Part shown: piece by piece, positions 1 to 64,000 of the stretch
Layout of the letters: each line of letters opens with the position of its first letter
Numbering within the stretch: position 1 is the first letter of the stretch
Assembly (NCBI GenBank): GCA_049287025.1
Contig: JBAQFA010000022.1
Location: forward strand, 30,225-94,224
DNA length: 64,000 nucleotides
Source of the DNA: Candidatus Magasanikiibacteriota bacterium
GTDB taxonomy: Bacteria; Patescibacteriota; Patescibacteriia; Magasanikbacterales; UBA922
Reading direction: 5' to 3'
Program-made: the position numbers and the translations under genes
Notes under the pieces: model-generated
What the model saw: the letters and a program-made list of their open reading frames with translations, nothing else
Told to the model about the DNA's origin: nothing
Database searches by the model: none

Positions 1-13
1 AGATATTTGTACA

Positions 14-42
14 TTGACAAAACATATAAAAATGTGTATACT
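14..42 (+). promoter_or_regulatory. sigma70-like promoter TTGACA-17-TATACT driving high-GC ORF
   Basis: ttgaca at 14-19, 17-nt spacer, tatact at 37-42; GGAGG at 60-64 five nt before ATG 70. Confidence 0.5.
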
Positions 43-69
43 TTTTTTAACAACTGACTGGAGGCGACC

Positions 70-291
70 ATGAGTCGCTCGACATTTGCTAGGAGGATGC
101 GCGAAGTGGCGAGGGCCTCTGGCCTTCGTCGTGGTGCTATCCGTCAGCAGGTAGTGGTATTCACCCCTAACGGCCAGTACGTGGGCCGAATCAAGCGGGT
201 GGAGGGATACCAGGTGGTGATTGCTTCTAGGTCGTTGATCGAGCGCAAGATCCGCGGATCTCGGATTCGCAAGATCACGCTCGTCGGCTAG
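70..291 (+). CDS. hypothetical basic 73-aa protein, compositionally foreign (high G+C)
   Basis: ORF with strong G/C third-position bias in AT-rich genome; own promoter and SD. Confidence 0.45.
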   Translation: MSRSTFARRMREVARASGLRRGAIRQQVVVFTPNGQYVGRIKRVEGYQVVIASRSLIERKIRGSRIRKITLVG

Positions 292-454
292 GGCATTCGT
301 GCTCAAGCCGACAAAAAAGGCACATTCAACAACCTACAAGGAGAACAAGGGGGGCCGACACAACAAGGAGGCCCAAAAAAGATTATCATGTTTGGTAGTC
401 TTTTTTGTTTTTATATTCAATATTTTGCTTTACATCTGAGTTTGTGTTAAAATG

Positions 455-545
455 ATCTTTGTTAGGAGCGCTTCCGTTCAATACGGGGGCTGAGAAGTAT
501 CCTTATAACTTGATCTAGGTAATGCTAGCGCAAGGAAACAGAAAC
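455..545 (+). promoter_or_regulatory. TPP (THI-box) riboswitch
   Basis: ggagcgcttccgttcaatacgggggCTGAGAagtatccttataaCTTGATCTAGGTAATGCTAGCGCAAGGAA closely matches the conserved thiM-type aptamer (CUGAGA, ACCUGAUCUGGAUAAUGCCAGCGUAGGGAA); downstream alternative hairpins and T-run; upstream TTGCTT-17-TAAAAT promoter near 427-455. Confidence 0.8.
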
Positions 546-615
546 ACTAATTTTGTTCACTAATCTTCACTAATAGTGTTTGTTGTTTCCTTGTTAGGAA
601 ATTTTTTTGTTTTTA

Positions 616-1247
616 TGAAAATTTTGATAATTGCCAATGGAGAAATTAAAAATTATGGATTTTATACATATTTAATTAGTCAGTCTGCTTTAGTTATTTG
701 TGCTGATGGGGGAGCGAATCATTGTCCTGGTTTAGACGTGGTGCCAGATTATGTAATTGGGGATTTTGATTCGGTTTCTAAAGATTTGTTGGAAGAATTA
801 AAAAATAATCATAAAACAAAAGTTATTTATGATCCAGATCAGGACAAAACTGATTTGGAATTGGCAATTAAACTTGCAGAATCATTTCAACCAGAAGAAA
901 TAAATATTATTGGGGCGATTGGTGATAGAATGGATCATACTTTAGCAAATATAATTTGTCTGGATCAAGTAAATAGAAAAATTAAAGCCAAAATTATAAA
1001 TGAAAAAAATGAAATTGAATTGATAGAAGATATTTGTGAGATAGAAGGGGAGCGGGATGATATCGTGTCTATTATCCCATTAAATTTGGTGACAGGGCTC
1101 ACTTATGAAGGATTGAAATATGGAGTAAAAAATAAACAAGTTGATTTGGGTTGGATTGGAGTGTGTAATCGTTTAGAAAATGATACAGCTAAAATTAAAA
1201 TAAATAGTGGTAAAATTTTGGTTATTAAGATTTCAGATAACAAATAG
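616..1247 (+). CDS. thiamine pyrophosphokinase (TPK)
   Basis: GGANHC and DYVIGDFDS motifs typical of TPK; ATG at 616 preferred over upstream alternative start at 576. Confidence 0.75.
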
Positions 1248-1296
1248 CAGATAACATTAAGCAGTAGACAAAATCTAAATGCTATCTGTTATCTGC
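1247..1296. repeat. composite palindrome gcagataaca...tgttatctgc with duplicated cagataac half-sites
   Basis: 10-bp perfect inverted repeat 1247-1256 / 1287-1296 plus direct copies. Confidence 0.5.
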
Positions 1297-1340
1297 ATTC
1301 TGAGACTATTAAACAACACACAAATTAATTAATAATAATT

Positions 1341-2744
1341 ATGCTTAATATTTCATCTGTCGACTACTCAATAATCATAATCTATTTTATTTCCCTACTC
1401 GCTATTGGCTATTTTATCAAGCACAAATTTATTGAGACTTCTGATTATTTCTTGGCGGGCAGAAGGTTAACCTTACCAATTTTTGTGGCCACGCTTGTTA
1501 GCACTTGGTATGGTGGTACTATGGGAGTAGTGGAATTATCTTTCAATTATGGTTTGGTCAATTGGCTGACGCAGGGATTTTTTTGGTATTTGAGTTATTT
1601 ATTTTTTGCTTTTTTCTTGGCCAAAAAAGTCCGTCAATCAGAGCTTTTTACGGTACCTGATCAACTAGAAAAATTTTATGACAAACGGTCGCGTTTTTTG
1701 GGTGGAATTTTTAGTTTTCTCATGGTGACGCCAGCGCCTTATATTTTATCTTTGGGAATTATTTTTTCGTTATTTTTTGGTTGGCCAGTCTGGGCTGGAG
1801 CCTTGTTAAGTACTATTATTACGATTTTTTATACTTATCGTGGTGGTTTTCGAGCCGATGTCATTACTGATGTGATTCAATTTTTTCTAATGTTTATTGG
1901 TATTGGTTTGCTAGTTCCTTTTGCTGTAGCAAAATTTGGGGGCTTAAGTTTTTTACAAGCCAATTTACCAGCCACGCATTTTAGTTTAACCGGGGAGTGG
2001 ACCACACAAATGATTTTAGTTTGGGGATTTATTGCTTTTTGGACTTTGCTTGATCCGAGTTTTTATCAACGTTGTTATGCTACCAAAAATGATAAAATCC
2101 CTAAGAAGGGAATATTAATTTCAATTTTATTTTGGATGGTGTTTGATTTTTTTACGACCACGATTGGTATGTATGCTCGGGCAGCGATGCCAGACCTAGA
2201 TCCAGCCACAGCCTTACCCATGTTCGCGATCGCTGTTTTACCAAAAGTTTTTTTAGGATTATTTTTTACTGGTTTGATCGCTTCTATTTTATCTACCGTA
2301 GATTCTTTTACTATGCTTGGGGCGATGAATCTCTCTCATGATTTATACAAGAAAATTTTTAAGCCAGATCTTAGTGGAGAAAGAGAAATAAAATTAACTC
2401 GTTACGGCATAATTTTTACGGCTGGAATTTCTTTAATCATTGCTATTTTTGCTAGATCAATTATTGGTATCTGGTATACTATTGGAACAATTGGTATAAG
2501 TGCTATGTTAATTCCTCTATTGTTTGGTTTTTTTTACAAACGTAAACTCTGTGCCAGTGCTTCATTTTATTCTATGATTTTTGGGTCACTTACTGCCATC
2601 GGCTGGCTAATTTATGGCTATGCCAATATGGTTGATGGTTGGGCTAGTTATTTATGGGGTATAGAGCCGATGTATCCCGGACTTATCGTATCACTGGTCG
2701 TTTATATTGGAATAACAATATTTCAAAATAAAAAATCTCTATAA
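1341..2744 (+). CDS. sodium:solute symporter (SSS) family transporter
   Basis: about 13 TM segments, LAGRRL motif near N-terminus. Confidence 0.75.
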   Translation: MLNISSVDYSIIIIYFISLLAIGYFIKHKFIETSDYFLAGRRLTLPIFVATLVSTWYGGTMGVVELSFNYGLVNWLTQGFFWYLSYLFFAFFLAKKVRQSELFTVPDQLEKFYDKRSRFLGGIFSFLMVTPAPYILSLGIIFSLFFGWPVWAGALLSTIITIFYTYRGGFRADVITDVIQFFLMFIGIGLLVPFAVAKFGGLSFLQANLPATHFSLTGEWTTQMILVWGFIAFWTLLDPSFYQRCYATKNDKIPKKGILISILFWMVFDFFTTTIGMYARAAMPDLDPATALPMFAIAVLPKVFLGLFFTGLIASILSTVDSFTMLGAMNLSHDLYKKIFKPDLSGEREIKLTRYGIIFTAGISLIIAIFARSIIGIWYTIGTIGISAMLIPLLFGFFYKRKLCASASFYSMIFGSLTAIGWLIYGYANMVDGWASYLWGIEPMYPGLIVSLVVYIGITIFQNKKSL

Positions 2745-2752
2745 AAACGAAC

Positions 2753-2784
2753 GACCCCCGACATGCAACTTGCACGCGGGGGTC
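2753..2784 (-). terminator. GC-rich hairpin terminator of high-GC gene
   Basis: gacccccg...cgggggtc stem with inner tgcaa/ttgca stem; T-run follows on minus strand. Confidence 0.55.
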
Positions 2785-2808
2785 TGTTCTCTCGCCGGGG
2801 TGACGAGC

Positions 2809-3276
2809 TCAGCTGTAGAAGCCGAGCCTCTGCCACCAGTGGGGCGGGAAAACGACGTTCGGGTTGAACTTCTGGTCGGCATCGGTGGATGACACCTTTA
2901 CCGGCTTGATCTGGACGTCCCTGTTCACGAAGAACTGGAACGTCACGAGGTCACGACCGATGTAGGTGGAAACCACAGCTACCCCGTCCGATCCCGACTC
3001 TACGTAGCCGTAGTAGTCGAAGCCGGCACCAATCTTGGGGACTTCGAGGTAGAAGCCCACCAAGGTGGTGAAGGGTCGGCCGTCCTCGCTACGCAACACG
3101 ATGTTGCGCATGCCAGGCGTCTCCTGACCGCCGTAGCTGAACTCGACCAGGTGATGGCTCGACTCCGCGAACTGGTTGAAGAAGTTGAACTTCTTCATCA
3201 TTTCGCTGGCGAGGAACCAGCTGGTGGAGGCGAACAGGACGACCAGCAATGCAAGCAGAATCGTGAGCTTGTTCAA
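2809..3276 (-). CDS. hypothetical membrane-anchored protein, compositionally foreign (high G+C)
   Basis: TTG start at 3276 preceded by GGAGAG; N-terminal TM helix; track ORF to 3348 would overlap its own promoter. Confidence 0.45.
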   Translation of the reverse strand: MNKLTILLALLVVLFASTSWFLASEMMKKFNFFNQFAESSHHLVEFSYGGQETPGMRNIVLRSEDGRPFTTLVGFYLEVPKIGAGFDYYGYVESGSDGVAVVSTYIGRDLVTFQFFVNRDVQIKPVKVSSTDADQKFNPNVVFPPHWWQRLGFYS

Positions 3277-3319
3277 TTGTCTCTCCAGATTTGGGTTGTT
3301 CTCAACTTCCGAACGATTC

Positions 3320-3348
3320 AATATAACATAAAAACAGACCTTTGTCAA
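3320..3348 (-). promoter_or_regulatory. sigma70-like promoter TTGACA-17-TATATT (minus strand)
   Basis: tgtcaa 3343-3348 and aatata 3320-3325 on plus strand. Confidence 0.5.
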
Positions 3349-3384
3349 GGTCTATTTAGTATAATTTAGCTAGATTTAGGCTTT

Positions 3385-4176
3385 TTATTTATTTTTAGTA
3401 AATACGACAGAATTTATAACTTTTTCTATATCTTTTATAGTAATTTCTGGGTATTTAAAATAAAAACTTAATGTTTTGAATTCATCACTATAGTCTTCAG
3501 GTAGTTTTAAAATGGCAATTATTCCATCTTTTTCATTCGCATAAAAATTAATTGCATAAAACACATAGGCTTCAAGATTATCTTCTCTAATTATAGTTTT
3601 TAAATAATTTTTATCATTAGTTATTGAAGAAGTGTTAAATTCATAATTATTTGTATGCCAATAATCTTTACCTGCAGTAAAATCTTTAGAAACACCACCA
3701 GCAAATTCATACCCATGATTAGATAAGTCAAGTACACGCCAACTATATTGCGAACCACTATCTAAACTATAATACTCTGGAGCTAATTTCGGTGATTGAT
3801 AATTATAATCCGTACTACTCACTGCTCCCAAAGGTATGGGAAAATTAAAAGAAATATTTACATCTTTACTTTCAAATTTTTTCCAAACAAATTTGTTAAT
3901 TTTTGGAATATAAACATCTACATTTTCTGATATTCTAGCATTGTTATAAACAAATTCTTCATTATTTTTAGGATAAATATAACATCCATTACCACAACTA
4001 ATTAATTCTTCTGGTGTGGTTAATATTTTACCTTCAACAGTGTTCAATTGAATTTTTTTAATTTCTTCTTTTTTTACTATTTCAACATTTTTGTTTACTA
4101 TTTCAACATTTTTGTTTTTTGTGGCACAGCCTGTAGTAAAAATAATAATAATTAGAACTAATAAAATTTTATACAT
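3385..4176 (-). CDS. lipoprotein, hypothetical
   Basis: lipobox FTTGC after signal peptide; internal 21-bp tandem duplication near 4075-4120. Confidence 0.5.
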   Translation of the reverse strand: MYKILLVLIIIIFTTGCATKNKNVEIVNKNVEIVKKEEIKKIQLNTVEGKILTTPEELISCGNGCYIYPKNNEEFVYNNARISENVDVYIPKINKFVWKKFESKDVNISFNFPIPLGAVSSTDYNYQSPKLAPEYYSLDSGSQYSWRVLDLSNHGYEFAGGVSKDFTAGKDYWHTNNYEFNTSSITNDKNYLKTIIREDNLEAYVFYAINFYANEKDGIIAILKLPEDYSDEFKTLSFYFKYPEITIKDIEKVINSVVFTKNK

Positions 4177-4180
4177 AAGT

Positions 4181-4441
4181 TTATTTATTTTTTAACCACC
4201 ATTTTTTAAAAAAGGGAATTGATAAAGTAGAAATAACAAAAGCAAGAGAGGGGACAACCGCATTTTTAAATGGTTCTGATAAATTGGCAAAATAAAAAAA
4301 TATAGTGATTACCAAATAAGTAGAAACCAGAATAATGAATCGGCGTGCCCAGCTCGTTTCCCAGGCTTTGTCTTTCTCTACCCGTTCATTACGTTCTTTT
4401 ATTTCATTTATTTGTTGTTGAAGTTCTTCATTTGTGGGCAT
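4181..4441 (-). CDS. small membrane protein
   Basis: ORF, one or two TM helices. Confidence 0.35.
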   Translation of the reverse strand: MPTNEELQQQINEIKERNERVEKDKAWETSWARRFIILVSTYLVITIFFYFANLSEPFKNAVVPSLAFVISTLSIPFFKKWWLKNK

Positions 4442-4451
4442 AAAATTTTAA

Positions 4452-4766
4452 TTATTTTTTAAAATATTTTTCTTTTATTAGCCAGATCAATCCCATAAGA
4501 CAAAAAAATAAAGCAAGAACGAGTGAATAGAGTGAATGGCCAACACCACATTTGATATCATCTGGGTTTAACCAGCAATCAATTGGACCGGCTAAAAATT
4601 TTGTATACAAACTCAAAATGATAGCGACTGCAATTAAATACAGACCTTTATGGTACCAGGCCTTACCTCTGGCTATTTTTTCTAGCGGTAAGTAGACTCC
4701 TAGGAAAATCATGCTGAGAGCTAGAGTAAAAAATAGTACTTGTATGATTGGTGATGTATTCATCAT
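4452..4766 (-). CDS. small membrane protein
   Basis: ORF, three TM helices; overlaps next gene by ATGA. Confidence 0.4.
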   Translation of the reverse strand: MMNTSPIIQVLFFTLALSMIFLGVYLPLEKIARGKAWYHKGLYLIAVAIILSLYTKFLAGPIDCWLNPDDIKCGVGHSLYSLVLALFFCLMGLIWLIKEKYFKK

Positions 4767-5386
4767 AATAAATTGTTAAGAGTAGAATATCCTAAATATA
4801 TGGCAAAGGCAATTAAAATACAACCGGCAATAAAAGAAATTATTTTCATTACTTTTTCATTGACAAATCTCTTGCCCATATGTGCTAAAAAAGAAATGAC
4901 AAATCCCCAAATTATTGCGCCCAAGATTACAAAGCCTAAATTTATCAAAAAATTAAGGTTATGTGTATTGTAGTTTGGGTTGGAAGCAAAGATGCTATAA
5001 AAACCTAGCCACGCAATGGGAGCTAAGGGGTTTGTGATGTTGATTAAAAATCCAGCCCAGAAAGTATCACCAAAAGTTTTTTTAATTTTTTTATCTAAAA
5101 TATTTTTTCCAAAAGCGTTTTTGATATCACCAATACCAAAGTAAATTAATAGTAGCACGCCAAAAGTTCCTAAGACCAGGGAAAAAGTTTGACTTTGGAA
5201 AAAAGAAGTAAAAGCAAAAAAGATTAAGATCAAATAAATGGCGTCGATCAAAACTGCACCCATGTTGGTTATAAACGCTGACCAAAATCCATGTTCTAGT
5301 CCGCGTCGAATAGTTAAAATAGTCACTGGACCAATAGCGGCTACAAAACTAATACCAAGGATAATGAATTTTAGAAAGTCGGGCAT
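4763..5386 (-). CDS. LysE/RhtB family translocator
   Basis: about 200 aa, 6 TM, N-terminal GPV..RGL motif. Confidence 0.5.
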   Translation of the reverse strand: MPDFLKFIILGISFVAAIGPVTILTIRRGLEHGFWSAFITNMGAVLIDAIYLILIFFAFTSFFQSQTFSLVLGTFGVLLLIYFGIGDIKNAFGKNILDKKIKKTFGDTFWAGFLINITNPLAPIAWLGFYSIFASNPNYNTHNLNFLINLGFVILGAIIWGFVISFLAHMGKRFVNEKVMKIISFIAGCILIAFAIYLGYSTLNNLL

Positions 5387-5390
5387 AAAA

Positions 5391-5939
5391 TTAAATCATT
5401 TTTAAAAAATTTCTAAAAATTTGTTTTCCATTTTCACCAGAGACTTCAGGATGGAATTGTAAGCCATATTTATTGCCAAATTTCATGGCTTCATTTTCAC
5501 AAGAAATAGATTTGGCCAATAACATAATATCAACCGGCAAAGAGACAAATTCAGAGTGTTCTTTTTTAAATAAAGTATTTTTATCTACGCCTTCAAATAG
5601 GGGATCATATTGAATAATTTCAATTGGTTCATCTTTACTAATCAATTCACCATGGCCAATTTGTCCGCCATACAAAAGACCTAATATCTGATGACCGAGA
5701 CAGATTCCTAAAACTGGAATATTAATATTTTTTATAAATTCAAATGGCTGAATAAATTTTTTATAATCAATTTGTGAAAGTTTGGTTGGTCCACCAGTAA
5801 TAATAATGCCAGAGTAAACGTTAAAATCATGATTTGTGATTTAATCAATGTTTACAACTATATTTTTATAACCAAAATCATTAAAAGTATTTTGAATATT
5901 TTTTAAAAACATGGTGCCACAATTAATAATACAGATCAT
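5391..5939 (-). pseudogene. class I glutamine amidotransferase (GuaA-N-like) interrupted by in-frame TAA
   Basis: GICLGHQ Cys and FHPEVS His motifs; ATG 5939, in-frame TAA at 5841-5843 (codon 33), frame continues ITNHDFNVYSGIIITGGP. Confidence 0.5.
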
Positions 5940-5952
5940 AATTTATTTTAAC

Positions 5953-6267
5953 TTACTTTTTTATAATTTTAATTCCTCTTAATCCTAAAATCAATAAAAC
6001 CAAAATAATTATTTTTAAAATATAGTGGCCATGTAAATCTAAAAAATTTTTTGTAAATGGAGTAACGTTGCCAACTAATAGATGTATAATAATAGAGATT
6101 GGTAGAGTAAGAAAAAGCCAATTGATTTTTGGTATGTCAAGTTTGATTTTTTTAAAGAGTTTGGTTAATAGGGGAGAAAGTAACCAAATTCCAAGAAAAG
6201 AAACAACAAAATCAAAAATTGCATAGCCACCCAATCTAAATTGACGTAGAAATTCAATAATAGACAT
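5953..6267 (-). CDS. small membrane protein
   Basis: ORF with 3 TM. Confidence 0.4.
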   Translation of the reverse strand: MSIIEFLRQFRLGGYAIFDFVVSFLGIWLLSPLLTKLFKKIKLDIPKINWLFLTLPISIIIHLLVGNVTPFTKNFLDLHGHYILKIIILVLLILGLRGIKIIKK

Positions 6268-6270
6268 AAA

Positions 6271-6882
6271 TTATTTATTAAATTTATTCCACTTTTCAAT
6301 CAAAGCTAAAATATCTTTTTCAAATTCTAGCATTAGTTTTTGATTGTTTTCCGCGGTTTTCCAGTTTGATCTTTCTTCAGCTCCGAGTAATCTGCCAAAA
6401 ATATCTCTAAAAAATCTTGGATAACCCAGGTCAGTATTTACTAACCATTTTTGATTTTTATTTTCCAAGAAAAGATATTTTTGTTTTTGAACAAATTCCT
6501 TTTTCATTTCTTCTAGATTAGAAATTTTATGCAAGGTTTTTTCATCTGGTATTATTTGTTCAGTATTAAAATTAAAAGGTAAGAAATGGGTGTGAGCATG
6601 AAAAACAGTTTGACCAGTAACACCGTGTTCAAATATTCCTACTTCACCATAGTATGTTTTTATAAACAATTTAACTTTTTCGTATAGTTCTATATATTTT
6701 CCAAAAGCGTCTTCTGACAAACTACCCATGGTAGAGACATGAGCTTTGGGAATAATAAGAATATGTCCTTCGGTGAGTGGGTGAACATCACAAACAATCC
6801 AAAATAAATTATCAGTATAGAGTGGATGTTTTAGTCCGATTTCACCAGGGCAGTGAGCGCAGTTGTTATCTTGATTATTCAT
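6271..6882 (-). CDS. HIT family hydrolase-like protein
   Basis: HAHTHFL histidine triad motif, CAHCPGE N-terminal. Confidence 0.55.
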   Translation of the reverse strand: MNNQDNNCAHCPGEIGLKHPLYTDNLFWIVCDVHPLTEGHILIIPKAHVSTMGSLSEDAFGKYIELYEKVKLFIKTYYGEVGIFEHGVTGQTVFHAHTHFLPFNFNTEQIIPDEKTLHKISNLEEMKKEFVQKQKYLFLENKNQKWLVNTDLGYPRFFRDIFGRLLGAEERSNWKTAENNQKLMLEFEKDILALIEKWNKFNK

Positions 6883-6925
6883 AAAATTACAACACTATTG
6901 TATCATCTTTTATTAAATAAAAAAA

Positions 6926-6950
6926 CTCCCCAGGGTTGGTGGGGAGTTCT
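6926..6950. terminator. bidirectional intrinsic terminator aaaaaactccccagggttggtggggagtt
   Basis: A-run, GC stem, T-run. Confidence 0.6.
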
Positions 6951-7019
6951 GTGTTTGAATTATTTTTTTATACCTATTATTCCACTAATGTAAATTTCAA
7001 TTTTTATATGTATTAAATA

Positions 7020-7517
7020 TTATTTATTGCACGCCTCATAAAAAAGTATAGCAGATTTTACTCGTAGGTATTCAATACAAGATGCCATCACTGGTTGAGC
7101 TTGTTCTGAAAATAATTTATCATCACAACCTTTATTTCTAGGTGATTTTCTACAATTTAAGATTTTTTCCGCTATATTATTGTTGTAAAATGAGTAACAG
7201 CCAAGTGCAATTTTATCTACCTGTTTTCCAATATCTAAATTTTTAGTAACACAGTCTTGATAATTTTTGTCAGATTGAAGTAATTTTATAGCTTTTAAGC
7301 TTATGGCATATTCTTCTTTTGTGAAAGTGTGAGACTGTGTACTATCGTTTTTATTATCAGTAGATTCAATATCATTGTTTGTTTGAACTGGTGGCTGAGT
7401 AATAGTTTTGGATTGTTCTGGATTAGCGGAATCATCATTTATTAGAGTGTCTTGTCCGGTAGTGGCACAGCCAGTTAAGAGGAGTGCAAAAGATAATGCA
7501 AAAATGATTTTTTTCAT
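7020..7517 (-). CDS. lipoprotein, hypothetical
   Basis: LLTGCATT lipobox. Confidence 0.5.
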   Translation of the reverse strand: MKKIIFALSFALLLTGCATTGQDTLINDDSANPEQSKTITQPPVQTNNDIESTDNKNDSTQSHTFTKEEYAISLKAIKLLQSDKNYQDCVTKNLDIGKQVDKIALGCYSFYNNNIAEKILNCRKSPRNKGCDDKLFSEQAQPVMASCIEYLRVKSAILFYEACNK

Positions 7518-7605
7518 AATAGTATGAAATGATTAATTAGTTAATAAAATTTGTATAATTTAAGCAAGATTGTTATATATGATGATTATATCACTTTTTT
7601 CCATA

Positions 7606-7633
7606 TAAAAAAACTCCCCAGGGTGGGGAAGTT
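7606..7633. terminator. intrinsic terminator aaaaaactccccagggtggggaagttt
   Basis: same family as 6926. Confidence 0.55.
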
Positions 7634-7643
7634 TAATTGTATT

Positions 7644-8690
7644 TTATGATTGATCACGTTGAATTCCACTAGGGGTTGCTTGAATTTTACCAAATCCTAG
7701 GGCTGACCCGTTTGTTTCTAAGTAGAAGTTCATTTTGTAAGTTTGTCCATCGTTTGAGACATAGGTATAGTTTGATTGTGGTGATAGTGGGTCAGATGGA
7801 ACTGGGTTCATAAATTGGTAAGGCTTTTCACATCCGGCTGGTTCAAAACCATTTTCTCCTAAACATGTGTAGTTTTTTGAACCTAGAATAATGGCTGAGT
7901 TTGCTAGAGGATATTTGTGGTTGTTTTGATAATATAGTTCTAAAGATGTTTGAATTCGTCTCATTTCGCTTATTCTTTGTTCATCTCTTTTTTTTGCTTC
8001 TAATTCTAATGTAACCTCATCTGGTAGAGCGGGGACATTAGTAATTAATGTTTTTAGTTCTTTGTTTAAAGCACACTCAGCTTTAGTTTTTACTACCATA
8101 GCATAACCAGCGTAAGAAACGTCTTGGAGAATGTCAATATTAGTTTTTTCCCAATTTTGAATAGTTGGATTCCACAAATACATTTTTTCAAATTCACAGT
8201 TACCTATAGTAAGCCCGCCTTGAGAAAATTGTGGCACTATAGAAATAAAGTTCCAGCCAGCATGTAGTTTTACTGGTCTGGTAAAGGCATCTTTACTAAC
8301 TTCTAGAGTAAATTTCGCTGGCTGTTTAAAATAAATCCACATGGGGGATAATTGTAAATAATCGCGATTCTGTGCCATTATTTGGTAATCAGCATCTTTG
8401 TATCCACCAGAAGTAGTGATATATCGACCAACAGATGGGGCATAGACATAGAAAGGTGTTAAGATGTTTGATAAATCATTATTTTCATACAAATCCATAC
8501 CAGAAAAACCACCTTCTGGTAATAAATTCCAGCCTTTAGCTATTTCAATTTCTATCAACCAATGGTCAGCGTTTCTTGGGCTAGTCTTATCAGGAATGCT
8601 AGTTAATTTGGAACTAGTCATAGCTTGAGCTATTAGAGCCGAGCCAAAAATGATGGTTAGAATGATTGTGAAGAAAAAATATTTTTTCAT
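7644..8690 (-). CDS. secreted protein with C-terminal pilin-like domain
   Basis: Sec signal peptide; LELYYQNNHKYP resembles pseudopilin globular-domain motif. Confidence 0.45.
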   Translation of the reverse strand: MKKYFFFTIILTIIFGSALIAQAMTSSKLTSIPDKTSPRNADHWLIEIEIAKGWNLLPEGGFSGMDLYENNDLSNILTPFYVYAPSVGRYITTSGGYKDADYQIMAQNRDYLQLSPMWIYFKQPAKFTLEVSKDAFTRPVKLHAGWNFISIVPQFSQGGLTIGNCEFEKMYLWNPTIQNWEKTNIDILQDVSYAGYAMVVKTKAECALNKELKTLITNVPALPDEVTLELEAKKRDEQRISEMRRIQTSLELYYQNNHKYPLANSAIILGSKNYTCLGENGFEPAGCEKPYQFMNPVPSDPLSPQSNYTYVSNDGQTYKMNFYLETNGSALGFGKIQATPSGIQRDQS

Positions 8691-8706
8691 ATTATATAAA
8701 TTTTAT

Positions 8707-8931
8707 TTAATCTTTTGGTAGAGCCGGTGGCGGTGGTATAACATTATCAGAATCAGAATTTTTAGTTTCAGTATTGTTTGTTTTTATAACAGCGTTATTT
8801 ACAGTTTCTTCATCACTTGGTAGAGCTGGTGGTTGTGGTGCCACCTCGTCATTTTTTTGTGATTTATTATAAGTAGTAGCACAGCCACTCATTATTAGTA
8901 TCAAAACTAATAATAACATTGTTTTTTTCAT
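8707..8931 (-). CDS. small lipoprotein
   Basis: MSGCATT lipobox; leader 8932-8960 duplicated at 7518-7550. Confidence 0.45.
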   Translation of the reverse strand: MKKTMLLLVLILIMSGCATTYNKSQKNDEVAPQPPALPSDEETVNNAVIKTNNTETKNSDSDNVIPPPPALPKD

Positions 8932-9049
8932 ATAGTATGAAATGATTAATTAGTGAATAGACTTTAGCATAATTAAGCTAAAATGTCAATATAAAATGGC
9001 TTGGTTATTATAGCATAATTTTTTGTATAAAAATACTTCAAAAATATAT

Positions 9050-9079
9050 TTGACTAAGTATATAAAATTTGGTTAAATA
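9050..9079 (+). promoter_or_regulatory. sigma70-like promoter TTGACT-17-TTAAAT
   Basis: immediately upstream of high-GC ORF, SD ctgagg. Confidence 0.4.
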
Positions 9080-9102
9080 TTTTTGGTAACCAACTGAGGC
9101 TG

Positions 9103-9300
9103 ATGATGTGTCTCTTTAGCGAGCTGTCCGAGGGATCGCACTTCCATCGGAAGGACGACCATGTGATCTACAAGAGGATGCGGCTGGCCTGGTATGTGTT
9201 TTGGCTCGGAATCTGCCGAGCCAACGCCGTCCGACTCGAGGATGGCAGTGGCCCGAAGTACTGTCGGGTCGCGGACAATACGGAGGTCGTCTGGGTCTAG
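9103..9300 (+). CDS. hypothetical 65-aa protein, compositionally foreign (high G+C)
   Basis: highest GC3 of the overlapping frames; promoter and SD; GC hairpin 9313-9340 after stop. Confidence 0.35.
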   Translation: MMCLFSELSEGSHFHRKDDHVIYKRMRLAWYVFWLGICRANAVRLEDGSGPKYCRVADNTEVVWV

Positions 9301-9413
9301 CCAACCCACCCCCCCCTGTGATATCGTGTTGCAGGGGGCAACCGAGATTGGGAGGATTTTTATAAACACCCACCATGACTTGCTTTGATTCTGTTTTATA
9401 AAACCGAGTTAGA

Positions 9414-9500
9414 GTAAGGAGACGGTGGGTGTTTTGTTTTATAAAAAAACTCCATAGGGTGGTGTTTAGGGTTCCAGAAAAAAAAGAAAATCAATAATAA
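9414..9500. repeat. direct repeat copy 1 (about 85 bp) flanking high-GC cassette
   Basis: about 90% identical to 9991-10082; contains terminator-like core aaaaaactccatagggtggtg. Confidence 0.7.
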
Positions 9501-9593
9501 AATTACTTGACAAATTTTGTGATATGTTATAGCATAAGACGCTGTATCAGTGGGCCTTTAGTGTCACTTGGACAATAAACGGAGGTGAGGACC

Positions 9594-9899
9594 ATGATCG
9601 TCTTTGGCTGGCTGAAGAAACTTCGGGAACGGAAGGTGCGACGCCTAGAGCAGCAGGAGGCTGCGAGGGCGAAGATGCGGCAGGCGATTGTCGCCTTCAA
9701 CGAGGAGGACTCTGTTGATCCGGTGGCTCGGATCAACAAGGTGGTGCCCATCCTGCAGGCCTACACCACCCTAGCCGACGCTTTCGACCCCGGGTGGCGA
9801 CAGTGGGGGAAGTGCGACCTCACGACTATTCCGGAACTCCACGAGTTCCGAGGCTACATCGGGGTCGTTTTCGCCGACTGTGAGAGCCTGTTCGACTGA
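9594..9899 (+). CDS. hypothetical 101-aa protein, compositionally foreign (high G+C)
   Basis: GGAGGTGAGG SD 9581-9590; TTGACA 9506-9511 promoter; high G+C. Confidence 0.4.
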   Translation: MIVFGWLKKLRERKVRRLEQQEAARAKMRQAIVAFNEEDSVDPVARINKVVPILQAYTTLADAFDPGWRQWGKCDLTTIPELHEFRGYIGVVFADCESLFD

Positions 9900-9990
9900 C
9901 CACAGTTCGTTGGCTTGTAGAGAGGGGGCAAGTCAACGGTACAACAACAACCATTCCACCCCTCGTTAATATTTCAGAATTGGAATAATA

Positions 9991-10082
9991 GCGAAGGAGA
10001 AGAGGAATGGTTTTTGTTTTATAAAAAAACTACATAGGGTGGTGCTTAGGGTTCCAGCAGAAAAAGAAAATCAATAATAAAA
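9991..10082. repeat. direct repeat copy 2
   Basis: see 9414-9500. Confidence 0.7.
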
Positions 10083-10106
10083 CCGACTATTGAGTCGGTT
10101 TTATTT
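10082..10106 (-). terminator. hairpin terminator aaaaccgactattgagtcggtttt
   Basis: 8-bp stem, T-rich on minus; near-identical copy at 10816. Confidence 0.55.
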
Positions 10107-10130
10107 GTCTTTTAATATGTTGTGGGGTTA

Positions 10131-10763
10131 TTAATAAAGAAACACACTTACTAATCCAACTAAAATAATAATAATGCCTAATATTTTTCTAACAACATCC
10201 TCATGCTTTTGATAAAATGATATAGCCCATTTTTGTGAAAACAATTTTGCCCACACGGATCCCATAAGAAAATAAATTGCGGGCAGTATTATGAAAGAAA
10301 TAAATAATACCCACCATGGGAATTCAACTTTTCTTATAGCAAAGAATACGCTCATAAAAAATACAGCATATTTTGGATTAAACAACCCAGTTAAAAAACC
10401 CATTCTTATGGCCTCAGTTTTAGTAAGTTCTTTTATGTGTTCTTTTTCTCCTTCTATTTTTTTTGTCATTATCTCTCTGGAGAGAATTGTTCTCATGCCT
10501 ACGCCAGTGAGATAAATTACACTCAAAATTTGAATTGTTTCAAAAGAAAAATCCCAAACTTTGGAGATGAGAGAAAAAGCGACAATTGACCAAATGATAT
10601 GTATTATGGTGGCCATAGCATTACCCATGGCTGTTTGGATGCCGGTTTTACGTGAGTAAATTAAAGAATTTCTAACAATGACAAAAATTGATGGTTCAAT
10701 TTTGAACCACTCCAAAACACCCAAGGCGCCAAACATTATGATTGATAGTATATTGTCTGCCAT
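10131..10763 (-). CDS. LysE/RhtB family translocator
   Basis: 6 TM, about 210 aa. Confidence 0.5.
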   Translation of the reverse strand: MADNILSIIMFGALGVLEWFKIEPSIFVIVRNSLIYSRKTGIQTAMGNAMATIIHIIWSIVAFSLISKVWDFSFETIQILSVIYLTGVGMRTILSREIMTKKIEGEKEHIKELTKTEAIRMGFLTGLFNPKYAVFFMSVFFAIRKVEFPWWVLFISFIILPAIYFLMGSVWAKLFSQKWAISFYQKHEDVVRKILGIIIILVGLVSVFLY

Positions 10764-10815
10764 ATCATTACATGATATTAAAATTTTTAAAAATAGTCAA
10801 ATAAAATTTTAGTAA

Positions 10816-10841
10816 AACCGACTGGTGGGTCGGTTTTATTT
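10816..10841 (-). terminator. hairpin terminator aaaaccgactggtgggtcggtttt
   Basis: repeat of 10082 hairpin. Confidence 0.55.
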
Positions 10842-10896
10842 GTCTATACTAGTGTTTAAAATCTCCTCCGGGGTTATGGGGTATTATTATTTGAAT

Positions 10897-11496
10897 TTAT
10901 ATAATTTTTATATACTCAGCAAACCTTTTGCCGTAATCGGATATGAAAATTATAGGGTTAAGATTTTCATCTTGAGCACCATTCATCATAAAATCTCCTC
11001 TTCTAGTTTCCAGAAAACCTAATGATATTAGTTTGTTAACGCCACCATAAATTAGGTATATATCATTTCCGCCTAATGACCTTATTGGTACAGGGTCTTG
11101 ATTGCTAAAAAGAGAAGCTAGTAAAATGCACTCGAATTCAGATAAATCATCTAATATTTTTAAGAAAGTTTTGCGTTCATCGATATCATTTATAATAGGT
11201 GTGTTCAATGTTTTTATAAAAAAATTTTTTAATAATCGTTTTTTTTCTTCCCTTGTCTCTATCTCAACTCGGTTTAGTATGTCTTCAATTAAATTGGTTA
11301 GGTCTTCCTTGTTGTGTTTAGACAAAGCAGACTCATTAATTGGATTTTGTTCCAATTCCTGTTTGACTTGTTCTAAAAATTTTTCTAATCTTTCAAATCT
11401 TTTTTCTTGTTTGTTTCCAAAATATAAAGTTGCAAGTGATCCACCTATATATGGGACAGCATTCAATCCCGCTTCAATTATGGTGTCTCGTTTCAT
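10897..11496 (-). CDS. hypothetical protein, co-oriented 26 bp downstream of clpB
   Basis: ORF; no recognised motif. Confidence 0.45.
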   Translation of the reverse strand: MKRDTIIEAGLNAVPYIGGSLATLYFGNKQEKRFERLEKFLEQVKQELEQNPINESALSKHNKEDLTNLIEDILNRVEIETREEKKRLLKNFFIKTLNTPIINDIDERKTFLKILDDLSEFECILLASLFSNQDPVPIRSLGGNDIYLIYGGVNKLISLGFLETRRGDFMMNGAQDENLNPIIFISDYGKRFAEYIKII

Positions 11497-11522
11497 ATTT
11501 ATAATATTAAAATAGTATTTTA

Positions 11523-14159
11523 TTATTTTATTTCAATCTTATCCTTATTTATTTCCACCTTCACCTTGTCACCATCCTCAATCTTTCCTTCTACAATTTG
11601 CATAGCGAGTTTGTCCAAGAGTTCAGTTTGCAAAACTCGTTTTAGAGGGCGAGCGCCGAGATTGGGATCATAACCTTTTTTGGCGAGCCAGTCTTTGGCT
11701 TTTTTGCTCACATCTAGTTCAATTTTTTTACCAAGCAGGCGAGTGGCGATTTTGGCGAGTTGTAAGTCAACAATTTCGCGGATCTGTTCCTCATTCAATG
11801 GATGGAAAGTAATAATATCATCTACACGATTTAGAAATTCTGGTTTAAATTGTTCACGCAGAGCTTCCATTACTTTATTTTTTATCATTTCTTCTTTTAA
11901 TTTTTTATCTCCATCGCCAGAAGCCGAAAATCCAAAGTCACCACTTCTACCCATTTGCATGATCATGTCTGAACCAATATTTGATGTCATAATAATGACC
12001 GTGTTTTTGAAATTTACTTTCCGGCCCTTAGAATCTGTCAGGTGGCCATCTTCCAGAATCTGCAACATCATATTGAACACATCAGGATGGGCTTTTTCTA
12101 TTTCATCAAATAAAATAACTGAGTATGGTCGGCGACGGACGATTTCGGTCAGTTGTCCGCCCTCATCATAACCAACATAGCCAGGAGGGGAGCCAATCAT
12201 TTTGCTAATCGCATGCTTTTCCATATATTCGCTCATATCTACACGCACGAGAGCATCTTCTTCATTAAACATAAATTCAGCCAGAGCTTTGGCTAGTTCA
12301 GTTTTGCCCACACCGGTTGGACCCATGAATATAAATGAACCAATCGGCCGTTTTTCTTCACTCACTCCAGCGCGTGATCGACGAATGGCATTTGATATGG
12401 CCGTGATAGATTCTTCTTGACCAATCACCCGTTTTTTCAAATCTGTTTCCATGTGCGCGAGTTTTTTTATTTCGTCCTGGAGCATTTTACTTACGGGAAT
12501 ACCAGTCCAACGCGCGACTACTGCGGCAATATCTTCTTCATTCACTTCTTCTTTTAGAATCGCTCGGCCTTTTTGAATTTCGGCCAAATGTTTTTCACTT
12601 TTTTTGATCGCTTCTTCCATCATCGGGATTTTGCCATAGCGAATCTCCGCGACTTTTTGCAAATCACCTTTACGTTCTTCAATATCCGCTTGTTGTTTTA
12701 GTTTATCAATTTCTTTTTTGTGTTCGCGAATTTTGGTTATGATTTCTTTTTCATTTTTCCAATGCACTTCCAATTCATGACTTTTTTCTTTCAAGTTGGC
12801 TAATTCTTCTTTTAATTTTTTCATCCGGTCTTTGGATTCACTATCTTCTTCAGTTTTTAGAGCGCGGAGTTCAATATCAATCTTCATCATTTTCCGTTTC
12901 ATTTTGTCCAGGTCATCGGGCATAGAATCTATTTCCATACGGAGAGCAGACGTGGCTTCGTCAATCAGGTCAATCGCTTTGTCTGGTAAAAAGCGATCAG
13001 AAATATAGCGCGTAGAAAGTTCTACCGCGGCTACAATAGCCGGGTCAGTAATCCGCACACCATGATGCACTTCATATTTTTCTTTTATACCACGAAGAAT
13101 CGCAATCGTGTCATCTACACTTGGTTCATGAACCATGACAGGTTGAAAACGGCGTTCAAAAGCGGCATCTCGTTCAATATATTTTTGGTATTCTTTGAGA
13201 GTCGTGGCGCCAATGGTATGAAGTTCACCGCGGGCCAGAGCTGGTTTCAACATGTTGCTTCCGTCAATCGCACCCTCGGTAGAGCCAGAGCCGACAATCG
13301 TGTGGAGTTCATCAATAAATAAAATTATTTTTCCATTAGCTTCAGTGATTTCTTTTAACACTGCTTTAAATCTTTCTTCAAATTCACCACGGAATTTTGT
13401 GCCAGCAATCAATGACCCAATATCCAAAGCAATCACTTCTTTATCTTTTATACTTTCTGGCACATCACCATCGACAATTCTTTGCGCTAGGCCTTCTACA
13501 ATCGCCGTTTTACCTACACCTGGTTCACCAATTAAGACTGGATTATTCTTTGTTCTACGAGAAAGCACTTGCATTACCCGACGCACTTCATCATCCCGAC
13601 CAATCACTGGATCAAGTTTTTCTTTACGCGCCAAGTCAGTGAGATTTTTTCCATATTTTTCCAAAGCTTGATATTTGCTTTCTGGCTCAGGTGAATCAAC
13701 TTTTTGGGTACCTCGCACTTTTGCTAAAACTTTTAAGACATCATCATACTGAACTGCTTGATTTGATAAAACATCACTAATTGGATTTTTGTTAGTCAAA
13801 AAAGCCAAGAGTAAATGTTCTACACTAATATAGTCGTCGCCCATTTTTTGCGCTTCATTGCCAGCATTTTGAATAATATACATCATGGCCTGACCCATTA
13901 AGATTTGTCCTAAACCACCATGAGACATCTGACCTTTTTGTTTCGGTAAAACATTAATCATGGCTTGGACTTCATTTCTCAGTTGCTCTAGATTAACATT
14001 TAATTTTTTCATGATAGACACAACCACACCATCTTCTTGTTCTAATAGGGCAGAGAAGAGATGAGGAGGTTCTACTTGCGGTTGGCCATTTTCATTGGCA
14101 ATTTGATAAGCGCGTTGTAGAGCTTCTTGTGATTTGTGGGTAAAGTTTTGTGGTGTCAT
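11523..14159 (-). CDS. clpB: ATP-dependent chaperone ClpB
   Basis: two AAA+ modules ([16 protein letters not shown]), coiled-coil middle domain, 878 aa. Confidence 0.92.
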
Positions 14160-14202
14160 AAAACATTGATTTCACTGATTAATATGGATTTCACTGAGAG
14201 CA

Positions 14203-14229
14203 TTAGCACTCTTAGTATCCGAGTGATAA
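14203..14229. promoter_or_regulatory. CIRCE-like HrcA operator TTAGCACTC-N9-GAGTGATAA
   Basis: matches CIRCE consensus TTAGCACTC-N9-GAGTGCTAA with one mismatch; 44 bp upstream of clpB. Confidence 0.65.
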
Positions 14230-14230
14230 T

Positions 14231-14258
14231 ATTATAACATCTTGTATTTTTTTGTCAA
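14231..14258 (-). promoter_or_regulatory. clpB promoter TTGACA-16-TATAAT
   Basis: tgtcaa 14253-14258, attata 14231-14236 on plus strand, abutting CIRCE. Confidence 0.6.
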
Positions 14259-14293
14259 ATTTGCTATTATTATAGCATAAAATTAGTTAAGAT

Positions 14294-14560
14294 ATGATTA
14301 ATATGCTAGATAAATTCAAAGATGAAAGCAAAAAAGTTGGTTTGGAAGTTAGACAAAAAGTAGCGACTTTTATTTTGGCTGGTTTTGGGTTAGTGGCTGG
14401 TTTGGCTTGGAATGAAGCCATCAAAGGGTTGATTGATAGATATTTTCCTCTAGCTTCTGGTGGTGGTTTATTGGCAAAGTTTTTGTATGCTTTTATTATT
14501 ACGATTGTGATCGTGGTGGTGTCAATTTATATTTTAAAGACAGAGAAGAAAAGTGATTGA
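14294..14560 (+). CDS. small membrane protein
   Basis: 2 TM ORF. Confidence 0.4.
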   Translation: MINMLDKFKDESKKVGLEVRQKVATFILAGFGLVAGLAWNEAIKGLIDRYFPLASGGGLLAKFLYAFIITIVIVVVSIYILKTEKKSD

Positions 14561-14562
14561 AT

Positions 14563-14645
14563 AGAACACAAATTTAACAAATTATTCCAAATCTTCACAA
14601 ATATATTTGTGGGAATTTGTCTGATTTGTGTAATTTGAGTTCTAT
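14563..14645. repeat. IR-bounded element (family C) tagaacacaaatt...aatttgagttcta
   Basis: 13-bp terminal inverted repeats; second copy 18134-18222. Confidence 0.5.
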
Positions 14646-14646
14646 T

Positions 14647-15375
14647 ATGAATGTCTTGGGAATTAAAATTAGTGAATTGTCAAAAAATCAAACACTAGAA
14701 AAAGTGGCTGAATTTTTGCATGGTGAAAAACAAAATATAATTTTTACCCCTAACCCAGAAATGCTCGTTGATGCTCAGAAAGATAAATATTTTAAAACTG
14801 TTTTGAATAGTGGTGATTTAAATGTGTGTGATGGTTTTGGTCTTTCTCTAGTTAGCGGTGTTAAGAGATATCCTGGTGTAGAACTTATGTTAGATATTTG
14901 CGCGTTAGCAGAAAAAGAAAACAAATCAGTGTATTTTTTAGGGTCTGGCGATAAAGAAGTAATTAGTAATTTGCAATTAGTAATTAAAGAGAAATATTCT
15001 GATTTAAAAATCGCCGGTGCTCACCCTGGACCCAAGTTACAAGTTACAAGTTACAAGTTACAAGTTGATGAACACGAAAACAATGATCTTGTCGCCGACA
15101 TTTCAATGACTGCACCGGATATATTATTCGTCGCCTTCGGTCATGGTAAACAAGAAAAATGGATTCATGAGAATCTAAAGGATTTACCAAGTGTACGAAT
15201 TGCTATGGGTGTGGGTGGATCATTTGATTTTATTTCTGGCAAAGTAAAACGCGCCCCTTTATTTATTCGCAAAATTGGGTTAGAATGGATGTATCGTTTA
15301 GCTATTCAGCCAAGCCGATTTGGTAGAATATTTAAGGCTACTTTTGTATTTATTTATTATTTTTTAAAAAAGTAA
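14647..15375 (+). CDS. WecB/TagA/CpsF family glycosyltransferase
   Basis: family-typical length and C-terminal FIRKIGLEWMYRL; ATG 14647 preferred over TTG 14617. Confidence 0.65.
   Translation: MNVLGIKISELSKNQTLEKVAEFLHGEKQNIIFTPNPEMLVDAQKDKYFKTVLNSGDLNVCDGFGLSLVSGVKRYPGVELMLDICALAEKENKSVYFLGSGDKEVISNLQLVIKEKYSDLKIAGAHPGPKLQVTSYKLQVDEHENNDLVADISMTAPDILFVAFGHGKQEKWIHENLKDLPSVRIAMGVGGSFDFISGKVKRAPLFIRKIGLEWMYRLAIQPSRFGRIFKATFVFIYYFLKK
15034..15061 (+). repeat. 7-bp tandem repeat (aagttac)x4 inside CDS
   Basis: perfect copies, fifth partial. Confidence 0.9.
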
Positions 15376-15377
15376 AG

Positions 15378-15457
15378 AATGTAGAATATTGAATATAGAA
15401 TACCATTGATTTTATTTGTATATTCTACATTCCATATTCTAAATTCTATATTCTAAT
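15378..15457. repeat. long AT-rich palindrome gaatgtagaatat...atattctacattc
   Basis: 13-bp perfect IR with about 30-nt loop plus further tagaata/tattcta repeats. Confidence 0.6.
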
Positions 15458-15458
15458 T

Positions 15459-16214
15459 ATGTTAAGTAAAAAAATAATCCAACACATCAACAAACTCGGT
15501 CAGAAAAAAGTTCGTCATGAAGAACATGAATTTATTATTGAAGGTATAAAGGGTATAAGTGAAGCTTTGGAATCTGACGCTAATATTCTTTTGTTGGTAG
15601 TAGAAGGTAATCGGCGCGATGAAAATGAATTTGTTGAATTAATTAAATTAGCAGAAAGACAACAAGTTTCAATAGAATTTTGTGGACGCAAAGAAGTGGA
15701 TGATATAAAAACGACTGATACTTTTCCTGGAGTTTTGGCAATTGTGGAGCAATCTGAGGTTGAGTTGAATGATTTAACAGGTAATATAATTTGCCTTGAT
15801 GGTGTCAAAGACCCGGGTAATCTTGGGACAATTATTCGTACCGCTGATTGGTTTGGTATAAAAAATATAATACTCGCCGAAGATTGTGTCGATCCATACA
15901 ATCCAAAAGTTGTACGCAGTACCATGGGTTCAATTTTTCGAGTAAATATTTTTGAGAGTGAGGGGATAGTGAGAGATTTGAGTTATTTACAAGAAGACGG
16001 ATATAAATTGAATGGTTTGGTGATGAACGGTGTTAATTTGGATAAACTTAAACCTGGGAATAAAGAAATTTATGTTTTAGGCAGTGAATCCCATGGTATC
16101 AGACCAGAGGTTGAAAAAATATTAGATAAAAAGTATACTATTTCTGGTTCTGGCTCGGCTGAATCTTTGAATGTTGCTGTCGCTTGTGGAATTTTATTGT
16201 CTCGTATATCCTGA
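15459..16214 (+). CDS. SpoU/TrmH family RNA 2'-O-methyltransferase
   Basis: C-terminal SPOUT motifs (LGSESHG, NVAVA). Confidence 0.7.
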   Translation: MLSKKIIQHINKLGQKKVRHEEHEFIIEGIKGISEALESDANILLLVVEGNRRDENEFVELIKLAERQQVSIEFCGRKEVDDIKTTDTFPGVLAIVEQSEVELNDLTGNIICLDGVKDPGNLGTIIRTADWFGIKNIILAEDCVDPYNPKVVRSTMGSIFRVNIFESEGIVRDLSYLQEDGYKLNGLVMNGVNLDKLKPGNKEIYVLGSESHGIRPEVEKILDKKYTISGSGSAESLNVAVACGILLSRIS

Positions 16215-16650
16215 ACGAAGTGAAGGATCTTTCGGAGCAATTTTGTGTGGTTTATAATATAAAATTGTAGTATGATCTGGAGGGAAAAAATTTATTATGT
16301 TTATATAATGGCTAGTATAAGTAGAGTTCTATATGTTGGTTATACTGATTCTATTATTAAAAGGGGTTTTCAACATAAGACAGGTTTTTTTGAAAATGCA
16401 TTTACTAAAAAATATAGAATAAATAAACTAGTATATTTTGAAACTAAAAATAGTAAAGAGATGTCTTTAATAAGAGAAAAACAAATAAAAGGATTACTTA
16501 GAAAAAAGAAAATACAAATGATTGAGGAGAGTAATCCAAATTGGGAAGATTTGTATAAAGTTATTATGTCTTTATATCAAGTAAAATAGTAATTTAAAGA
16601 GTAGTCTGGTTGACGTACAGATCCTTCGTCGCTGTGGCTCCTCAGGATTT
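16205..16650. mobile_element. family-A palindromic-element arms flanking a GIY-YIG gene (possible autonomous form)
   Basis: atcctgaacgaagtgaaggatct at 16205 and inverted agatccttcgtcgctgtggctcctcaggat at 16618. Confidence 0.35.
16272..16589 (+). CDS. GIY-YIG nuclease domain protein (about 105 aa)
   Basis: YVYIM..LYVGYT..R...H motif pattern. Confidence 0.65.
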   Translation: MIWREKIYYVYIMASISRVLYVGYTDSIIKRGFQHKTGFFENAFTKKYRINKLVYFETKNSKEMSLIREKQIKGLLRKKKIQMIEESNPNWEDLYKVIMSLYQVK

Positions 16651-16659
16651 TTATATAAT

Positions 16660-18132
16660 ATGATAAGAACAAGATTTGCCCCCAGTCCAACTGGTTATGT
16701 CCATATTGGCAGTCTAAAAATGGCTTTGACTGATTATTTACTTGCTAGACAAAAAGGCGGGCAGTTTATTTTACGCGTAGAAGATACGGATCAAGGAAGA
16801 TTGGTAGAAGGGGCAGTAGAAAATTTACTTAGAACTTTGGATTGGGCAGGAATAAATCCAGATGAAGGAGTAAAATTTGATGTGGATAATAAAGTTGTTC
16901 AAGTGGGGGATAAGGGTCCATATATTCAATCTGAACGTCTAGATATTTATCATAAATATCTAGATGAACTGGTGGAAAAAGACCAAGCTTACTATTGTTT
17001 TTGTTCTAAAGAAAGATTAGATGAAGTGAGAAAAATTCAAGAATTAAATAAACAAGCGACCGGTTATGATGGGCATTGCCGAAGTATTAATTTAGAAGAA
17101 GCAAAAAAAAGAATTGAAGCCGGGGAGAAGGCAGTCGTAAGAATGAAAATGCCAAAAGAGGATGTTACAAAATTTACTGATTTAATTCGTGGTGAAGTTG
17201 AGTTTCAAAATAAATTGATTGATGATCAAGTAATTTTGAAATCTGATGGTTTCCCGACTTATCATTTGGCCGTTGTAGTAGATGATCATCTCATGGAAAT
17301 AACCCATGTTATACGGGGTGAAGAGTGGTTATCTTCTACACCCAAGCATATTGAATTGTATAAGATGTTTGGTTGGGAACCACCTTTATTTGCTCATTTA
17401 CCACTATTATTAAATCCTGATAAATCAAAACTTAGTAAACGCCAGGGTGATGTAGCTGTAGAAGATTATATTAAAAAAGGTTATTTACCAGAAGCGGTTT
17501 TGAATTTTGTGGCTTTTCTTGGTTGGAATCCTGGTGATGAAAGAGAAATATTTAGTTTGGAAGAATTAGTTAAAGAATTTTCTTTGGAAAAGGTTAGTAA
17601 AGCTGGCGCAGTTTTTAATTTGGAAAAACTTGATTGGTATAATAGGGAGTATATGAAGAAAATGGACAGTGCGGAACTGGCTAATAGATGTAAGGTTTTG
17701 TTTGAAGAGAAATATCACATATCACATATCACATATCACATATCACTCGATAAAGTAGTAGGGTTAGAAAAAGAAAGAGCCACGACACTAGTGGAGTTAG
17801 TTGATAATGTTAAATTTATATTTGAAATGGGGGAGTATGATAAAGAATTATTGGTCTGGAAAAAAAGTACAGCTGAGGATGCGAAAAATAAATTACAACA
17901 GCTCTCAGATTTATTGAACACATTTAGTGAACAAGACTGGTCTAAAGAAAATCTAGAAAAGAAAATAGGGGAGTGGGTAGTAGAAAGTGGCTTTGGCATG
18001 GGTGACGTCTTATGGCCAATGCGCATAGCTCTATCAGGCCAAAAGAATTCTCCCGGACCATATGAAATTGCTGATGTATTAGGGAAAGAAGAGTGTTTGT
18101 TACGGCTAAAATTGGCGATTAACAAAATTTAA
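16660..18132 (+). CDS. gltX: glutamyl-tRNA synthetase
   Basis: HIGS and KLSKR class I motifs. Confidence 0.9.
   Translation: MIRTRFAPSPTGYVHIGSLKMALTDYLLARQKGGQFILRVEDTDQGRLVEGAVENLLRTLDWAGINPDEGVKFDVDNKVVQVGDKGPYIQSERLDIYHKYLDELVEKDQAYYCFCSKERLDEVRKIQELNKQATGYDGHCRSINLEEAKKRIEAGEKAVVRMKMPKEDVTKFTDLIRGEVEFQNKLIDDQVILKSDGFPTYHLAVVVDDHLMEITHVIRGEEWLSSTPKHIELYKMFGWEPPLFAHLPLLLNPDKSKLSKRQGDVAVEDYIKKGYLPEAVLNFVAFLGWNPGDEREIFSLEELVKEFSLEKVSKAGAVFNLEKLDWYNREYMKKMDSAELANRCKVLFEEKYHISHITYHISLDKVVGLEKERATTLVELVDNVKFIFEMGEYDKELLVWKKSTAEDAKNKLQQLSDLLNTFSEQDWSKENLEKKIGEWVVESGFGMGDVLWPMRIALSGQKNSPGPYEIADVLGKEECLLRLKLAINKI
17712..17746 (+). repeat. 7-bp tandem repeat (atatcac)x5 inside gltX
   Basis: encodes YHISHITYHIS. 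Confidence 0.9.
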
Positions 18133-18133
18133 T

Positions 18134-18222
18134 AGAACTCAAATTACCATAATGGCCAAAATTTACCAAAATAAATTTGCGAAAATTTGAGGTAATTTTG
18201 GAAATTTGTGTTCTATTATTCG
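18134..18222. repeat. IR-bounded element (family C) tagaactcaaatt...aatttgtgttcta
   Basis: second copy of 14563-14645 element, directly upstream of M23 gene. Confidence 0.5.
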
Positions 18223-18245
18223 TATTAAGATGATATAATATTTAC

Positions 18246-19484
18246 ATGAAGAAAATTTTGCCTGTCATTTTATTTATACTATTAGTTGGATTATTATTCC
18301 AGCCTATTTTTGTATATACTGAAAATGTGGGTGGTAATACTGCCGAAATTGAACAATTAAACAAAGCCATTGCGGAAAAAAAGGCCAAGATTAAACAATT
18401 AGAACAAACTATAGAAGAATATAAAAAACAAATCAATCAAAAACGATTAGAGTCGGTTTCTCTCAAAAATCAAATGGCGATTATTAATAATCGAGTTTTG
18501 CAAGTTGAATTGGATATTAAAATTACAGAAGAAAAACTTGATTCTTTGCAATTGGAAATTGAAACTTTACAATTATCAATTGAGGACAAAGAAAAAGTCA
18601 TGAATAAACAAAAATTAATTTTGGCTGAGCTAATTCAAGATATACATTATAATGATAATAAAAATTATTTGGAGATCGCCGCTGGCTATGATAACTTTTC
18701 TGATTTTTATAATCAACTGCAATATGTGCAGACCTTGGATCAGGAATTGGGAAAGAATGTGAAGACTCTACGTGGTATAAAAGAAGAATTGCAAGCTAAA
18801 AAGACTCAAACTGAAGAATGCAAAAAATCTTATGATGATTTGAAAAAAGAATTAGAAGAAAAAATGAAAGATTTGAATGATCAGGTGAATTATAAAGCTA
18901 CTTTGCTGACTCAAACTCAATCATCTGAAGCTAAATACCAAACATTATTAACTAGTTTAAAATCTCAATATCAACAAATAGAAAATGAAGTTTCATCAAT
19001 TGAACAAGAAGTGAGAAGAAAACTTGAAGCGGCTAATAAATTGGATAATATTCCTGGTGATTCTACGCAATTGTCTTGGCCAACCCAGAGTCGATATATA
19101 ACAGCTCGTTTTCATGATCCAGATTATCCTTATCGTCATGTTTTTGAACATACAGGTATAGACATTAGGGCTGGTCATGGAACAGCCTTAAAAGCGGCTG
19201 CCTCAGGCTATGTAGCCCGGGCAAAAAAGTGTTCTCTGGCTAGTTGTTATAGTTATGTCATGTTGGTTCATTCTGGTGGAATTGCGACTGTTTATGGTCA
19301 TATGAGTGGTATTACAGTGTCAGAAGATCAATTTGTCACCAGAGGGGACATAGTTGGTTATTCTGGTGGTACACCTGGCACAGCTGGTGCGGGTCCATTT
19401 GTGACTGGGCCACATCTTCATTTTGAAGTCAGAAAAGATGGTATTCCAGTTAATCCATTGAATTATCTGGTACAGGACTGGTAA
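18246..19484 (+). CDS. M23 family metallopeptidase with N-terminal coiled coil (EnvC-like)
   Basis: HTGIDI and GPHLHFE motifs; long coiled-coil. Confidence 0.75.
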   Translation: MKKILPVILFILLVGLLFQPIFVYTENVGGNTAEIEQLNKAIAEKKAKIKQLEQTIEEYKKQINQKRLESVSLKNQMAIINNRVLQVELDIKITEEKLDSLQLEIETLQLSIEDKEKVMNKQKLILAELIQDIHYNDNKNYLEIAAGYDNFSDFYNQLQYVQTLDQELGKNVKTLRGIKEELQAKKTQTEECKKSYDDLKKELEEKMKDLNDQVNYKATLLTQTQSSEAKYQTLLTSLKSQYQQIENEVSSIEQEVRRKLEAANKLDNIPGDSTQLSWPTQSRYITARFHDPDYPYRHVFEHTGIDIRAGHGTALKAAASGYVARAKKCSLASCYSYVMLVHSGGIATVYGHMSGITVSEDQFVTRGDIVGYSGGTPGTAGAGPFVTGPHLHFEVRKDGIPVNPLNYLVQDW

Positions 19485-19534
19485 TTTGTTTGCGATACTA
19501 ATATACGAATTCATACTAATTATACTAATATAAT

Positions 19535-20128
19535 ATGGTTATTGTTTTTGATCTAAGTGGAGTATTTTTAAATAAAGGAATGAAAGTGGCGATTAAAAGA
19601 ATAAGTAATAAATATAATTTAGAACCTGAAAAAATCAGGTTTGTTTTAAATGGTTCTTTTGCTGAGGAATATAGGAGTGGTTTAATTGACGTAGTTGATT
19701 TTTGGGAGAAGGCTAAAAATAAATTAGGTGTAGAAGACATTGCTGGTGTAAAACAAATATTTTTTGATTCATATGAACCACAAAAATCCTCAGTTGAATT
19801 GATTAAACAGATTAAGAGTAAAGGAATTAGAGTTGGCTATTTATCAAATAGTCCAAAAGACAGAACAGAATATCTAGACAAAAAATATAATTTCATTTCG
19901 TTATTTGATTTTGGACTTTTTTCTTTTGATGCTCATCTGTGTAAACCAGATAAGAAAGTTTATGAGAAATTATTAGAGGATTTTGATTTGAAAGCCGAAG
20001 ATGTTATCTATACTGACGATGTCCAAAAAAATCTGGAACCGGCAAAAGAGCTTGGTATAAAGACAGTGTTGTTTAATGATGTAGAAAGTTTTAAAAAAGA
20101 ACTTGAACAGTCGGGCATAATACTCTAA
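19535..20128 (+). CDS. HAD superfamily hydrolase
   Basis: DLSGV motif I at N-terminus, C-terminal D-D motif. Confidence 0.6.
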   Translation: MVIVFDLSGVFLNKGMKVAIKRISNKYNLEPEKIRFVLNGSFAEEYRSGLIDVVDFWEKAKNKLGVEDIAGVKQIFFDSYEPQKSSVELIKQIKSKGIRVGYLSNSPKDRTEYLDKKYNFISLFDFGLFSFDAHLCKPDKKVYEKLLEDFDLKAEDVIYTDDVQKNLEPAKELGIKTVLFNDVESFKKELEQSGIIL

Positions 20129-20214
20129 AAATTATTAGCTGATAAATATCTTGTGTCGCACAATATTTAGGAAGGGGAGAGAGGATATAGAAAAAGGGGA
20201 TATAAAAATTAATA

Positions 20215-20248
20215 AAAGACCTCATTAATATGTGAGGTCTTTGTTTTT
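20215..20248 (+). terminator. intrinsic terminator aaagacctcattaatatgtgaggtctttgttttt
   Basis: 10-bp stem then T-run. Confidence 0.7.
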
Positions 20249-20514
20249 AATAAATGTTTTAAATTACTAATTACTAATTCACCTAATTTCTAATAAAAAA
20301 ATAAAATAAATTTTAAAATCAATAATATTTTATATAAGTGTGTTGAAGGTATAGTAAATAAGGTAAATGGTATTAGTTGTGAGTCTTTTTGGCTTAACTT
20401 AGTAGTATGTTTATACCTGGGCTCTAGAAACCCCTAGTATATAGTGTCGTATAAGATATATTGTGCGACGCCACTACTATCTTAGTCTAAGGAGAAAAAC
20501 CTATTCTCCCCTGT

Positions 20515-21531
20515 CTATTGCCAATAAATTTTTCCTAAATAACGAAGATCAATATATTGTAAATTATTTCTTTTTATTTTATTTTTTAAAGTATATTGCA
20601 ATTCTTCAAATTGTTTATCAATTTCTTTATTTAGCTTCACTTTTATGTCCCAACCCTCCCTAGTCTTGATTATCCCATCTCCCAGGTCGTTTTCTAGCAC
20701 TACATAGCCAAATGCTATATCAGTCCGCTTGGTTAATAAATTGAACCAGCTTATAATTCCGGCCACATTGTTTTCATTCAAAACCTGATCATTCAAATTT
20801 GTGTCTCTGTTTCTAATATCATAAACAATGGGATAATCACCCATTTCATTTACAATATTTCTAACTGACGGAATATGGGCTAATTTTATCACATCAGTTT
20901 TTGTAATAATTTCACCCGTTTCATTGGTTGAAGTGGTTATTTTGGTTTCAGTTTGCCATTCATCATCCCCGACTTTACGAAGAATTTCTACAATATGGCC
21001 ATCAGTCCCAATATAACTATAATTTATTCCATTGTCATAAATCAAAGTAGAAATTTTTTCTTCAACTACGATATTTAAATTATTCGGAAAAGTCTTGCTA
21101 ATAATAATTGATTCAATGGGAAATTTTTCTTTTAAAATATCTCTAACCTCGTCTAGGTCAACAATGAAATAGTTTTGTCCAGGAAAAATAAATAATCGTT
21201 TATAATTAATCACCCCCAGTGTAGCTTCTTTTATTTCTGTCTCAGAAATTCTTTGTAAGCCAGCTATGTTTATAGTTTTGATATAAAAGAAATGACTAAA
21301 AACGCTAATAATTATCATTGATAATATAGCTATACCCAAAATGGATAGTTCAATAATTTTTTTCCAATCTCTTTCCCCTTTTTCTTGCCAAAATGGATTT
21401 CTTTTTCTCTTGTGCCAATCAAAGTCGCGCTGGGCAGTATTTTTTGAAGAAGAAAAAATAAAATCAGAAGCGATCTTGAATCCCCGACCCCACTTGCGTT
21501 TGTGTTTGTGAATGTTAAAATTATTGTACAC
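20515..21531 (-). CDS. FtsQ/DivIB-like cell division protein (POTRA)
   Basis: N-terminal TM anchor and POTRA-like domain. Confidence 0.45.
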   Translation of the reverse strand: MYNNFNIHKHKRKWGRGFKIASDFIFSSSKNTAQRDFDWHKRKRNPFWQEKGERDWKKIIELSILGIAILSMIIISVFSHFFYIKTINIAGLQRISETEIKEATLGVINYKRLFIFPGQNYFIVDLDEVRDILKEKFPIESIIISKTFPNNLNIVVEEKISTLIYDNGINYSYIGTDGHIVEILRKVGDDEWQTETKITTSTNETGEIITKTDVIKLAHIPSVRNIVNEMGDYPIVYDIRNRDTNLNDQVLNENNVAGIISWFNLLTKRTDIAFGYVVLENDLGDGIIKTREGWDIKVKLNKEIDKQFEELQYTLKNKIKRNNLQYIDLRYLGKIYWQ

Positions 21532-21540
21532 AGTAACTTA

Positions 21541-22557
21541 TCAATTTAAACAAAGTTTATTTATTTTTTCCATTACAGTTTTATCAACATCCAACCAACC
21601 TCTTTTCAAACACTTAGCTTTATTTTTATAAGCTCGTTCTCCAGGTATTAAAATTTCTTTTATAGTGGTTCTTTTTCTTGATTTTTTAAGTTCCTTTATT
21701 AGTTGGGTGTTTTCTTTTTTAAATTTGTTTAGATTAACAAATTTGCTTGGGTCAATGGCTAGATATAGGGCACCACGTTGTTTCCATTTTTTATTTAAGA
21801 AATTTTTAATACCAAAACCAGAATTAACTAATGAGCCAGTTAATATTTCAAATAATATTCCTAGAATATAACCCTTATAATCACCAAAAGGCAGAGCAGA
21901 ATAAGCTTTATCTGGGTCAGTCGCTATATTTCCCTTTTTATCTAAAAAAGAATTTAGTGGTAAATTTTTGTTTAGAAGTTTAGAGAATTCTACTTCCCGC
22001 CAAGCTTTGACTGAAATTGCCATATCAGCCACGATTGGTTCACAGGTGGTTGGGATGGCAAAGCCAATTGGATCAGTACTTATCACTGGATCAATTCCTC
22101 CAAACGGGGCTACTAGTGGAGCTCCCCCGTTATGAAAAACTATGCCAATTAAATTATGTTTAGCAATTTCTTCAGCTTGACTACCTGGTCTAAGAATTGC
22201 TTGAGTTTTATAAGTACCGACCATAGCAATGCCAAATTGTTTGGCTTTTTTTATTAGAATTTTTTTTGCTAATTGGGCGACTAATTGACCAGCCTGTTTG
22301 CCCCCGTCAATAAGAGCATAAGCTTTTTGATTTTTTTTAATAATAATTTTTTTTGGATCAGAACTATTTTTCAATCTATTTATATCATAAACTCCACTAA
22401 CAAAAGCTGCTAAGCCGTGAGTTTTTTTACCCAACAGTTCGCCTTCTAAAAAATCAGCAAAAATAATATTAGCAATATCTTTTTTCATTTTACATTTTGA
22501 AACTAAAAAGTTTTCGCAAGTTTTTCTAATTTCATTTATTTTTACTTTCATAAACAT
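21541..22557 (-). CDS. Ldh_2 family (malate/L-lactate dehydrogenase-like) oxidoreductase
   Basis: LGKKTHGLA-type motif. Confidence 0.5.
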   Translation of the reverse strand: MFMKVKINEIRKTCENFLVSKCKMKKDIANIIFADFLEGELLGKKTHGLAAFVSGVYDINRLKNSSDPKKIIIKKNQKAYALIDGGKQAGQLVAQLAKKILIKKAKQFGIAMVGTYKTQAILRPGSQAEEIAKHNLIGIVFHNGGAPLVAPFGGIDPVISTDPIGFAIPTTCEPIVADMAISVKAWREVEFSKLLNKNLPLNSFLDKKGNIATDPDKAYSALPFGDYKGYILGILFEILTGSLVNSGFGIKNFLNKKWKQRGALYLAIDPSKFVNLNKFKKENTQLIKELKKSRKRTTIKEILIPGERAYKNKAKCLKRGWLDVDKTVMEKINKLCLN

Positions 22558-22700
22558 TGATTACACTGATTTAATTTCTGTTTTAATCTGCTTTAATTTG
22601 TTCAAATCTGCTGTTTTGTATAATTTAACAGCAGATTAAACGAATTATAACGGATTTGAGCAGATATATACAACGCTAATTAATTTTATGTGTTATATTA

Positions 22701-23114
22701 CTAAATGATTTTTTGTAAATCACCATAAATAATGGTTGGCTTTACCGCTTCAATCTCTGATTCACAGTAGGGCATTTTTGGTATTGGATTGAGTAAAAAA
22801 ATCTTTTGATTTAGTACATGAGCAAAGCCTATTTCCATTAAGGTATTACCACCAATATAATTTTCAATATTGTTTTTATCAAAATTTAAAACAAGAATGG
22901 CGTCAGCGCCTTGCATCATATTCCAAAATTCACGAATAGCATCATCGTTGTGTTTTTGGTAGAGTTTTATATCCTCTATCTCTTCAGCTGTCTTGCCAAT
23001 CATTGTTTTGTGAAGATTTGTTAAAAAAGCTTCATGACCTAATTCAGAAAGTTTGTTGCGGTACTCAACCATTTTGTCGGTAAATTGCATGGAACCTACA
23101 ATTCCTATTTTCAT
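22701..23114 (-). CDS. hypothetical protein (nucleoside 2-deoxyribosyltransferase-like fold possible)
   Basis: ORF only. Confidence 0.35.
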   Translation of the reverse strand: MKIGIVGSMQFTDKMVEYRNKLSELGHEAFLTNLHKTMIGKTAEEIEDIKLYQKHNDDAIREFWNMMQGADAILVLNFDKNNIENYIGGNTLMEIGFAHVLNQKIFLLNPIPKMPYCESEIEAVKPTIIYGDLQKII

Positions 23115-23127
23115 ATTAAAATTTATA

Positions 23128-24141
23128 TCAAAATCCCCTTTTAATTTTTCTAATTGACTCTACCAACCAATTTAACCAATATTTGGATGTAATGGGTAAA
23201 TCTTGGCAATGTAATAAATCTTTTTGTGAGCCACCAAAACCTTTTTTAAAATGAGTGATACCATGGAAAGGATGATTTTTTGGTGAGTTTTCTGGCGCTA
23301 TTCCCCAAAAATTATAATATTTTATATTTCTTTTTTTTGCTTCTTTTATAGCTTCCCATTGCAGTAAATACGAGGTTGGTAGGCGTTTATCAAGGCTCAG
23401 TGAAGCTCCATGGCGATAAGCAGACATGTTGCCGTAAAACATAACTATAGCAGAAGAATCTAGTCTTCCATCTGGTAAATAAGCATTAAGAACAAGAGCT
23501 TCATTGTGTTGAGAGAAAACAGAAAATTCGTTGGTAATATATTTTTGGGAAAAGCGATGAAAATTGTGGCGTTTGGCTGTTTCGTCATGGAGTTTATTAA
23601 AATTTTCTAGATCAGCTACTTGGTTTTTGATTTCAATTTTTACATTCTCTTTTTCACAACGATGAATTAGGTTGCGGTGATTTTTATTCATGTCAGTTAG
23701 TAGCTGTTCTTCAGTTTTATCTAAGTCTAAAATCCACGTAGTCTCGGCCAAGACATGCATTGGGGCTGGTCTAAAGCCTAATTTTTTAAACAGATTTTTA
23801 TTGTCTTCGGTTTCATCTAGAAAAGGACTAATTCTAATAAAATCATATTTATTTTTCTCTGCAAAAGATTTTAGATAATTGATAAAAATATCTAAAAATT
23901 TATTTACTTCTCCAATTGGACCATAGGGTAAATAGAGAAAGTCCCCTCTTTTGGCATGAGTACTGATAACTAATGAACCACCAATTAATTTATAATCCTC
24001 ATAAACACCAAAGATCCAGGATTGTTCAGACATTGATTCATAAAATTCTCCATAATGAAAAGATTGAACAAAAAGTGTGTTCATTTGAGATAAGACAAAA
24101 TTTTCCCAGTCATTTTTATTCTCCACTACTCTTACTTCCAT
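23128..24141 (-). CDS. FemAB-family peptidoglycan bridge-formation protein (GNAT fold)
   Basis: length and family-like segments. Confidence 0.45.
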   Translation of the reverse strand: MEVRVVENKNDWENFVLSQMNTLFVQSFHYGEFYESMSEQSWIFGVYEDYKLIGGSLVISTHAKRGDFLYLPYGPIGEVNKFLDIFINYLKSFAEKNKYDFIRISPFLDETEDNKNLFKKLGFRPAPMHVLAETTWILDLDKTEEQLLTDMNKNHRNLIHRCEKENVKIEIKNQVADLENFNKLHDETAKRHNFHRFSQKYITNEFSVFSQHNEALVLNAYLPDGRLDSSAIVMFYGNMSAYRHGASLSLDKRLPTSYLLQWEAIKEAKKRNIKYYNFWGIAPENSPKNHPFHGITHFKKGFGGSQKDLLHCQDLPITSKYWLNWLVESIRKIKRGF

Positions 24142-24146
24142 AAAAT

Positions 24147-25385
24147 TTAATATTGGTTTATTAAGTTTATTATTCTCTCTGCATCCATATTAGTAATGTT
24201 TGTGTCAGTGGGTAGATTGATAGACATGGCAGAAAGTTCTTCAGCTTTTGGGCAATCTCCAGTTTTGTATCCAGATTTAGTAATATCAATATCAGTCGGA
24301 GCTATGGGGCTTCTATACCAATCACCCAAAATAATATTTTGTTTTTTGGCTAACTGTTGTAGTTCAATTGGATTTTTAACTAAAATATTATAGCGAAGCC
24401 AAACTGATTCTTCTGTCCACACGGGCTTAATAATTTTGGAATTATTAATTTTATCATTATAAAGTTTGGCAATGGTTTGCCTATGATCATTAAATTCAGA
24501 AATTTTTTCAGTTTGATTTAATAAAATTTTCGCAAGAGCATTTGGTAGTAGTGATGGGTAAAACAAAACTTGTTTGCCATTTTTTTCTTGGTTATAAATA
24601 ATTTTATTTATTAAATTTAGTTTTTTTGCTATCCCTAAGAGCCACTTTCCTATTTTAATTCCATATAGCTTTTTACCTATAAAAAATATTGGATAATGAC
24701 ACAAATGTTGTTTAATTTTTAAAAGTCTAGATTGTGGCAATCGTGATTGATAATCTTTAATTTTTTTGGCAATTTCTTCACTATTAGTAATCAATCCCCC
24801 ACCTCGGACACAGGAAATAATTTTATCACTCCCAAAACTAAACATCCCAATATCACCAAAAGTACCTAGTAATTTATTATTGTATTTAGCCCCTAAGGAA
24901 TGAGCACAATCTTCAATTACTTTTAAATTATTTTGTTTGGCAATTACTAATAATTTTTCTAAATTAGCTGGCTTGCCAAAAGTATGCTGAATAATTAAGA
25001 TTTTTGCTTTAGGAGTAATTTTTTTCTGCAAATCATCTGTACTCATGTTAAAATCACTGTCTATATCAATATATATTGGCTTGGCTCCTGTCCAAACGAT
25101 AGCATTGCTCACTACCATGCATGTATAGGCTTGGACTAACACCTCATCATCCTGTTTTATTTCTAAAGATTTTAAAACATAAAATAAAGCGGTGCGACCA
25201 CTATCAAAAGCAAAACTATGTTTAGCAGAGAAATAATTTTGCAACCAAATTTCTATTTTTCCTGTGTATTCTCCTTTTTTCCAAGACAAGGGTTTAAATA
25301 AAAAAACACCAGCTGTTTTCACATCTTCCGTAGTTAGGTTAGGCGCAAAGCCAGTAAAAATAAATTTTTTAAAAAAACTAAACAT
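24147..25385 (-). CDS. DegT/DnrJ/EryC1/StrS PLP-dependent aminotransferase
   Basis: GDIGMFSFGSDKII Lys-PLP region. Confidence 0.7.
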   Translation of the reverse strand: MFSFFKKFIFTGFAPNLTTEDVKTAGVFLFKPLSWKKGEYTGKIEIWLQNYFSAKHSFAFDSGRTALFYVLKSLEIKQDDEVLVQAYTCMVVSNAIVWTGAKPIYIDIDSDFNMSTDDLQKKITPKAKILIIQHTFGKPANLEKLLVIAKQNNLKVIEDCAHSLGAKYNNKLLGTFGDIGMFSFGSDKIISCVRGGGLITNSEEIAKKIKDYQSRLPQSRLLKIKQHLCHYPIFFIGKKLYGIKIGKWLLGIAKKLNLINKIIYNQEKNGKQVLFYPSLLPNALAKILLNQTEKISEFNDHRQTIAKLYNDKINNSKIIKPVWTEESVWLRYNILVKNPIELQQLAKKQNIILGDWYRSPIAPTDIDITKSGYKTGDCPKAEELSAMSINLPTDTNITNMDAERIINLINQY

Positions 25386-25387
25386 AA

Positions 25388-26983
25388 CTAAATTTCTTTT
25401 TCTGAATTTTGTAGAATTTCATCTAGAACTATTTTTGGTAAACGATTTTCTAAAAGAATAGCTGAGTGAGAATTTTTTATAGTTTTAACATAATTAAGTA
25501 ATTCCAGTGGTTCATAAATTGTCTTTAATTCAATATTAAATTTTGGAACCAAACCATTTTTGATTGGTTCAATAAAATCAGGCGTGATTAAAACTAGTTC
25601 ATCGGCTGTATAAGAAATTTCTCCAGCGATTTTTTCATGTTCTCCATTACTCTTTTCTCCCAGTTCTAACATACCGCGGGTTATTACAATTCTTTTTTGT
25701 TCAGTCGGAAATTTTGACAAATAGTCTAGGGCAGATTTAAAACCTTCAGGATTGGAATTGTAACTGTCGTCAATTACATTACAATTGCCATATTTATAAA
25801 GATTGACTGTCTGTGGCAGTTCTTTAATGGAATTTAAGACATCTTCACGCTGTAAACCAAAAAAATAACTTACTAAAACACAGGGTACGATATTAAAAAC
25901 ATTATGTACTCCACGTAGGTGGGCTTTGGTTGTCACCGGTTCATTTTTTTCATAAGTCACAGTCGCTTCAACTGTGTCCAGTGAATCATGTATATTTTGG
26001 ATTAATAAATTTGGTTTGAATTCTACTTCAGTTCCAAAAGTTTTTATTTGGCACTTAAGTTCAGATAAAAATTCTCTGCAATATGGATTGTCAGAATTGG
26101 TCACAGCCAAACCATCTTGAGGTAGAGATCGAAGTAATTCATACTTAGCTCGTTGCAAATTTTTCATACTACCAAATAGAGATAGGTGTTGATTGGCAAT
26201 GGCAGTGAGAATACCAATGGTAGGTTTTACCATGTCGCAAATAGTTTTTATTTCACCTAGATTATAAGCGCCCATTTCTACGATAAAAATTTGTTGATCA
26301 GAAAAATCTGTATTTAAAATAAATTTGGCAATGCCAATTTCCGTATTAACATGTTTGGGAGTAGATATAACTTTAAATTTTTTGGTTAAGAAGTGTTCTA
26401 AAAATATTTTTGTAGTAGTCTTACCATAACTGCCAGTAATGCCAATAACTTTTAAATTTTTGTAAGTTGTTATTTTTCTGGTAGCTCTTTTTATTATTAT
26501 TTTTTTAATTAAATCAGTTAGAAAATTTACAAAGTAGACTATCAAACCAAGTACAAAAATTCTAGTCATCATTAATATTAGCAAAGCATCCCAATTGTGT
26601 GATTTGAACAAAAAGCTTACTTCCAAAAATATAGGAATAAGAATTAAAAATGATGATTTAAAAGTAAATACTGGTCTAATAAATTTCTTTCTTTTAAATA
26701 TTTTATAAATGTCATGGATAAAGTTGATAACTAAAATAAATAAAATAACTGCCTTTTGTAGAGGAATACTTAGGGGTAAAAATAAGGCGATCATTATCAG
26801 CAAAGCTCGATGGACAATATTAAATTGAAAAGTAAAATGTTTACCTTGTTCAGTATTTAAAAAATCTCTAAATCTATCCCAGCGATATTCTTTCAACTGA
26901 GCAAAATAAACAAAATAGCTATAGTCGGAAATAGCAGAAAAAATCCAGAGGATTAGTATAAGTAAATTTAGTGTGGAAAACAT
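25388..26983 (-). CDS. murF: UDP-MurNAc-tripeptide--D-Ala-D-Ala ligase with N-terminal membrane domain
   Basis: GITGSYGKTTTK P-loop at about residue 183 preceded by 4-5 TM helices. Confidence 0.7.
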   Translation of the reverse strand: MFSTLNLLILILWIFSAISDYSYFVYFAQLKEYRWDRFRDFLNTEQGKHFTFQFNIVHRALLIMIALFLPLSIPLQKAVILFILVINFIHDIYKIFKRKKFIRPVFTFKSSFLILIPIFLEVSFLFKSHNWDALLILMMTRIFVLGLIVYFVNFLTDLIKKIIIKRATRKITTYKNLKVIGITGSYGKTTTKIFLEHFLTKKFKVISTPKHVNTEIGIAKFILNTDFSDQQIFIVEMGAYNLGEIKTICDMVKPTIGILTAIANQHLSLFGSMKNLQRAKYELLRSLPQDGLAVTNSDNPYCREFLSELKCQIKTFGTEVEFKPNLLIQNIHDSLDTVEATVTYEKNEPVTTKAHLRGVHNVFNIVPCVLVSYFFGLQREDVLNSIKELPQTVNLYKYGNCNVIDDSYNSNPEGFKSALDYLSKFPTEQKRIVITRGMLELGEKSNGEHEKIAGEISYTADELVLITPDFIEPIKNGLVPKFNIELKTIYEPLELLNYVKTIKNSHSAILLENRLPKIVLDEILQNSEKEI

Positions 26984-26987
26984 ATTA

Positions 26988-27776
26988 TTAGTTAATAAAG
27001 TTTTTAATTATTTCTAATAATTTTTCTTTTGTCTGTAAGTGTAGACCGTGTCTGGCATTTTTAATTATTTCTAATTTTGAATTTTTGATTAGTCCATTCA
27101 ATTTGTAAGCATCAGACACTGGTAAATAACCATCCATAGTGCCCCAGACAATTAGAGTTGGTACAGTGATTTTACTGGCTTCCTCTCCCCTATCTTGGCG
27201 AATAATATTTTTAAAAATTTCCCGTTTTATGCCTGAAGTGTCATGGTAATCTTTAGCGCCAATGGCTTTGTGGAAAACATCCTCAGCCCAGAGCGAACCT
27301 TTTTCTATCCACGGAATTTTGAAAATTAGTTTGCCAAATTTTGCAGCAAAATTAAAAATTACTCGTCTAAAAGTTTTTTTTGGTCTAAATACTGCTGGAG
27401 CTACTAAAATTAACTTATCAATCATGTCTGGATATTTACTTGTAAATACAGTGGCGACTTGACCGCCGAAAGAGTGGCCTAACATCACTAATCCTGAGGA
27501 GTCCGCAGACGACGAAGGATCCTGTTGTATTTTCAATTCAATGTTGGATTCATTATCATCGAGATCTTTCGACTTCGTCTCAAGATTGTGTTTTACAAAT
27601 TCAACATAATCTTCTACTCCCCAAACAGTGTCAGGACATGGTTCATTACCAAAACAAGGTAATTCAATAATCTGAATATCAAAATCATTACTGGCTAATT
27701 CAGCAAATTCTTTCCACGTGGCTTTGTTTCCTCCCCAACCTGGCAAAATTATGAGTTGTTGTCTTGAATTATTCAT
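26988..27776 (-). CDS. alpha/beta hydrolase carrying in-frame palindromic-element insertion
   Basis: GHSFGG nucleophile elbow; insertion 27488-27580. Confidence 0.6.
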   Translation of the reverse strand: MNNSRQQLIILPGWGGNKATWKEFAELASNDFDIQIIELPCFGNEPCPDTVWGVEDYVEFVKHNLETKSKDLDDNESNIELKIQQDPSSSADSSGLVMLGHSFGGQVATVFTSKYPDMIDKLILVAPAVFRPKKTFRRVIFNFAAKFGKLIFKIPWIEKGSLWAEDVFHKAIGAKDYHDTSGIKREIFKNIIRQDRGEEASKITVPTLIVWGTMDGYLPVSDAYKLNGLIKNSKLEIIKNARHGLHLQTKEKLLEIIKNFIN

Positions 27777-27826
27777 TTCATTTCTATCTGATTTTTTAAC
27801 AAAGATTAATAATATTTATATGATTT

Positions 27827-28345
27827 TTATTTTGTGTATATAGAACCAAACCTTCCCTCTGATAAAATTTTTACAATTTCCCCTGGTTCAAATATTCTAC
27901 CATTCATACAAACATATATACCAGGTTCTAATTCTTGTGATTTTGCTACAGCATAACCAAGATTAAAACCTGCATCAGTTGGACTGAATCCCATTAGCGG
28001 AATCATAGAACAAACGAATATAATTGTTTTATTATTATTTTTTAATTGTGCTTTTATATAACGGGCAGTATCTGGCAAAGTATAAGTTCCATGTGTGATG
28101 ATGATTCTATCAGATTTACTATTTTTAATTTCTTTTAAAATATTTTTTCTGTCCGTTCTAGTTAGTTGTCTACTATCTTTCATGCAAACTTCAGTGAAAT
28201 CAGTTTTTTCATAGAGTTTTAAAGATTTAATGAATTTAGGAACAGCAGATTGTTCATTAGGGATAGCAGTATCTTTGGTCCCGTCATAATATGAATCAAT
28301 TGTGCCTCCAGTTATAATGAAATGGATTGTATTTTTTTTAGACAT
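27827..28345 (-). CDS. asparaginase-like N-terminal domain protein
   Basis: FIITGGTIDS motif. Confidence 0.5.
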   Translation of the reverse strand: MSKKNTIHFIITGGTIDSYYDGTKDTAIPNEQSAVPKFIKSLKLYEKTDFTEVCMKDSRQLTRTDRKNILKEIKNSKSDRIIITHGTYTLPDTARYIKAQLKNNNKTIIFVCSMIPLMGFSPTDAGFNLGYAVAKSQELEPGIYVCMNGRIFEPGEIVKILSEGRFGSIYTK

Positions 28346-28350
28346 AATTT

Positions 28351-29580
28351 CTATTTTAAAAATTTTTTATTCATAAATTTTTGCAACACCTCTGGCACTA
28401 GTACACTGCCATCAGCTTGTTGGAATTGCTCTAAAATAGCCGGAATAAGACGGCTGGTAGCTAGACCAGAAGCATTGAGAGTGTGAACAAATTTATTACC
28501 GTTTTCAGATTTGTAACGGATATTGCCCCGGCGAGCTTGATAATCAAGTGCATTGGAGGCACTACTAACTTCTTTATAAATTTCCATGCTTGGAATCCAG
28601 ACTTCTACGTCCATGGTTTTTGACATTGCAGCCGAAGCATCACCAGCCGCCAAGAGTGAAGTTTGATAATGCAAACCCAAACCCTCAACTAGTTTTTCTA
28701 CGGCATTGACCATTTCAGCAAAAGCTTCCCAAGATTTGTCTTCGGTTGTAAATTGGAACATTTCAATTTTATTAAACTGGTGTCCGCGGACCATTCCCCT
28801 TTCTTCTTTTCTATAACTTCCGGCTTCTCTTCTAAAACAAGTAGAATAAGCATAATATTTGATTGGTAAATCTTCGCCAGATAAAATTTCATCGCGATGG
28901 TAATTGCCGAGCATCATTTCTGAAGTGGCATTTAGACAATTGCCATCCTGAGTCCAATACAAATCATCTCTAAATTTTGGCAAATGACCAGACACGTAAG
29001 CTGAATCTTCGTTTAATAAATATGGTGGAATAATAAAAGTATAGCCATTATTGCGATGAAATTCTATAAAATAATTTAACAAAGCCCATTCTAATAAAGC
29101 GCCATCACCTTTATAAATCCAAAAGCCAGCCCCAGACATTTTGGCTGCGCGTTCATAATCAATCAATCCTAATGAAGTGGCTAGTTCCACATGATCTTTT
29201 GGAACAAAATCAAATTTCGGTTTGGCTCCAAAAGTTTTTATAACTTTATTATTTTCTTTGCCCCCAGCTGAGACATCGTCAGCGGGAATATTAGGTAAAG
29301 CCGATAATTTTTCTTTTAGATTTTCCTCTACATTTTTCAATTCATCATCAAGTTTTTTTATTTCATCTCCCAATGTTCTCATGTTGGTAATTTCTTCCGG
29401 AGTAGGTTTGCCTTTACTGCCTTTATTTCTTTCGGCTTTCAATTCATCCACTTTGGTAATTATATTTTTTCTTTCATCATCTAACTTAATAATAGTTTCC
29501 AAATCAACGCTTTCCATTCGTTTCAGAAGCGCTTGTTTAACTTCGTTTGTTTTTTCACGGATTAAATTTATGTCTAACAT
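28351..29580 (-). CDS. serS: seryl-tRNA synthetase
   Basis: coiled-coil arm and class II motifs. Confidence 0.9.
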   Translation of the reverse strand: MLDINLIREKTNEVKQALLKRMESVDLETIIKLDDERKNIITKVDELKAERNKGSKGKPTPEEITNMRTLGDEIKKLDDELKNVEENLKEKLSALPNIPADDVSAGGKENNKVIKTFGAKPKFDFVPKDHVELATSLGLIDYERAAKMSGAGFWIYKGDGALLEWALLNYFIEFHRNNGYTFIIPPYLLNEDSAYVSGHLPKFRDDLYWTQDGNCLNATSEMMLGNYHRDEILSGEDLPIKYYAYSTCFRREAGSYRKEERGMVRGHQFNKIEMFQFTTEDKSWEAFAEMVNAVEKLVEGLGLHYQTSLLAAGDASAAMSKTMDVEVWIPSMEIYKEVSSASNALDYQARRGNIRYKSENGNKFVHTLNASGLATSRLIPAILEQFQQADGSVLVPEVLQKFMNKKFLK

Positions 29581-29622
29581 ATAAAAAGGAATAAAGAATA
29601 AGGATTAAGGAGTAAATAATTT

Positions 29623-30081
29623 TTATTCATAACTTTTTGCCTGATATGATATAGGAAAAAGTTCTTGTGAGTCTGTTTTAATTATTTTAGAAAAGTCTTC
29701 GTTAGCGAGTAGGATATTTATCTTTTTATTTTCACCTGAATAATTTTCTGCTTCACTTAAGATTTGTCTACACAATCCACAAGGTGAAATTATTTCATTT
29801 TCCATTTTACCATCATAAAAACCCACAATAGCGATCATTTCATAATTATAATTTTTATCAAAAATAGCTTTATCTAGAGCCATACGTTCAGCACAAGTGG
29901 AATTACTAACATTTGTACGGCGGACACTAGTACCCTCATAAGCAGTTCCGTCTGTACATAGTAACGCTGCACCAACATGTCTAGTACCTCTTTTATTCCA
30001 ATAATGATTTCCTGCTTGTTTCGCTTGGTCAAGCAAATCTTTTTCAATTTGATTTAATTTTTCCAAAGAGGTTTCCTGCAT
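29623..30081 (-). CDS. cdd: cytidine deaminase
   Basis: CAER and PCGLCRQ zinc motifs. Confidence 0.8.
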   Translation of the reverse strand: MQETSLEKLNQIEKDLLDQAKQAGNHYWNKRGTRHVGAALLCTDGTAYEGTSVRRTNVSNSTCAERMALDKAIFDKNYNYEMIAIVGFYDGKMENEIISPCGLCRQILSEAENYSGENKKINILLANEDFSKIIKTDSQELFPISYQAKSYE

Positions 30082-30083
30082 AT

Positions 30084-31109
30084 TTATAAATTATTTTCTT
30101 GAATAGCATTTAATAATTCTGGCATCATTTGGTCAAGCCATTCATTGTCTCCAGGTAAAAAATTATATTTGCTGTGAGTAGTAGGATCAATCCATTTGGC
30201 ATCCAAGACTTCGTTATTATTGATATTTAGTTTACCACCGGTTATTTTACACACCACTGGCACAAGATAAACTTGATAACTAAAATTAGGAAATTTATGA
30301 TTTTTCACTGCAATTTTTTGCAATTGTTTAACAACTTTTATTTTATACCCGACTTCTTCTTTGGCTTCTTTGATAACCGTACTTTCTACTGATTCTCCAA
30401 AATCACAAATTCCACCAGGTACTTCCCATTTTTTATGTGATTCTTTGCGGTGTGGATCATTGCGTAGAGTGATTAATAATTTTCCGTCTTGAATTATCAA
30501 AGCGCACGGGACCACAATATGCTTGGCGCCAAATTGATTTTGCAAATAGTATTTTATTTTTTGTAAAGCCTTGCCACGGTGAGAACAAGAATTTTTTTCT
30601 TGCATATCCATCTCAGCATAGGTTTTTTTCTTCTCATTTACATGAAAAATTGGATCATAAGCAAAACCATCTTTACCTATTTCTTTTTCCGTGATTTTTC
30701 CTTCAGTCAATCCACTAACTAGATACACATCTTGATTATTTTGATTATAAAGTGAACAGACAATCGCAAAAGTAGCCGAACGATTTTTCTTGGCTTTCAT
30801 TTTTTCTAAAATAATTTTTCTTCTTTCTTCGTCAGTCTTGCCAATGCGAGCTGAATAAACACCCGGATAATTTTTTAGAGCCTTAACAAAAATACCGGAA
30901 TCTTCACTTAGAGTAATTAGACCAGTCTTTTCGCCATAATAGCTAGCTTTGAGCATGGCATTTTGTTCTAGAGTAATACCATTTTCGTCTGGTTCAGGAA
31001 TGTTTTTATCCAAGTCTTTTAAACTCAAAAATTCAAATGGCAAATCACCTAAGAATTCTTTAATTTCTTTAAATTTTCCAGAATTTGTTGTTGCTATCAA
31101 AATTTTCAT
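30084..31109 (-). CDS. RdgB/HAM1 NTP pyrophosphatase fused to NUDIX hydrolase
   Basis: N-terminal TTNSGKFKE; C-terminal Nudix box GGICDFGESVESTVIKEAKEEVG. Confidence 0.75.
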   Translation of the reverse strand: MKILIATTNSGKFKEIKEFLGDLPFEFLSLKDLDKNIPEPDENGITLEQNAMLKASYYGEKTGLITLSEDSGIFVKALKNYPGVYSARIGKTDEERRKIILEKMKAKKNRSATFAIVCSLYNQNNQDVYLVSGLTEGKITEKEIGKDGFAYDPIFHVNEKKKTYAEMDMQEKNSCSHRGKALQKIKYYLQNQFGAKHIVVPCALIIQDGKLLITLRNDPHRKESHKKWEVPGGICDFGESVESTVIKEAKEEVGYKIKVVKQLQKIAVKNHKFPNFSYQVYLVPVVCKITGGKLNINNNEVLDAKWIDPTTHSKYNFLPGDNEWLDQMMPELLNAIQENNL

Positions 31110-31123
31110 ATTAGTGTCAGCTC

Positions 31124-31140
31124 CTCCCCTATAAGGGGAG
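31124..31140. repeat. GC-rich palindrome ctcccctataaggggag (family B)
   Basis: perfect 6-bp arms. Confidence 0.6.
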
Positions 31141-31230
31141 GTTGGGTGGGGTCTTAATTATCTCGAACTATATTGTTACTTAATAAAAAGTTTATTACAT
31201 ACAACGACCCCCTCGGTCACTTCGTGTCGG

Positions 31231-31249
31231 CTCCCCCTCATAGGGGGAG
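31231..31249. repeat. GC-rich palindrome ctccccctcatagggggag (family B)
   Basis: perfect 7-bp arms; third copy in-frame at 43565. Confidence 0.6.
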
Positions 31250-31251
31250 AG

Positions 31252-31671
31252 TTAGACGAGACGTTCAATATATTTTCTAATTTTATTTGATTTTAATTCA
31301 TTTGCTCTATAGGGGGTTAATTTTACAATTTTTGTATTTAACCCAAAACTAGTAATGGCATCCTCCAGTTTATCAACATAAACTTTTTGATCATAGCCAA
31401 GAGCGATTATGTCTGGTTTTTTTTCTTTGATTACTTTATAAACATCGGTCTTATCACCCAAAATAACTTCATCAATCAAATCAATATGTTTTAAAAAATC
31501 AAGTCGTTCTTTTTCACTATGCAGAGCACCATATTGTTTTATTCTTTCTACATTAATATCTCTGGCCACAACTGCAATAACATAGTCACCATATTCTTTG
31601 GCTTCCTTAAACATGTGGATGTGTCCACCATGGATAATATCAAATGTACCAAAGATCATTACTTTTTTCAT
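31252..31671 (-). CDS. cytidylyltransferase-like (HxGH) nucleotidyltransferase
   Basis: GTFDIIHGGH motif. Confidence 0.65.
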   Translation of the reverse strand: MKKVMIFGTFDIIHGGHIHMFKEAKEYGDYVIAVVARDINVERIKQYGALHSEKERLDFLKHIDLIDEVILGDKTDVYKVIKEKKPDIIALGYDQKVYVDKLEDAITSFGLNTKIVKLTPYRANELKSNKIRKYIERLV

Positions 31672-31699
31672 AACACAGATTTAAACAGATTATTCTGGA

Positions 31700-32098
31700 T
31701 TATACAGATTTAAATTTATTATAGTTTCTGTAATTTGCGATTCTTTTTACTTCTAAACTAGGATTGCTAAAATTGATTAACAAACCAACTTCTAAATTAC
31801 TTGCTTTGAGATAAGAAACTGTTTGGGTTTGAAAAATTTTTGGTAGATCTCCACTAACAGCCTTGAGTTCCACTATTATTTTGTTATTTATTAATAAGTC
31901 TACTCTGAAAATACCAATTAATTTATTTTTGTAATAAACATCATACTCGTATTCTGTTTCAACTTTAAAATTTTCTTCTAATAAATCATTTAGCATGGCT
32001 TGGTGATAAATTTCTTCTTTAAAACCAGGACCCAATTGAGTATGTATTTTCATTGCAATACCAATTATTTTTTTTGTTAAATCCACATCTTTATACAT
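31700..32098 (-). CDS. GxxExxY family protein
   Basis: GPGFKEEIY motif. Confidence 0.7.
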   Translation of the reverse strand: MYKDVDLTKKIIGIAMKIHTQLGPGFKEEIYHQAMLNDLLEENFKVETEYEYDVYYKNKLIGIFRVDLLINNKIIVELKAVSGDLPKIFQTQTVSYLKASNLEVGLLINFSNPSLEVKRIANYRNYNKFKSV

Positions 32099-32121
32099 AA
32101 TATTACTATCTGTAAAATCTT

Positions 32122-33618
32122 TTAAAAATCTGTGGAATCTGTGTTTTGTTCAACAGGTTTCATCAAAGGAAATAGTGTCACTTCTCTTAAAGTATGTGAA
32201 CCAGTAATAAGAGCGGCAAAACGATCAATTCCAATACCAGTACCGGTCGCTGGTGGCATGCCATGTTCTAGTGCTTCTACATAATCCCAATCATTATTCA
32301 TGGCTTCTTCATCACCCTCGGCTTTGTTTTTTACTTGCTCAGCAAAACGTTCCCGTTGATCCACTGGATCATTTAATTCGGTATAAGAATTACTCAATTC
32401 AAAACCATTCACAATCAACTGGAACATCTCAGTATAGCGTGAATCCTCAGCTTTTTTGGCCAATGGTTTTAATTCTATGGGATAATTCAAAACAAAAGTT
32501 GGTTGAATTAATTTTGGTCTGGTTGATTGTTTGTATAGTTCATCAATTAATTTTCCCCGTTCAGTAATATCTTCCGGATCATAACCTTTTGTCTTCATTT
32601 CTTTTGCTAGTGATTCCACATCAGTAAAATTATTTATATCAATTCCAGAATATTCTAAAACTGCATCATGAAAAGTGATTCGTTTGTATGGTCCAGCAAA
32701 ATTAATTTTTTGACCGTCAACTTCTACTTCTAATTTACCAACTGATTTTTCTACCACAAAAGGAATTAATTCCTCATGCATTTTCATATTGTCTTCGTAG
32801 TCAGCATAAGCCCAATAATATTCTATCATGGTAAATTCTGGATTGTGTTGGTGATCAACGCCTTCATTTCGGAAAGCGCGTCCCATTTCAAAGGTGCGTT
32901 CAAAGCCCCCAACTAACAATCTTTTTTGCCATAATTCTCCCATACAAATGCGTAAATGTACTGGCAAGTTGTAAGCATTGAGATGGGTGTCAAATGTTTT
33001 GGCCATAGCTCCCGAGGCAATAGTTTCCAAAACAGGTGTTTCTACTTCAACAAAGTCCTTGCTAAACATAAACTCACGCATATAACGTAAAATTCGTCCG
33101 CGAGCGAGAATTTTTTCCTTCTCTTCTGGATTGACCAAGAAATCAATATATCTTTTGCGATAACGAGCTTCTTCATCTTGTAAACCATGAAATTTGTCGG
33201 GTAAAGGTAAGAGTGATTTGGCCAACAAATTCCATTTTTTAACTAAAATTGATGGCTCACCTTTGTGGGTGGTAAATTTTTCTCCTTCCACAGAAATAAT
33301 GTCTCCAATATCAATTTTTTTGACAAATAATTTATAGTCAGCCTCATCAATTTCCCCTTGTTTAAAAGCCACTTGCATTTGGCCAGAATTATCTTGTAAA
33401 TGACAAAAAGTCAGTTTGCCCATATCGCGTTTTGTCATGATCCTACCGGCCGAAGCAATAAAATCGCCCTCGTTTTTTTCTAGAGCCTGTTTAAGGGTGT
33501 GTTCACGTTTTACTCTAGCTGGATAAGGGTTAACACCAGCTTCTCTTAGTTCTTCTAGTTTTTTTAGACGAATCGCCCGTTCGTCGTTTATATTGATTTC
33601 TGGAGAAATATTATCCAT
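32122..33618 (-). CDS. lysS: lysyl-tRNA synthetase class II
   Basis: OB-fold N-domain plus class II motifs. Confidence 0.9.
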   Translation of the reverse strand: MDNISPEININDERAIRLKKLEELREAGVNPYPARVKREHTLKQALEKNEGDFIASAGRIMTKRDMGKLTFCHLQDNSGQMQVAFKQGEIDEADYKLFVKKIDIGDIISVEGEKFTTHKGEPSILVKKWNLLAKSLLPLPDKFHGLQDEEARYRKRYIDFLVNPEEKEKILARGRILRYMREFMFSKDFVEVETPVLETIASGAMAKTFDTHLNAYNLPVHLRICMGELWQKRLLVGGFERTFEMGRAFRNEGVDHQHNPEFTMIEYYWAYADYEDNMKMHEELIPFVVEKSVGKLEVEVDGQKINFAGPYKRITFHDAVLEYSGIDINNFTDVESLAKEMKTKGYDPEDITERGKLIDELYKQSTRPKLIQPTFVLNYPIELKPLAKKAEDSRYTEMFQLIVNGFELSNSYTELNDPVDQRERFAEQVKNKAEGDEEAMNNDWDYVEALEHGMPPATGTGIGIDRFAALITGSHTLREVTLFPLMKPVEQNTDSTDF

Positions 33619-33691
33619 ATATATAAAAAATTGGCTAATAGAATTAGACTTAATTATGTAATTATTTTAACATAAAATTTATTTAAATACA

Positions 33692-33715
33692 AATACCCCC
33701 AAATTTGGGGGTATT
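33692..33715. terminator. bidirectional terminator aatacccccaaatttgggggtatt
   Basis: perfect 12-bp palindrome flanked by A/T runs. Confidence 0.7.
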
Positions 33716-33731
33716 TTGCTATTTTTAGCAG

Positions 33732-34202
33732 TTATTTCACTTGTAAAATCTTGAATTCTTGCACCCCAGACGGCAATTGTACTTCAACCTTATCCCCCTT
33801 CTTCTTACTCATAAAAGCAGATCCCAAAGGAGATTCATTGGAAATTTTGCCAGTGGATGGATCAGCTTCTTGGGCTCCAACAATAGTATATTCTTTTTCA
33901 CCGCGTTCGCCTCTAACCAAAACAGTTGAGCCAATGTTTACTGTTCCACCAGTTTGTGTGTCTTCATCTATAATTTCAGAATTTTCCAAAATATATTGAA
34001 TTTGTTTGACTCGGCTTTGTGCCCAGGCCATGTCCTCACGAGCTTGGTGGTATTCGGCATTTTCTGACAAATCTCCCATTTGTCTAGCATCATCAATTCT
34101 TTTGGCTAGAGCAGGGATTTTTTCTTCTCTTAGTTCTTTTAGTTCGGCTTCTAATGATTCTAGCTTGTCCTGGCTCATGTACTGAGTAATTTCATCTGGC
34201 AT
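33732..34202 (-). CDS. greA: transcription elongation factor GreA
   Basis: coiled-coil N-domain and FKBP-like C-domain. Confidence 0.85.
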   Translation of the reverse strand: MPDEITQYMSQDKLESLEAELKELREEKIPALAKRIDDARQMGDLSENAEYHQAREDMAWAQSRVKQIQYILENSEIIDEDTQTGGTVNIGSTVLVRGERGEKEYTIVGAQEADPSTGKISNESPLGSAFMSKKKGDKVEVQLPSGVQEFKILQVK

Positions 34203-34402
34203 AGTAATTGTTTATTATATAAAATATTTAAAGTAATAAAAACCGCTTTTTCGCGGACTGTGTAATAGTATTATAACAGAGTGAGAGCTGGCGTCAAATA
34301 ATCTTATCCACACTTGTCATAAAGATACAAAATACAAGCGAGTCCTACAAATATGTTTTAATTTAAAAAATTGTATTTTGTTACGTGTATTTTGTTTGTT
34401 GT

Positions 34403-36400
34403 CTATTGTTTCGTGTATTTACCCCACCATTGATAAAATTCATAAGCAATCGGAGCTGAAATTGAACTTCCCTCTCCACCCTCCTCTACCATGATAGTGA
34501 CAACAATTTCTGGATTATCAAATGGCGCAAAAGAAGTGAACCAAGCGTGGTTTTCTTTGTTAGAATTCCATTGGGCTGTACCAGTTTTTCCAGCCGAAGT
34601 AAAAGGTAAAAGAGCTAAACGTCGGCATGAACCATAGATAACACAGTCGCGCATACCAAGTCTGACAATGTTAATATTTTTTTCATCTATAAAATTTTTA
34701 TTAATTATTTCTGGAGAAATAGTTTGTTCTTCTTTGGTAATTGGGTCAACAGCCGATTTAACAATTTGTGGTTTATAAATAGTGCCACCATTGGCAATGG
34801 TAGCTGTCATATTGGCAATTTGTAGTGGTGTAACAATCAAATCGCCTTGGCCAATTGATAAATTGTAAGTATCACCAACATACCACCGTTCTTTTTTGGT
34901 AGTTTCTTTCCATTCTTTTGAAGGTAAAAATCCAGCCTGTTCCCCTGGTAAATCTATACCTGATTTGACAGCAAAATTAAATTTACGCAAATAATCAGTA
35001 ATTTTGTTTACACCCAAACCTACAAAGTCATTGTATCCCCCACCAATATAATAATAAAAAGTATTTACAGACCAGGCCAAAGATTTTCTCACGTCAGTCA
35101 CACCATGACCCCCTGCTTGCCAATCGGGGAAAAACCAAGTACCAATTTGCAATCCACCCGTGCTTAAAAAACTAGTAGCACCGTTAATAATCTTTTCTTG
35201 CAAAGCGGCCGAAGCCATGACCGGCTTGATAGTGGAACCAGATGGATATGTACCGCCAATCGCCCGATTAAATAATGGATTATTGATATCTTCAATGTAT
35301 TTTTTGTAATTAGTTTGAGTAATTCCTCCAGAAAAGTCATTATTATCAAATGAAGGTAAACTTACCAAAGCTAGTATTTCTCCCGTGTTAGGATTCATTA
35401 CAATGCCACTAGCACGTTGTTTTTTGGCGACATCCAAATTTTGTTGGATAATTTTTTCTAAATTATTTTGCATGTTAGCATCAATCGCTAATTTGATATG
35501 AAATCCTGGCTTGGGTGGCTCTTCGGCAATAATAGATTGTTCTTTACCTGTCGCATTTACTTCTATACGTTTTTTTCCATAAGTCCCCCTCATAAAACTT
35601 TCATAACTTTTTTCTATGCCAGTTTTTCCTATACTGTCAGATGGCAAATAACCGGATTTGTACAATTCATCTAGTTCTGGTTTATTTAATTTTCCAATAT
35701 AACCTAAAACATGGGCAAATGAATTGGCTGTAGTGGTAGTGGTATTTTGTGCTTCTTCGGTCGGGTGCAAATATAATCTTTTGCTACTGCGTTGGATTTG
35801 AATTCCGGGTAGTTCATTGGAATCAATTAAAATTGATAAAGCTTTTTCATAATCTATGTCTTCTTTTATAATAATAGATTCATAACTATAAGAGCCATAC
35901 TCATCTAGAATTTTGTTAATTTCATTTTTATCAATGTTTAATAATTGAGAAAGTTTGTCTATTAAATTATTTTTGGTTTGTTTTTCTCTTGGCAAATCTT
36001 GGGGTACTAGAGCTAGAGAAAAGTTTGGAATATTTTTTGTTAATTGAATATTATTTCTATCATAAACCAAACCCCGTTCAGCCACAATCGGGATTATTCT
36101 CTCTCGATTATTTTCCGCTGATAATTGGTAGACGTCAGCTTTAATAATTTGCAAATAGATTAAACGAGTGATGATTAAAGAAAAAGATAATATTAAAAAT
36201 ACAAACAAATAAAAGTTTTTTTTCGGAGTAAAACTAGTATTGGTGTATTGACCAATTTGGGGAGTTGAAACTTGCCGATCAGTTTTATTTTCAAAATATA
36301 AAGATTCTTCTGTCCAAGATTTACGATATCTACCATCAAGAGAACCACTATTTATGTCAGAAGAATTGATTTCAAAAAAGTTTTTATTATTATCACTCAT
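34403..36400 (-). CDS. mrdA: penicillin-binding protein 2 (rod-complex transpeptidase)
   Basis: STIK, SGN-type, KTG motifs; clustered with mreBCD. Confidence 0.85.
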   Translation of the reverse strand: MSDNNKNFFEINSSDINSGSLDGRYRKSWTEESLYFENKTDRQVSTPQIGQYTNTSFTPKKNFYLFVFLILSFSLIITRLIYLQIIKADVYQLSAENNRERIIPIVAERGLVYDRNNIQLTKNIPNFSLALVPQDLPREKQTKNNLIDKLSQLLNIDKNEINKILDEYGSYSYESIIIKEDIDYEKALSILIDSNELPGIQIQRSSKRLYLHPTEEAQNTTTTTANSFAHVLGYIGKLNKPELDELYKSGYLPSDSIGKTGIEKSYESFMRGTYGKKRIEVNATGKEQSIIAEEPPKPGFHIKLAIDANMQNNLEKIIQQNLDVAKKQRASGIVMNPNTGEILALVSLPSFDNNDFSGGITQTNYKKYIEDINNPLFNRAIGGTYPSGSTIKPVMASAALQEKIINGATSFLSTGGLQIGTWFFPDWQAGGHGVTDVRKSLAWSVNTFYYYIGGGYNDFVGLGVNKITDYLRKFNFAVKSGIDLPGEQAGFLPSKEWKETTKKERWYVGDTYNLSIGQGDLIVTPLQIANMTATIANGGTIYKPQIVKSAVDPITKEEQTISPEIINKNFIDEKNINIVRLGMRDCVIYGSCRRLALLPFTSAGKTGTAQWNSNKENHAWFTSFAPFDNPEIVVTIMVEEGGEGSSISAPIAYEFYQWWGKYTKQ

Positions 36401-36939
36401 ATTTTGAATAGACCAGATTCTATAATAGTAGTATTAAAACGACGAGATGATTTAGAAATAATAAAATATATAATCGCTAAGGCAGTTAGAGTAAAGATAA
36501 ATTCCCAAAAAAAAGTTATAAAAATTGATTGCCAAGGAATGCTGGTAGTAAAAGATAAAAATTTAGCTAAAATTAGTAATAATAAGTACAGGACACGATA
36601 AAAAAATAAGGCGAAAAATCCAATAGCCAAAGTAGAAAGTAGAGAGCGGTTGGTAAAAATTTCTTGGTACAACCAATAAGTAAATAAGATGCTAATCGTA
36701 CTGGAAAAAAGTATAATACCAAATGGTGTAGTTGAAAAAAGTTCCAAAAGTAAATGTGAAAAAAACGCAAACCAAATAATTGTTCCTGAATTTTTCCAAA
36801 GAATAAAAATAATAATCGCAATAAATAAAATGTTTATTTTATTAAATGGATAAGGTAGTAAATAAGACAAGCCGATATTAAGAACTGTTAATATTATTAT
36901 AATAAGGCTAATACCAAAAAATCTTAAAAATTTTGCCAT
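36397..36939 (-). CDS. mreD: rod shape-determining protein MreD
   Basis: polytopic small membrane protein downstream of mreC. Confidence 0.55.
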   Translation of the reverse strand: MAKFLRFFGISLIIIILTVLNIGLSYLLPYPFNKINILFIAIIIFILWKNSGTIIWFAFFSHLLLELFSTTPFGIILFSSTISILFTYWLYQEIFTNRSLLSTLAIGFFALFFYRVLYLLLLILAKFLSFTTSIPWQSIFITFFWEFIFTLTALAIIYFIISKSSRRFNTTIIESGLFKI

Positions 36940-36940
36940 A

Positions 36941-37741
36941 TTATTTTTTTAGTTTTATGATGGATACCAAAAATATTTTATTCAAATCACCAGCCGTTTT
37001 TAATATGGCTTTTTGGAAAGGCTGATAAGCTTCTTTTTCAACCGCTTCAACCATACCAATTACCAATCCTTTTGGAATGGTAATTTCTAAACCCGAAGAT
37101 ACAATTATATCACCCACACCCACCTCTTCGTTTTGGGGAATATAGTTCATTTTTACACTAATACCATAACCACCTTCTACCAAACCAATACTTTTGTCTT
37201 GATTTAAAACTGTCGCGGCAATTTTACTTTGATTATCATTGATTAATCTAGCTGTGGCAGTATGTTCTTCTACCTTTATAATTTTACCCACTAAAATTCC
37301 TTCACCAATAATAACAGGAAAATCTTTTTCTATACCATCATTTGATCCACGATTTATAATAATAGAACTACCAACTGGATCAATGTTTTTTCCAATTACT
37401 TCGGCGCCAATAAAATCATAATTATTTTTCTTGGCAAAATTTAATTGATTTCTTAATTCAATATTTTCTTGTTCTAATAAATTATTATTAATGGCCTTTA
37501 ATTGACAACTTAAAAATTCTGATTTTGTATTTTTGTAAGCATTTTTTAATTCATCAATAGAGGAAAATTCGTCAGTTTCTCCGTCAATTTTTATGTTGGC
37601 TTTGTAGATTAGTTTTGAACTTGGCACCATAATTCCGCGCAAAAAATTTTCGATTGGATTTAACCAACCGATATAGTGGAGACTGCTAATTATTATAATG
37701 ACGAGAGAAACACTAAAAAATGTTTTTATTTTTTTATTCAT
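36941..37741 (-). CDS. mreC: rod shape-determining protein MreC
   Basis: N-terminal anchor, coiled coil, beta domain. Confidence 0.7.
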   Translation of the reverse strand: MNKKIKTFFSVSLVIIIISSLHYIGWLNPIENFLRGIMVPSSKLIYKANIKIDGETDEFSSIDELKNAYKNTKSEFLSCQLKAINNNLLEQENIELRNQLNFAKKNNYDFIGAEVIGKNIDPVGSSIIINRGSNDGIEKDFPVIIGEGILVGKIIKVEEHTATARLINDNQSKIAATVLNQDKSIGLVEGGYGISVKMNYIPQNEEVGVGDIIVSSGLEITIPKGLVIGMVEAVEKEAYQPFQKAILKTAGDLNKIFLVSIIKLKK

Positions 37742-37789
37742 AAAAGATTATTTTTCAAATCACGATTGGCTTTTATGATAGAGGATTTT

Positions 37790-38839
37790 TTATCTTTTTG
37801 ATTTTCTGGCAGATGGTAAGGCAACTTCTTTTAGAAGATTTTCATCTTCTAATAAAATACCAGTGCCTCTAACTACAGAAGTAAGAGGATCATCGGCAAT
37901 TCGTACGGGTATATCAGTCGCTTCGGAAATAATTCTATCAATTCCTTTTAACAGTGCTCCGCCACCAGTCAAAAGCAAACCTCTCTCATGGATATCGCCG
38001 GTCAATTCCGGAGGAGTTATTTCCAAAGTAGTTTTTACCAAATCAACAATTATATTCACCGATCGAGCCAAAGCTTCTCTAATATGTTCATCTGTCACCA
38101 TCACTTCTCTTGGTAAACCACTGACCACGTCTCGACCGCGCATGGGGAATTGAATATTTTCTCCAGTATCAATAGCTGTACCAATTTTTATTTTTATTTG
38201 TTCAGCATGACTTTCACCAATAAACAAATTAAATATTTCTTTGGCATATTGCATAATATTCCGATTCATTTCATCACCGGCGACTGGAGTGGAGCGCCAA
38301 TTGACTACGCCGTTCAAAGAAATAACTGCTACTTCGGTTGTACCTCCACCAATATCCACAATCATATTGCCGATTGGGTCTTGAATAGGCATGTGTGAAC
38401 CGATCGCGGCGGCCATTGGTTCTTGGACAATATAAACTTCTTTGGCGCCAGCCGAAATGGTAGCATCTTCTACAGCCTTGATTTCCACCTCAGTCACTTC
38501 TAGTGGTACACAAATTATTACTTTTGGTCTAGAAACAAGGGCAAATTTGTCATCATTTATTTTATCAATAAAATATTTTAACATTTTTTCCGTCACTTCA
38601 TAATCAGAAATAATCCCATGATTTAACGGCCGGGTGATCTCAATATGAGGTGGAGTTTTGCCCAGCATGTATTTGGCTTCATTGCCGACTGCCAAAATTT
38701 GTTCGGTTCTGGTATTAATAGCGACTACAGTTGGTTCATTGATTACAATGCCTTTTTCTTTAATAAAAACCAAAGTATTGGCTGTACCCAAATCAATGCC
38801 AATTTCTGTATTAAATTTTTTGAAAAGATTTTTAAACAT
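37790..38839 (-). CDS. mreB: rod shape-determining protein MreB
   Basis: actin-fold motifs GIDLGTANT, DIGGGTTE. Confidence 0.9.
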   Translation of the reverse strand: MFKNLFKKFNTEIGIDLGTANTLVFIKEKGIVINEPTVVAINTRTEQILAVGNEAKYMLGKTPPHIEITRPLNHGIISDYEVTEKMLKYFIDKINDDKFALVSRPKVIICVPLEVTEVEIKAVEDATISAGAKEVYIVQEPMAAAIGSHMPIQDPIGNMIVDIGGGTTEVAVISLNGVVNWRSTPVAGDEMNRNIMQYAKEIFNLFIGESHAEQIKIKIGTAIDTGENIQFPMRGRDVVSGLPREVMVTDEHIREALARSVNIIVDLVKTTLEITPPELTGDIHERGLLLTGGGALLKGIDRIISEATDIPVRIADDPLTSVVRGTGILLEDENLLKEVALPSARKSKR

Positions 38840-38879
38840 AAGTAATTTGAGATAAGTAGAGATAAATGGAGATATTGTT

Positions 38880-39458
38880 TTATGATTCTAAGTCATCACT
38901 ACCCCATTCTGGTGCCGGAGTATGTTTTCTCATAAAATCAAAATCAGTAACCAGTGGATCAATTGTCTCGAGTCTTAAATGGAGTGTTCTGGCAAAATTT
39001 TCTGAGGTATCTGGCTTTTTTTGATTAAATTGTAAAGCTAATTTAATTTTTTCTAAACATTTTTTTACTTCCCCAACAATAGGTCTTAATTTTTTTATTA
39101 GCCAAATTGATTCTTTTTGGTTCATCATCGTTTGTATTTCAGTCAAATAACGATTTACAACTCCTCGTATTTCATCACTGGCAGAAGTAAAAACCTCGCT
39201 CGTGGTTAATTCTATAATTAGTCCGTGTAATTCTAACGCTCTTTCTCTTGCTAATTTTTTCTGTTCTCTAGTTTTTTCTCCGGTTTCTAATCTTTTTTCT
39301 TCTCCTGCTAACGTCAAATCCGGACTGTCATCAACTCTAGGAGAGGTTTCAGCTAGAATGGATTTTTCCTCAGCATTAGTAGGTCTTTCAGTAGCAGTTC
39401 CAATTTTTGAAAATTGTCCTCTATATTTAGGATCGACTTCAAAACTTACTCTTATCAT
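38880..39458 (-). CDS. hypothetical protein
   Basis: ORF only. Confidence 0.45.
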   Translation of the reverse strand: MIRVSFEVDPKYRGQFSKIGTATERPTNAEEKSILAETSPRVDDSPDLTLAGEEKRLETGEKTREQKKLARERALELHGLIIELTTSEVFTSASDEIRGVVNRYLTEIQTMMNQKESIWLIKKLRPIVGEVKKCLEKIKLALQFNQKKPDTSENFARTLHLRLETIDPLVTDFDFMRKHTPAPEWGSDDLES

Positions 39459-39482
39459 AAATTAATATTTAGATGTTATTAT

Positions 39483-41147
39483 TTATACAATTTTCTCCAT
39501 TTTAATTTCTCCACTTTTTCTATCTTTTACCTCAATACTCCCCTGTTCCAAAGTTTTTGGACTAACAATATAACGCGTAGGAATACCAATCAAATCACTA
39601 TCAGCAAATTTTTCTCCAGCACGAAGATCACGATCATCATATAAAACTTCTTTACCTTCACTAATTAATTTATTATACAGCTCATCAACTTTTTTAACAC
39701 CCTCTTCGTCTTTGCAAAGTGAAATTAAATGAATTTGATAAGGAGCAACTGTCTCTGGCCAGATGATACCTTTGTCGTCATAAAATTTTTCTACAATAGT
39801 GGCCAGAGTTCTATCAACGCCAATCCCATAGCAACCCATATAGTAAGGTTTTTCTTTTCCTTCTTTATCTTTAAACGTGGCTTTCATGCGACTGCTGTAG
39901 TGTTCACCGAGTTGAAAAATATTTCCGACTTCAATACCGCGCCCCTCTTTTAGAATACTACCATTTTCACTTTCAAATCCGTCTTGAGCCATAGCAATAT
40001 CACCCTCAATATTAGGAGTAAAATCTCTATCAATATTTATATTTAATAAATCACCATATTTTTTATTGGCTCCACCATAAGCATTTTTTATTGTTCGTAA
40101 TGAATCATCAGCTACAATAAAAACTTTTTTATCAATATTAACTGGTGAAATAAAACCAGGTTCACTGCCAATCGCTCGAACTTCATCTTCACTAGCCATA
40201 CGAAGTTCATTAGCTTCTGTTATATGTTTTAATTTTGTCTCATTTACATCCAAATCACCACGAATAATGGCTAATATATATCTGCCCTTATCATCAATAA
40301 AAAGTACATCCTTAATCTGTTGCCATAGTGGTAAATGATGAAATTCAACTCCGTCTTCCATTGAATTACCACGCTTGGCTTCAACTTCTTGCAAATTTTT
40401 TTCTTCCTCATCAATATTTTTATTGGCTTTTTTAAATTTGGCCACATCTTCGTGAGCAGCATAGGTTCCATCTTCAGAAATAAGAAAACGACTTTCTCCA
40501 GAATCACATTCCACTACAAATTCATGACTGTATTCACCGCCAATATAGCCATTGTCTGCTTCTACTACCACTGTTTTTAAACCCATGCGTTCAAATATTC
40601 TAGTGTAGGTATGCCACATTTTTTCATATTCAATTTTAAAATCCTCTTCATTGGCGTGAAAAGAATAAGCATCTTTCATAAGAAATTCTCTAACTCTAAG
40701 CAGTCCGCCACGAACACGCAATTCATCTCTAAATTTTTGAGAGAATTGATAAATGTTGAAAGGTAAATCTTTATAACTCATATTATACTTTCGCACCAAA
40801 TCAACCATCATCTCTTCGGCTGTTCCACCAAGAGCAAAACTACTTCCATTTCTATCTTTTATGGTCATAAGTTCAAACCCGGCCGATTCTGTCCGGTTGG
40901 TTTCTTTCCACAATTCTAATGGATGTAAAACAGGTGTGATAATTTGCAGAGCACCAGCTTTATTCATTTCTTCTTCAATAATTTTTATAACCTTATCTCT
41001 TACGCGTATACCCAAAGGTAAAAAATAATAACGGCCAGCAGTTGATTCTCTGATAAATCCAGCTTGATACAGATATTTATGACTGATCATTTTAATATCA
41101 GAGGAAATTTCTTTTACTGTTTTCGTAAATAATTGTGATTGACGCAT
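39483..41147 (-). CDS. proS: prolyl-tRNA synthetase
   Basis: class II motifs. Confidence 0.9.
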   Translation of the reverse strand: MRQSQLFTKTVKEISSDIKMISHKYLYQAGFIRESTAGRYYFLPLGIRVRDKVIKIIEEEMNKAGALQIITPVLHPLELWKETNRTESAGFELMTIKDRNGSSFALGGTAEEMMVDLVRKYNMSYKDLPFNIYQFSQKFRDELRVRGGLLRVREFLMKDAYSFHANEEDFKIEYEKMWHTYTRIFERMGLKTVVVEADNGYIGGEYSHEFVVECDSGESRFLISEDGTYAAHEDVAKFKKANKNIDEEEKNLQEVEAKRGNSMEDGVEFHHLPLWQQIKDVLFIDDKGRYILAIIRGDLDVNETKLKHITEANELRMASEDEVRAIGSEPGFISPVNIDKKVFIVADDSLRTIKNAYGGANKKYGDLLNINIDRDFTPNIEGDIAMAQDGFESENGSILKEGRGIEVGNIFQLGEHYSSRMKATFKDKEGKEKPYYMGCYGIGVDRTLATIVEKFYDDKGIIWPETVAPYQIHLISLCKDEEGVKKVDELYNKLISEGKEVLYDDRDLRAGEKFADSDLIGIPTRYIVSPKTLEQGSIEVKDRKSGEIKMEKIV

Positions 41148-41156
41148 AAAAAATTT

Positions 41157-41564
41157 TTAAGAATTGAAATGTGGTTGATGATTATGATTATTTTTTGTAC
41201 TCCAAACAAAAGCTAGATATAAAATTAAGGCTCCTAGTAAAAGCAAAGCATTCCACCAACGTAAATAATTTATACCTTGTAAATAAAGTAAAACAATTAT
41301 TAATCCAGAAAAAAATACAGAATCTTTAAAACTTTTTTGGACATAACGGAACATAGGTAACTGCTCTTTTGAAAAGAATCTTCTGATCATAAAAGCAAAA
41401 ATTGAAATAGTTCCAAGTAAAGCCAAAAATAAACTAATATAAAAAAAACTAAATCCTAGACCAGTGTCTTGGAATGGATCAATGTTAATAACTACTATCC
41501 ACCAGGCTGCCCAGCACAGGATAGAGCCTAAAATCATTACTGTAAAGTATTGTTTGAGTGTCAT
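41157..41564 (-). CDS. membrane protein
   Basis: 4 TM ORF. Confidence 0.4.
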   Translation of the reverse strand: MTLKQYFTVMILGSILCWAAWWIVVINIDPFQDTGLGFSFFYISLFLALLGTISIFAFMIRRFFSKEQLPMFRYVQKSFKDSVFFSGLIIVLLYLQGINYLRWWNALLLLGALILYLAFVWSTKNNHNHQPHFNS

Positions 41565-41571
41565 AGAAACC

Positions 41572-41696
41572 GTTCATCCCGAGTGATCCGCCCAGGGCGG
41601 AGACGAGGGATCTTTCCTATCTAGAATTTTAGTTGAAAAAAAGATTCACCCTTCGGGTATCTTCGACCTCACCCCTATCGGGGATTCGGAATGAAG
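41572..41696. repeat. palindromic intergenic element family A copy
   Basis: arms cgttcatcccgag...cgagggatctttcc / ...ggggattcggaatgaag. Confidence 0.6.
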
Positions 41697-41762
41697 TTAA
41701 AAAAAAGCCTTTTATAGCTATTATATTGTAGTATATTTAGATATTTTTATCAATAGGGGTGA

Positions 41763-42023
41763 TTATAACAAATACCTGATCCTATCCACCTCTTTTTTGC
41801 CTAATTTTAGATTAATTTTTTTAACAATTTCTTCTTGATTTTCTCGGACTTGCTGGGCAATTTCGGAATTAGAACAAGAAACTGTTAATGTCCGGTTTTT
41901 TAAAAAAAGTGGATTAATTTTTTCCGCAATTTCAGATTTAAAAATACTAACAAGACATTCTTTGACATGGGCAATGAATTCATCATCTTTTTGCAGTTTG
42001 TTTGTTTGGCTTTGTGATTCCAT
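41763..42023 (-). CDS. DUF721/DciA-like small protein
   Basis: pattern resembles DUF721. Confidence 0.4.
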   Translation of the reverse strand: MESQSQTNKLQKDDEFIAHVKECLVSIFKSEIAEKINPLFLKNRTLTVSCSNSEIAQQVRENQEEIVKKINLKLGKKEVDRIRYLL

Positions 42024-42027
42024 ATAA

Positions 42028-42534
42028 CTAAACTCTATATAATCTTATATTACCACATATTCTCTCTGGTTGCCAATCTGGGAAGCTAAAACCATAGGAA
42101 ATTACTCTGGCGCCAGGTTTCATTTCTTTGATTATTTTAGTTTTTAATTTTTCCATTTTTGATTGAATAAAATATAACATGATCACATCAGTCTGTTTTA
42201 AATCGGTTTTCCACAAATCTTCTCTCAAAATTGTAATATTTTTGATTTTTCTTAATTTTATTTTACTCCACCAATAAAGAAATGGGTTTATTTCAATGCC
42301 AATGCACTTTTTGCATTTAGGTGAGGCAATTTTCAAAAAACGACCGTCACCAGATCCCAAATCCATTAAAATATCACTGTCTTTTAAATTAGTTAGCTCT
42401 AGCATTTCTTTTACATGTTTTTTTGTAGTGGGAACAAAAGGAGCGCCCAAAATAAAAGCATAAATAAAATAAACACTAAATATAAAAAAGAATAAGTAAA
42501 ACAGAATAACGGCAAAGTATGCTATAAATATCAT
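42028..42534 (-). CDS. small class I SAM-dependent methyltransferase with N-terminal TM
   Basis: DLGSGDGRF motif I. Confidence 0.55.
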   Translation of the reverse strand: MIFIAYFAVILFYLFFFIFSVYFIYAFILGAPFVPTTKKHVKEMLELTNLKDSDILMDLGSGDGRFLKIASPKCKKCIGIEINPFLYWWSKIKLRKIKNITILREDLWKTDLKQTDVIMLYFIQSKMEKLKTKIIKEMKPGARVISYGFSFPDWQPERICGNIRLYRV

Positions 42535-42555
42535 ATGAGGGTTTTAATTTTTTTA

Positions 42556-42690
42556 ATCCCGAATCCTCCGATGAGGGATCCCTTTCCCATGCATTTAACA
42601 AGGGTATTATATATTAATATTGTAAGAAACTTGAAAAGGGATTTCCTCTTGGAGGATTTTCAACCTCATCCTAAAGAATTCGGAATTCAC
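42556..42690. repeat. palindromic element family A copy; 3' arm encodes helicase C-terminus and stop
   Basis: atcccgaatcctccgatgagggatccctttcc ... gaaaagggatttcctc...gaattcggaattcac; helicase ends EFRIL-TAG inside arm. Confidence 0.6.
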
Positions 42691-45600
42691 AAATTTCCTT
42701 AAAATCACAATACTGACAAACATGTTTATTTGGGGTAGCAATAAAATTATTGGTTTTAATTTGGTTGATTGTTTTAAGAATTTTTTCTTGTAATTTTTCC
42801 AAATCTTTATCTTCACCAATAAAAGAGGTTTTTAAATTATCATTAACATAATAAAAAGTCAGCTGGCCAACTGGACCAATGTTCCGATATTCAGGAAGAG
42901 TTTGAGCCGCAATTTGATAAATCAATAGTTGTTGTTTGTCTTCTGTTGTGAGAGTCTCTTTGGCTTTGCCAGTTTTATAGTCAATAATTTCTAAACTACC
43001 GTCCGCTACCTTGTCTATTCTATCAATTCTACCATGGACAATGTAATCCCCGACTTTAACCTTAAACCAACCCTCTAGAGATACTGGGATAGTCCAATTA
43101 TTTTGTTGGGAAGAATAAAAGATTTTCAAAATTTCTTTGCCTTTGGCAAAATATTTTTCTCGTTGTTCACGGCTATTGTACCAGTCTGGTGCCCAATTTT
43201 TTTCATACATTTGTAATAATTCATCTTGACTGGGTACTTTAATTTCTCCTGTATCTGGTTTTGTTTCTACAGGCAAACCAAACAACGAAGCTTGTTTTAC
43301 ACTATTCAACTCTTGAATTTTGGTATAAAAATCTTGCAGAGTATTATGGATGGTATTACCAAAACTAAAACTCGCACTGCCTTTCATGGGAATTTTTAAA
43401 ACATGGGCAAGTTTGTATTGATAAGGACAGCGTTCATAAGAACTGATTTGAGAAAAGGAAAATTTGTTAGGTGTTTCATAAATTAACTCCTCGCCTACCA
43501 GAGGAGGTTTAGGAGAGGTCATTTTTAAATCCAAAATTTGTTTTTTATCCAGGCCCCCTCCAACTCCCCCTTGTAGGGGGAGAGCTTCAGACAGTTCTGT
43601 TAAAAACCGACTAATTTTCTTTTTGCGTGTTCCACCATAATCCTCAGCGCTAGTTAAAAATAGTTTTTCTTTGGCTCTGGTACATGCTACATAAAATAAA
43701 CGTCTCTCCTCTTCATAATGAAAATCACTATTGGGTAAATTATCTTTGACTAGTTCATCAGGCAATTCCAAATTACCACCCTTTTTTCTAGTTGGGAATC
43801 TTTCTTCTACCAGATTTACCACAAAAACATATTTATATTCCAAACCTTTGGCGCCGTGAACGGTAATAATGTTCACTGAATCTGGTGTGTCTTCGGGTTG
43901 GTAAATTTTTCCACCATCACCCGAATCAATAATATTATTAAAATGTTCGACAAATTCAAGTACCTTACAATCAGGCGTGATTTGTTCAAATGTTTTTATT
44001 AAATCAAGAAGTTGTCTTAGATAATTAATTTGTCGAATAATTTCTCTATCACCATTATTTTCACCATGAGTCAGATAAGTTAGATAATCACTATTTTCTA
44101 AAAAATTATACAACACAGCAGTTGGCCTGTCATAACGCGCTTGCTTCATACCACTGTGAATTGTTTCCAAAATTTTACTAGCAATTTTTTGTCCGCCAGT
44201 AGAAATATCAAACTCTGATCCTCGCTTCAAAACTTCGTAATAACTAATAGATTTTTGTTTGGCTCTGGCGGTAATTTTTTGCATGTCATTTTCATCTATT
44301 GCCCAGGCTGGCATACGTAAAAGTCGGTACATGGCTCTATCATCATAAACATGGGTTAATAATTGAAAAAAAGCCAGGCAATTTAGCACAATTGGCTGTC
44401 TATATAGGCCAGATGAGGCCAAATACTCGTAAGGAATACTAGCCTGCTCTAAAGCCTGAATAAAGGGCTCTACGTGCGAATTAGCCCGGACTAAAATAGC
44501 AAAATCATCCCAAGACATTGATTCCACAGATTTGGATTTGATTTCACTGATTTTTTTTATTACAGCTTGGACTTCATCATCCAAAGTCTGACAATGAATG
44601 TGTTCTATTACGTTATTCTGAGGAGTCGAAGACGACGAAGAATCCCGTTGTTTATTGCTTGAACCACGGGATCCTTCGCTCCGCTCAGGATTATGCAATT
44701 TCTTGTCTATCTTTAATTTTACTTCCAGACGATCAGGATTATTATTTTGAATACTTTTATAACTTAGATCCAAAATTTCTTGAGCAGAACGATAATTTTC
44801 ATTCAAAACAATTTCTTTAGCATTTTTAAAATCTTCTTTAAAATGCATAATCACAGAAACGTTTGATCCGCGGAAACTGTAGATACTTTGATCATCATCC
44901 CCTACTACGGTTAGCTGACAATTCTGAGGCAAAGCCGAAGAATCCCGGTGTTTGTCGCTTGAACTACGGGATCCTTCGCTTTGTTCAGGATTAAGAGCCA
45001 ATAATTTAATTAATTGATACTGTGACCAATTCACATCTTGGAATTCATCTACTAAAATGTAAGTAAATCTTTCTTGCAAGGCTTTGAGAATATTTGGTCG
45101 ATCTTTTAATAATTTGACTGTATAAAAAATTAAATCGCCAAAATCCAAGTACCCGTTGTCCAAAAGTAATTGATTATAAGTATGGTAAGCGTTAGCTAGT
45201 TCGGTTTGGCGATTTTTTTCTTGAATGTTGGCTTCGTCTTTATCCATTTTTACATTTTCTACATATTCCAAATATTCAGTTGTAGAAACTAATTCATCTT
45301 TGGCTTTGGAAAAATGATTCAAAAGCGAATGAATCATAGACATGGGACTACCTAGTGGTCGATAATAATCTAGATTGAAATCATATAAATGTTTTTTTAC
45401 CAAGAGCCAAGCGTCAGTGTCAGTCATAAGTTTGAAACGCGCTGGCAAACCAATTTCCAAACCATATTCTTCAAGAATTTTTTGACAAAAAGCATGAAAA
45501 GTAGAAATTTGTAAATCGGTATAACCAATATCCAAAATATCATCTACTCTTTCTACCATTTCGCCAGCTGCCTTCTCGGTAAAAGTGAGAGCCAAAATAT

Positions 45601-45748
45601 TTTCTGGTTTGGCTAATTTTTGTTCAACTAAATAAGCAATCTTTTGCGTGATTACTGTGGTTTTGCCTGTACCAGCACCCGCTACTATCAATAGTGGTCC
45701 GGATGTGTGTTCTATGGCTTGTTTTTGTTGTTGGTTCAGATTGTACAT
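42671..45748 (-). CDS. UvrD/PcrA-like helicase fused to C-terminal PD-(D/E)XK (Cas4/AddB-type) nuclease
   Basis: AGAGTGKT Walker A; C-terminal Cys cluster C..CQYCDFKEIC; three in-frame repeat insertions. Confidence 0.8.
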   Translation of the reverse strand: MYNLNQQQKQAIEHTSGPLLIVAGAGTGKTTVITQKIAYLVEQKLAKPENILALTFTEKAAGEMVERVDDILDIGYTDLQISTFHAFCQKILEEYGLEIGLPARFKLMTDTDAWLLVKKHLYDFNLDYYRPLGSPMSMIHSLLNHFSKAKDELVSTTEYLEYVENVKMDKDEANIQEKNRQTELANAYHTYNQLLLDNGYLDFGDLIFYTVKLLKDRPNILKALQERFTYILVDEFQDVNWSQYQLIKLLALNPEQSEGSRSSSDKHRDSSALPQNCQLTVVGDDDQSIYSFRGSNVSVIMHFKEDFKNAKEIVLNENYRSAQEILDLSYKSIQNNNPDRLEVKLKIDKKLHNPERSEGSRGSSNKQRDSSSSSTPQNNVIEHIHCQTLDDEVQAVIKKISEIKSKSVESMSWDDFAILVRANSHVEPFIQALEQASIPYEYLASSGLYRQPIVLNCLAFFQLLTHVYDDRAMYRLLRMPAWAIDENDMQKITARAKQKSISYYEVLKRGSEFDISTGGQKIASKILETIHSGMKQARYDRPTAVLYNFLENSDYLTYLTHGENNGDREIIRQINYLRQLLDLIKTFEQITPDCKVLEFVEHFNNIIDSGDGGKIYQPEDTPDSVNIITVHGAKGLEYKYVFVVNLVEERFPTRKKGGNLELPDELVKDNLPNSDFHYEEERRLFYVACTRAKEKLFLTSAEDYGGTRKKKISRFLTELSEALPLQGGVGGGLDKKQILDLKMTSPKPPLVGEELIYETPNKFSFSQISSYERCPYQYKLAHVLKIPMKGSASFSFGNTIHNTLQDFYTKIQELNSVKQASLFGLPVETKPDTGEIKVPSQDELLQMYEKNWAPDWYNSREQREKYFAKGKEILKIFYSSQQNNWTIPVSLEGWFKVKVGDYIVHGRIDRIDKVADGSLEIIDYKTGKAKETLTTEDKQQLLIYQIAAQTLPEYRNIGPVGQLTFYYVNDNLKTSFIGEDKDLEKLQEKILKTINQIKTNNFIATPNKHVCQYCDFKEICEFRIL
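43565..43584. repeat. family B GC palindrome inserted in-frame in helicase
   Basis: ctcccccttgtagggggagag encodes LQGGVGG. Confidence 0.55.
44618..44696. repeat. compact family A element inserted in-frame in helicase
   Basis: tctgaggagtcgaagacgacgaagaatcccg ... gggatccttcgctccgctcaggat. Confidence 0.6.
44921..45000. repeat. second compact family A element in-frame in helicase
   Basis: ttctgaggcaaagccgaagaatcccgg ... gggatccttcgctttgttcaggat. Confidence 0.6.
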
Positions 45749-45753
45749 AATGT

Positions 45754-46524
45754 TTATACTCTATGTCCTAATGTTATCTGTGGAGCATTTATATTTTTTT
45801 CGATGTATACTATTGTCTTCATAATAGACCACCAACTACCATAAATATAGTTATCAGCATTTTCATATGTCCAACTATTAATCATTCCAACAAATTGATC
45901 ATCTATTTCTTCGTAGTCGGTCTGGTATTTTTCTTGTGATGATAGTAAACAGTATTTTTTGGTCAATGGTAGGTGTGCACCATCAGCAGGATTATCACAT
46001 GAAATGAAGTTGTCTCCATTAGAAATAAAAATCTTAAAGTTACTATTATACATTACATGCATGTGCACATCCATTAATGCAAACATACCAATTAGTCCCC
46101 CTTTTTTTATGTCTTTTTCTTTAAAACTATTTTCATTTATATTGTATTTATCTTGAAAATCATGGAGTTCCTGTGACATTCTTGTTGTATTTTTTATCTG
46201 TTTAGGTACACGTGAATATAGACTAGAATAGATACTTATAACTAATCCTTTAATTTTTTCAATTGGAGAACGATCCTCTATCATTTTAATAAGATTATTA
46301 TATAAATAATCTATTTTAGCAAAAAATTCGTCTTCAATTAAAGTTATGTTTGTCCCATTAATATTTTTGTAGCTGTAAAGATGTTTTTCTAGAGCATTAT
46401 CTTTAATGGATATTTCCGTCATTATTTTTAAATTTTTGTCAAATCTCCAAATAAAAATTTTATTAGGATCACTGGTAAAATGTTTTTGTATAACTTCAGG
46501 GATAAAATGGTGTCTTTTTTTCAT
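45754..46524 (-). CDS. hypothetical protein (DUF4238-like N-terminal HHFIP motif)
   Basis: KRHHFIPEVIQKHF resembles DUF4238 N-terminus; 5 bp upstream of helicase. Confidence 0.4.
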   Translation of the reverse strand: MKKRHHFIPEVIQKHFTSDPNKIFIWRFDKNLKIMTEISIKDNALEKHLYSYKNINGTNITLIEDEFFAKIDYLYNNLIKMIEDRSPIEKIKGLVISIYSSLYSRVPKQIKNTTRMSQELHDFQDKYNINENSFKEKDIKKGGLIGMFALMDVHMHVMYNSNFKIFISNGDNFISCDNPADGAHLPLTKKYCLLSSQEKYQTDYEEIDDQFVGMINSWTYENADNYIYGSWWSIMKTIVYIEKNINAPQITLGHRV

Positions 46525-46653
46525 TTAATATGTTTATTATTTCAAAGCAAACTTAATATATAGTATTTACACGATTAGGGAAAGAAAATTTATAATTCCT
46601 TTTTCATTTCAATAGTATTCCCATGATCTTTGGAGTGAACTATTTTAATTTTT

Positions 46654-47154
46654 TTAATTCCAATTTTTCCACTCAAAGCGTAAAATACTATAGATATAAT
46701 CATCCCAAAGTTTTCCATCTAATTCATGGTGTTCGCGCAACACTCCATCGCGGTGAAAGCCTAGATCTTTCAATATTTTCACCGATGGCTTGTTAAAAGA
46801 ACTAGTTTGACAATACAATTTATTAAAATCAAAATTTTTGAACAAATGATTAACGCAGTACCTTAACATTGTTTCACCATATCCTTGCCCTCTGTATTTT
46901 GGGTTAATTGTATAACCACATTCACATGATTTGTTGCGTTTATTTATACTAAAATAATTAAATTTTCCAATAGGTTCTTTTATGTTTTCTATAAAAAATG
47001 AAAATGTCAAAACTTGAGGATCAGCAAAAGCTTTTCCCTCTCTAATTTCACGACAAGTTATTTCTTCCATTCTGCCTTCCTGTTGCCATTTTTTGAATAG
47101 TTCTTTTTGTTTTTCTGTAGAGCGTTTAAGTTTCATATATAATAAGAACCACAA
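46654..47154 (-). CDS. GNAT N-acetyltransferase (RimJ/RimL-like)
   Basis: YRGQGYGETMLRYCVNHLF acetyl-CoA motif. Confidence 0.7.
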   Translation of the reverse strand: MWFLLYMKLKRSTEKQKELFKKWQQEGRMEEITCREIREGKAFADPQVLTFSFFIENIKEPIGKFNYFSINKRNKSCECGYTINPKYRGQGYGETMLRYCVNHLFKNFDFNKLYCQTSSFNKPSVKILKDLGFHRDGVLREHHELDGKLWDDYIYSILRFEWKNWN

Positions 47155-47197
47155 GGCCTTTAATATTTTTGTATTTTAGCACTATTTTGCAAAAAAG

Positions 47198-47225
47198 AAA
47201 ACGGGCTTTTACAGAGCTCCGTTTT
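47198..47225. terminator. hairpin aaaacgg...ccgtttt with T-run on minus strand
   Basis: 7-bp stem. Confidence 0.45.
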
Positions 47226-47398
47226 CTCGTAAGTTTTTATCTCGACAATGGTTAGCAACCGCATGCTCCACCGTCAAGCTTACTGTTGATCCTTTTGTTT
47301 CCCATAGGTAAAATATTAATAATTAATCCTCCTATATCTATATAATACATATTTAGTATGATATGTGTCAAGAGGTGGATAACTAAGTATAAAAAAAC

Positions 47399-47420
47399 CA
47401 GCTTTTTCAAGCTGATTTTT
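47399..47420. terminator. bidirectional terminator A7-cagctttttcaagctg-T6
   Basis: follows stop of Cys-rich gene. Confidence 0.6.
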
Positions 47421-47425
47421 TGGTC

Positions 47426-47659
47426 TTACTCTTTATCATCTTCATTTTCGTCTAGATCCCCACTCTCTAGTTCTTCGTCTGTTTCGCTTTCATAGCATTC
47501 ACAACAATCACCACAACCGCCACATTTGGGGCAAAGTTCGTCCTCGCTAAAGGGCATATCACATTTACGACATTCCATAATGTAATTAATTAGATAAGGT
47601 GTCACGCTAGGGACATGACAGGATATACAATTAAAATTTATTGGCAATTGCAACCACAA
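47426..47659 (-). CDS. cysteine-rich small protein (CxxC x4, acidic tail); internal ATG gives 50-aa MECRKC... form
   Basis: 11 Cys incl. CGGCGDCCEC. Confidence 0.4.
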   Translation of the reverse strand: MWLQLPINFNCISCHVPSVTPYLINYIMECRKCDMPFSEDELCPKCGGCGDCCECYESETDEELESGDLDENEDDKE

Positions 47660-47775
47660 CCACCATCACCACAACAAGATTCATCTTCTTTGCAATCACA
47701 GCAAGCCTTGCAACAAGTTTCTTGTTCGCAACCATTTTCCTCGTTTAATTCTACTCCGCATTTTTTACAATTCAT
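47638..47775 (-). CDS. cysteine-rich 45-aa peptide (metallothionein-like composition)
   Basis: MNCKKCGVELNEENGCEQETCCKACCDCKEDESCCGDGGCGCNCQ, 13 Cys, below ORF-track cutoff. Confidence 0.4.
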   Translation of the reverse strand: MNCKKCGVELNEENGCEQETCCKACCDCKEDESCCGDGGCGCNCQ

Positions 47776-47836
47776 ATTGATTTAATTAATTATTATTAAT
47801 AATATTTTACCAATTTTAAAGTATTTTGTCAATAAT

Positions 47837-49141
47837 TTACATCCCCTCTCCTAATTCATCTGGTTTAACATTGGTTTGTTTATATATTTCTCGTTCAAAT
47901 AGGAATATTCCTAGTACGCTAACCAAGACAATAGATAGGAGAATAGATGAAGACAGACTCTCAGTAAAGACATTGTTAAAAATAGCTATGGCTAAAAACG
48001 TCAAACCGATCTCCCCTCTTATTGTCGTGGCTCGAGCAATCAGTATTCCTTCTTTTTTATTTTTATAAAAGAAACGGATGAAACACTTACCTACAAAAGC
48101 CAAAATAACAAACATGATAGCGTACAACCAAGTATGATAATCAAATAAAGATTCTCTAGTCAACATTGTTCCCAAGCTGACCAAAAATCCACCAACAAAA
48201 ATATGCATATAGCCTTCAATTTTTGACCAAATTTCGTTTTTTATTTTATTATCCATTTTGGATAGTATTAGACCAATGCCAAACGCCCCTAAAATTGGTT
48301 CTAGACCAATGGCCGAAGTTAGAGCACAAGCTAAAATTAAAGCTCCAAAAAAGAAACGAGTATAAGATCCAGTACTTGTCGTCACATAGTGTTGATCTAA
48401 ATATTTTACAACTTTGTCTACAAAGTTGAATGACCACATAACAAAGGCGACAAACAAGAATCCGATAATTGATAATGATATTAAGAAAATATCACCAAAT
48501 CCCGCACTACCATATAAAAATTTACCCAAAATTGTCAAAAGCAACATACCAATGATATTGCCAATCAAAGCGATGCTTAAAATTTTATCACCAACTTCGG
48601 TATGGAGTTTGTTACCAGCCTTGAGAGCCGAGACTGAAAGCCCTAGAGATGTAGCAGTAAAAATACCACCAAGGAAGATTGCTGGCAACCAATTAATATC
48701 TAATAAATAAAAACCAACTAAGGAAAATAAAGCTAACTGAACTAATGTGGCAGACACAGCGGATAAAATATTGGAACCAAAATTCTTTTTGAGAATTGCC
48801 AAATCAAAGTATAGTCCAGCTTCAAATAAAATAAAAAATATTCCAGCTAAGCGAGCAATCTCGACTCCTTGGGCATAGGGATCAATGGCGCCAAATAAAG
48901 CCGGACCAATTATTATACCCATAAATATTTTACCAGCCATTGGGGCAATGTTAAAGATTTTGGCCAAACGAGCGCCAAAAGAAGCAAAAATTGCCAAGAA
49001 AGATATATCCAAAAGAATTGGTAAAATAGTACTAATTTCATAGCTATCACTTGCGATTAAGACTGGCCTCAAATAATACAAAATAAAAATCGCAATGACT
49101 GATTCTATAATTACCAAGAATAAACTTTTTAATTTGTCCAT
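47837..49141 (-). CDS. cation:proton antiporter (CPA/Kef-NapA-like)
   Basis: about 12 TM, GIIIGPALFG motif. Confidence 0.55.
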   Translation of the reverse strand: MDKLKSLFLVIIESVIAIFILYYLRPVLIASDSYEISTILPILLDISFLAIFASFGARLAKIFNIAPMAGKIFMGIIIGPALFGAIDPYAQGVEIARLAGIFFILFEAGLYFDLAILKKNFGSNILSAVSATLVQLALFSLVGFYLLDINWLPAIFLGGIFTATSLGLSVSALKAGNKLHTEVGDKILSIALIGNIIGMLLLTILGKFLYGSAGFGDIFLISLSIIGFLFVAFVMWSFNFVDKVVKYLDQHYVTTSTGSYTRFFFGALILACALTSAIGLEPILGAFGIGLILSKMDNKIKNEIWSKIEGYMHIFVGGFLVSLGTMLTRESLFDYHTWLYAIMFVILAFVGKCFIRFFYKNKKEGILIARATTIRGEIGLTFLAIAIFNNVFTESLSSSILLSIVLVSVLGIFLFEREIYKQTNVKPDELGEGM

Positions 49142-49218
49142 AGGGATTAATTAATAAATTATAAATTAAGTTGCTAATATTATACTATAATTACACTAAA
49201 AGAGACAATGTTCGTGGG

Positions 49219-49244
49219 GATAAAAAATTCCACAAAAGTGGAAT
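49219..49244. terminator. bidirectional terminator aaaaaattccacaaaagtggaattt
   Basis: 8-bp stem with A/T runs; ends Ehr-like operon. Confidence 0.7.
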
Positions 49245-49291
49245 TTAAGATTATTAAAATAGATTAATAAATTTCTAATTCACTCAAACTA

Positions 49292-50860
49292 TTATAAATC
49301 ATTACCAGAATATGATAAATTAAAACTTTTATTAATTAATGGAAAATCAGGTACAATATTACCAATACCTGCATATCCCAGTACAGACCAGTTGACAAAT
49401 GATGGATCACGAGGAAAAACCCTGTCAATCTCCCCTATTGAATTAGTTGTTACAAAATACATTATTTCTCCACGCCAACCTTCTACAGAACTAATGGCCA
49501 AAGAATTTTTTTCTAACTTATTAATTCCTTGACAAACAATTTTGCCCTTTGGCAATTTTTCTAAAGCTTTTTCAATGACCGCTATTGATGAACGTACCTC
49601 TTTCACTCGAACAAAAAATCTAGCGTAAGCATCACCATCTTGTTCAACAGGAACATCTCCAATAGAAAGTTCACTATAAGCTGCATAAGGAAAATCAATA
49701 CGAGTATCACGCGCAACTCCTAAAGCTCGACTCGGAACCCCCACTATTCCATGATCTACAGCAACATACGAAGGTAATTTTCCTGTGCCTTTTAAACGAT
49801 TTAAAAGTGAGACACTGTTTTCGGCAATGGCAATAATTTCAGAAAAATCTTTGTTTATTTTATTTAATTCAAGGGATAAAAATTTAATATTATTTTCATC
49901 TAAATCTTTTTTTACTCCACTAACAGTGTTTACTCCACGCAAAAATCTACTACCAGTTAATTTTTCATTAATCTGCATTACCATTTCTCGTAATCTCGCA
50001 CCATTACTTCCCCCAAAATTAAAACCAGTATCCAACATCATGGCACCAATATCACCAAAATGATTTGCCAATCTTTCTAATTCAGCAAAAATAACTCGTA
50101 AATAATTAGCTCTTTTTGGTACGACAGTATTACTCAGCTGCTCTACGGCCTGACAAAAAGCCAATGAGTGACTAAAAGAACTATCACCAGAAATTTTTTC
50201 TGAGAGTTTTATTTTTTCATCTAAAGATAATTGTTCAAATAATTTTTCACTGCCTTTGTGAACATATCCTAGACGTGATTCTAACAACAAAATTTCTTCG
50301 CCAGCTACACTAAAACGAAAATGACCTGGCTCAATAATACCAGCATGAATCGGACCAACAGGAATTTCGTAAACACCCTCGCCTTCTACTTTTTGAAATT
50401 TGTATAAGTCATTATGTGCATTGGCTGGCCTGTTATTCCAATCAAAATCTTTTCGCAAAGGAAACATGTTTGTTGGCCAATTTTCATGCAAAATTACAGG
50501 TCTTTCATCAGGATGTCCAATTGGCTTTAGACCAAAAAAAGTTTTAATTCTTCGTTCATAAATCCAGGCCTCATGCATAGTAGGAGCCAAGGCTGGGAAT
50601 TCTTCAGAATTTTTTAATACTATAAATGGAATAATAAAACATTTTTCTTCTGGTGATGCAAATACATACCATATTTTGTAACACCCATTTTCTTTTCGTT
50701 CATCTGTGGCAGTAATTAATTTTAAAGAAAGCTTTTCATTATCATGTAAGTCGTGGGCTAATTTGATAATTTCTGTCGTTGGTACTTCAAAAATTACCGT
50801 ATTATCAAAAGATGAAACTTTGGTATCTTTAGTAATATATTTTGTTAATATTTGGTTCAT
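49292..50860 (-). CDS. NuoC-NuoD-like fused large subunit lacking NiFe-ligand cysteines
   Basis: GPIHAGIIEPGHFRF..GEEIL; site aligned to RICGVCxxSH reads KISGDSSFSHSLA; C-terminus SFNLSYSGNDL vs DPCxSCTDR. Confidence 0.7.
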   Translation of the reverse strand: MNQILTKYITKDTKVSSFDNTVIFEVPTTEIIKLAHDLHDNEKLSLKLITATDERKENGCYKIWYVFASPEEKCFIIPFIVLKNSEEFPALAPTMHEAWIYERRIKTFFGLKPIGHPDERPVILHENWPTNMFPLRKDFDWNNRPANAHNDLYKFQKVEGEGVYEIPVGPIHAGIIEPGHFRFSVAGEEILLLESRLGYVHKGSEKLFEQLSLDEKIKLSEKISGDSSFSHSLAFCQAVEQLSNTVVPKRANYLRVIFAELERLANHFGDIGAMMLDTGFNFGGSNGARLREMVMQINEKLTGSRFLRGVNTVSGVKKDLDENNIKFLSLELNKINKDFSEIIAIAENSVSLLNRLKGTGKLPSYVAVDHGIVGVPSRALGVARDTRIDFPYAAYSELSIGDVPVEQDGDAYARFFVRVKEVRSSIAVIEKALEKLPKGKIVCQGINKLEKNSLAISSVEGWRGEIMYFVTTNSIGEIDRVFPRDPSFVNWSVLGYAGIGNIVPDFPLINKSFNLSYSGNDL

Positions 50861-50864
50861 AATA

Positions 50865-52304
50865 TTAATAAGTCAATGACACCATATTTATTAATTTTGA
50901 CAAAAATGGCGGGAGATAAAAACTTAGACAAAAAACTATAACTAATAATACCAATGGTGAAACAAGCAACCAACCACTAACTTCACCAACTGCTACATCA
51001 TCAGTTTTCTTTCCAAAAAACATTTTTGTGACATGTTTAAGAAATCCAACAAAAACTATCGTCGTAAAGATAATAACTAAAATAGTTACAATCGGATTAG
51101 TTTTTATACCAACAGATAAAATTAACATTTTGGAAAAAAATATACCAAACGGTGGCATTCCAGTTAGAATTAAAAAGCCAATTATAAATATTATACTGGT
51201 GAAAGGAACAACACTTAGCGCACCTTTAATTCTATTAATTTTTGATGAATTATATTTCAACAATAAATTACCAGAAGAAAAAAAGAGAATTGCTTTTATA
51301 CATGAGTGGTAAATTAAGTGAATAGTGGCAGCAAAACCACCCAAACCACCCAAACCAAAACCAAGTATAATTAACCCCGCATTCTCAATGCTTGAATATG
51401 CTAACAATCTTTTATAATTCTTGGCATTAAACATAATTAACGCTGGAATACCGATTGATAACATACCAAAAATAATTAACAAATTTTTACTAAATAAATT
51501 ACCCACAGCAATATCTGTAATAATCTTAAATTTCATTACAATAACAAAAGCTACTGGTAATAAGGCACCTGACAATAGCGCCCCAAGAGGTGCTGGTGCT
51601 TTACTGTAAGCATCTGGTTTCCAAGTGTGCATTGGCACCAATCCAATTTTGGTTCCATAACCAATGAGAATAAAAATAAAGGCAATCTTCCCTAACAGTG
51701 GATCAAGATGAATGGCATTATCTGCTAAAATTTGCCAGTTAATTAATCCAGTATTAGACAAATTAACTGAAGTAAAATATAAAAGGGTGCCAAAAAATCC
51801 CAAAATTAAACCAATGGAATTTATAATTAAATATTTCCACGCTCCTTCTATTGCCGAAGGCTTATTGTAAAAACTAATTAAAAAAGCAGTTGATAAAGTT
51901 GTGGCTTCAATTGAGATCCAGGCAAAAATTGGACTACTAGCTGTAATAGCCAAAAACATGGCCAAAAGAAAAATGTTTAGCAAAGTAAAAAATTGTTTGA
52001 CTCGATGAAATCCAATAATATTTTTTGCTGTTTCTTGATGAAAATATTGAATTGAGTAAATAGTAGTGACAAAACCAATTAGTCCAACAATTAGCATGGT
52101 AATTGCACTAAGAGCATCAACATAAAATATTCCGTATTGCATGTAGGATCCAATTTCTGCCACCTTAATAGCTACTATAATTGATCCAGTCAAGGTCACA
52201 CCTGAAGATAGTACGGAACAGGCTTCAACGCTACTTCGGTGTTTTATAAAAAAACAAATGGCAGAAGCTATAATAAGTGATATTAAAATGATAATAATTT
52301 CCAT
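50865..52304 (-). CDS. NuoN/NuoM/MrpD-like antiporter subunit
   Basis: HTWKPDAYSKAPAPLGALLSG motif, 14 TM. Confidence 0.7.
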   Translation of the reverse strand: MEIIIILISLIIASAICFFIKHRSSVEACSVLSSGVTLTGSIIVAIKVAEIGSYMQYGIFYVDALSAITMLIVGLIGFVTTIYSIQYFHQETAKNIIGFHRVKQFFTLLNIFLLAMFLAITASSPIFAWISIEATTLSTAFLISFYNKPSAIEGAWKYLIINSIGLILGFFGTLLYFTSVNLSNTGLINWQILADNAIHLDPLLGKIAFIFILIGYGTKIGLVPMHTWKPDAYSKAPAPLGALLSGALLPVAFVIVMKFKIITDIAVGNLFSKNLLIIFGMLSIGIPALIMFNAKNYKRLLAYSSIENAGLIILGFGLGGLGGFAATIHLIYHSCIKAILFFSSGNLLLKYNSSKINRIKGALSVVPFTSIIFIIGFLILTGMPPFGIFFSKMLILSVGIKTNPIVTILVIIFTTIVFVGFLKHVTKMFFGKKTDDVAVGEVSGWLLVSPLVLLVIVFCLSFYLPPFLSKLINMVSLTY

Positions 52305-52308
52305 AGAA

Positions 52309-52956
52309 TTAGTCTTTTAAATATTTCATCTCAGTCACGTCTAAAGAACCAAAATGTTTTTGTATCATACCAATAAATACTGTTGCAATAATAATCCAGA
52401 CGAAGATATCAAAAACAATTCCGATTTGTAAAATTGGTGATTGTTCTAAACCAGCAAAAAAACCAAAAGCCACAATACTATTTTCCAACGAAAGTACGGC
52501 AATAATTTGTGAAAGCGCTACTTTACAATTTACAATCAAAAACAATGAGATAAATATCGCTGATAATGCCAAATATAAAAGATGTTCGTTGGCAGGAATA
52601 ATATGAGCGAGTGATACAAATAATTTTGAGTGAGCAAAAGCAGTCAAAATTGTCACGGAAATAAGAGTAAGTGGCGTATTGACGTAAGTCGTAACTAAAA
52701 ATTTTAACTTGAATTTGTTAATTAAATTGATAAAGAAAGCCGGAGCTAAAATGACCTTTACCACCAGAACCAAACACGCTACAAAAAGTAATGACACTTT
52801 TCTTGTTTCCAAAAAAGAATTAATCAATAATAAAACAATGATTAGTGACTGCAGACTGTAAAGTACAGCCGTGGTAATATTTTTTTTGACAATATGTAAA
52901 GAGACTATTGTTATAAAAAATAATGTTAACAAAATTTGATTATAAAATGAGTTCAT
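52309..52956 (-). CDS. HyfE/EchA-like small membrane subunit
   Basis: 215-aa polytopic protein inside the cluster. Confidence 0.4.
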   Translation of the reverse strand: MNSFYNQILLTLFFITIVSLHIVKKNITTAVLYSLQSLIIVLLLINSFLETRKVSLLFVACLVLVVKVILAPAFFINLINKFKLKFLVTTYVNTPLTLISVTILTAFAHSKLFVSLAHIIPANEHLLYLALSAIFISLFLIVNCKVALSQIIAVLSLENSIVAFGFFAGLEQSPILQIGIVFDIFVWIIIATVFIGMIQKHFGSLDVTEMKYLKD

Positions 52957-53885
52957 AAATTACTTATTAATCCAAGCGCAATAATATTTAAGACAAAAGA
53001 AATAATCAATAAATCTGGCAAGCGAAAAAATCTATACTTTGCAATACTTGATTCAAGAATAGCAATTGCAAGATAAAAGATGGATATTTTTATTGCAAAA
53101 ATTATTAAACCTAAAAATAATGCTTTTAAATCTGCACTCTGAGCAATTCCCCAAGGGAAAAATAAATTCGCTCCTAGTGATATAAAAATTAACAGCTTAT
53201 TGGCAGAAGCCCATTCCATCAACGCTAATTTTTTTCCAGAATATTCCAATATCATGGCTTCATGAATCATGGTCAATTCCAAATGCGTGGCGGGATTATC
53301 AAACGGAAACCTGGCTGTTTCGGCCAATAACACTATAAAAAATCCAAAAAAGGCCAACAAAATTGATGAAAATGACTGACTATATGGAGAGACAATGTGA
53401 TTTGAAATATTAAATAAGTTTGTAGTATTGGCAACAATACTAATAGTCAATAAAGAAAAAATTAATCCCCCTTCTGCTAGAGCTGATATAGTCATTTCGC
53501 GACTTGATCCAAATCCACCAAATGCACTCCCACTATCCATACCTGATAACGCCAAAAAAAATGTTCCAATGGAGAGTAAATAGACAATTACCAATATATC
53601 ACTCGTAATGTTGTTAGAGAATAAACTTCCAAAAAGTGGAATACTAGCACCGACAATTATCGTCACGGTAAAAACAATAATCGGAGCGTAATGAAAAATC
53701 CAAGAAGCATCTTTACTAACAATCTCGTCTTTATGAAAAAGTTTGTATAAATCCCAATAAGGCTGAAAAATACTCGCTCCTTGTCGATTTTGCAGTTTGG
53801 CTTTTAATTTTTTTACCAAACCAACACCCAACGGCGAGAGTACTGGAACAAAAATACATTGAATTATCCAAATTACAATCATCAT
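52953..53885 (-). CDS. NuoH/HycD-like membrane subunit
   Basis: RFPFDNPATHLELTMIHEAMILEYSG motif. Confidence 0.7.
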   Translation of the reverse strand: MMIVIWIIQCIFVPVLSPLGVGLVKKLKAKLQNRQGASIFQPYWDLYKLFHKDEIVSKDASWIFHYAPIIVFTVTIIVGASIPLFGSLFSNNITSDILVIVYLLSIGTFFLALSGMDSGSAFGGFGSSREMTISALAEGGLIFSLLTISIVANTTNLFNISNHIVSPYSQSFSSILLAFFGFFIVLLAETARFPFDNPATHLELTMIHEAMILEYSGKKLALMEWASANKLLIFISLGANLFFPWGIAQSADLKALFLGLIIFAIKISIFYLAIAILESSIAKYRFFRLPDLLIISFVLNIIALGLISNL

Positions 53886-53888
53886 AAA

Positions 53889-55937
53889 TTAGTTGGCTAC
53901 AATTAAGGTAATAATCAAAGCAATAAATATATATAATATATAGGCATTGACGTTTCCACTCTGAATTTTTTTAAGTTTCTCTGATAATGTTTCAATAAAT
54001 TTTTGCATGGGTTCATATAGATGACTCCGATACATATCATTAATACTCAAAGTAACCCCTCTAAACTTTGGGAGATACCGACTTTTTTCGTCATGATATT
54101 CAACTTCATGCTGTAAACTTGGTTTTAAAACACCTCTAAATATGGTAATAATTGACCGAGAAAATCCAGTAGCCGTTATTTCCATTCTGGAGTTCAAATC
54201 AACACCGCAGTCCCAAGTAGCACCCGAACTAATATCTTGTTTTCTATACACTAAATATTTTACACTTAATAAAACAACCATAAATACGATTAACAATAAC
54301 AAAAGTAAAATTGGAGCCGAAACAAAAGAAAAGCTTCCAACACTTATACCTTGATCAGTGGATGTTTTTAGGACGGAAGAAACTGAACTTAAAACCTTCA
54401 AACTATTTCCGATGCCAAGTAAGATAGATGATATATAGCCAGAAAATACACCAAACAACAATGAACACAAGGCTAACATTCCCATACCAAAACGTAATGT
54501 CAATGATGATTCCTTGGCGTGCTTGACTTCTTCACTTCTGGGCCGAGCTAAAAAGGTCGCTCCAAAAGCCTTGACAAAACAGGCCAAGGCCAACCCACCA
54601 GTAAAAGCGAGAGCACCAGCCGAAACCATGAAAATCCATTTAGCAGAAAAATCCAATGCTATTATCCCCTGGAACAAGGACTGAAAAGTAAGCCATTCAC
54701 TGAAAAAACCATTAAACGGTGGCAGGGCCGAAATGGCCATGGAGCCAACCAAGAAAAACATGGCTGTGTAAGGCATAAATTTGATCAATCCACCATATTC
54801 TTCTATGTTTCTAGTGTGGGTGGCGTTGATTACTGATCCTGCTCCCAAAAATAATAACGACTTGAATGTGGCATGATTTAGCGTATGAAAAAGAGCCGCC
54901 ACCAAACCAAGAATCGCTAACGCTGGCATATTCAGTGAAGTAAAAGTCAAGGCACTTCCTAAACCGAGTAAAATAATTCCAATATTTTCAATACTATGAT
55001 AAGCCAGTAATCTTTTGATATCATGTTCGGTAAGTGCATACAACACTCCGAGTAACGAAGACACGGCGCCAACGATAAGAAGAGTAAGACCCCACCAGCT
55101 CGGGACAGGCTGTAAAATGTCCAAAAATAATCTAATCATCATGTAAATACCAGTCTTTATCATTACCCCAGACATTAATCCTGACACGTGGGAAGGAGCA
55201 GCTGGATGAGCGCTTGGTAACCAAATATGAAAAGGGATTACGCCAGCCTTGGTACCAAACCCGATCATGGCTAAAATAAAAATAATATTTTTAATTGATA
55301 ATGGAATCAAACCTACTTCTAATTTGATGTTTTCAAAATCAAAAGAACCGGTAAATTTGTAAAACAATATAAAAGCCAAAATAATAAACGCTGTGCCAAT
55401 GTGAGTCATAACTAGATACAAAAATCCAGCCTTGACATTGCTTTCATCGTGGCGATCATAAATGACAAGAAAAAATGAAGCCACTGACATAATTTCCCAA
55501 GCAACCAGAAAAAATAACTCATTACTAGCTGTAACGACCATCAACATACCAGCAATAAACAAGTTATAAAAAAAACCAAGTGCACCAATATTATATTTTT
55601 GATAATAATGTTTTACATAACCAACACCATAGACCGAACAGAATAAAGTGATAAGTGAAATTACAAATACAAAAAATGCGGACAATTTATCAATATGAAA
55701 AGATATTGAAAATAAAGGAAAAATAGATGTACCAAGCTGATAAGTTAGTTCGGACGAAACTGTTAACAACAAAAATGACAACCCTATCCCCCACAGTGAT
55801 CCCGCAATAGCAAAAACGTTGCCCCAAACGTTGGCAATTTTATCGCTCTTTTGAAAAACTAATGAACCAACCGCCCCCACAAAAAAGAATAGCAATAAAA
55901 TATTGAAACCTAATGATGACGTAAGAAAGCTAATCAT
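53889..55937 (-). CDS. NuoL/MrpA-like antiporter subunit
   Basis: HIWLPSAHPAAPSHVSGLMSGVMIKTGIY motif. Confidence 0.75.
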   Translation of the reverse strand: MISFLTSSLGFNILLLFFFVGAVGSLVFQKSDKIANVWGNVFAIAGSLWGIGLSFLLLTVSSELTYQLGTSIFPLFSISFHIDKLSAFFVFVISLITLFCSVYGVGYVKHYYQKYNIGALGFFYNLFIAGMLMVVTASNELFFLVAWEIMSVASFFLVIYDRHDESNVKAGFLYLVMTHIGTAFIILAFILFYKFTGSFDFENIKLEVGLIPLSIKNIIFILAMIGFGTKAGVIPFHIWLPSAHPAAPSHVSGLMSGVMIKTGIYMMIRLFLDILQPVPSWWGLTLLIVGAVSSLLGVLYALTEHDIKRLLAYHSIENIGIILLGLGSALTFTSLNMPALAILGLVAALFHTLNHATFKSLLFLGAGSVINATHTRNIEEYGGLIKFMPYTAMFFLVGSMAISALPPFNGFFSEWLTFQSLFQGIIALDFSAKWIFMVSAGALAFTGGLALACFVKAFGATFLARPRSEEVKHAKESSLTLRFGMGMLALCSLLFGVFSGYISSILLGIGNSLKVLSSVSSVLKTSTDQGISVGSFSFVSAPILLLLLLIVFMVVLLSVKYLVYRKQDISSGATWDCGVDLNSRMEITATGFSRSIITIFRGVLKPSLQHEVEYHDEKSRYLPKFRGVTLSINDMYRSHLYEPMQKFIETLSEKLKKIQSGNVNAYILYIFIALIITLIVAN

Positions 55938-55938
55938 A

Positions 55939-56481
55939 TTATTTTTTGGCTACAGATTTAGCGTCCAGTATTTCTAACAAATTTAATAAATGACAAATTA
56001 TCGTTTTCGGAGATGGTGGATTGCCTGGAATACAATAATCTACTGGTATTATATTGTCTACTCCATCAAAAGTGGCATAGGAACCCTTATATATTCCTCC
56101 ATTAATTGCATCATCGCCAACAGCTATAATAATTTTGGGGTTAGGGGTGGCATTGTAGGCTCTTCTTAAAGCCTCAGACATATTTCGCGTGACAGGTCCA
56201 GTGACCATCAACATATCAGCGTGCTTTGGAGACGCCACAAAATGAATACCAAAACGCTCCACATCATAAAAGGCATTGGAGAGTGCAACTAACTCCTGCT
56301 CGCAGGCGTTGTCCGAACCTGCGTCAACTTGTCTAATCGCCAACGACCCCTTAAATAATTTTTTTACATTATCTTGAATTTTTTTTCCTACAACATCCAA
56401 ATCTATTTTTTCACAATCAAAGTCACTTAGAGGAATAATATTATTGGAAGTAGAAAAAATTTTTAACAAAAGTTTCAGCAT
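55939..56481 (-). CDS. NuoB-like small subunit with N2-cluster cysteines replaced
   Basis: DAGSDNACE, GDDAINGG, IPGNPPSP in place of CCxxE, GxCxxxGG, GCPPRP. Confidence 0.7.
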   Translation of the reverse strand: MLKLLLKIFSTSNNIIPLSDFDCEKIDLDVVGKKIQDNVKKLFKGSLAIRQVDAGSDNACEQELVALSNAFYDVERFGIHFVASPKHADMLMVTGPVTRNMSEALRRAYNATPNPKIIIAVGDDAINGGIYKGSYATFDGVDNIIPVDYCIPGNPPSPKTIICHLLNLLEILDAKSVAKK

Positions 56482-56527
56482 ATTTTTAAAAGTATTTCAA
56501 TGTAATAAAAATATAACCATGCACACC

Positions 56528-56556
56528 ATTTTATATTATTTTTATTTTCTTGTCAA
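56528..56556 (-). promoter_or_regulatory. promoter TTGACA-17-TAAAAT of Ehr-like operon
   Basis: tgtcaa 56551-56556 and atttta 56528-56533 on plus strand; 13-bp IR aaaaaacattcac/gtgaatgtttttt flanks region 56560-56632. Confidence 0.5.
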
Positions 56557-56680
56557 TAAAAAAAACATTCACCCTTCTCCTTAAATTAATTCCATAATTA
56601 TAGAATCAAATCAAGTGTGGTGAATGTTTTTTCACTACCACCAACCCACCATCCCACTGGATGGCGGGGTTGACGGTTTT

Positions 56681-56893
56681 TTAGCCTGGGACGACAGAGA
56701 AGACCAACGTGTTGTCAGGGAAGTAAACCCTCTTCTGTCGAATTCCCTCGTCCAACATCACGGTGGCGATGGCGTTGTACTGATAGTGTTCATTGACAAC
56801 CACTAACAGTACTTTGGTGTAGAGCGTTCCCTCTGGGAGTTTCCCCAGACGAAACTTGCCGTTGACCGACAACTGACCAAAAGTCATATTCAT
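56681..56893 (-). CDS. hypothetical 70-aa protein, compositionally foreign (high G+C)
   Basis: high-G+C ORF; promoter TTGACA-16-TAGAAT; palindrome ccatccagtgggatgg after stop. Confidence 0.4.
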   Translation of the reverse strand: MNMTFGQLSVNGKFRLGKLPEGTLYTKVLLVVVNEHYQYNAIATVMLDEGIRQKRVYFPDNTLVFSVVPG

Positions 56894-56923
56894 GACCAGA
56901 CCACGTGGCAGTTTGAGTAATAT

Positions 56924-56951
56924 ATTCTATATTAAATTTAAATTTTGTCAA
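56924..56951 (-). promoter_or_regulatory. promoter TTGACA-16-TAGAAT for high-GC ORF
   Basis: tgtcaa 56946-56951. Confidence 0.45.
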
Positions 56952-56955
56952 TAAA

Positions 56956-56984
56956 AAAACACACATCATGATAGTGTGTGTTTT
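56956..56984 (-). terminator. terminator aaaacacacatcatgatagtgtgtgtttt
   Basis: 10-bp stem then T7 on minus strand; follows 57003-57449 gene. Confidence 0.6.
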
Positions 56985-57002
56985 AAAATCAGTAACTTTT
57001 AT

Positions 57003-57449
57003 TTATTTCTCAGTTTCTACATTATGACTAATTGTTATTTCTTCAATTACAATTTTCATTAATTTATCCAGTCTTGCGGATCCTTCTGCTCTTTCTTCTT
57101 TTCTAGTTGAAGGTAGTCGTTGCAATTCACTCTTACGTCTATTGATCTCGACCATAACTTGTAAAAACTTTTCTTTTGTGTCAATTTTTTTGATGCTATC
57201 AGCAAAATCTATCCATTCTTTAACACCACCACTAATACCCTCTTCTTTGGTAAAGGCGGCTAATATATTAGAAAAATCGGTGTGGTTTTTAATATTACCA
57301 TTATCAAATCCTTCCAAAATCATGTTATATTTAGCTTCCAAACCAATAGCTTCTCCTAAATTATGGCTTCCCTCTGCCAATTCCCTGTCATCTTTTGCTT
57401 GTATTAAATCTTCTAAGAATCGAGGTGTATCCCCATTTGGTTCACTCAT
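57003..57449 (-). CDS. hypothetical protein
   Basis: ORF only. Confidence 0.45.
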   Translation of the reverse strand: MSEPNGDTPRFLEDLIQAKDDRELAEGSHNLGEAIGLEAKYNMILEGFDNGNIKNHTDFSNILAAFTKEEGISGGVKEWIDFADSIKKIDTKEKFLQVMVEINRRKSELQRLPSTRKEERAEGSARLDKLMKIVIEEITISHNVETEK

Positions 57450-57544
57450 ATATTTTATATATTAAAAAATAAATATTACATATTAATATCTTAACATATC
57501 GCAAAAAAAAAACAAGCTTGAAGTAAAAATAGGGTGTGGACAAA

Positions 57545-57572
57545 AAACACACACCAATTTTGGTATGTGTTT
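57545..57572 (-). terminator. atp operon terminator
   Basis: aaacacacacc/ggtatgtgttt stem, T-run on minus. Confidence 0.6.
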
Positions 57573-57590
57573 TGTATTTTGTGTCTCGTG

Positions 57591-58013
57591 TTATTTCACG
57601 TTTTTGTATTTCTTCGCCACTCTTACCCGATTCATTTCTCTATCAATCACAGCTTGCAAACGAGCAAAGTTAACATCCTCACCAGTTTTGGCTTTGGTCA
57701 TTTCTTCTTCGGCTCTAATTCTAGCTTGTTCAGCGCGATCAATATCAATCGCATCAGCTCTTTCTATATTATCAGCCAAGATAATTAATTCATTATTACC
57801 TTTTATTTCCAAGAAACCACCAGAGACAGCAAAAGGATGTTCACCATCTTTATCAACAATTTTTAATTCTCCAGCCTTAAGCACAGACACAAGTGGAATG
57901 TGATTTGGTAAAACTGTTATCTCACCAGACATAGTTGGAATAGAAACCTGAAAAATTTCATTTTCATAAACAACTTTTTCTGGAGTAGCGATTTTGAATT
58001 TGATTGTATTCAT
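57591..58013 (-). CDS. atpC: ATP synthase epsilon subunit
   Basis: position and size, beta-sandwich plus helical C-term. Confidence 0.8.
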   Translation of the reverse strand: MNTIKFKIATPEKVVYENEIFQVSIPTMSGEITVLPNHIPLVSVLKAGELKIVDKDGEHPFAVSGGFLEIKGNNELIILADNIERADAIDIDRAEQARIRAEEEMTKAKTGEDVNFARLQAVIDREMNRVRVAKKYKNVK

Positions 58014-58124
58014 AATCTCGAGCGAAGCGAGAGATCCCTTTTCTTTGGGTTTAACTTCGCTTTATTTTAAAAATTTTTTAATGTTTTGGAAAGGGATTCC
58101 TCATCCTTCGGGATTCGGAATGAA
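58014..58124. repeat. family A palindromic element (intercistronic atpD-atpC)
   Basis: about 90% identical to 62689-62795 copy; abuts atpD TAG. Confidence 0.7.
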
Positions 58125-59616
<1,492 letters not shown>

Positions 59617-60585
59617 TTATTCTAACGCTGCAGCACCACCAGCAATCTCGGCAATTTCTTGGGTAATACCAGCTTGGCGGGCTTTGTTATAAGTTAAGTT
59701 CAATTCATCTATCATATCTTCGGCAGAATCACTAGCATTTCTCATCGCCATCATACGGGCGCTGTGTTCACTGGCCGATGATTCCAAAGCTGCTTGAAAA
59801 ATCTGTGTTTCCACTAGTCTTGGTAAAATTGTTTTTAAAACATCAGTTGTGTTTGGTTCAAACAGGTAGGTATCAGTAATCAAAGTTTTATTATATTTTT
59901 GTTCATCTGTCATCAAGTTGCCATTACCAGCCCCAAGATTATTCATCATTTTTTCCAAATCATGTTCGGAAATTGGTAAAACTTGTCTCAATTTTGCATT
60001 CTGGACAATCGCTGATTGATAATCAGTATAAGCGACTACTACTTTGTCATATTTCTTAGCTTCATATTCCCCCACAATCATTTTGGCAATTGGTAAAATG
60101 TCATTTAAATTTGGAGTATCAGAAATATCACTATATGAGGCAATTAAATTAAAGCCGTTTTTCTTGGCAAAATCAGCGCCTTTTTTTCCAATACCAATGA
60201 CATCAATTTCAATATTTTCATTTGGTTCAATGTGTCCGTTTTCTACTCTGTGTCGGCTAATATTTTTTGGATCCTTTAATTGTTCAGTAGTTTTTCTAAT
60301 AATATTCGCATTAAAGCTACCACACAGACCACGGTTAGATGTTACTAAAACCACTAATAGTTTTTTTACCGGCCTCACTTCTAATAAAGGTAATTTTACT
60401 TCCTGTACTTTTGACAAACTAACCAAAAGATCCCAGGCCATTTTGGCATAAGTGCGAGTATTAACAGCTGCCTCAGTTGCTTTTCTCATTTTAGCAGCAG
60501 CAACCATTTCCATGGCTTTCGTAATCTTCTTCGTATTGCCAACGGATTTGATGCGACGTTTAATTGCTTTGGTATTTACGGCCAT
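59617..60585 (-). CDS. atpG: ATP synthase gamma subunit
   Basis: N/C-terminal coiled-coil helices. Confidence 0.85.
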   Translation of the reverse strand: MAVNTKAIKRRIKSVGNTKKITKAMEMVAAAKMRKATEAAVNTRTYAKMAWDLLVSLSKVQEVKLPLLEVRPVKKLLVVLVTSNRGLCGSFNANIIRKTTEQLKDPKNISRHRVENGHIEPNENIEIDVIGIGKKGADFAKKNGFNLIASYSDISDTPNLNDILPIAKMIVGEYEAKKYDKVVVAYTDYQSAIVQNAKLRQVLPISEHDLEKMMNNLGAGNGNLMTDEQKYNKTLITDTYLFEPNTTDVLKTILPRLVETQIFQAALESSASEHSARMMAMRNASDSAEDMIDELNLTYNKARQAGITQEIAEIAGGAAALE

Positions 60586-60589
60586 ACAA

Positions 60590-60716
60590 ATTCATTCCGA
60601 GAGTAGCGAGGAATCTTTTTTACCTCTTACTTCTAGAAATAATAAATTAGTAATTTTAAATAATACTTTTTAGGAAAGATTCCTCACCCTCGCTTGAGCT
60701 CGAGTTCGGAATGAAC
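60590..60716. repeat. family A palindromic element (atpA-atpG)
   Basis: cattccgagagtagcgaggaatctttt ... aaagattcctcaccctcgcttgagctcgagttcggaatg; abuts atpA TAG. Confidence 0.7.
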
Positions 60717-62203
60717 TAACGACTAAATTCGTTGCAAGCTTCTTTCAATTCACTTTCAACACTATCATCCCAATCACCTTTTGCCAACTTATCTAACAAA
60801 GTTCGTTTTGATTTGTTCATAAATTCAATCATTTTCTTTTCTGCTTCAGCAACTTCTTTTACAGCAAATTTATCAAAATAACCATTGGACACAGCATAGA
60901 TAACAGCGATCTGTTCTTCTACGGCCATTGGACTATATTGTGGTTGTTTTAATAATTCTGTCATGCGTTGACCTAGATCAATTTGTCTCTTGGTATCAGC
61001 ATCCAAATCACTAGCAAACTGAGCAAAGGCTTCTAATTCACGGAATTGTGCCATGGCAAGTTTAATCTTGCCAGCCACTTTTTTCATCGCTTTCAATTGA
61101 GCCGCTCCACCTACACGAGACACTGAGATACCAATATTTAGAGCTGGTCTAATACCTTTGTAAAACAAATCTGTTTCCAAGAAAATCTGACCATCAGTAA
61201 TAGAAATAACATTGGTTGGGATATAGGCAGTCACATCACCAGCTTGAGTTTCAATAATTGGTAGAGCAGTAATAGAACCACCACCATTTTCTTTACTTAG
61301 TTTGCAAGCGCGTTCCAAAAGACGTGAGTGTAAATAAAATACATCACCTGGATAAGCCTCGCGCCCTGGTGGACGGCGAAGTAATAGAGAAATTTCACGA
61401 TAGGCCCAAGCTTGTTTGGTAAGATCATCATATACGACTAAAACATCTTCACCTTTGTCAGCAAAATATTCGGCCATGGCCACACCAGCGTATGGAGCAA
61501 TAAATGACATAGAAGCTGGATCTGATGCACCAGCTACTACCACAGTAGTATATTCCATGGCGCCGGTTTCTTTTAATTTGGCTACGATACGAGCAACTTT
61601 GGATTCTTTTTGACCAACGGCTACATAAACACATTTCATGTTTTGACCTTTTTGATTGATAATGGTATCAATCGCAATCGCAGTTTTACCAGTTTGTCTG
61701 TCGCCGATAATAAGTTCACGTTGACCACGACCAATTGGAATCATCGCATCAATCGCTTTGATACCAGTTTGGACTGGTTGGTGAACTGGATGACGTTTCA
61801 TAACACCAGGCGCAATCTTTTCTACTGGATAAAATTCTTTAGTATTAATTTCACCTTTACCATCAATCTCTTGACCTAAGGCATTTACCACTCTACCAAC
61901 CATTTGTTCTCCGACTGGTACGGACAAAATTCTACCAGTACGTTTGACTGTATCCCCTTCTTTGATCGCTTTATAATCCCCCAAGATCATGGCACCAACA
62001 GTCTCTTCTTCCAAGTTTAGAGCTACACCAAAAACTCCGCCAGTAAATTCTAGCATTTCTTGATATTGACATTTGGTTAAGCCAGACATGCGAGCAATAC
62101 CATCACCAACTTGAATAACTGTACCAACTTCTTCAGTTTGAACAGTTTTTTCAAAGTCAGCAATGTGCTTTTTTAATTCTTCAACGATTGCGTTTGTAGA
62201 CAT
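60716..62203 (-). CDS. atpA: ATP synthase alpha subunit
   Basis: GDRQTGKT P-loop. Confidence 0.95.
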
Positions 62204-62295
62204 AGAATAATAATTATATTTTTATATTAAATTAAAATTTTGATCACTGATCACTGTTTACTTTTATTGTTAATAATCAATGATCTGTGATCAAT

Positions 62296-62688
62296 TTATT
62301 GTAAGTGTTTACTAAGATTAATTAGCTGTGTTTTTAAACTCGCATCCAAAATTTTATCTTCTGTTTTTACTGCCACTCCACCAAGTAAATCTGTATCAAT
62401 AGTTTCAATCGCTTCTACCTGATTACCGAAAACTGATTTAATTTTTTCCAAAGTATTTTTGTCTAATTTTCTCGCTGACTTAACTTCTATTTCTATTACG
62501 CCAGCTTGTTTTTTGGCGTATTTTTCAAATTCTTTAATAATATTGTCAGACTGTTTTAATTTTTGATTGGCAACTAAAATAGCGACAAACTTTTTTAAAG
62601 CATTGTTTAATTCTCCACCTTTAAGCTCTTTTGTACTATCATACAGAGCTTCAGCGTATTGTTTGTTTGAAATTTTCTTTTTTGACAT
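62296..62688 (-). CDS. atpH: ATP synthase delta (OSCP) subunit, short
   Basis: position; C-terminal LLGG pattern. Confidence 0.65.
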   Translation of the reverse strand: MSKKKISNKQYAEALYDSTKELKGGELNNALKKFVAILVANQKLKQSDNIIKEFEKYAKKQAGVIEIEVKSARKLDKNTLEKIKSVFGNQVEAIETIDTDLLGGVAVKTEDKILDASLKTQLINLSKHLQ

Positions 62689-62795
62689 AATCTCGAGCGA
62701 AGCGAGAGATCCCTTTTCATTGGGTTTAACTTCGCTTTATTTTAAATGTTGTTTAATGTGTTGGAAAGGGATTCCTCACTCCGTTCGGAATGAAC
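62689..62795. repeat. family A palindromic element (atpF-atpH); 3' arm encodes last 7 codons and TGA of atpF
   Basis: ttcggaatgaacg rc encodes IRSFRTE-stop. Confidence 0.7.
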
Positions 62796-63375
62796 GAATT
62801 GTTTCTTCAATCAAAGTGACATCTTTTTTGTCATCCAATTTTTCATTCATTATTTTTTCCACAGCCGCAATAATAAGATTAACAGTTTCTTTCTTAATTT
62901 CAGTCATCATACTTTCTTTTTCTATTTGGATATTTCGTTTGGCCTGATCAACCAACATCTCAATTTCTTTCTTGGCTTTTTCTTTCATGTCAACAGACAA
63001 TTTTTCTGCCTCAGTGTGTGATTTTTCAATTATTTTATTGGCTTCCACTTTCGCTTGATCCAATTTTTCTTGAAATTTCACTTCACTCATTTGCAAATTA
63101 GTTTCCACTGCCTTAGCATTATCAATGCTGTCGTCAATTATTTTTTTACGTTCTTCCATGGTCTTCGTCAATGGTTTTAAAATCAAAAACCAAACAATCG
63201 CACCAACAATGGCAAAGTTTAATAATTGAAAACCAAATAATTGAGCATTGATACCAAGTGAGGCTGCAACACCCTCATTTTTTGGAGCAACGGTAGTGTG
63301 TTCTGCGGTGGTAGCTTCAACATTTGTTTCTTCTACAGCTTCAGAAGAGGCGTAAGCATTTTCTATTAAAAACAT
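62776..63375 (-). CDS. atpF: ATP synthase b subunit
   Basis: N-terminal TM plus long helix. Confidence 0.7.
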   Translation of the reverse strand: MFLIENAYASSEAVEETNVEATTAEHTTVAPKNEGVAASLGINAQLFGFQLLNFAIVGAIVWFLILKPLTKTMEERKKIIDDSIDNAKAVETNLQMSEVKFQEKLDQAKVEANKIIEKSHTEAEKLSVDMKEKAKKEIEMLVDQAKRNIQIEKESMMTEIKKETVNLIIAAVEKIMNEKLDDKKDVTLIEETIRSFRTE

Positions 63376-63503
63376 ATTTTTTATTTAATAATTATATTAG
63401 TTTATCTCCATTTATCTCTATACTATTTCATAAAATTGAGATAAATAGAGATAATGAAATAATCTGATTACGCCGGATCATATTTGACCCAGCGTCTATC
63501 AAT

Positions 63504-63725
63504 TTATTTCAATGTAAATACAACTACAAGGGCGTAGATGGCGATAGCTTCAGCAAAAGCTGCACCAAGCAACATTGGGACGAACAATTTTCCAGCAGAT
63601 TCTGGGTTACGTCCGATTGATTCCATAGCTTTGCCTACCAATTTACCGATAGCAAGAGCTGGAAACATACCACCGATTGCCATGGTGAAGGCTTTGGCCA
63701 AGACCACGATAGATGCGTGTTCCAT
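63504..63725 (-). CDS. atpE: ATP synthase c subunit
   Basis: two TM hairpin, conserved carboxylate region. Confidence 0.85.
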   Translation of the reverse strand: MEHASIVVLAKAFTMAIGGMFPALAIGKLVGKAMESIGRNPESAGKLFVPMLLGAAFAEAIAIYALVVVFTLK

Positions 63726-63805
63726 ACTTTTTCCTCTTAGATATTAGAGCCGATCGACCAAGGTTGGATATTTAAGGTCGTGGGTAATATCAATTATTAA
63801 TTAAG

Positions 63806-63945
63806 CACACTGTCATCCTGAGCGACAGCGAAGGATCTTTCTTATCTCGGATTTATTTAATTCATAATTTATTGAAATAAATATGCCTGTGGTAAGAAAG
63901 ATTCCTCGTCATCTCTTTCAGGATTTCTCGGAATGACAGAAAAAC
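63806..63945. repeat. family A palindromic element (atpB-atpE)
   Basis: ctgtcatcctgagcgacagcgaaggatctttctta ... taagaaagattcctcgtcatctctttcaggatttctcggaatgacag. Confidence 0.7.
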
Positions 63946-64000
63946 TAATGTTCCTCTGCTCCATGTGGTGCGCTAGTGGCTACAGTTAAATAAACAATTG
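63935..64000 (-). CDS. atpB: ATP synthase a subunit, C-terminal fragment (runs off window)
   Basis: minus-strand frame ends ...APHGAEEH-TAG, a typical a-subunit C-terminus; operon position. Confidence 0.45.

Follow-up and report, generated by a model that had tools for sequence, protein, structure and literature searches.

The open reading frame between the SpoU/TrmH and gltX genes of the window, the 64,000-nucleotide stretch of Candidatus Magasanikiibacteriota DNA analysed here, very probably encodes a member of the Ssn family, with the two inverted hairpin arms that bracket it as its cognate repeats, of the NTS/SRM kind that also goes by the name of CGTC/TGTC-tagged REPs. Ssn proteins, among them SsnA of Neisseria meningitidis, are GIY-YIG nucleases of a single domain. 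They recognise a tagged hairpin repeat (NTS/SRM) when the DNA is single-stranded, cleave immediately 5′ of it and typically have such repeats on their flanks; the three nucleotides upstream govern cleavage, and the C that follows the palindrome governs binding (Chenal et al., Nat Commun 2025; PMC11893778). That report already remarked on the repeat-ssnA-repeat order and on how it recalls REP/RAYT systems. Since both the homology and the arm-gene-arm layout match the published Ssn system, we regard the locus as a new candidate-phyla member of it and not as a new category, and the place of the gene between hairpin repeats would follow from its membership in a family of nucleases that recognise such repeats.

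Architecture of the cassette

The cassette is delimited here by the outward ends of its arms (Table 1). The TGA at 16212–16214, inside the left arm, terminates the 251-aa SpoU_methylase ORF (15459–16214), and the right arm, the inverted partner of the left one, lies 30 nt past the stop of the nuclease ORF; both gene-flanking arms are at gene 3′ ends on the + strand, and gltX starts at 16660. This is the arrangement given in the preliminary description, which had placed a GIY-YIG nuclease gene of about 105 aa between inverted arms, with the 5′ arm overlapping the trmH TGA and its partner just after the ORF.

The arms face outward, with the + arm upstream and the − arm downstream of the gene. 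They are unlike in their inner part, one being short and the other long, and their complementarity is confined to the ends, ATCCTGA/TCAGGAT and GAAGGATC/GATCCTTC. Both are without the GTC tag and have GTAT and AAAA instead. In the left spacer, a TATAAT hexamer read directly from the sequence lies 14 nt ahead of the ATG of the ssn-like gene, and the promoter scan gave no full sigma-70 site there; the terminator scan gave no intrinsic or T-tract terminators, and no tRNA or tmRNA was found.

Table 1. The ssn-like cassette and the further arms found in the window
Feature	Position	Strand	Remarks
Arm-gene-arm cassette	16208–16648	+	441 bp, between SpoU/TrmH CDS and gltX
Left hairpin arm	16208–16230	+	ATCCTGAACGAAGTGAAGGATCT; ATCCT-GA-ACGAAGT-GA-AGGAT-C
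Left spacer	16231–16271	+	Conserved CTTTCGGAG running on from the arm; TATAAT 16253–16258
ssn-like gene, 105-aa single-domain GIY-YIG nuclease (predicted)	16272–16589	+	Pfam PF01541, BLASTP to SsnA
Right hairpin arm, long variant	16619–16648	−	AGATCCTTCGTCGCTGTGGCTCCTCAGGAT; reverse complement ATCCT-GA-GGAGCCACAGCGAC-GA-AGGAT-C
Short paired-arm element (+ then −)	27491–27586		In frame within alpha/beta-hydrolase ORF 26988–27776 (−)
Single arm	41576–41611	+	Intergenic
Single arm	42556–42579	+	Intergenic
Short paired-arm element	44615–44691		Long hairpin, z = −4.0 (+ strand), −4.5 (− strand); in frame in UvrD/PD-(D/E)XK helicase-nuclease ORF
Second short paired-arm element of UvrD/PD-(D/E)XK helicase-nuclease ORF	44921–44991		In frame, z = −5.6
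Short paired-arm element	58015–58121		Intergenic
Short paired-arm element	60594–60712		Intergenic, z = −5.2
Short paired-arm element	62690–62791		Intergenic, overlapping 3′ end of ORF 62776–63375 (−)
Short paired-arm element	63815–63934		Canonical TGTC tag on both arms, z = −4.1

The protein resembles SsnA more closely than UPF0213

The sole Pfam match of the protein is PF01541 (GIY-YIG; E=1.6e-7, residues 8–81), and with 105 aa it lies within the range of single-domain Ssn proteins (roughly 90–150 aa, no accessory domain). Using the homology criterion of PMC11893778 (BLASTP E<1e-10, coverage of at least 75%), the protein is classed as an Ssn homolog: it is 39% identical over 90 residues to an inferred Neisseria gonorrhoeae SsnA (E=2e-21, 67.8 bits), with the alignment spanning residues 2–90 of the 94 in that comparator. 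The comparator was translated by us from an N. gonorrhoeae ORF that carries no annotation (L098 1486–1773, ATT start, 94 codons) and is not N. meningitidis CAX49033.1; it has Y6, Y17 and E64 exactly where the SsnA paper mutated them and canonical NTS repeats around it. In a tblastn search against 7.3 Gb, the N. gonorrhoeae match still reached E=4e-12. In the alignment, Y6, Y17 and E64 of SsnA have Y11, Y21 and E69 as their counterparts in the window protein, and among 38 homologs Y21, R31, H35, E69 and N88 are invariant and Y11 nearly so.

Searching PDB sequences with the family profile led to the UPF0213 structures 1zg2 and 1ywl, and BLASTP to the UPF0213 protein BH0048 gave a match (31%, E=1e-8, 34.7 bits) weaker than that to SsnA. 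A C-terminal NPxWxDL motif of the window family falls outside the stretch aligned with 1zg2 and 1ywl, and NCBIfam has no model matching the window protein. Pfam, the PDB profile search and BLASTP agree on a predicted GIY-YIG fold. The earlier suggestion that the nuclease acts on the hairpins is in line with the characterised Ssn family, to which the identity with the N. gonorrhoeae comparator would link it.

Hairpin arms of a common design

Every arm is itself a hairpin, as in ATCCT-GA-ACGAAGT-GA-AGGAT, with a stem of five Watson-Crick pairs (AT-first), two G.A pairs and two more Watson-Crick pairs. In the commonest form the loop is a GNA of 3 nt (GAA, GCA, GTA or GGA), and inserts in other forms lengthen the stretch from one GA dinucleotide to the other to as much as 30 nt. 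With its tandem G.A pairs and GNA triloop, a GCGAAGC core makes a very stable DNA mini-hairpin. The arms differ by indels and escaped a generic repeat finder, so they were sought by motif. Under a strict definition, which asks for a 5-bp stem starting with AT, GA...GA, the complementary stem half and a final C, the window holds 18 arms; 200 first-order Markov simulations averaged 0.43 and never exceeded 4, and shuffling gave no chance match to the left or right arm sequence (100 shuffles each). The stem covaries among copies (ATCCT/AGGAT, ATTCT/AGAAT, ATTCC/GGAAT, ATCCC/GGGAT).

The 65 distinct arms collected from many phyla have the consensus TGTC-AT...AT-C, with the tag positions conserved to 80% (T), 86% (G), 97% (T) and 89% (C) and the C after the palindrome to 97%; the tag and this C coincide with the positions that determine cleavage and binding, respectively, in PMC11893778. 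The inner pairs, which the search did not demand, are paired in 95% of cases versus 3–5% in slid controls and show the double changes G-C to A-T and C-G to T-A. In the window, the tags of the 18 arms are TGTC (2), GTTC (4), ATTC (1) and others for the rest.

Among the 18 window arms are nine pairs of a + followed by a − arm, three of them in frame inside genes. Eight are short paired-arm elements with loops of 25–85 nt, compared with a single ssn-like gene, and we infer that these elements are non-autonomous derivatives of the same system as the cassette. The in-frame insertions in the UvrD-like helicase-nuclease and the hydrolase extend Rickettsia-type palindromic insertions to a candidate-phyla lineage with reduced genomes.

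Arms accompany the gene across phyla

The preliminary description had proposed checking whether GIY-YIG copies in related genomes are arm-flanked. Using a 10-sequence subset of the 38-sequence homolog alignment, the search covered 80 homologous loci from many phyla, and a + arm was found at most 200 nt upstream in 35, a − arm at most 200 nt downstream in 38 and both arms in 27, at a background of about 0.01 per 200 nt; 33 of the 80 have no arm by the strict definition. Overall, arms are about 40-fold enriched beside the gene. The five candidate-phyla cassettes, the one in the window and four others, occupy five different gene contexts, and in each a + arm precedes the gene and a − arm follows it; the four others lie between purQ and purC, ahead of a gene for an NTP-transferase and, in two cases, between glycosyltransferase genes. 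In all five, the left arm is followed by GGATCTTTCG(A/G)AG, and at one locus of unrelated context (L092) the same TATATCCTGA junction provides the stop codon of the upstream gene. These data give the G.A/GNA hairpin as the partner of a large Ssn branch that includes Acidobacteriota, Chloroflexota, Gemmatimonadota, Zixibacteria, Cyanobacteria and Patescibacteria.

The SRM search pattern of PMC11893778, HGTCWYN(0-2)YYVSBRHN(0-5)WNVSBRGN(0-2)RNCYNB, which by that definition should occur at most 500 bp 5′ and 3′ of the gene, picked up the canonical NTS in a control and at the Neisseria locus, failed to match anywhere in the window and matched at one of the 80 homologous loci. The window arms are therefore not SRMs by the operational definition of its authors, and because the pattern misses the G.A/GNA hairpin, surveys that rely on it undercount the association of repeat and gene.

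A selfish GIY-YIG gene of the homing type, inserted into the loop of a pre-existing paired-arm element and taking no part in the spread of the hairpins, would yield the arm-gene-arm layout as a by-product. The gene does sit exactly at the loop position of paired arms, short paired-arm elements far outnumber it in the window (eight pairs to one), and homing endonucleases are a familiar setting for GIY-YIG domains (PMC1564403); in those enzymes, however, the domain is joined to DNA-binding modules (NUMODs and similar), whereas the window protein is one minimal domain with no second one, and the characterised Ssn homologs do not cut double-stranded DNA (PMC11893778). The left-end GGATCTTTCGRAG is moreover conserved with the gene across cassettes, which indicates that the ends travel with the gene, and we consider such a parasite unlikely.

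The arms could also act as transcribed hairpins, that is, as mRNA stabilisers, attenuators or a ribozyme-like motif to which the nuclease is irrelevant. Arms often come directly after stop codons, paired arms fold well as RNA (z of −4 to −5.6) and the CUGAGGA...GAA of the long variant is superficially like a hammerhead core, but as RNA single arms show no gain in folding over shuffles (z = 0.15 and −0.08), the scan gave no T-tract terminators, and the GCGAAGC-type core is a mini-hairpin very stable as DNA. Neisseria SsnA, furthermore, does not bind RNA (PMC11893778), and no Rfam family was found at gathering score for the arms of the window or in 20 related loci, with nothing credible at E≤10 around the gene, ribozymes included. 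We judge an RNA-level element to be even less probable than a homing parasite. A described RNA family, hammerhead ribozymes included, was a candidate raised by the CUGAGGA...GAA of the long arms and was rejected by the Rfam searches. The only Rfam match at gathering score in the window is a TPP riboswitch.

Coincidence, for which the preliminary description had left room, would mean a housekeeping GIY-YIG gene (UPF0213/YhbQ or Slx1-like) between independent 3′-end hairpins of neighbouring transcription units, and even though small GIY-YIG genes are common, the family profile matches 1zg2 and 1ywl and both arms stand at + strand gene 3′ ends, we regard it as excluded for practical purposes by the roughly 40-fold enrichment at the 80 loci, the flanking of five of five cassettes in different contexts, the higher score of the SsnA match than of the UPF0213 match (67.8 versus 34.7 bits) and a scan that found no terminator-like site.

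Proposed action of the nuclease on its arms

For an Ssn nuclease with cognate arms, a plausible course of events can be drawn up by analogy with the four characterised homologs, from which we infer single-strand cleavage by the window protein. An arm exposed in single-stranded DNA would fold into a hairpin whose AT-first stem of 5 bp continues through two tandem G.A pairs and two further Watson-Crick pairs to a GNA triloop; the nuclease would bind this structure together with the C after it and nick the strand a few nucleotides to its 5′ side, and double-stranded DNA, RNA and the opposite strand would be left uncut. Because the arms face outward, the nicks are predicted to fall just beyond the cassette (441 bp), one past either end and each on a different strand. 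At the single Neisseria locus examined, the nearest repeats face inward, opposite to those of the window. As the gene-flanking arms are without the tag that governs cleavage in Neisseria, the window copy may be bound and not cut, or the specificity of the enzyme may differ. For the host, the system may serve to restrict incoming single-stranded DNA, as in Neisseria, or it may be purely selfish in its spread. Any new pair of such a nuclease and its hairpin is also a potential tool for cutting single-stranded DNA at chosen sites.

Possible mobility of the cassette

The trmH-gltX slot differs among close relatives. In one relative (L089, GltX 85% identical) it is no more than a spacer of 94 nt, and in others (L083/84, GltX 91%; L085/86, 79%) it contains unrelated small ORFs and no arms. 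L083 is like the window up to the last SpoU codons and again from the first gltX codons (ATGATAAGAACAAGATT, window 16660 onwards), and since it holds an unrelated ORF in between, the cassette is bounded only loosely; neither a clean empty-versus-filled junction nor a target-site duplication was found at trmH-gltX, where the relatives carry different DNA. The lack of the cassette from this slot in close relatives supports mobility, without proving it, and suggests that the cassette moves as a unit.

We know of no transposition or strand-transfer activity for Ssn proteins. The support for the view of the cassette as an autonomous mobile form, taken from the preliminary description, is comparative, namely the absence of the cassette from this slot in close relatives. 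It is conceivable, and we offer this tentatively, that the arm-ssn-arm cassette is an autonomous transposable element that uses a minimal GIY-YIG single-strand nuclease as mobilising enzyme and also spreads gene-less paired arms, including those in frame in the UvrD-like helicase. If so, it would represent a prokaryotic class of insertion sequences with a GIY-YIG enzyme and would supply the 'missing transposase' of the CGTC-tagged REPs, dRS3 and some Rickettsia palindromic elements. In PMC11893778, likeness to insertion sequences was put forward as a hypothesis only and movement was left open; the presence or absence of the cassette among related Magasanikibacteria and the cassettes with conserved ends in unrelated contexts bear on this question.

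Comparison with known systems

Our literature search on GIY-YIG in combination with MITE, REP, RAYT, REPIN, COG2827, YhbQ or UPF0213 returned nothing relevant. The closest counterpart is the Ssn system itself (PMC11893778), with which the window shares a single-domain GIY-YIG protein of about 94–105 aa with the catalytic Tyr/Tyr/Glu kept, a gene with oriented copies of a tagged hairpin repeat on either side, the repeat being scattered genome-wide, and, in the cross-phylum arm consensus, the (C/T)GTC 5′ tag, the AT-first stem and the C directly 3′. The two differ in that Neisseria SsnA is biochemically characterised and the window is known from its sequence, in that the window hairpin has tandem G.A pairs with a GNA triloop or a longer inner stem, whereas the Ssn repeat is fully paired (ATTCCCGC/GCGGGAAT), and in the host, here a candidate-phyla bacterium of the Patescibacteria, a group that goes unmentioned in the main text of that report.

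The CGTC-tagged REP superfamily (Di Nocera et al. 2013; PMC3733652) includes Neisseria dRS3 and Rickettsia RPE-4/RPE-6, and no dedicated enzyme was found for it in that study. Its members carry an unpaired 5′ tetranucleotide (CGTC, with the variants TGTC and CCTC); TGTC is the cross-phylum arm consensus, whereas the tag is degenerate in the window, with TGTC in 2 of the 18 arms. They resemble the arms in AT-first stems of about 8–9 positions, a short C-rich tail, a mostly head-to-head dimeric arrangement and in-frame copies within genes, notably DNA repair genes. They differ by loops of 4–5 nt on fully paired stems, where the window arms have a 3-nt GNA loop or longer insert and two G.A mismatches.

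The UPF0213 or YhbQ-type Slx1-like proteins (PDB 1zg2, 1ywl) share the minimal stand-alone GIY-YIG domain of about 95–105 aa and are the closest solved structures by sequence profile. REP/REPIN-RAYT systems, related to IS200/IS605, use a HUH/Y1 transposase and a GTAG tag, unlike the GIY-YIG enzyme and (C/T)GTC tag described here, and are alike in having a single-copy enzyme gene between inverted short hairpin repeats, an ssDNA hairpin as substrate and the repeat dispersed elsewhere as head-to-head pairs.

The cassette and the protein that it encodes

Under the strict definition the window (G+C content 33.7%) contains 18 arms; simulations that preserve its dinucleotide transitions yield 0.43 on average and never more than 4. 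The window arms (n = 18) are arranged as nine pairs, + then −, plus two singles. In eight of the nine pairs the arms lie ~25–85 nt apart, and the short pairs that were fold-tested form long hairpins (z −4 to −5.6); the ninth pair is separated by ~390 nt and encloses the GIY-YIG gene. The preliminary description, which placed one arm over the trmH TGA and its inverted partner after the GIY-YIG ORF, was correct as written. Neither gene-flanking arm sequence occurred in shuffled sequence. The A+T-rich repeats in the spacer that precedes SpoU have no relation to the arms; they could represent an operator or promoter region.

In a 7.3-Gb search of a plasmid collection, the window protein matched a Neisseria gonorrhoeae chromosome filed as a plasmid (E = 4e-12). 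Two such 2.17-Mb records, NZ_CP119142.1 (locus L098 = 1880219-1883476) and NZ_CP119140.1, are evidently chromosomes labelled plasmids. The ORF at L098 is unannotated and has 94 codons if counted from an in-frame ATT, the sole in-frame start yielding this length. It carries Tyr6, Tyr17 and Glu64, the exact residues mutated by Chenal et al. (PMC11893778), and is surrounded by canonical NTS, the hairpin repeats recognised by the nuclease SsnA; judging from these features, we take it to be gonococcal SsnA. Pairwise BLASTP of the window protein against this putative SsnA aligned 90 residues at 39% identity (E = 2e-21), making it a homolog by the criterion of PMC11893778 with that comparator. UPF0213 protein BH0048 (PDB 1zg2), which a profile search ranks closest among solved structures, is farther (31%, E = 1e-8). 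Among 38 homologs, Y21, R31, H35, E69 and N88 are invariant and Y11 nearly so. The window protein very probably belongs to the Ssn family. A homing-type gene that landed in pre-existing arm pairs is disfavoured, as the protein is single-domain, its characterised homologs do not cut double-stranded DNA and the cassette ends are conserved.

Features of the window and of comparison loci from other genomes (L-numbers)
Feature	Locus	Position	Details
TPP riboswitch (RF00059)	window	454-553 (+)	67.8 bits; upstream of ORF 576-1247
Spacer upstream of SpoU	window	15376-15458	A+T-rich TATTCTA / TAGAATA repeats, direct and inverted (GTAGAATATTGAATATAGAATA ... TATATTCTACATTCCATATTCTAAATTCTATATTCTA)
SpoU/TrmH-type methyltransferase ORF	window	15459-16214	251 aa
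Left arm	window	16208-16230	ATCCTGAACGAAGTGAAGGATCT; includes TGA stop of methyltransferase
GIY-YIG ORF	window	16272-16589	105 aa; sole Pfam match, GIY-YIG catalytic domain (E = 1.6e-7)
Right arm	window	16619-16648	AGATCCTTCGTCGCTGTGGCTCCTCAGGAT
gltX	window	start at 16660	
SpoU-gltX slot	window	16215-16659	
SpoU-gltX slot	L083	2098-2500	L083/84: GltX 91% identical; unrelated 128-aa ORF
SpoU-gltX slot	L089	1724-1817	GltX 85%; 94-nt A+T-rich spacer only
SpoU-gltX slot	L085	2093-2500	L085/86: GltX 79%; different 132-aa ORF
Short arm pair between WecG and SpoU	L089	814-956	
Alpha/beta hydrolase ORF	window	26988-27776 (-)	262 aa
In-frame paired-arm insertion in hydrolase	window	27491-27586 (arms)	aa 64-96
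AddA/UvrD-like ORF	window	42671-45748 (-)	1025 aa; UvrD-helicase and PD-(D/E)XK nuclease
In-frame paired-arm element	window	44615-44691	encodes NPEQSEGSRSSSDKHRDSSALPQN (aa 253-276)
In-frame paired-arm element	window	44921-44991	encodes NPERSEGSRGSSNKQRDSSSSSTPQN (aa 353-378)
Putative gonococcal ssnA	L098	1486-1773	
Two paralogous arm-flanked ssn cassettes	L101	1734-3734	Patescibacteria MAG GCA_018830025.1
Tandem GIY-YIG gene copies	L037	2486-3479	Brumimicrobium aurantiacum

Structure of the arm

The arms are themselves small hairpins, in which an AT-first 5-bp stem and its complement enclose a variable centre that has GA on either side, and a C comes next; the stem halves covary among copies (ATCCT/AGGAT, ATTCT/AGAAT, ATTCC/GGAAT, ATCCC/GGGAT, ATCTC/GAGAT). 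Across 65 distinct 21-nt arms, the tag before the stem is TGTC (T 80%, G 86%, T 97%, C 89%), the base after the stem is C in 97%, and GCGAAGC and GCGCAGC predominate in the seven-base centre, whose loop is GNA. The two inner pairs of the centre, whose complementarity is outside the arm search criterion, are paired in 95% of arms compared with 3–5% in slid-partner controls, and double changes from G-C to A-T and from C-G to T-A are seen. The arm is (C/T)GTC, a 9-position stem with two G.A pairs, a GNA triloop and C. Considering that d(GCGAAGC) is a well-known DNA mini-hairpin of unusual stability and that tandem G.A pairs are stable in DNA, the arm fits a single-stranded DNA structure. Under RNA parameters, single arms folded no better than shuffles. 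An element acting at the RNA level is disfavoured by this DNA type of hairpin and by Rfam and terminator searches that gave no match to the arms.

Association of gene and arms across phyla

Using the arm definition applied to the window, we analyzed 80 genomic loci with homologs (44–56% identity) from Acidobacteriota, Chloroflexota, Gemmatimonadota, Zixibacteria, Cyanobacteria, Binatia, Ignavibacteria, Bacteroidota, Pseudomonadota and Patescibacteria. A + arm lies ≤200 nt upstream of the gene in 35/80 loci, a − arm ≤200 nt downstream in 38/80, and arms occur on both sides in 27/80, the background density >500 nt from the gene being ~0.01 per 200 nt per orientation. Considering only the arms nearest to the gene, + upstream with − downstream is the most frequent layout (18 loci), ahead of − then + (8 loci), in which the gene sits between two complete short pairs.

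The nearest relatives of the window protein all come from candidate-phyla genomes, each in a different gene context. The cassette of L092 lies between purQ and purC, that of L099 precedes an NTP-transferase gene, and the single genome of L101 has two between glycosyltransferase genes, with which they alternate, indicating that the ssn family can be multi-copy in candidate-phyla genomes. All four are flanked by a + arm on the upstream side and a − arm on the downstream side, and share GGATCTTTCG(A/G)AG after the left arm; the left end of L092, TATATCCTGA, supplies the preceding gene with its stop codon, just as the left arm does in the window. The arm flanking of related genes that the preliminary description had proposed to check is thus enriched, and the coincidence that it had allowed for is excluded by this enrichment together with flanked cassettes in differing contexts. 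The same enrichment statistics refute a housekeeping UPF0213 gene beside unrelated hairpins.

At L037, the two gene copies are 691 bp apart with the same arm pair after each, which looks like tandem duplication of the whole unit. At many loci (Acidobacteriota L009, L025, L026, L039, L042, L067 and L081) the GIY-YIG reading frame continues through the downstream arm, giving repeat-encoded tails such as ...DSSLRSE in ORFs and database proteins (P0010, P0014, P0016); such tails probably reflect artefacts of annotation or extensions that are tolerated.

Variable occupancy and insertion into genes

Among relatives with conserved WecG-SpoU-GltX synteny (L083/84, L089, L085/86), the SpoU-gltX slot lacks both the arms and the GIY-YIG gene, and the ORFs found there instead have no Pfam match. 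The slot, which holds the ssn cassette in the window, is therefore variable in content among close Magasanikibacteria. In L089 a short arm pair separates WecG from SpoU, an interval without arms in the window, indicating that the short elements are polymorphic in position too. Taken with the four cassettes found in other gene contexts, these site differences indicate that both cassette and short pairs change location between related genomes, whatever the mechanism. Neither a clean empty-versus-filled junction nor a target-site duplication was found at SpoU-gltX in the relatives, and we consider it rather unlikely that the cassette is an autonomous transposon.

Paired arms also interrupt genes in frame, twice in the UvrD-like ORF and once in the hydrolase, directly before the GHSFG nucleophile elbow. 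The former insertions recall Rickettsia palindromic elements and the repair-gene REP insertions of Di Nocera et al. (PMC3733652). The cassette abuts the SpoU/TrmH gene (15459-16589) and provides its stop codon. A 2006 survey recorded a stand-alone-type GIY-YIG domain fused to a TrmH methyltransferase, read as a hint of an RNA role (PMC1564403); such fusions might be a simple outcome of cassette insertion at a gene 3' end.

Proposed mechanism

SsnA is a 94-aa single-domain GIY-YIG protein that binds NTS (CGTCATTCCCGCGMAVGCGGGAATCYRG, the oriented dRS3 form) as single-stranded DNA and cleaves the strand a few nucleotides to the 5' side of the repeat, without acting on dsDNA, RNA or the reverse strand; cleavage is governed by the three bases before the palindrome and binding by the C after it (PMC11893778). 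By extension from characterised homologs, the window protein would bind each arm as a single-stranded DNA hairpin and nick a few bases 5' of it. With outward arms, the predicted nicks would fall just beyond either end of the 441-bp unit, one on each strand, as would be expected were the whole unit excised or copied in replication, repair or DNA uptake; joining by the enzyme itself or by host recombination is conceivable. DNA-uptake genes are present in candidate-phyla bacteria, and by analogy with Neisseria a host role in restricting incoming single strands is possible. In N. meningitidis, SsnA lowers transformation by repeat-bearing DNA (PMC11893778).

Comparison with known systems

The CGTC-tagged REP superfamily (Di Nocera et al. 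2013, PMC3733652), which includes Neisseria dRS3 and Rickettsia RPE-4/RPE-6, has AT-first stems of 8–9 bp, a short C-rich tail, predominantly head-to-head dimers, TGTC as a listed tag variant, some copies within genes, notably repair genes, and 'no dedicated transposase'. The SRM, the hairpin repeat recognised by Ssn nucleases, lies near 71% of homolog genes and on both sides of 42% according to Chenal et al. (2025, PMC11893778), who likened the NTS-ssnA-NTS layout to an insertion sequence or REP/RAYT. The REP/RAYT analogy of the preliminary description, by which the gene may be the autonomous form or encode a nuclease acting on the hairpins, gains support from SsnA homology and the arm-gene-arm architecture.

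The sampled branch keeps three features of the published repeats: tag, AT-first stem and 3' C. However, the SRM pattern, which recovers NTS in the control and the gonococcal locus, matched 0 sites in the window and 1/80 homologous loci; the G.A-containing stem misfits it, and this branch therefore uses a different hairpin body. The window tag is also degenerate, with TGTC on two arms, GTTC on four, and GTAT and AAAA on the gene-flanking arms; other candidate-phyla cassettes have GTTT, GTCA or CTAT. In the window ssn copy, specificity may have changed or cleavage of the arms may have been lost. Orientation differs as well: outward for the window arms, inward for the nearest repeats at the gonococcal locus. 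Our literature search found no follow-up on Ssn mobility or on candidate-phyla genomes. The 2013 and 2025 studies account for the finding and the system is already described; the case examined here adds a variant hairpin and some useful comparative evidence on mobility.

What the first reader, a model, noticed from the sequence alone, without database searches (positions are those of the whole stretch)
42556..45000. Family A elements contribute coding sequence: helicase C-terminus encoded by an element arm and two in-frame 75-78-bp copies inside the same gene
The helicase-nuclease ends ...CEFRIL-TAG, with EFRIL-stop lying inside the 3' arm of the 42556-42690 copy. Compact copies at 44618-44696 and 44921-45000 (arm, 20-nt loop, arm) are inserted in-frame. 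They encode Ser/Asp/Arg-rich loops, NPEQSEGSRSSSDKHRDSSALPQ and NPERSEGSRGSSNKQRDSSSSSTPQ, without disrupting the ORF. This parallels Rickettsia palindromic elements, which tolerate in-frame insertion into proteins.
Basis: partly seen in the sequence, partly recalled or inferred. Interest (0 to 1): 0.6.

Follow-up and report, generated by a model that had tools for sequence, protein, structure and literature searches.

The report
Palindromic repeats inserted in-frame in helicase
A DNA-repair helicase gene of an uncultivated Candidatus Magasanikbacteria (CPR) bacterium carries two recent in-frame copies of a hairpin repeat that add disordered surface loops; the repeat belongs to the already described Ssn-nuclease/"CGTC-REP"/Rickettsia-palindromic-element kind, so this is a new example rather than a new phenomenon.

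Summary
The 1025-aa UvrD/PD-(D/E)XK helicase-nuclease gene (42671-45748, minus strand) contains two 72-78-nt palindromic copies, at 44615-44692 and 44921-44992. Both are in frame and encode the quoted peptides.

Orthologue alignments show both are lineage-specific. A 92%-identical sister has only site 1, and a 79% relative has neither. A second pair of 90%-identical sisters each has one site filled.

AlphaFold places both inserts in disordered loops (pLDDT <50). They fall in alignment gaps against PcrA.

The claim that the arm encodes the C-terminus is half right. The last codons co-vary with the presence of the element. The peptide they give (FRIL) is still essentially the ancestral FRQL.

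The element is not a local oddity:
- Its arms match a consensus (GTCATCCTGAGCGAAGCGAAGGATCC…) found in more than 10 phyla.
- A copy at 16205-16650 carries a small GIY-YIG nuclease gene in its loop. Four of five fetched homologues are flanked in the same way.

This matches the published Ssn/SRM system (2025) and CGTC-tagged REP dimers (2013). Those repeats were already reported inside UvrD/Rep and RecB genes, and REP termini were reported to supply stop codons.

Verdict: real, well explained, and a new member of a known kind.

The parts
42671..45748 (-). Host gene: UvrD-type helicase fused to a PD-(D/E)XK nuclease, 1025 aa.
   Evidence: ORF list and translation. Pfam UvrD-helicase 5e-77, UvrD_C 2e-45, PDDEXK_1 2e-37. 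A 100%-identical protein is annotated from a Candidatus Magasanikbacteria MAG.
44921..44992 (-). In-frame palindromic copy, site 1. Encodes aa 253-275 (NPEQSEGSRSSSDKHRDSSALPQ), between helicase motif II (DEFQD) and motif III (VGDDDQSIY).
   Evidence: Repeat family D13; inverted repeat; hairpin z = -4.46. An arm HMM built only from other phyla hits both arms. Present in P0001, P0002 and P0004; absent in P0003, P0005 and most others. pLDDT <50 at residues 259-275. Falls in a gap against PcrA.
44615..44692 (-). In-frame palindromic copy, site 2. Encodes aa 353-377 (NPERSEGSRGSSNKQRDSSSSSTPQ), at the junction of domains 1A and 2A.
   Evidence: as for site 1. Both arms are 24/25 and 31/33 identical to the cross-phylum consensus. 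Absent from the 92%-identical orthologue, where it corresponds to a gap of about 63 nt. A related copy sits at the same loop in P0005/L004. pLDDT <50 at residues 357-376.
42556..42690 (.). Degenerate long-loop copy between the helicase and the next gene. Its outer stem overlaps the last five codons and the stop codon of the helicase (42671-42688).
   Evidence: Inverted repeats I1 and I2. The fold has an outer 13-bp stem that includes EFRIL; z = -2.5. Absent from the sister genome L001, where homology breaks exactly at GAATT|. An arm remnant occupies the same place in L003. Similarity to the family is only weak (z = 2-3.8).
27491..27590 (-). Third, decayed in-frame copy, inside the alpha/beta-hydrolase ORF 26988..27776. 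Encodes about 22 extra aa just before the GHSFGG nucleophile elbow.
   Evidence: blastn to copy 1, 35 nt at 89%. Arm HMM E = 1e-4. The insert is absent from the 12 closest representative homologues. Hairpin potential is lost, z = -0.3.
16205..16650 (+). Gene-carrying copy, the putative autonomous form. The arms TATCCTGAACGAAGTGAAGGATC… and …GATCCTTCGTCGCTGTGGCTCCTCAGGATT flank a 105-aa GIY-YIG nuclease ORF (16272..16589). The TGA inside the left arm is the stop codon of the SpoU methylase ORF 15459..16214.
   Evidence: Arm HMM hits at 16208-16229 (+) and 16648-16620 (-); sequence. Pfam GIY-YIG E = 1.6e-7 and SpoU_methylase. In four of five fetched homologue loci the gene lies between inverted arms; in L128 only a 3' arm was seen.
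58011..58124 (-). Long-loop copy inside the ATP synthase operon, between atpD (stop at 58125) and atpC. The atpC start codon (58011-58013) abuts the element end …GAGATT|ATG.
   Evidence: Family D2. The arms are related to the canonical consensus, z = 9-10 with 0 of 300 shuffles as good. Conserved at the same place in L001, absent in L005. Pfam identifies the flanking genes.
62686..62797 (-). Long-loop copy between atpF and atpH. It encodes the last residues (RSFRTE) and the stop codon of atpF, and abuts the atpH start codon.
   Evidence: Family D2, 95% identical to the 58011 copy. Arms z = 5.7-8.9. The atpF tail differs in element-free L004, which ends IEDMK*.
63810..63937 (+). Canonical intergenic long-loop copy: TGTCATCCTGAGCGACAGCGAAGGATC … CTCGGAATGACAG.
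   Evidence: Best hit of the other-phyla arm HMM in the window, E = 1.8e-6. Sequence. Hairpin z = -3.7.

Best explanation
The two segments are head-to-head dimers of a hairpin repeat: two inverted arms around a spacer of about 20 nt. They inserted into the helicase gene recently. They persist because they fell in the one reading frame and orientation without stop codons, and in two flexible surface loops where about 24 extra Ser/Arg/Asp-rich residues do no harm.

They belong to a very widespread palindromic repeat family with termini GTCAT…/…ATGAC and arm core GAGCGAAGCGAAGGATCC. The gene-carrying form of this family holds a small single-domain GIY-YIG nuclease in its loop. One such copy lies at 16205-16650 in this window.

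This is the architecture published for Ssn nucleases and their flanking Ssn-related hairpin motifs, and for CGTC-tagged REP dimers. The short copies are most likely non-autonomous derivatives. They would be spread in trans through single-stranded DNA cleavage next to the hairpin, followed by repair or recombination.

Copies landing at gene borders can overwrite the last codons, as in atpF and the helicase tail. They can supply a stop codon, as for the SpoU methylase. They can also abut start codons, as for atpC and atpH.

Shown here:
- repeat identity and in-frame state;
- lineage-specific presence and absence;
- location in disordered loops;
- membership of the cross-phylum family;
- association with the GIY-YIG gene.

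Inferred, not shown:
- that the GIY-YIG protein mobilises the short copies;
- the insertion mechanism;
- that the loops are translated and neutral.
For: **Repeat and hairpin.**

**Lineage-specific insertion.**
- Alignments of 120 orthologues.
- DNA alignments with the syntenic sister genome L001. Site 2 is a clean gap of about 63 nt. Site 1 is shared at 91% identity, with indels of 3 and 6 nt only.
- Two independent sister pairs differ in which sites are filled: P0001/P0002 at 92% identity and P0004/P0005 at 90%.

**Permissive loops.**
- pLDDT <50 at residues 259-275 and 357-376.
- Alignment gaps against PcrA 1PJR.
- 9 of 120 orthologues carry inserts of 12 aa or more at site 2. Several have peptide signatures of other repeat subfamilies and reading frames, such as VILSEAKNP…RDPSAAPQDD and …SRLRGND….

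**Family membership.**
- A genome-collection scan with the inner stem alone returned more than 119 loci in over 10 phyla. In most of them, the outer stems, which were not part of the pattern, are also conserved: CATCCTGA-like upstream in 85, TCAGRATGA-like downstream in 104, both in 74 of 123 elements.
- An HMM built from those foreign arms finds all four in-gene arms in the window at E = 1e-5 to 8e-4.

**Nuclease association.**
- Pfam GIY-YIG for ORF 16272..16589.
- 43 small homologues were found.
- In 4 of 5 fetched loci (L126, L127, L129, L130) the gene lies between inverted arms with GTCAT/ATGAC-type termini.
- In the fifth locus, L128, only a 3' arm was seen. It matches the published NTS consensus.

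**Literature.**
- Ssn/SRM (PMC11893778).
- Intragenic REP dimers encoding 20-30 aa, including in UvrD/Rep and RecB, and REP termini that provide stop codons (PMC3733652).
Against: - There is no direct evidence of mobility. I could not define target-site duplications.
- Filling of the same sites in separate lineages could reflect recombination between lineages rather than independent insertion.
- The published degenerate SRM search pattern has 0 matches in the window, and the canonical arm of this family fails it.
- Assignment of the window's GIY-YIG protein to the Ssn family (CDD cd10448) is indirect. It rests on 49% identity to P0139, whose gene has a canonical NTS on its 3' side. NCBIfam gave no hit.
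- The scans of viral contigs (general stem pattern) and of JGI metagenome contigs (subfamily-specific pattern) were almost empty: 0 hits and 1 hit.
- The 42556 copy is only weakly similar to the family.
- No transcript or peptide data show that the inserts are translated.
Confidence: 0.8

Rival explanations
1. The segments are ordinary low-complexity or linker expansions of the helicase, or gene conversion between two loops. They would not derive from a dispersed repeat.
For: The peptides are Ser/Arg/Asp-rich and predicted to be disordered. A protein-level search with the peptides found almost nothing.
Against: - Both arms match a consensus built from other phyla.
- Related copies occur in another gene and in intergenic DNA of the same window.
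- Hairpin potential is far above shuffles.
- Presence differs between 90-92%-identical sisters.
Confidence: 0.03
2. The inserts are selected, functional additions to the helicase-nuclease, for example regulatory or interaction loops. Their recurrence at the same two loops would then reflect adaptive exaptation rather than tolerance.
For: - The same two loops are filled independently in two clades.
- Reading frame is kept through 3- and 6-nt indels.
- DNA-repair genes are over-represented among REP-decorated genes in the literature (PMC3733652).
Against: - Sister lineages and most orthologues do without the inserts.
- Different repeat subfamilies and reading frames give unrelated peptides at the same loop.
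- The inserts have very low model confidence.
- The hydrolase copy is decaying.
Confidence: 0.1
3. The copies are spread by a different enzyme, such as a RAYT/IS200-type Y1 transposase or another transposase, or by template switching at hairpins. The GIY-YIG gene would then be merely cargo that landed in one copy.
For: - REPs of the GTAG class use RAYTs.
- CGTC REPs were described as lacking a dedicated transposase (PMC3733652).
Against: - GIY-YIG homologues sit between inverted arms in 4 of 5 independent loci, with arm sequences that differ from lineage to lineage. A fifth locus has a canonical NTS on one side, and two loci hold two GIY-YIG genes each.
- The published Ssn proteins cut ssDNA next to their own flanking hairpins (PMC11893778).
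- I did not come across a transposase gene in the ORFs I scanned. This covered only 10 ORFs.
Confidence: 0.12

Closest known systems
Ssn single-stranded-DNA nucleases with flanking Ssn-related motifs (SRM; the NTS/dRS3 repeats of Neisseria). Chenal et al., Nat Commun 2025, PMC11893778.
   Same: - A small (about 95-110 aa) single-domain GIY-YIG gene is flanked on both sides by inverted hairpin repeats that begin (C)GTCAT.
- The same repeats are dispersed in many gene-less copies.
- Distribution spans many phyla.
- One homologue of the window protein, P0139, has on its 3' side a repeat that fits the published NTS consensus and the SRM pattern.
   Different: - The arms here (GTCATCCTGAGCGAAGCGAAGGATCC) do not fit the published SRM search pattern.
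- The two arms also pair with each other over about 28 nt to make one long hairpin.
- Copies here sit inside genes. NTS repeats are reported to be rarely intragenic (2%).
- The host is a CPR bacterium.
- No nuclease activity was tested here.
CGTC-tagged REP repeats and REP dimers, including intragenic ones. Di Nocera et al., BMC Genomics 2013, PMC3733652.
   Same: - Short palindromic repeats with a (C)GTC tag, often arranged as dimers.
- Intragenic dimers encode 20-30 aa.
- Insertions are reported in UvrD/Rep helicase, recBCD and uvrA/B.
- Repeat termini are reported to supply stop codons, and two inserts in one gene are described.
   Different: - That survey covered cultivated Proteobacteria, Opitutus, Rickettsia and similar organisms, not CPR.
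- It found no dedicated enzyme for CGTC repeats.
- The arm sequence here is a different subfamily.
Rickettsia palindromic elements (RPE). RPE-1 is inserted in frame in many genes. RPE-4 and RPE-6 were equated with CGTC-4 and CGTC-1 in PMC3733652.
   Same: - Palindromic repeats inserted in frame in unrelated genes.
- They are tolerated as extra surface segments.
- Presence differs between close relatives.
   Different: - RPE-1 is longer (about 100-150 bp) and has an unrelated sequence.
- I did not compare sequences with any RPE. The link is through the literature only.

Membership tests
Ssn nuclease / SRM hairpin-repeat system (PMC11893778) | A small single-domain GIY-YIG protein (about 94 aa; CDD family cd10448). 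| tested here: inconclusive
   ORF 16272..16589 is 105 aa with one Pfam GIY-YIG domain and nothing else. Its homologues are 80-158 aa, most of them 92-128 aa. CDD cd10448 could not be queried. NCBIfam gives no hit. The link is 49% identity (E = 3e-20) to P0139, whose gene has a canonical NTS on its 3' side.
Ssn nuclease / SRM hairpin-repeat system (PMC11893778) | The gene is flanked 5' and 3' by hairpin repeats (repeat-gene-repeat architecture). | tested here: met
   The window copy has arms at 16208-16229 and 16620-16648. Of the five fetched homologue loci, L126, L127, L129 and L130 have inverted arms on both sides. L128 has an arm on one side only.
Ssn nuclease / SRM hairpin-repeat system (PMC11893778) | The repeats fit the degenerate SRM pattern HGTCWYN(0-2)YYVSBRHN(0-5)WNVSBRGN(0-2)RNCYNB. 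| tested here: not met
   The pattern has 0 matches in the window on either strand. The canonical arm TGTCATCCTGAGCGAAGCGAAGGATCCCGT fails it. The NTS consensus and the L128 flank pass. The arms share the GTCAT tag and the layout GTCAT-stem-loop-stem-ATC, but with a longer loop.
Ssn nuclease / SRM hairpin-repeat system (PMC11893778) | The protein cuts single-stranded DNA next to its own repeat. | not testable with these tools
   This needs purified protein and oligonucleotides.
CGTC-tagged REP / REP dimers (PMC3733652) | A short palindromic repeat with an unpaired CGTC-type tag at one end, present in many copies, often as dimers. | tested here: inconclusive
   Many cross-phylum copies read (C/T)GTCAT at the end and occur as inverted dimers. 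Here, though, GTCAT pairs with ATGAC of the other arm. The in-gene copies have AAT/ATA in place of GTC. I did not compare them with the published CGTC-1 to CGTC-4 consensus sequences.
Rickettsia palindromic elements (in-frame palindromic insertions) | In-frame insertion in unrelated genes, absent from orthologues, in tolerated surface positions. | tested here: met
   Helicase, two sites, and the hydrolase. Loops are disordered. This is behaviour only: sequence relatedness to RPEs was not tested.
Intein or intron (considered and rejected) | Self-splicing domain or ribozyme; Hint/LAGLIDADG domains or intron structure. | tested here: not met
   The inserts are 72-78 nt and 23-25 aa with no domain. 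Rfam finds nothing there. For contrast, orthologue P0027 has a real 363-aa intein at motif III.

The most novel reading that the evidence does not exclude
One repeat subfamily, GTCATCCTGAGCGAAGCGAAGGATCC…CTCAGRATGAC, is conserved almost base for base across more than 10 bacterial phyla. It escapes the published SRM search pattern. It may be an actively and promiscuously spreading element driven by an Ssn-type nuclease.

In CPR bacteria it may home repeatedly into the same few positions of core genes. Here those are two loops and the 3' end of the helicase-nuclease. Gains appear to be independent in two sister pairs. This would mean real target specificity rather than mere tolerance.

It would also be a route by which a selfish hairpin rewrites gene ends: stop codons, C-terminal tails and start-codon contexts in the ATP synthase operon.
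Probability: 0.2. Interest if true: 0.6.

Novelty: new member of a known kind. Interest (0 to 1): 0.35.

Why it matters
- It extends in-frame palindromic-repeat insertion, known from Rickettsia and some Proteobacteria, to the Candidate Phyla Radiation.
- It ties those insertions to the recently described Ssn nuclease/hairpin system.
- It gives a tidy natural experiment for studying gain and loss of such elements: two sister pairs, three sites, all combinations filled or empty.
- There is a practical consequence for annotation. Many odd 20-30-aa segments, odd C-termini and 'hypothetical' ORFs in CPR proteins are probably translated hairpin repeats. Examples are …HPERSEGS…, …VILSEAK… and …RDSS…PQND….
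- Published SRM search patterns miss this abundant subfamily.

Tried and rejected
- **Protein search with the insert peptides** (after two rejected calls, 41 and 42). Only 1 weak hit, presumably because of composition filtering. It gave no list of other host proteins and cost one search.
- **Metagenome scan with a subfamily-specific 33-nt pattern**. One hit, another copy of the P0005-type helicase.
- **Viral contig scan with the general stem pattern**. No hits, so there is no support for phage carriage.
- **Rfam**. No family matches the element. The only hit above threshold in the window is a TPP riboswitch.
- **Literature searches by raw DNA or peptide strings**. Only noise.
- **L004's 23S-rRNA-IVS-protein gene between atpD and atpC.** I checked whether it is cargo of the same element. 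Its flanks are different direct repeats, so I dropped the idea.
- **The idea that Ile in the tail 'FRIL' marks the element**. L131 has …YRIL with different codons and no element. Only the codon string TTC CGA ATT CT co-varies with the element.
- **Target-site duplications.** I looked for them at filled versus empty sites. AAT occurs at both ends, but it is also part of the arm consensus, so no conclusion is possible.
- **Intein or intron origin.** Rejected; see the membership test.
Full report
**1. The observation**

The region lies in one long minus-strand ORF, 42671..45748, of 1025 aa. Pfam gives UvrD-helicase, UvrD_C and a C-terminal PD-(D/E)XK nuclease domain. An identical protein is on record from a Candidatus Magasanikbacteria (CPR/Patescibacteria) MAG. 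The window has 33.7% G+C.

The two internal copies are real.
- They match each other over 58 nt at 88% identity (D13; blastn E = 4e-12).
- Each is an inverted repeat around a short loop.
- Each folds far better than shuffled sequence: z = -4.46, with 0 of 200 shuffles folding as well.
- My borders are 44615-44692 and 44921-44992.
- The encoded peptides are exactly those quoted.
- The gene ends …CEFRIL-TAG, and those codons lie in the outer stem of the 42556-42690 palindrome.

**2. Are they lineage-specific insertions?**

Yes. Among the 120 best orthologues, most are 975-990 aa and lack both segments.
- Site 1 lies between motif II (DEFQD) and motif III (VGDDDQSIY). It is filled in P0001, in its 92%-identical sister P0002 and in P0004. 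It is empty in P0003 (79% identical) and in P0005.
- Site 2 follows …KIDKKL, at the junction of domains 1A and 2A. It is filled in P0001 and P0005. It is empty in P0002, P0003 and P0004.
- P0004 and P0005 are 90% identical to each other and only 71% identical to P0001. So two separate sister pairs each differ in which sites are filled.

DNA alignment with the syntenic sister contig L001 agrees.
- Site 2 is a clean gap of about 63 nt.
- Site 1 is shared at 91% identity, with indels of 3 and 6 nt only. This fits selection to keep the reading frame.

**3. Where in the protein?**

An AlphaFold2 model built on 63 orthologues has mean pLDDT 78. Confidence is below 50 at residues 259-275 and 357-376, which are the two inserts. 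Each lies between a helix and the next strand.

Against PcrA (1PJR), both inserts fall in alignment gaps.

Site 2 is a hotspot. Nine of 120 orthologues have inserts of 12 aa or more there. Several carry peptide signatures of other hairpin-repeat subfamilies or reading frames, for example VILSEAKNPS…RDPSAAPQDD and …LDSRLRGNDN….

**4. The C-terminus claim**

…ICEFR(Q/K/I)L is conserved across orthologues. The tail is therefore not new protein sequence. The DNA tells a subtler story.
- The window and L001 are identical for 43 nt up to TGTGAATT and then diverge completely. The window reads TTC CGA ATT CTT TAG followed by the element. L001 reads TTT AGA CAA TTG TGA and has no element.
- L003 has a remnant arm directly after the stop codon (…TAAGAAGTGAGGAATCCCTTTT). 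It shares the codons TTC CGA ATT CTG.
- Element-free L004 and L005 share TTT AGA CAA. L131 has TAT AGA ATT TTA.
- The string ATTCCGAAT…AGGATGAGG…AATCCC is the arm consensus seen at the other intergenic copies.

I conclude that the last four codons and the stop are most likely arm-derived DNA that re-encodes the ancestral tail with one Q-to-I change. The claim is partly supported.

Clearer examples of the same effect occur elsewhere in the window.
- The atpF tail RSFRTE* is arm-encoded, whereas element-free L004 ends IEDMK*.
- The TGA stop of the SpoU methylase ORF lies inside the arm motif ATCCTGA.
- The atpC and atpH start codons abut the element end …GAGATT|ATG.

**5. What the element is**

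The taxa named in the record titles are:
- Verrucomicrobiota, Clostridia, Acidobacteriota and Actinomycetota (Gordonibacter);
- Chloroflexota, Delta- and Gammaproteobacteria, Nitrospinota and Armatimonadota;
- several CPR groups.

The flanks outside the pattern are conserved too. This gives the consensus gTCATCCTGAGCGaAGCGAAGGATCCCG-loop-CGGGATTCTTCGtCGCTtCGCTCCTCAGAATGACa. In 74 of 123 elements both outer motifs are present.

The in-gene copies are 24/25 and 31/33 identical to this consensus. An HMM built only from the foreign arms found, in the window:
- all four in-gene arms;
- the hydrolase copy;
- a canonical intergenic copy at 63810-63937;
- a pair of arms at 16208 and 16648.

The 42556 copy is related only weakly.

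**6. The gene-carrying copy**

The arm pair at 16205-16650 encloses a 105-aa ORF with a GIY-YIG domain (Pfam E = 1.6e-7). It has 43 small homologues, mostly from CPR.

I fetched five homologue loci of very different G+C content. In four of them the gene lies between inverted arms with GTCAT…/…ATGAC-type termini, and the arm sequences differ by lineage. In the fifth, L128, only a 3' arm was seen. Two of the loci hold two GIY-YIG genes each.

**7. Comparison with what is known**

This is the architecture of Ssn nucleases and their Ssn-related hairpin motifs (PMC11893778).
- Those are small single-domain GIY-YIG proteins that cut single-stranded DNA next to the hairpin repeats flanking their own genes.
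- The same repeats are dispersed in hundreds of copies.
- The authors note the similarity to insertion sequences and to REP/RAYT systems.
- L128's flank fits their NTS consensus and SRM pattern. The arms of the present subfamily do not, and the window has 0 matches.

An earlier survey of GTAG- and CGTC-tagged REPs (PMC3733652) had already reported:
- intragenic REP dimers encoding 20-30 aa;
- double insertions in a single gene;
- insertions in UvrD/Rep helicase and recBCD;
- REP termini providing stop codons.

It also equated Rickettsia RPE-4 and RPE-6 with CGTC families.

**8. Mechanism**

Shown:
- repeat identity and hairpin potential;
- in-frame state;
- recent gain or loss;
- location in disordered loops;
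- association with GIY-YIG genes.

Inferred:
- The short copies are non-autonomous derivatives mobilised in trans by the Ssn-like nuclease through a single-stranded intermediate.
- Survival inside genes is a filter. Only the two open frames of the palindrome, and only permissive loops, are seen.
- Repeated filling of the same sites reflects that filter plus frequent insertion.

Real target preference, or transfer of filled alleles by recombination, cannot be excluded. I could not define target-site duplications.

**9. Verdict**

The feature is a new member, in a new phylum, of an already described kind. Interest is moderate to low. The most interesting residue is the very wide distribution of this one subfamily, together with the recurrent hits at identical positions.

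Noticed in passing
Genome-contig loci L006-L124 (e.g. L012 492-560, L039 6192-6470, L019 3046-3110): One palindromic repeat subfamily is conserved almost base for base in more than 10 phyla. Its consensus is GTCATCCTGAGCGAAGCGAAGGATCCCG-loop-CGGGATTCTTCGTCGCTTCGCTCCTCAGAATGAC, with loops specific to each genome. Some genomes hold many copies, for example Gordonibacter, Chthoniobacter and rabbit-gut Clostridia. It does not fit the published SRM search pattern.
   Followed up: partly
window 16272-16589 (+), with arms at 16205-16232 and 16618-16650: A small GIY-YIG nuclease gene sits in the loop of a palindromic element. The left arm supplies the TGA stop codon of the upstream SpoU rRNA methylase ORF (15459..16214).
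   Followed up: yes
window 57591-63375 (ATP synthase operon): Two 95%-identical long-loop copies sit inside the atp operon, between atpD and atpC and between atpF and atpH, in the same orientation. Both are conserved in the sister genome L001. They would be transcribed within the polycistronic mRNA and could affect its stability or translational coupling.
   Followed up: partly
helicase orthologues P0014, P0016, P0024, P0028, P0047, P0048, P0076, P0078, P0111, P0114, P0119: Many Magasanikbacteria orthologues carry other in-frame inserts of 15-40 aa, at several positions. Their peptide signatures are typical of translated hairpin repeats: VIASEAKQS…APRND, VILSEAKNP…PQDD, …SRLRGNDN…, GLPSVA…. 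In-frame repeat insertion appears to be common in this lineage.
   Followed up: partly
orthologue P0027 (1373 aa): It carries a 363-aa insert right after VGDDDQ (motif III), with precomputed Hint (PF01079) and intein-splicing (PF14890) Pfam domains. This is a true intein in the same helicase family.
   Followed up: no
window 49292-56500, compared with L001: About 7 kb, eight ORFs on the minus strand, has no counterpart at this position in the otherwise syntenic sister contig. The stretch 45754-47316 (DUF4238 protein and a GNAT acetyltransferase) is also non-homologous to L001 8023-10010. These look like variable islands next to the helicase.
   Followed up: no
L004 5800-6240: A 23S-rRNA-intervening-sequence protein gene (PF05635) is inserted between atpD and atpC, at the position where the window has a palindromic copy. 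Its flanks are different short direct repeats (…aaggcc…aagctttt…).
   Followed up: partly
window 454-553 (+): TPP riboswitch (Rfam RF00059, 67.8 bits, E = 3.6e-11).
   Followed up: no
window 9432-9502 / 10012-10082, 10075-10110 / 10810-10845, 6897-6939 / 7585-7627: Other short repeat families unrelated to the finding. These include terminator-like hairpins (AAAACCGACT…AGTCGGTTTT) and AAAAAAACTCC(C/A)(C/T)AGGGT(G/T)G motifs next to small minus-strand ORFs.
   Followed up: no
L001 13031-13105: In the sister genome, the spacer after the helicase holds a different small inverted repeat (TAATTGGAATTAGGGAG…CTCTAGTCCTAATTCC) where the window has the palindromic element.
   Followed up: no

Follow-up and report, generated by a model that had tools for sequence, protein, structure and literature searches.

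An Ehr-type complex without its NiFe and FeS ligands encoded near the F1Fo ATP synthase genes of a Candidatus Magasanikiibacteriota bacterium

Energy-converting-hydrogenase-related (Ehr) complexes, the original papers on which are reportedly those of Coppi (2005) and Marreiros (2013), have no assigned role in the literature, and transport activity has been shown for no Ehr. The Ehr of Geobacter sulfurreducens (GSU0739-0745; EhrA/B/C/D/L/S) shares with the locus described here its NuoL-, NuoH-, HyfE- and NuoN-like subunits, as well as the large and small subunits. A large subunit devoid of the NiFe cysteines is also common to this locus, other Ehr and a clade of Ehr large subunits from CPR bacteria (Jaffe et al., 2020; PMC7304191). 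The locus falls in that clade, and the core observation had therefore been made before. In the sampled Ehr of Terriglobia/Bryobacterales, Alphaproteobacteria and Deltaproteobacteria, the small subunit (EhrS) keeps four proximal-cluster cysteines, usually carries an N-terminal ferredoxin-like domain and is encoded after the large subunit (EhrL), whereas here the cysteine set is broken, the domain is missing and ehrS comes first. The preliminary description had assigned the locus to the Ehr class; the assignment stands as regards the Hyf/Ehr subunit set, but the locus is more extreme than described, since the other sampled clades retain the [4Fe-4S] cysteines of EhrS. No paper was found on the EhrS domain deletion, the ligand replacement, the ehrS-first order or the linkage to atp genes.

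Five of the six subunits find their best matches in sequence and fold among those of Escherichia coli hydrogenase-4/FHL-2 (HyfA-J) and FHL-1 (HycB-G; 7z0s). These systems possess NiFe ligands, a small-subunit cluster, HyfA, HyfH, HyfD and HyfJ, all of which are missing in the window (the whole 64-kb stretch of DNA that was analysed), and their formate dehydrogenase, Hyp and HycI genes are absent from it as well. Respiratory complex I (Nuo) has the same L-shaped core of NuoB, C, D, H, K-like and L/M/N-like subunits; its N2 cluster, quinone-binding His and Tyr, and NuoA, E, F, G, I and J have no counterpart in the window. Roberts and Hirst are said to have found in 2012 that deactive complex I performs redox-independent Na+/H+ antiport, a precedent for a complex-I-like architecture that exchanges ions without electron flow. 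Mrp antiporters have no redox cofactors and share with the locus MrpA/D-type subunits with the same Glu/Lys/His proton-transfer residues and a NuoK/MrpC-like subunit, which makes them a functional analogy for a translocator. However, Mrp lacks NuoH-, NuoB- and NuoD-like subunits and the Ehr operon lacks homologues of MrpB/E/F/G. The Ehr complex is not a member of the Mrp family, although it may work in an Mrp-like manner.

The six ORFs are tightly packed on the minus strand between positions 49292 and 56481 of the window (Table 1), separated by gaps of 1, 3, 4 and 4 bp and one 4-bp overlap. A promoter-like site lies about 45 nt upstream of the ehrS start codon, and the terminator-like hairpin (at about 49225-49246), which the consensus scan did not list, has a predicted folding energy of -10.3 kcal/mol (z = -3.1 against shuffled sequences). 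The operon, its coordinates, and its own putative promoter and terminator are therefore as initially described. The NuoB, NuoC, NuoD, NuoH and Proton_antipo_M profile families were all matched, and the family matches of the six subunits (Pfam and NCBIfam E-values) are far outside chance. The genes are predicted to encode a complete Hyf/Ehr-type complex, with a NuoH-like anchor, a NuoK-like subunit, two antiporter-like subunits and a peripheral arm of NuoB-like and NuoCD-like subunits. The preliminary description is confirmed as a whole in what it observed, and its interpretation is supported with four qualifications.

Table 1. Features of the Ehr locus and its neighbourhood, in window coordinates.
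Feature	Position	Strand	Basis
CPA2-type monovalent cation/H+ antiporter, 434 aa	47837-49141	-	PF00999, 8e-36; TIGR00932
Intrinsic-terminator-like hairpin and U tract, 3' of ehrL	49219-49246	-	9-bp stem, 4-nt loop
ehrL, fused NuoC+NuoD / HyfG / HycE-like large subunit, 522 aa	49292-50860	-	PF00329 + PF00346
HyfF/NuoN-like antiporter-like subunit, 479 aa	50865-52304	-	PF00361, 4e-42
HyfE-like membrane subunit, 215 aa, C-terminal half NuoK-like	52309-52956	-	NCBIfam HyfE, 2e-12
HyfC/HycD/NuoH-like subunit, 310 aa, peripheral-arm membrane anchor	52953-53885	-	PF00146 (NADHdh/NuoH), 7e-47
HyfB/HycC/NuoL-like antiporter-like subunit, 682 aa	53889-55937	-	NCBIfam hydrogenase-4 subunit B
ehrS, NuoB/HyfI/HycG-like small subunit, 180 aa	55939-56481	-	PF01058 (Oxidored_q6/NuoB), 8e-26
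Promoter-like site of the operon, TTGACA-17-TAAAAT	56528-56556	-	Consensus scan, 11/12 matches
F1Fo genes atpE, atpF, atpH, atpA, atpG, atpD, atpC (linked, outside the operon)	57591-63725	-	Pfam
atpC	57591-58013	-	Pfam
atpE (c subunit)	63504-63725	-	Pfam

The two antiporter-like subunits match Proton_antipo_M at 4e-60 and 4e-42. The HyfB-like subunit scores 676 bits, over the cut-off, with the NCBIfam hydrogenase-4 subunit B profile and matches HycC at 2e-87. Across 15 CPR loci, its TM5 Glu (WEIMS), TM7 Lys (GTKAG), TM8 Lys (MIKTG), TM11 HxxxHxxxK and TM12 Glu (GFFSE) are invariant. For the HyfF-like subunit the top NCBIfam match is hydrogenase-4 subunit F; this family never varies at TM5 Glu, TM7 Lys and TM11 Lys and hardly at TM12 Lys, while the TM8 Lys is missing (N in the family, P in the window), as it is in E. 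coli HyfF. The NuoH-like subunit matches HycD at 1e-39 and has a near-invariant loop, AETARFPFDNPATHLELTMIHEAMILEYSG, with a three-residue insertion relative to Hyf, Hyc and Nuo. Homologues of the HyfE-like subunit match PF00420 weakly, and hhalign places Glu158 of its LENS motif on NuoK Glu36, also weakly (E = 0.066); a likeness of HyfE to NuoK has been stated before (PMC13645896). As judged from these alignments, the membrane arm keeps its proton-transfer residues.

EhrL matches Complex1_30kDa (6e-17) and Complex1_49kDa (4e-40) in Pfam, and HycE at 7.6e-77. Its AF2 model (pTM 0.86) has 7z0s_E as the top predicted fold match (TM 0.85). Residue-level alignment with HycE of E. coli FHL (7z0s) bears out the earlier reading of S/S and SYSG at the NiFe positions: CGIC is replaced by SGDS and DPCYSC by NLSYSG, so that S224, S227, S516 and G519 occupy all four cysteine positions and neither CxxC nor DPCxxC is retained. 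Among 120 homologues, conservation reaches at least 98% both at the substituted positions and at the residues of the surrounding pocket. This pocket (H172, E177, H180, S224, D226, S227, S228, H231, C236, S516 and Y517) keeps His231 and, in the EPGHF loop, the Glu typical of hydrogenases, includes a Cys236 that is invariant and Ehr-specific, and is identical in a sister clade that contains FeS ligands. The equivalents of the complex I quinone ligands (Nqo4 His38 and Tyr87) are Ile176 and Gly225.

The small subunit, which matches HycG at 9e-30, has lost ligands too. Aligned to HycG, MbhJ and NDUFS7, its cluster positions read D57, C60, D124 and N154; with respect to HycG of E. coli FHL (7z0s), CGGCNGCE has become AGSDNACE, GACG GDDA and GCPP GNPP. 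Three of the four proximal-cluster cysteines are thus replaced (D, D, N), as the preliminary description had read them, and in place of the lone remaining one (C60) other members have A or P. The replacing residues differ by locus (D/T/S, C/A/E/V, D/G/A/E and D/N), giving patterns such as DCDD, DCDN, TCDD, DADD and SEGD, among others, and the EhrS of some members contains no Cys at all. CPR-type EhrS proteins are 172-183 aa long, without a Fer4 domain or four-Cys cluster, while sister-clade small subunits have 273-298 aa, a Fer4 domain and the four cysteines. In a NJ tree, the CPR type is sister to the FeS-containing Ehr clade. These comparisons show descent from a redox-capable Ehr whose small subunit had ferredoxin-like and N2-type clusters, and deletion in the CPR type of the ferredoxin-like domain and the cluster ligands, the substitutes being mostly Asp, Thr, Ser and Asn. 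No electron wire is therefore left.

Searches of the 64-kb window with E. coli queries (tblastn) found no match for NuoE/F/G/I, HyfA/H/J, HycB/F/H/I or HypA/B, which agrees with the absence of NuoI, NuoE, NuoF and NuoG genes noted earlier and extends it to Hyp maturation genes; nor does the window contain a CxxCxxCxxxC protein that is part of the operon. Since all metal ligands and the ferredoxin-like domain or subunit are gone, the complex can be neither a hydrogenase nor an FeS-wired oxidoreductase. A cryptic redox enzyme, coupling oxidoreduction to ion translocation through a separate donor module or a non-FeS cofactor in the pocket, is improbable. The FeS-containing sister clade shares the pocket, which presumably once took electrons, one non-CPR copy has CODH/ACS genes on one side and a gene for an NrfA-like cytochrome c552 on the other, and a formate dehydrogenase-Ehr complex has been suggested for other Ehr clades (Matheus Carnevali et al., 2019). 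However, EhrS has no full ligand set, a NuoI- or HyfH-like subunit or domain is absent, the quinone ligands are replaced and no redox partner is conserved across the more than 50 loci surveyed. To our knowledge, published genomic surveys also find quinones and electron-transport chains generally missing from CPR genomes.

The loss of every cofactor site, together with a split ehrS in one copy (L084), could suggest a relic, that is, a decaying or purely structural hydrogenase or Ehr remnant with no energy coupling. This reading is strongly disfavoured and hardly credible: none of the six ORFs is disrupted and their translation is coupled, the key membrane residues are invariant, the gene order S-B-C-E-F-L never varies among loci of this type, and identities of 44-78% extend over eight or more named CPR lineages and some bacteria outside the CPR. 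Across CPR lineages the six Ehr proteins are 44-78% identical, compared with 53-63% for ATP synthase alpha and 37-40% for gamma in the same genomes, and EhrS is the best conserved of the six. The ratio of large subunit to membrane core divergence is 1.02 in both the Cys-less and the Cys-containing clades; as it equals that of the FeS-containing relatives, EhrL is not vestigial. The peripheral arm is thus under undiminished purifying selection, constrained as in those relatives, and the label "non-catalytic" given to the complex is an assumption.

We tentatively favour, at not quite even chances, a redox-independent ion translocator, cation/H+ antiporter-like, acting on the proton gradient of the ATPase. 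The ATPase would build this gradient by hydrolysing fermentation-derived ATP, and the Ehr complex would use or tune it by secondary ion translocation without redox, as a cation/H+ antiporter-like device or as a gated path for H+. Such action would resemble that of Mrp and the Na+/H+ antiport reported for deactive complex I. The former active-site pocket and the interface loops might then serve as a conformational or protonation gate. Subunits of the MrpB/E/F/G type, which in Mrp and Mbh are associated with the Na+ path, are absent, and the sequence therefore lends no direct support to antiport of a second ion. In addition, a gate or cap predicts relaxed constraint and EhrL shows none, so a ligand-binding or catalytic role fits equally well or better.

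Such a role could be ion-gradient-coupled non-redox chemistry or ligand handling, with the former NiFe pocket binding a small molecule or ion and the membrane arm linking the proton gradient with a non-redox step there, for example hydration/dehydration, binding/release or vectorial transport. The DAB and NDH-1MS/CupA CO2-hydrating modules, made of complex-I-type subunits, are precedents. The strict conservation of the pocket and its identity in the sister clade, the Ehr-specific Cys236, the unchanged relative rate of EhrL after loss of the electron wire and the conservation of EhrS all favour it, as does the failure of AF2 to place the most conserved EhrL segments (153-195 and 502-522) in the isolated subunit, as would be expected of an inter-subunit pocket. 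However, no catalytic metal site (for instance, a Zn-type His/Cys triad) is recognisable, a candidate substrate is lacking, the more than 50 loci share no neighbouring gene for a partner enzyme or transporter, and the variable replacements in EhrS speak against a new fixed metal site in that subunit. We consider this alternative rather unlikely.

For the translocator reading, the position of the atp genes is relevant. They had been described as directly upstream of the operon and are indeed its upstream neighbours, but an ORF of 148 aa (57003-57449), an orphan ORF of 68 aa (56681-56887) and the separate promoter-like site intervene. The c subunits encoded next to Ehr operons are of the H+ type; that of the window reads AFAEAIAIY, without Q/S/T Na+-site residues. 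Genes of the atp cluster adjoin or enclose the Ehr operon in 9 of 39 Cys-less loci versus 0 of 59 Cys-containing ones (Fisher p = 1.3e-4, an optimistic value because the loci are phylogenetically non-independent). Among these are a 3-bp atpC-ehrS spacing (L018) and an Ehr operon inserted between atpG and atpD (L019). The adjacency is real and recurrent but limited to about one quarter of Cys-less loci, and the roughly three quarters located away from atp count against an ATPase-coupled translocator. The CPA2-type antiporter already encoded next door also counts against an Ehr antiporter; its gene carries its own promoter-like site and is absent from beside the other 23 CPR-type loci.

The CPR-like host proposed earlier is borne out by a protein whose sequence matches that of a Candidatus Magasanikiibacteriota MAG protein at 100% identity. 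The finding of an Ehr in such a genome had been called unusual, which was overstated, since it is published (PMC7304191) and operons of this type are common in metagenomes, with hundreds of copies. CPR-type operons sit in unrelated genomic contexts, and the synteny survey of more than 50 loci revealed no other conserved neighbour, in keeping with a self-sufficient complex. The other ORFs of the window are, by Pfam, housekeeping genes only, with no respiratory genes among those annotated. Also encoded in the window are a Na+:solute symporter (SSF) and a dehydrogenase (Ldh_2).

Six open reading frames (ORFs) on the minus strand, separated by gaps of 1, 3, 4 and 4 bp and one overlap of 4 bp, form the operon listed in the table. 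Profile-HMM searches identify all six as subunits of the complex-I/group-4-hydrogenase type anticipated in the preliminary description. The nearest solved structures are E. coli formate hydrogenlyase subunits, namely HycE (7.6e-77), HycG (9e-30), HycC (2e-87) and HycD (1e-39), and an AlphaFold2 model of the large subunit (pTM 0.86) has HycE (7z0s_E) as top fold match (TM 0.85). A search of the PDB with the HyfE-like subunit gave no match. The promoter and terminator first attributed to the operon are predicted as a consensus-type promoter-like site and a hairpin with a U tract after the last gene. NCBI has a protein from a Candidatus Magasanikiibacteriota MAG (Patescibacteria/Parcubacteria group) that matches the large subunit at 100% identity, in agreement with the CPR-like host proposed earlier. 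According to Pfam, the other ORFs of the window have housekeeping functions only (tRNA synthetases, MreB/C, Mur ligase, PBP, ClpB, Ldh_2 dehydrogenase, SSF Na+:solute symporter).

Features of the Ehr region and other features of the window
Feature	Position	Strand	Evidence
Ehr operon, six ORFs	49292-56481	-	
Gene 1, ehrS: NuoB/HyfI-like small subunit	55939-56481	-	PF01058, 8e-26
Gene 2: HyfB/HycC/NuoL-like antiporter-like subunit	53889-55937	-	NCBIfam hydrogenase-4 subunit B, 676 bits, above curated cut-off
Gene 3: HyfC/HycD/NuoH-like subunit	52953-53885	-	PF00146, 7e-47
Gene 4: HyfE-like membrane subunit	52309-52956	-	NF008556, 2e-12
Gene 5: HyfF/NuoN-like antiporter-like subunit	50865-52304	-	profile search
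Gene 6, ehrL: fused NuoC+NuoD / HyfG / HycE-like large subunit	49292-50860	-	PF00329 + PF00346
Promoter-like site TTGACA-17-TAAAAT	56556-56528	-	consensus match
9-bp hairpin + U tract after last gene	~49246-49219	-	-10.3 kcal/mol, z = -3.1
F1Fo ATP synthase (atp) genes	57591-63725	-	
Orphan 68-aa ORF	56681-56887	-	
Promoter-like site of orphan ORF	56951-56924		
Strong hairpin at orphan ORF	~56673-56640		-23.6 kcal/mol
AddA-like UvrD-helicase/PD-(D/E)XK nuclease	42671-45748	-	
Cys-rich acidic ORF, 45 aa	47638-47775	-	
Cys-rich acidic ORF, 50 aa	47426-47578	-	
TPP riboswitch	454-553	+	67.8 bits
Thiamin pyrophosphokinase	576-1247	+	
SSF Na+:solute symporter	1341-2744	+	

Both peripheral subunits have lost their metal ligands. 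Residue-level alignment of the large subunit to HycE shows that CGIC is replaced by SGDS and DPCYSC by NLSYSG, the NiFe ligands C241, C244, C531 and C534 of HycE being aligned to S224, S227, S516 and G519. This replacement is shared by 120 homologues and by every CPR-type locus whose motif region is present. In the small subunit (EhrS), aligned to HycG, MbhJ and NDUFS7, the ligand positions of the proximal (N2) cluster are D57, C60, D124 and N154; only C60 is left of the four cysteines, and it is A or P in other family members. The alignments thus bear out the cysteine losses described at the outset in the two subunits. About 25 of the 150 nearest 50%-identity representatives of the small subunit are devoid of two or more ligands, with varied replacements. 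The equivalents of the quinone-binding His38 and Tyr87 of Nqo4 are Ile176 and Gly225. The reported absence of NuoI-, NuoE-, NuoF- and NuoG-like genes was upheld by tblastn with E. coli queries, which found no match in the 64-kb window for NuoE, F, G and I, HyfA, H and J, HycB, F, H and I, or HypA and B; neither a NuoEFG nor a maturation module (HypA, HypB, HycI) is therefore found within it. The sole CxxCxxCxxxC motif in its six frames lies within an unrelated 50-aa ORF.

The loss of all NiFe ligands and of three of the four cluster ligands, with no NuoE/F/G/I, HyfA/H or Hyp genes in the window, rules out an ordinary Nuo or Hyf/Mbh complex. Since no NiFe site, no [4Fe-4S] site and no ferredoxin-like domain are encoded, FeS-mediated electron transfer and H2 chemistry are impossible for the encoded complex. 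A new, fixed metal site created by Asp-for-Cys replacement in EhrS was considered, since D-C-D-D is a common pattern. An actinobacterial clade has independently gained Asp at two of the same positions. This candidate was downgraded because the positions vary widely when loci and 50%-identity representatives are compared (TCDD, TADD, DADD, SEGD, TEGD, SEAN, DVEN and others).

Group 4 [NiFe]-hydrogenases (Hyc/Hyf/Ech/Mbh) are defined by two large-subunit CxxC pairs (L1 and L2), which are missing here. They also possess a four-Cys proximal [4Fe-4S] cluster and a 2x[4Fe-4S] subunit (HycF/HyfH/EchF/MbhN), whereas EhrS has D, C, D and N and the window contains no HycF/HyfH/NuoI homologue. The N2 cluster in NuoB, the quinone His/Tyr in NuoD, NuoI and the electron-input module of complex I are all missing in the window. 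Mrp antiporters are composed of a seven-subunit set (MrpA-G) without a peripheral arm, while only MrpA/D-like and NuoK/MrpC-like subunits are present here, together with NuoH-, NuoB- and NuoCD-like ones. Because defining features of each of these systems were looked for and are missing, the complex is not a [NiFe]-hydrogenase, complex I or Mrp antiporter.

The features of the Ehr group are present: a group-4-type large subunit devoid of NiFe cysteines is encoded with small, NuoH-like, HyfE-like and antiporter-like subunits, a list that coincides with the Geobacter Ehr naming. In a neighbor-joining (NJ) tree without bootstrap values, the large subunit groups with Ehr-like sequences of Terriglobia, Alphaproteobacteria, Actinobacteria and Deltaproteobacteria, apart from HycE/HyfG and NuoCD, and it contains the Ehr-wide signature residues E221, F235, C236 and F513. 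Its set of subunits, its large subunit without the NiFe cysteines and its place in the tree make the locus a member of the Ehr group, to which the preliminary description had assigned it, and of the published CPR Ehr clade. Cys236 (motif AFCQAVEQ) is invariant in all Ehr clades examined (CPR type, Terriglobia, Alpha- and Deltaproteobacteria, Actinobacteria; L024-L071), and its position is occupied by Thr or Val in HycE, HyfG and NuoCD, so that, along with E221, F235 and F513, it constitutes an Ehr-specific signature.

The CPR Ehr large subunits have been described as a monophyletic clade within Ehr, without metal-binding cysteines, whose proteins "likely cannot interact with H2" (Jaffe et al. 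2020, PMC7304191). The existence of Cys-less CPR Ehr is thus already published and the novelty lies in the details; the small subunit, the other subunits and the genomic context of this group are not discussed there. Other papers term the role of Ehr complexes unknown. The other Ehr clades sampled keep the small-subunit [4Fe-4S] cluster (59 Cys-containing loci), whereas the window's EhrS, like that of the Cys-less CPR type (about 33 loci), does not. The locus is a distinct variant within Ehr, characterized by an EhrS without cluster or ferredoxin-like domain, ehrS as first gene of the operon and frequent fusion to atp genes. No publications describing these features were found in a search that left the founding Ehr papers (Coppi 2005, Marreiros 2013) outside its range.

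In Alphaproteobacteria (Stellaceae, Methylovirgula, Acetobacteraceae and Hyphomicrobiales MAGs; L033-L058), the large subunits contain AERVSGVGSFAH and GLTVAGCD, both NiFe CxxC pairs being gone, and the small subunits retain their cysteines. For a Methylocystis cluster of similar appearance (motif AARVS), annotated as "group 4f [NiFe]-hydrogenase", a 2025-26 preprint reports strong low-pH induction with no H2 evolution detected. These alphaproteobacterial and Methylocystis clusters may be Ehr-type rather than hydrogenases.

A species-level scan (one genome per species) gave 23 close loci, 57-72% identical, in Gracilibacteria, Saccharibacteria, Nomurabacteria, Peregrinibacteria, Staskawiczbacteria, Vogelbacteria, Azambacteria and unnamed Patescibacteria, and a metagenome scan added 33 further loci of CPR type. 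The gene order, from ehrS through the HyfB-, HyfC-, HyfE- and HyfF-like genes to ehrL, is invariant across loci, and no consistently adjacent gene beyond the six was found among the CPR-type loci compared. A CPA2 antiporter was considered as a conserved partner and rejected, being found next to the operon in the window's genome only; a 210-aa family recurs in three loci, with no obvious link to Ehr. The AddA-like gene lies within a few kb downstream of Ehr in 4 of 24 CPR-type loci (the window, L011, L014 and L021), which is probably residual synteny with no obvious functional link. A cryptic redox role exerted with an unlinked partner is quite improbable, because the complex has neither cluster nor quinone ligands and no conserved partner gene accompanies it.

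The same operon, with 64-67% identity and identical motifs, is also present in contigs that are not CPR-like. It adjoins an NrfA-like cytochrome gene and CODH/ACS genes in a "Firestonebacteria" MAG, Fib_succ_major and Por_Secre_tail genes in a second context, and a Porin_O_P gene in a third. Its occurrence in unrelated contexts indicates that the module is self-contained and horizontally mobile. In one 290-kb contig with Fibrobacter-like neighbours (L084, 4284-4842), ehrS is split into ORFs of 109 and 85 aa, the operon being otherwise intact; this reflects either a frameshift due to sequencing error or a pseudogenised small subunit.

The nearest outgroup, 42-47% identical, comprises Terriglobia/Bryobacterales MAGs and unassigned metagenome contigs. 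Its large subunit carries the signature of the CPR type (VGPxHAGIIEPGHF, SGD[ST][ST]xxH, N[LG]SYSG). In its small subunit (273-298 aa) a ferredoxin-like domain (CP ... CxxCxxC; Pfam Fer4) at the N-terminus precedes a NuoB domain that has all four cluster cysteines, and ehrS follows ehrL. The N-termini of the two small-subunit types are homologous (MFKILxKT in one, MLKLLLKI in the other) and, therefore, the CPR type arose by internal deletion of the ferredoxin-like domain and replacement of the cluster ligands. The NJ tree of large subunits, which has no bootstrap values, supports the sister relationship of the CPR type and the Terriglobia clade and indicates that an actinobacterial clade lost its N2-type cysteines independently, with the ferredoxin-like cysteines kept. 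In this clade (Actinomycetes/Acidimicrobiales MAGs L064, L068 and L070) the N2-type motifs read DGSEE, GSDA and GSPP and four cysteines (CP + CxxCxxC) stay in the ferredoxin-like domain, a combination in which electrons would have an entry cluster but no proximal cluster to pass on to.

The operon had been placed directly downstream of the F1Fo operon. The atp genes are indeed its upstream neighbour on the same strand, but between the two lie one ORF of 148 aa, an orphan ORF of 68 aa and a separate promoter. The orphan ORF, with its own promoter-like site and a strong hairpin, has a GC content of 0.50 (flanks, 0.26-0.30), and a comparison with 5.8 billion proteins matched it solely to its identical copy from the same MAG; it may be inserted foreign DNA or a non-coding element. 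A search of Rfam at E <= 1 for an RNA element between atp and ehr gave only sub-threshold, chance-level matches.

The linkage takes diverse forms in other genomes. For instance, the Ehr operon follows atpC after a 3-bp gap in L018 and within about 1 kb or less in L014, L093, L094, L096 and L102, it is inserted between atpG and atpD in L019, and in L086 and L020 the atp genes are convergent to Ehr or atpC is divergent upstream. Among loci with at least 3 kb of flank, which are not phylogenetically independent, atp genes adjoin Ehr in 9 of 39 Cys-less loci and in none of 59 Cys-containing ones (Fisher p = 1.3e-4). These varied arrangements argue for a repeated or actively maintained atp-Ehr linkage. 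When L093 (Ga0210057_1003878) is compared with positions 49292-63375 of the window, the atp proteins are 66-87% identical and the adjoining Ehr proteins 53-66%, which suggests that the Ehr operon was exchanged independently of the atp operon and ended in the same position.

All six adjacent c subunits contain A-F-[AV]-E-A-x-[AG]-[IL] (AF[AV]EAxAIY/AIF-type) and none has the Gln/Ser/Thr residues which, from work on the I. tartaricus c-ring, we take to form the Na+ site. The ATPase is therefore predicted to be H+-coupled, and a Na+-coupled ATP synthase was discarded as partner on this motif.

We tentatively favour, with a confidence just short of even, a redox-independent ion translocator working on a proton gradient built by the ATPase. 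By analogy, deactive complex I reportedly carries out redox-independent ion exchange, and Mrp offers a similar parallel. The ATPase would build the gradient from fermentation-derived ATP, and the Ehr complex would act on it as a cation/H+ antiporter or a gated H+ path, with the former active-site pocket and its loops as a possible gate. The complex would be only a secondary device, because it has no energy input of its own. The SSF symporter indicates that the cell needs a Na+ gradient, which lends this reading weak support. The symporter gene itself probably belongs to a riboswitch-controlled unit of thiamine salvage and uptake (454-2744), and implies that the cell uses a Na+ gradient.

Conservation of the membrane subunits is consistent with such ion translocation. 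Across 15 loci the HyfB-like subunit shows no change at the Glu of TM5, the Lys of TM7 and of TM8, the His-His-Lys of TM11 or the Glu of TM12. In the HyfF-like subunit the Glu of TM5 and the Lys of TM7, TM11 and TM12 are retained, and TM8 Lys is missing, exactly as in E. coli HyfF. The TM5-6 loop of the NuoH-like subunit (AETxRFPFD...ELT...EYSG) is nearly invariant, and a membrane Glu of the HyfE-like subunit is weakly aligned with NuoK Glu36 by hhalign. From these residues the membrane arm looks fully functional.

Identity across CPR lineages is 60-78% for EhrS, 59-74%, 57-73%, 44-67% and 51-69% for the HyfB-, HyfC-, HyfE- and HyfF-like subunits, and 57-72% for EhrL; in the same genome pairs that of the ATP synthase is 53-63% (alpha), 37-40% (gamma) and 32-56% (epsilon). 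The divergence of each subunit was divided by that of the membrane core (HyfB-like and NuoH-like subunits) in 29 Cys-less and 24 Cys-containing loci of the same superclade. The ratio of the large subunit is 1.02 in both sets and, therefore, loss of the electron wire brought no relaxation of selection on it. For the NuoB domain of the small subunit the ratios are 0.85 (Cys-less) and 0.66 (Cys-containing); selection is relaxed only modestly, and this is still the most conserved of the six proteins. Among 120 homologues, 149 of the 522 large-subunit positions are at least 98% conserved, among them all four positions at which a ligand was replaced, Glu177 and His231 of the hydrogenase type, and the Ehr-specific Cys236. 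Segments 153-195 and 502-522 were not placed by AlphaFold2 in the isolated subunit, yet they are among the most conserved, as would be expected for interface or pocket elements needing partner subunits. The peripheral arm is not vestigial, and the notion that the operon is an evolutionary relic, contradicted by these conservation data, is scarcely credible.

In the main alternative to the redox-independent translocator, the conserved pocket would bind a ligand or run a non-redox chemistry coupled to the gradient. We consider it rather unlikely, although the unchanged constraint on the large subunit favours it at least as much as the gate. In more general terms it is possible, if doubtful, that the cofactor-free and fully constrained arm does something other than electron transfer: it would either couple the proton gradient upheld by the co-encoded ATP synthase to ligand binding or a non-redox reaction in what was the NiFe pocket, or serve as a ligand-gated ion translocator. 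If true, this would be an energy-coupling mode not yet described for the complex-I superfamily and a natural "redox-dead" model for a peripheral arm driving a membrane arm.

A long-standing question for complex I and its hydrogenase relatives is how events in the peripheral arm make ions move through the membrane arm. This widespread and strongly conserved Ehr variant keeps the NuoB/NuoD/NuoH interface, the E-channel residues and the antiporter-like subunits without the electron-transfer chain and, therefore, structural and transport assays could separate conformational or electrostatic coupling from redox chemistry. It is surprising to find a complex-I-like machine that is fully cofactor-free, strongly selected and linked to the ATP synthase, and such a machine gives experiments direct access to how coupling works in the superfamily. 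It is also relevant to the bioenergetics of CPR/Patescibacteria, lineages without a respiratory chain, where its repeated joining to an F1Fo operon of the H+ type points to a two-component upkeep of membrane potential and ion homeostasis in ultra-small fermenters.

The GNAT and CPA2 genes of the window are separated by two tiny, very Cys-rich acidic ORFs, both of which the NCBI record annotates as genes. One of them reads MNCKKCGVELNEENGCEQETCCKACCDCKEDESCCGDGGCGCNCQ, and they look metallothionein-like or RiPP-precursor-like.
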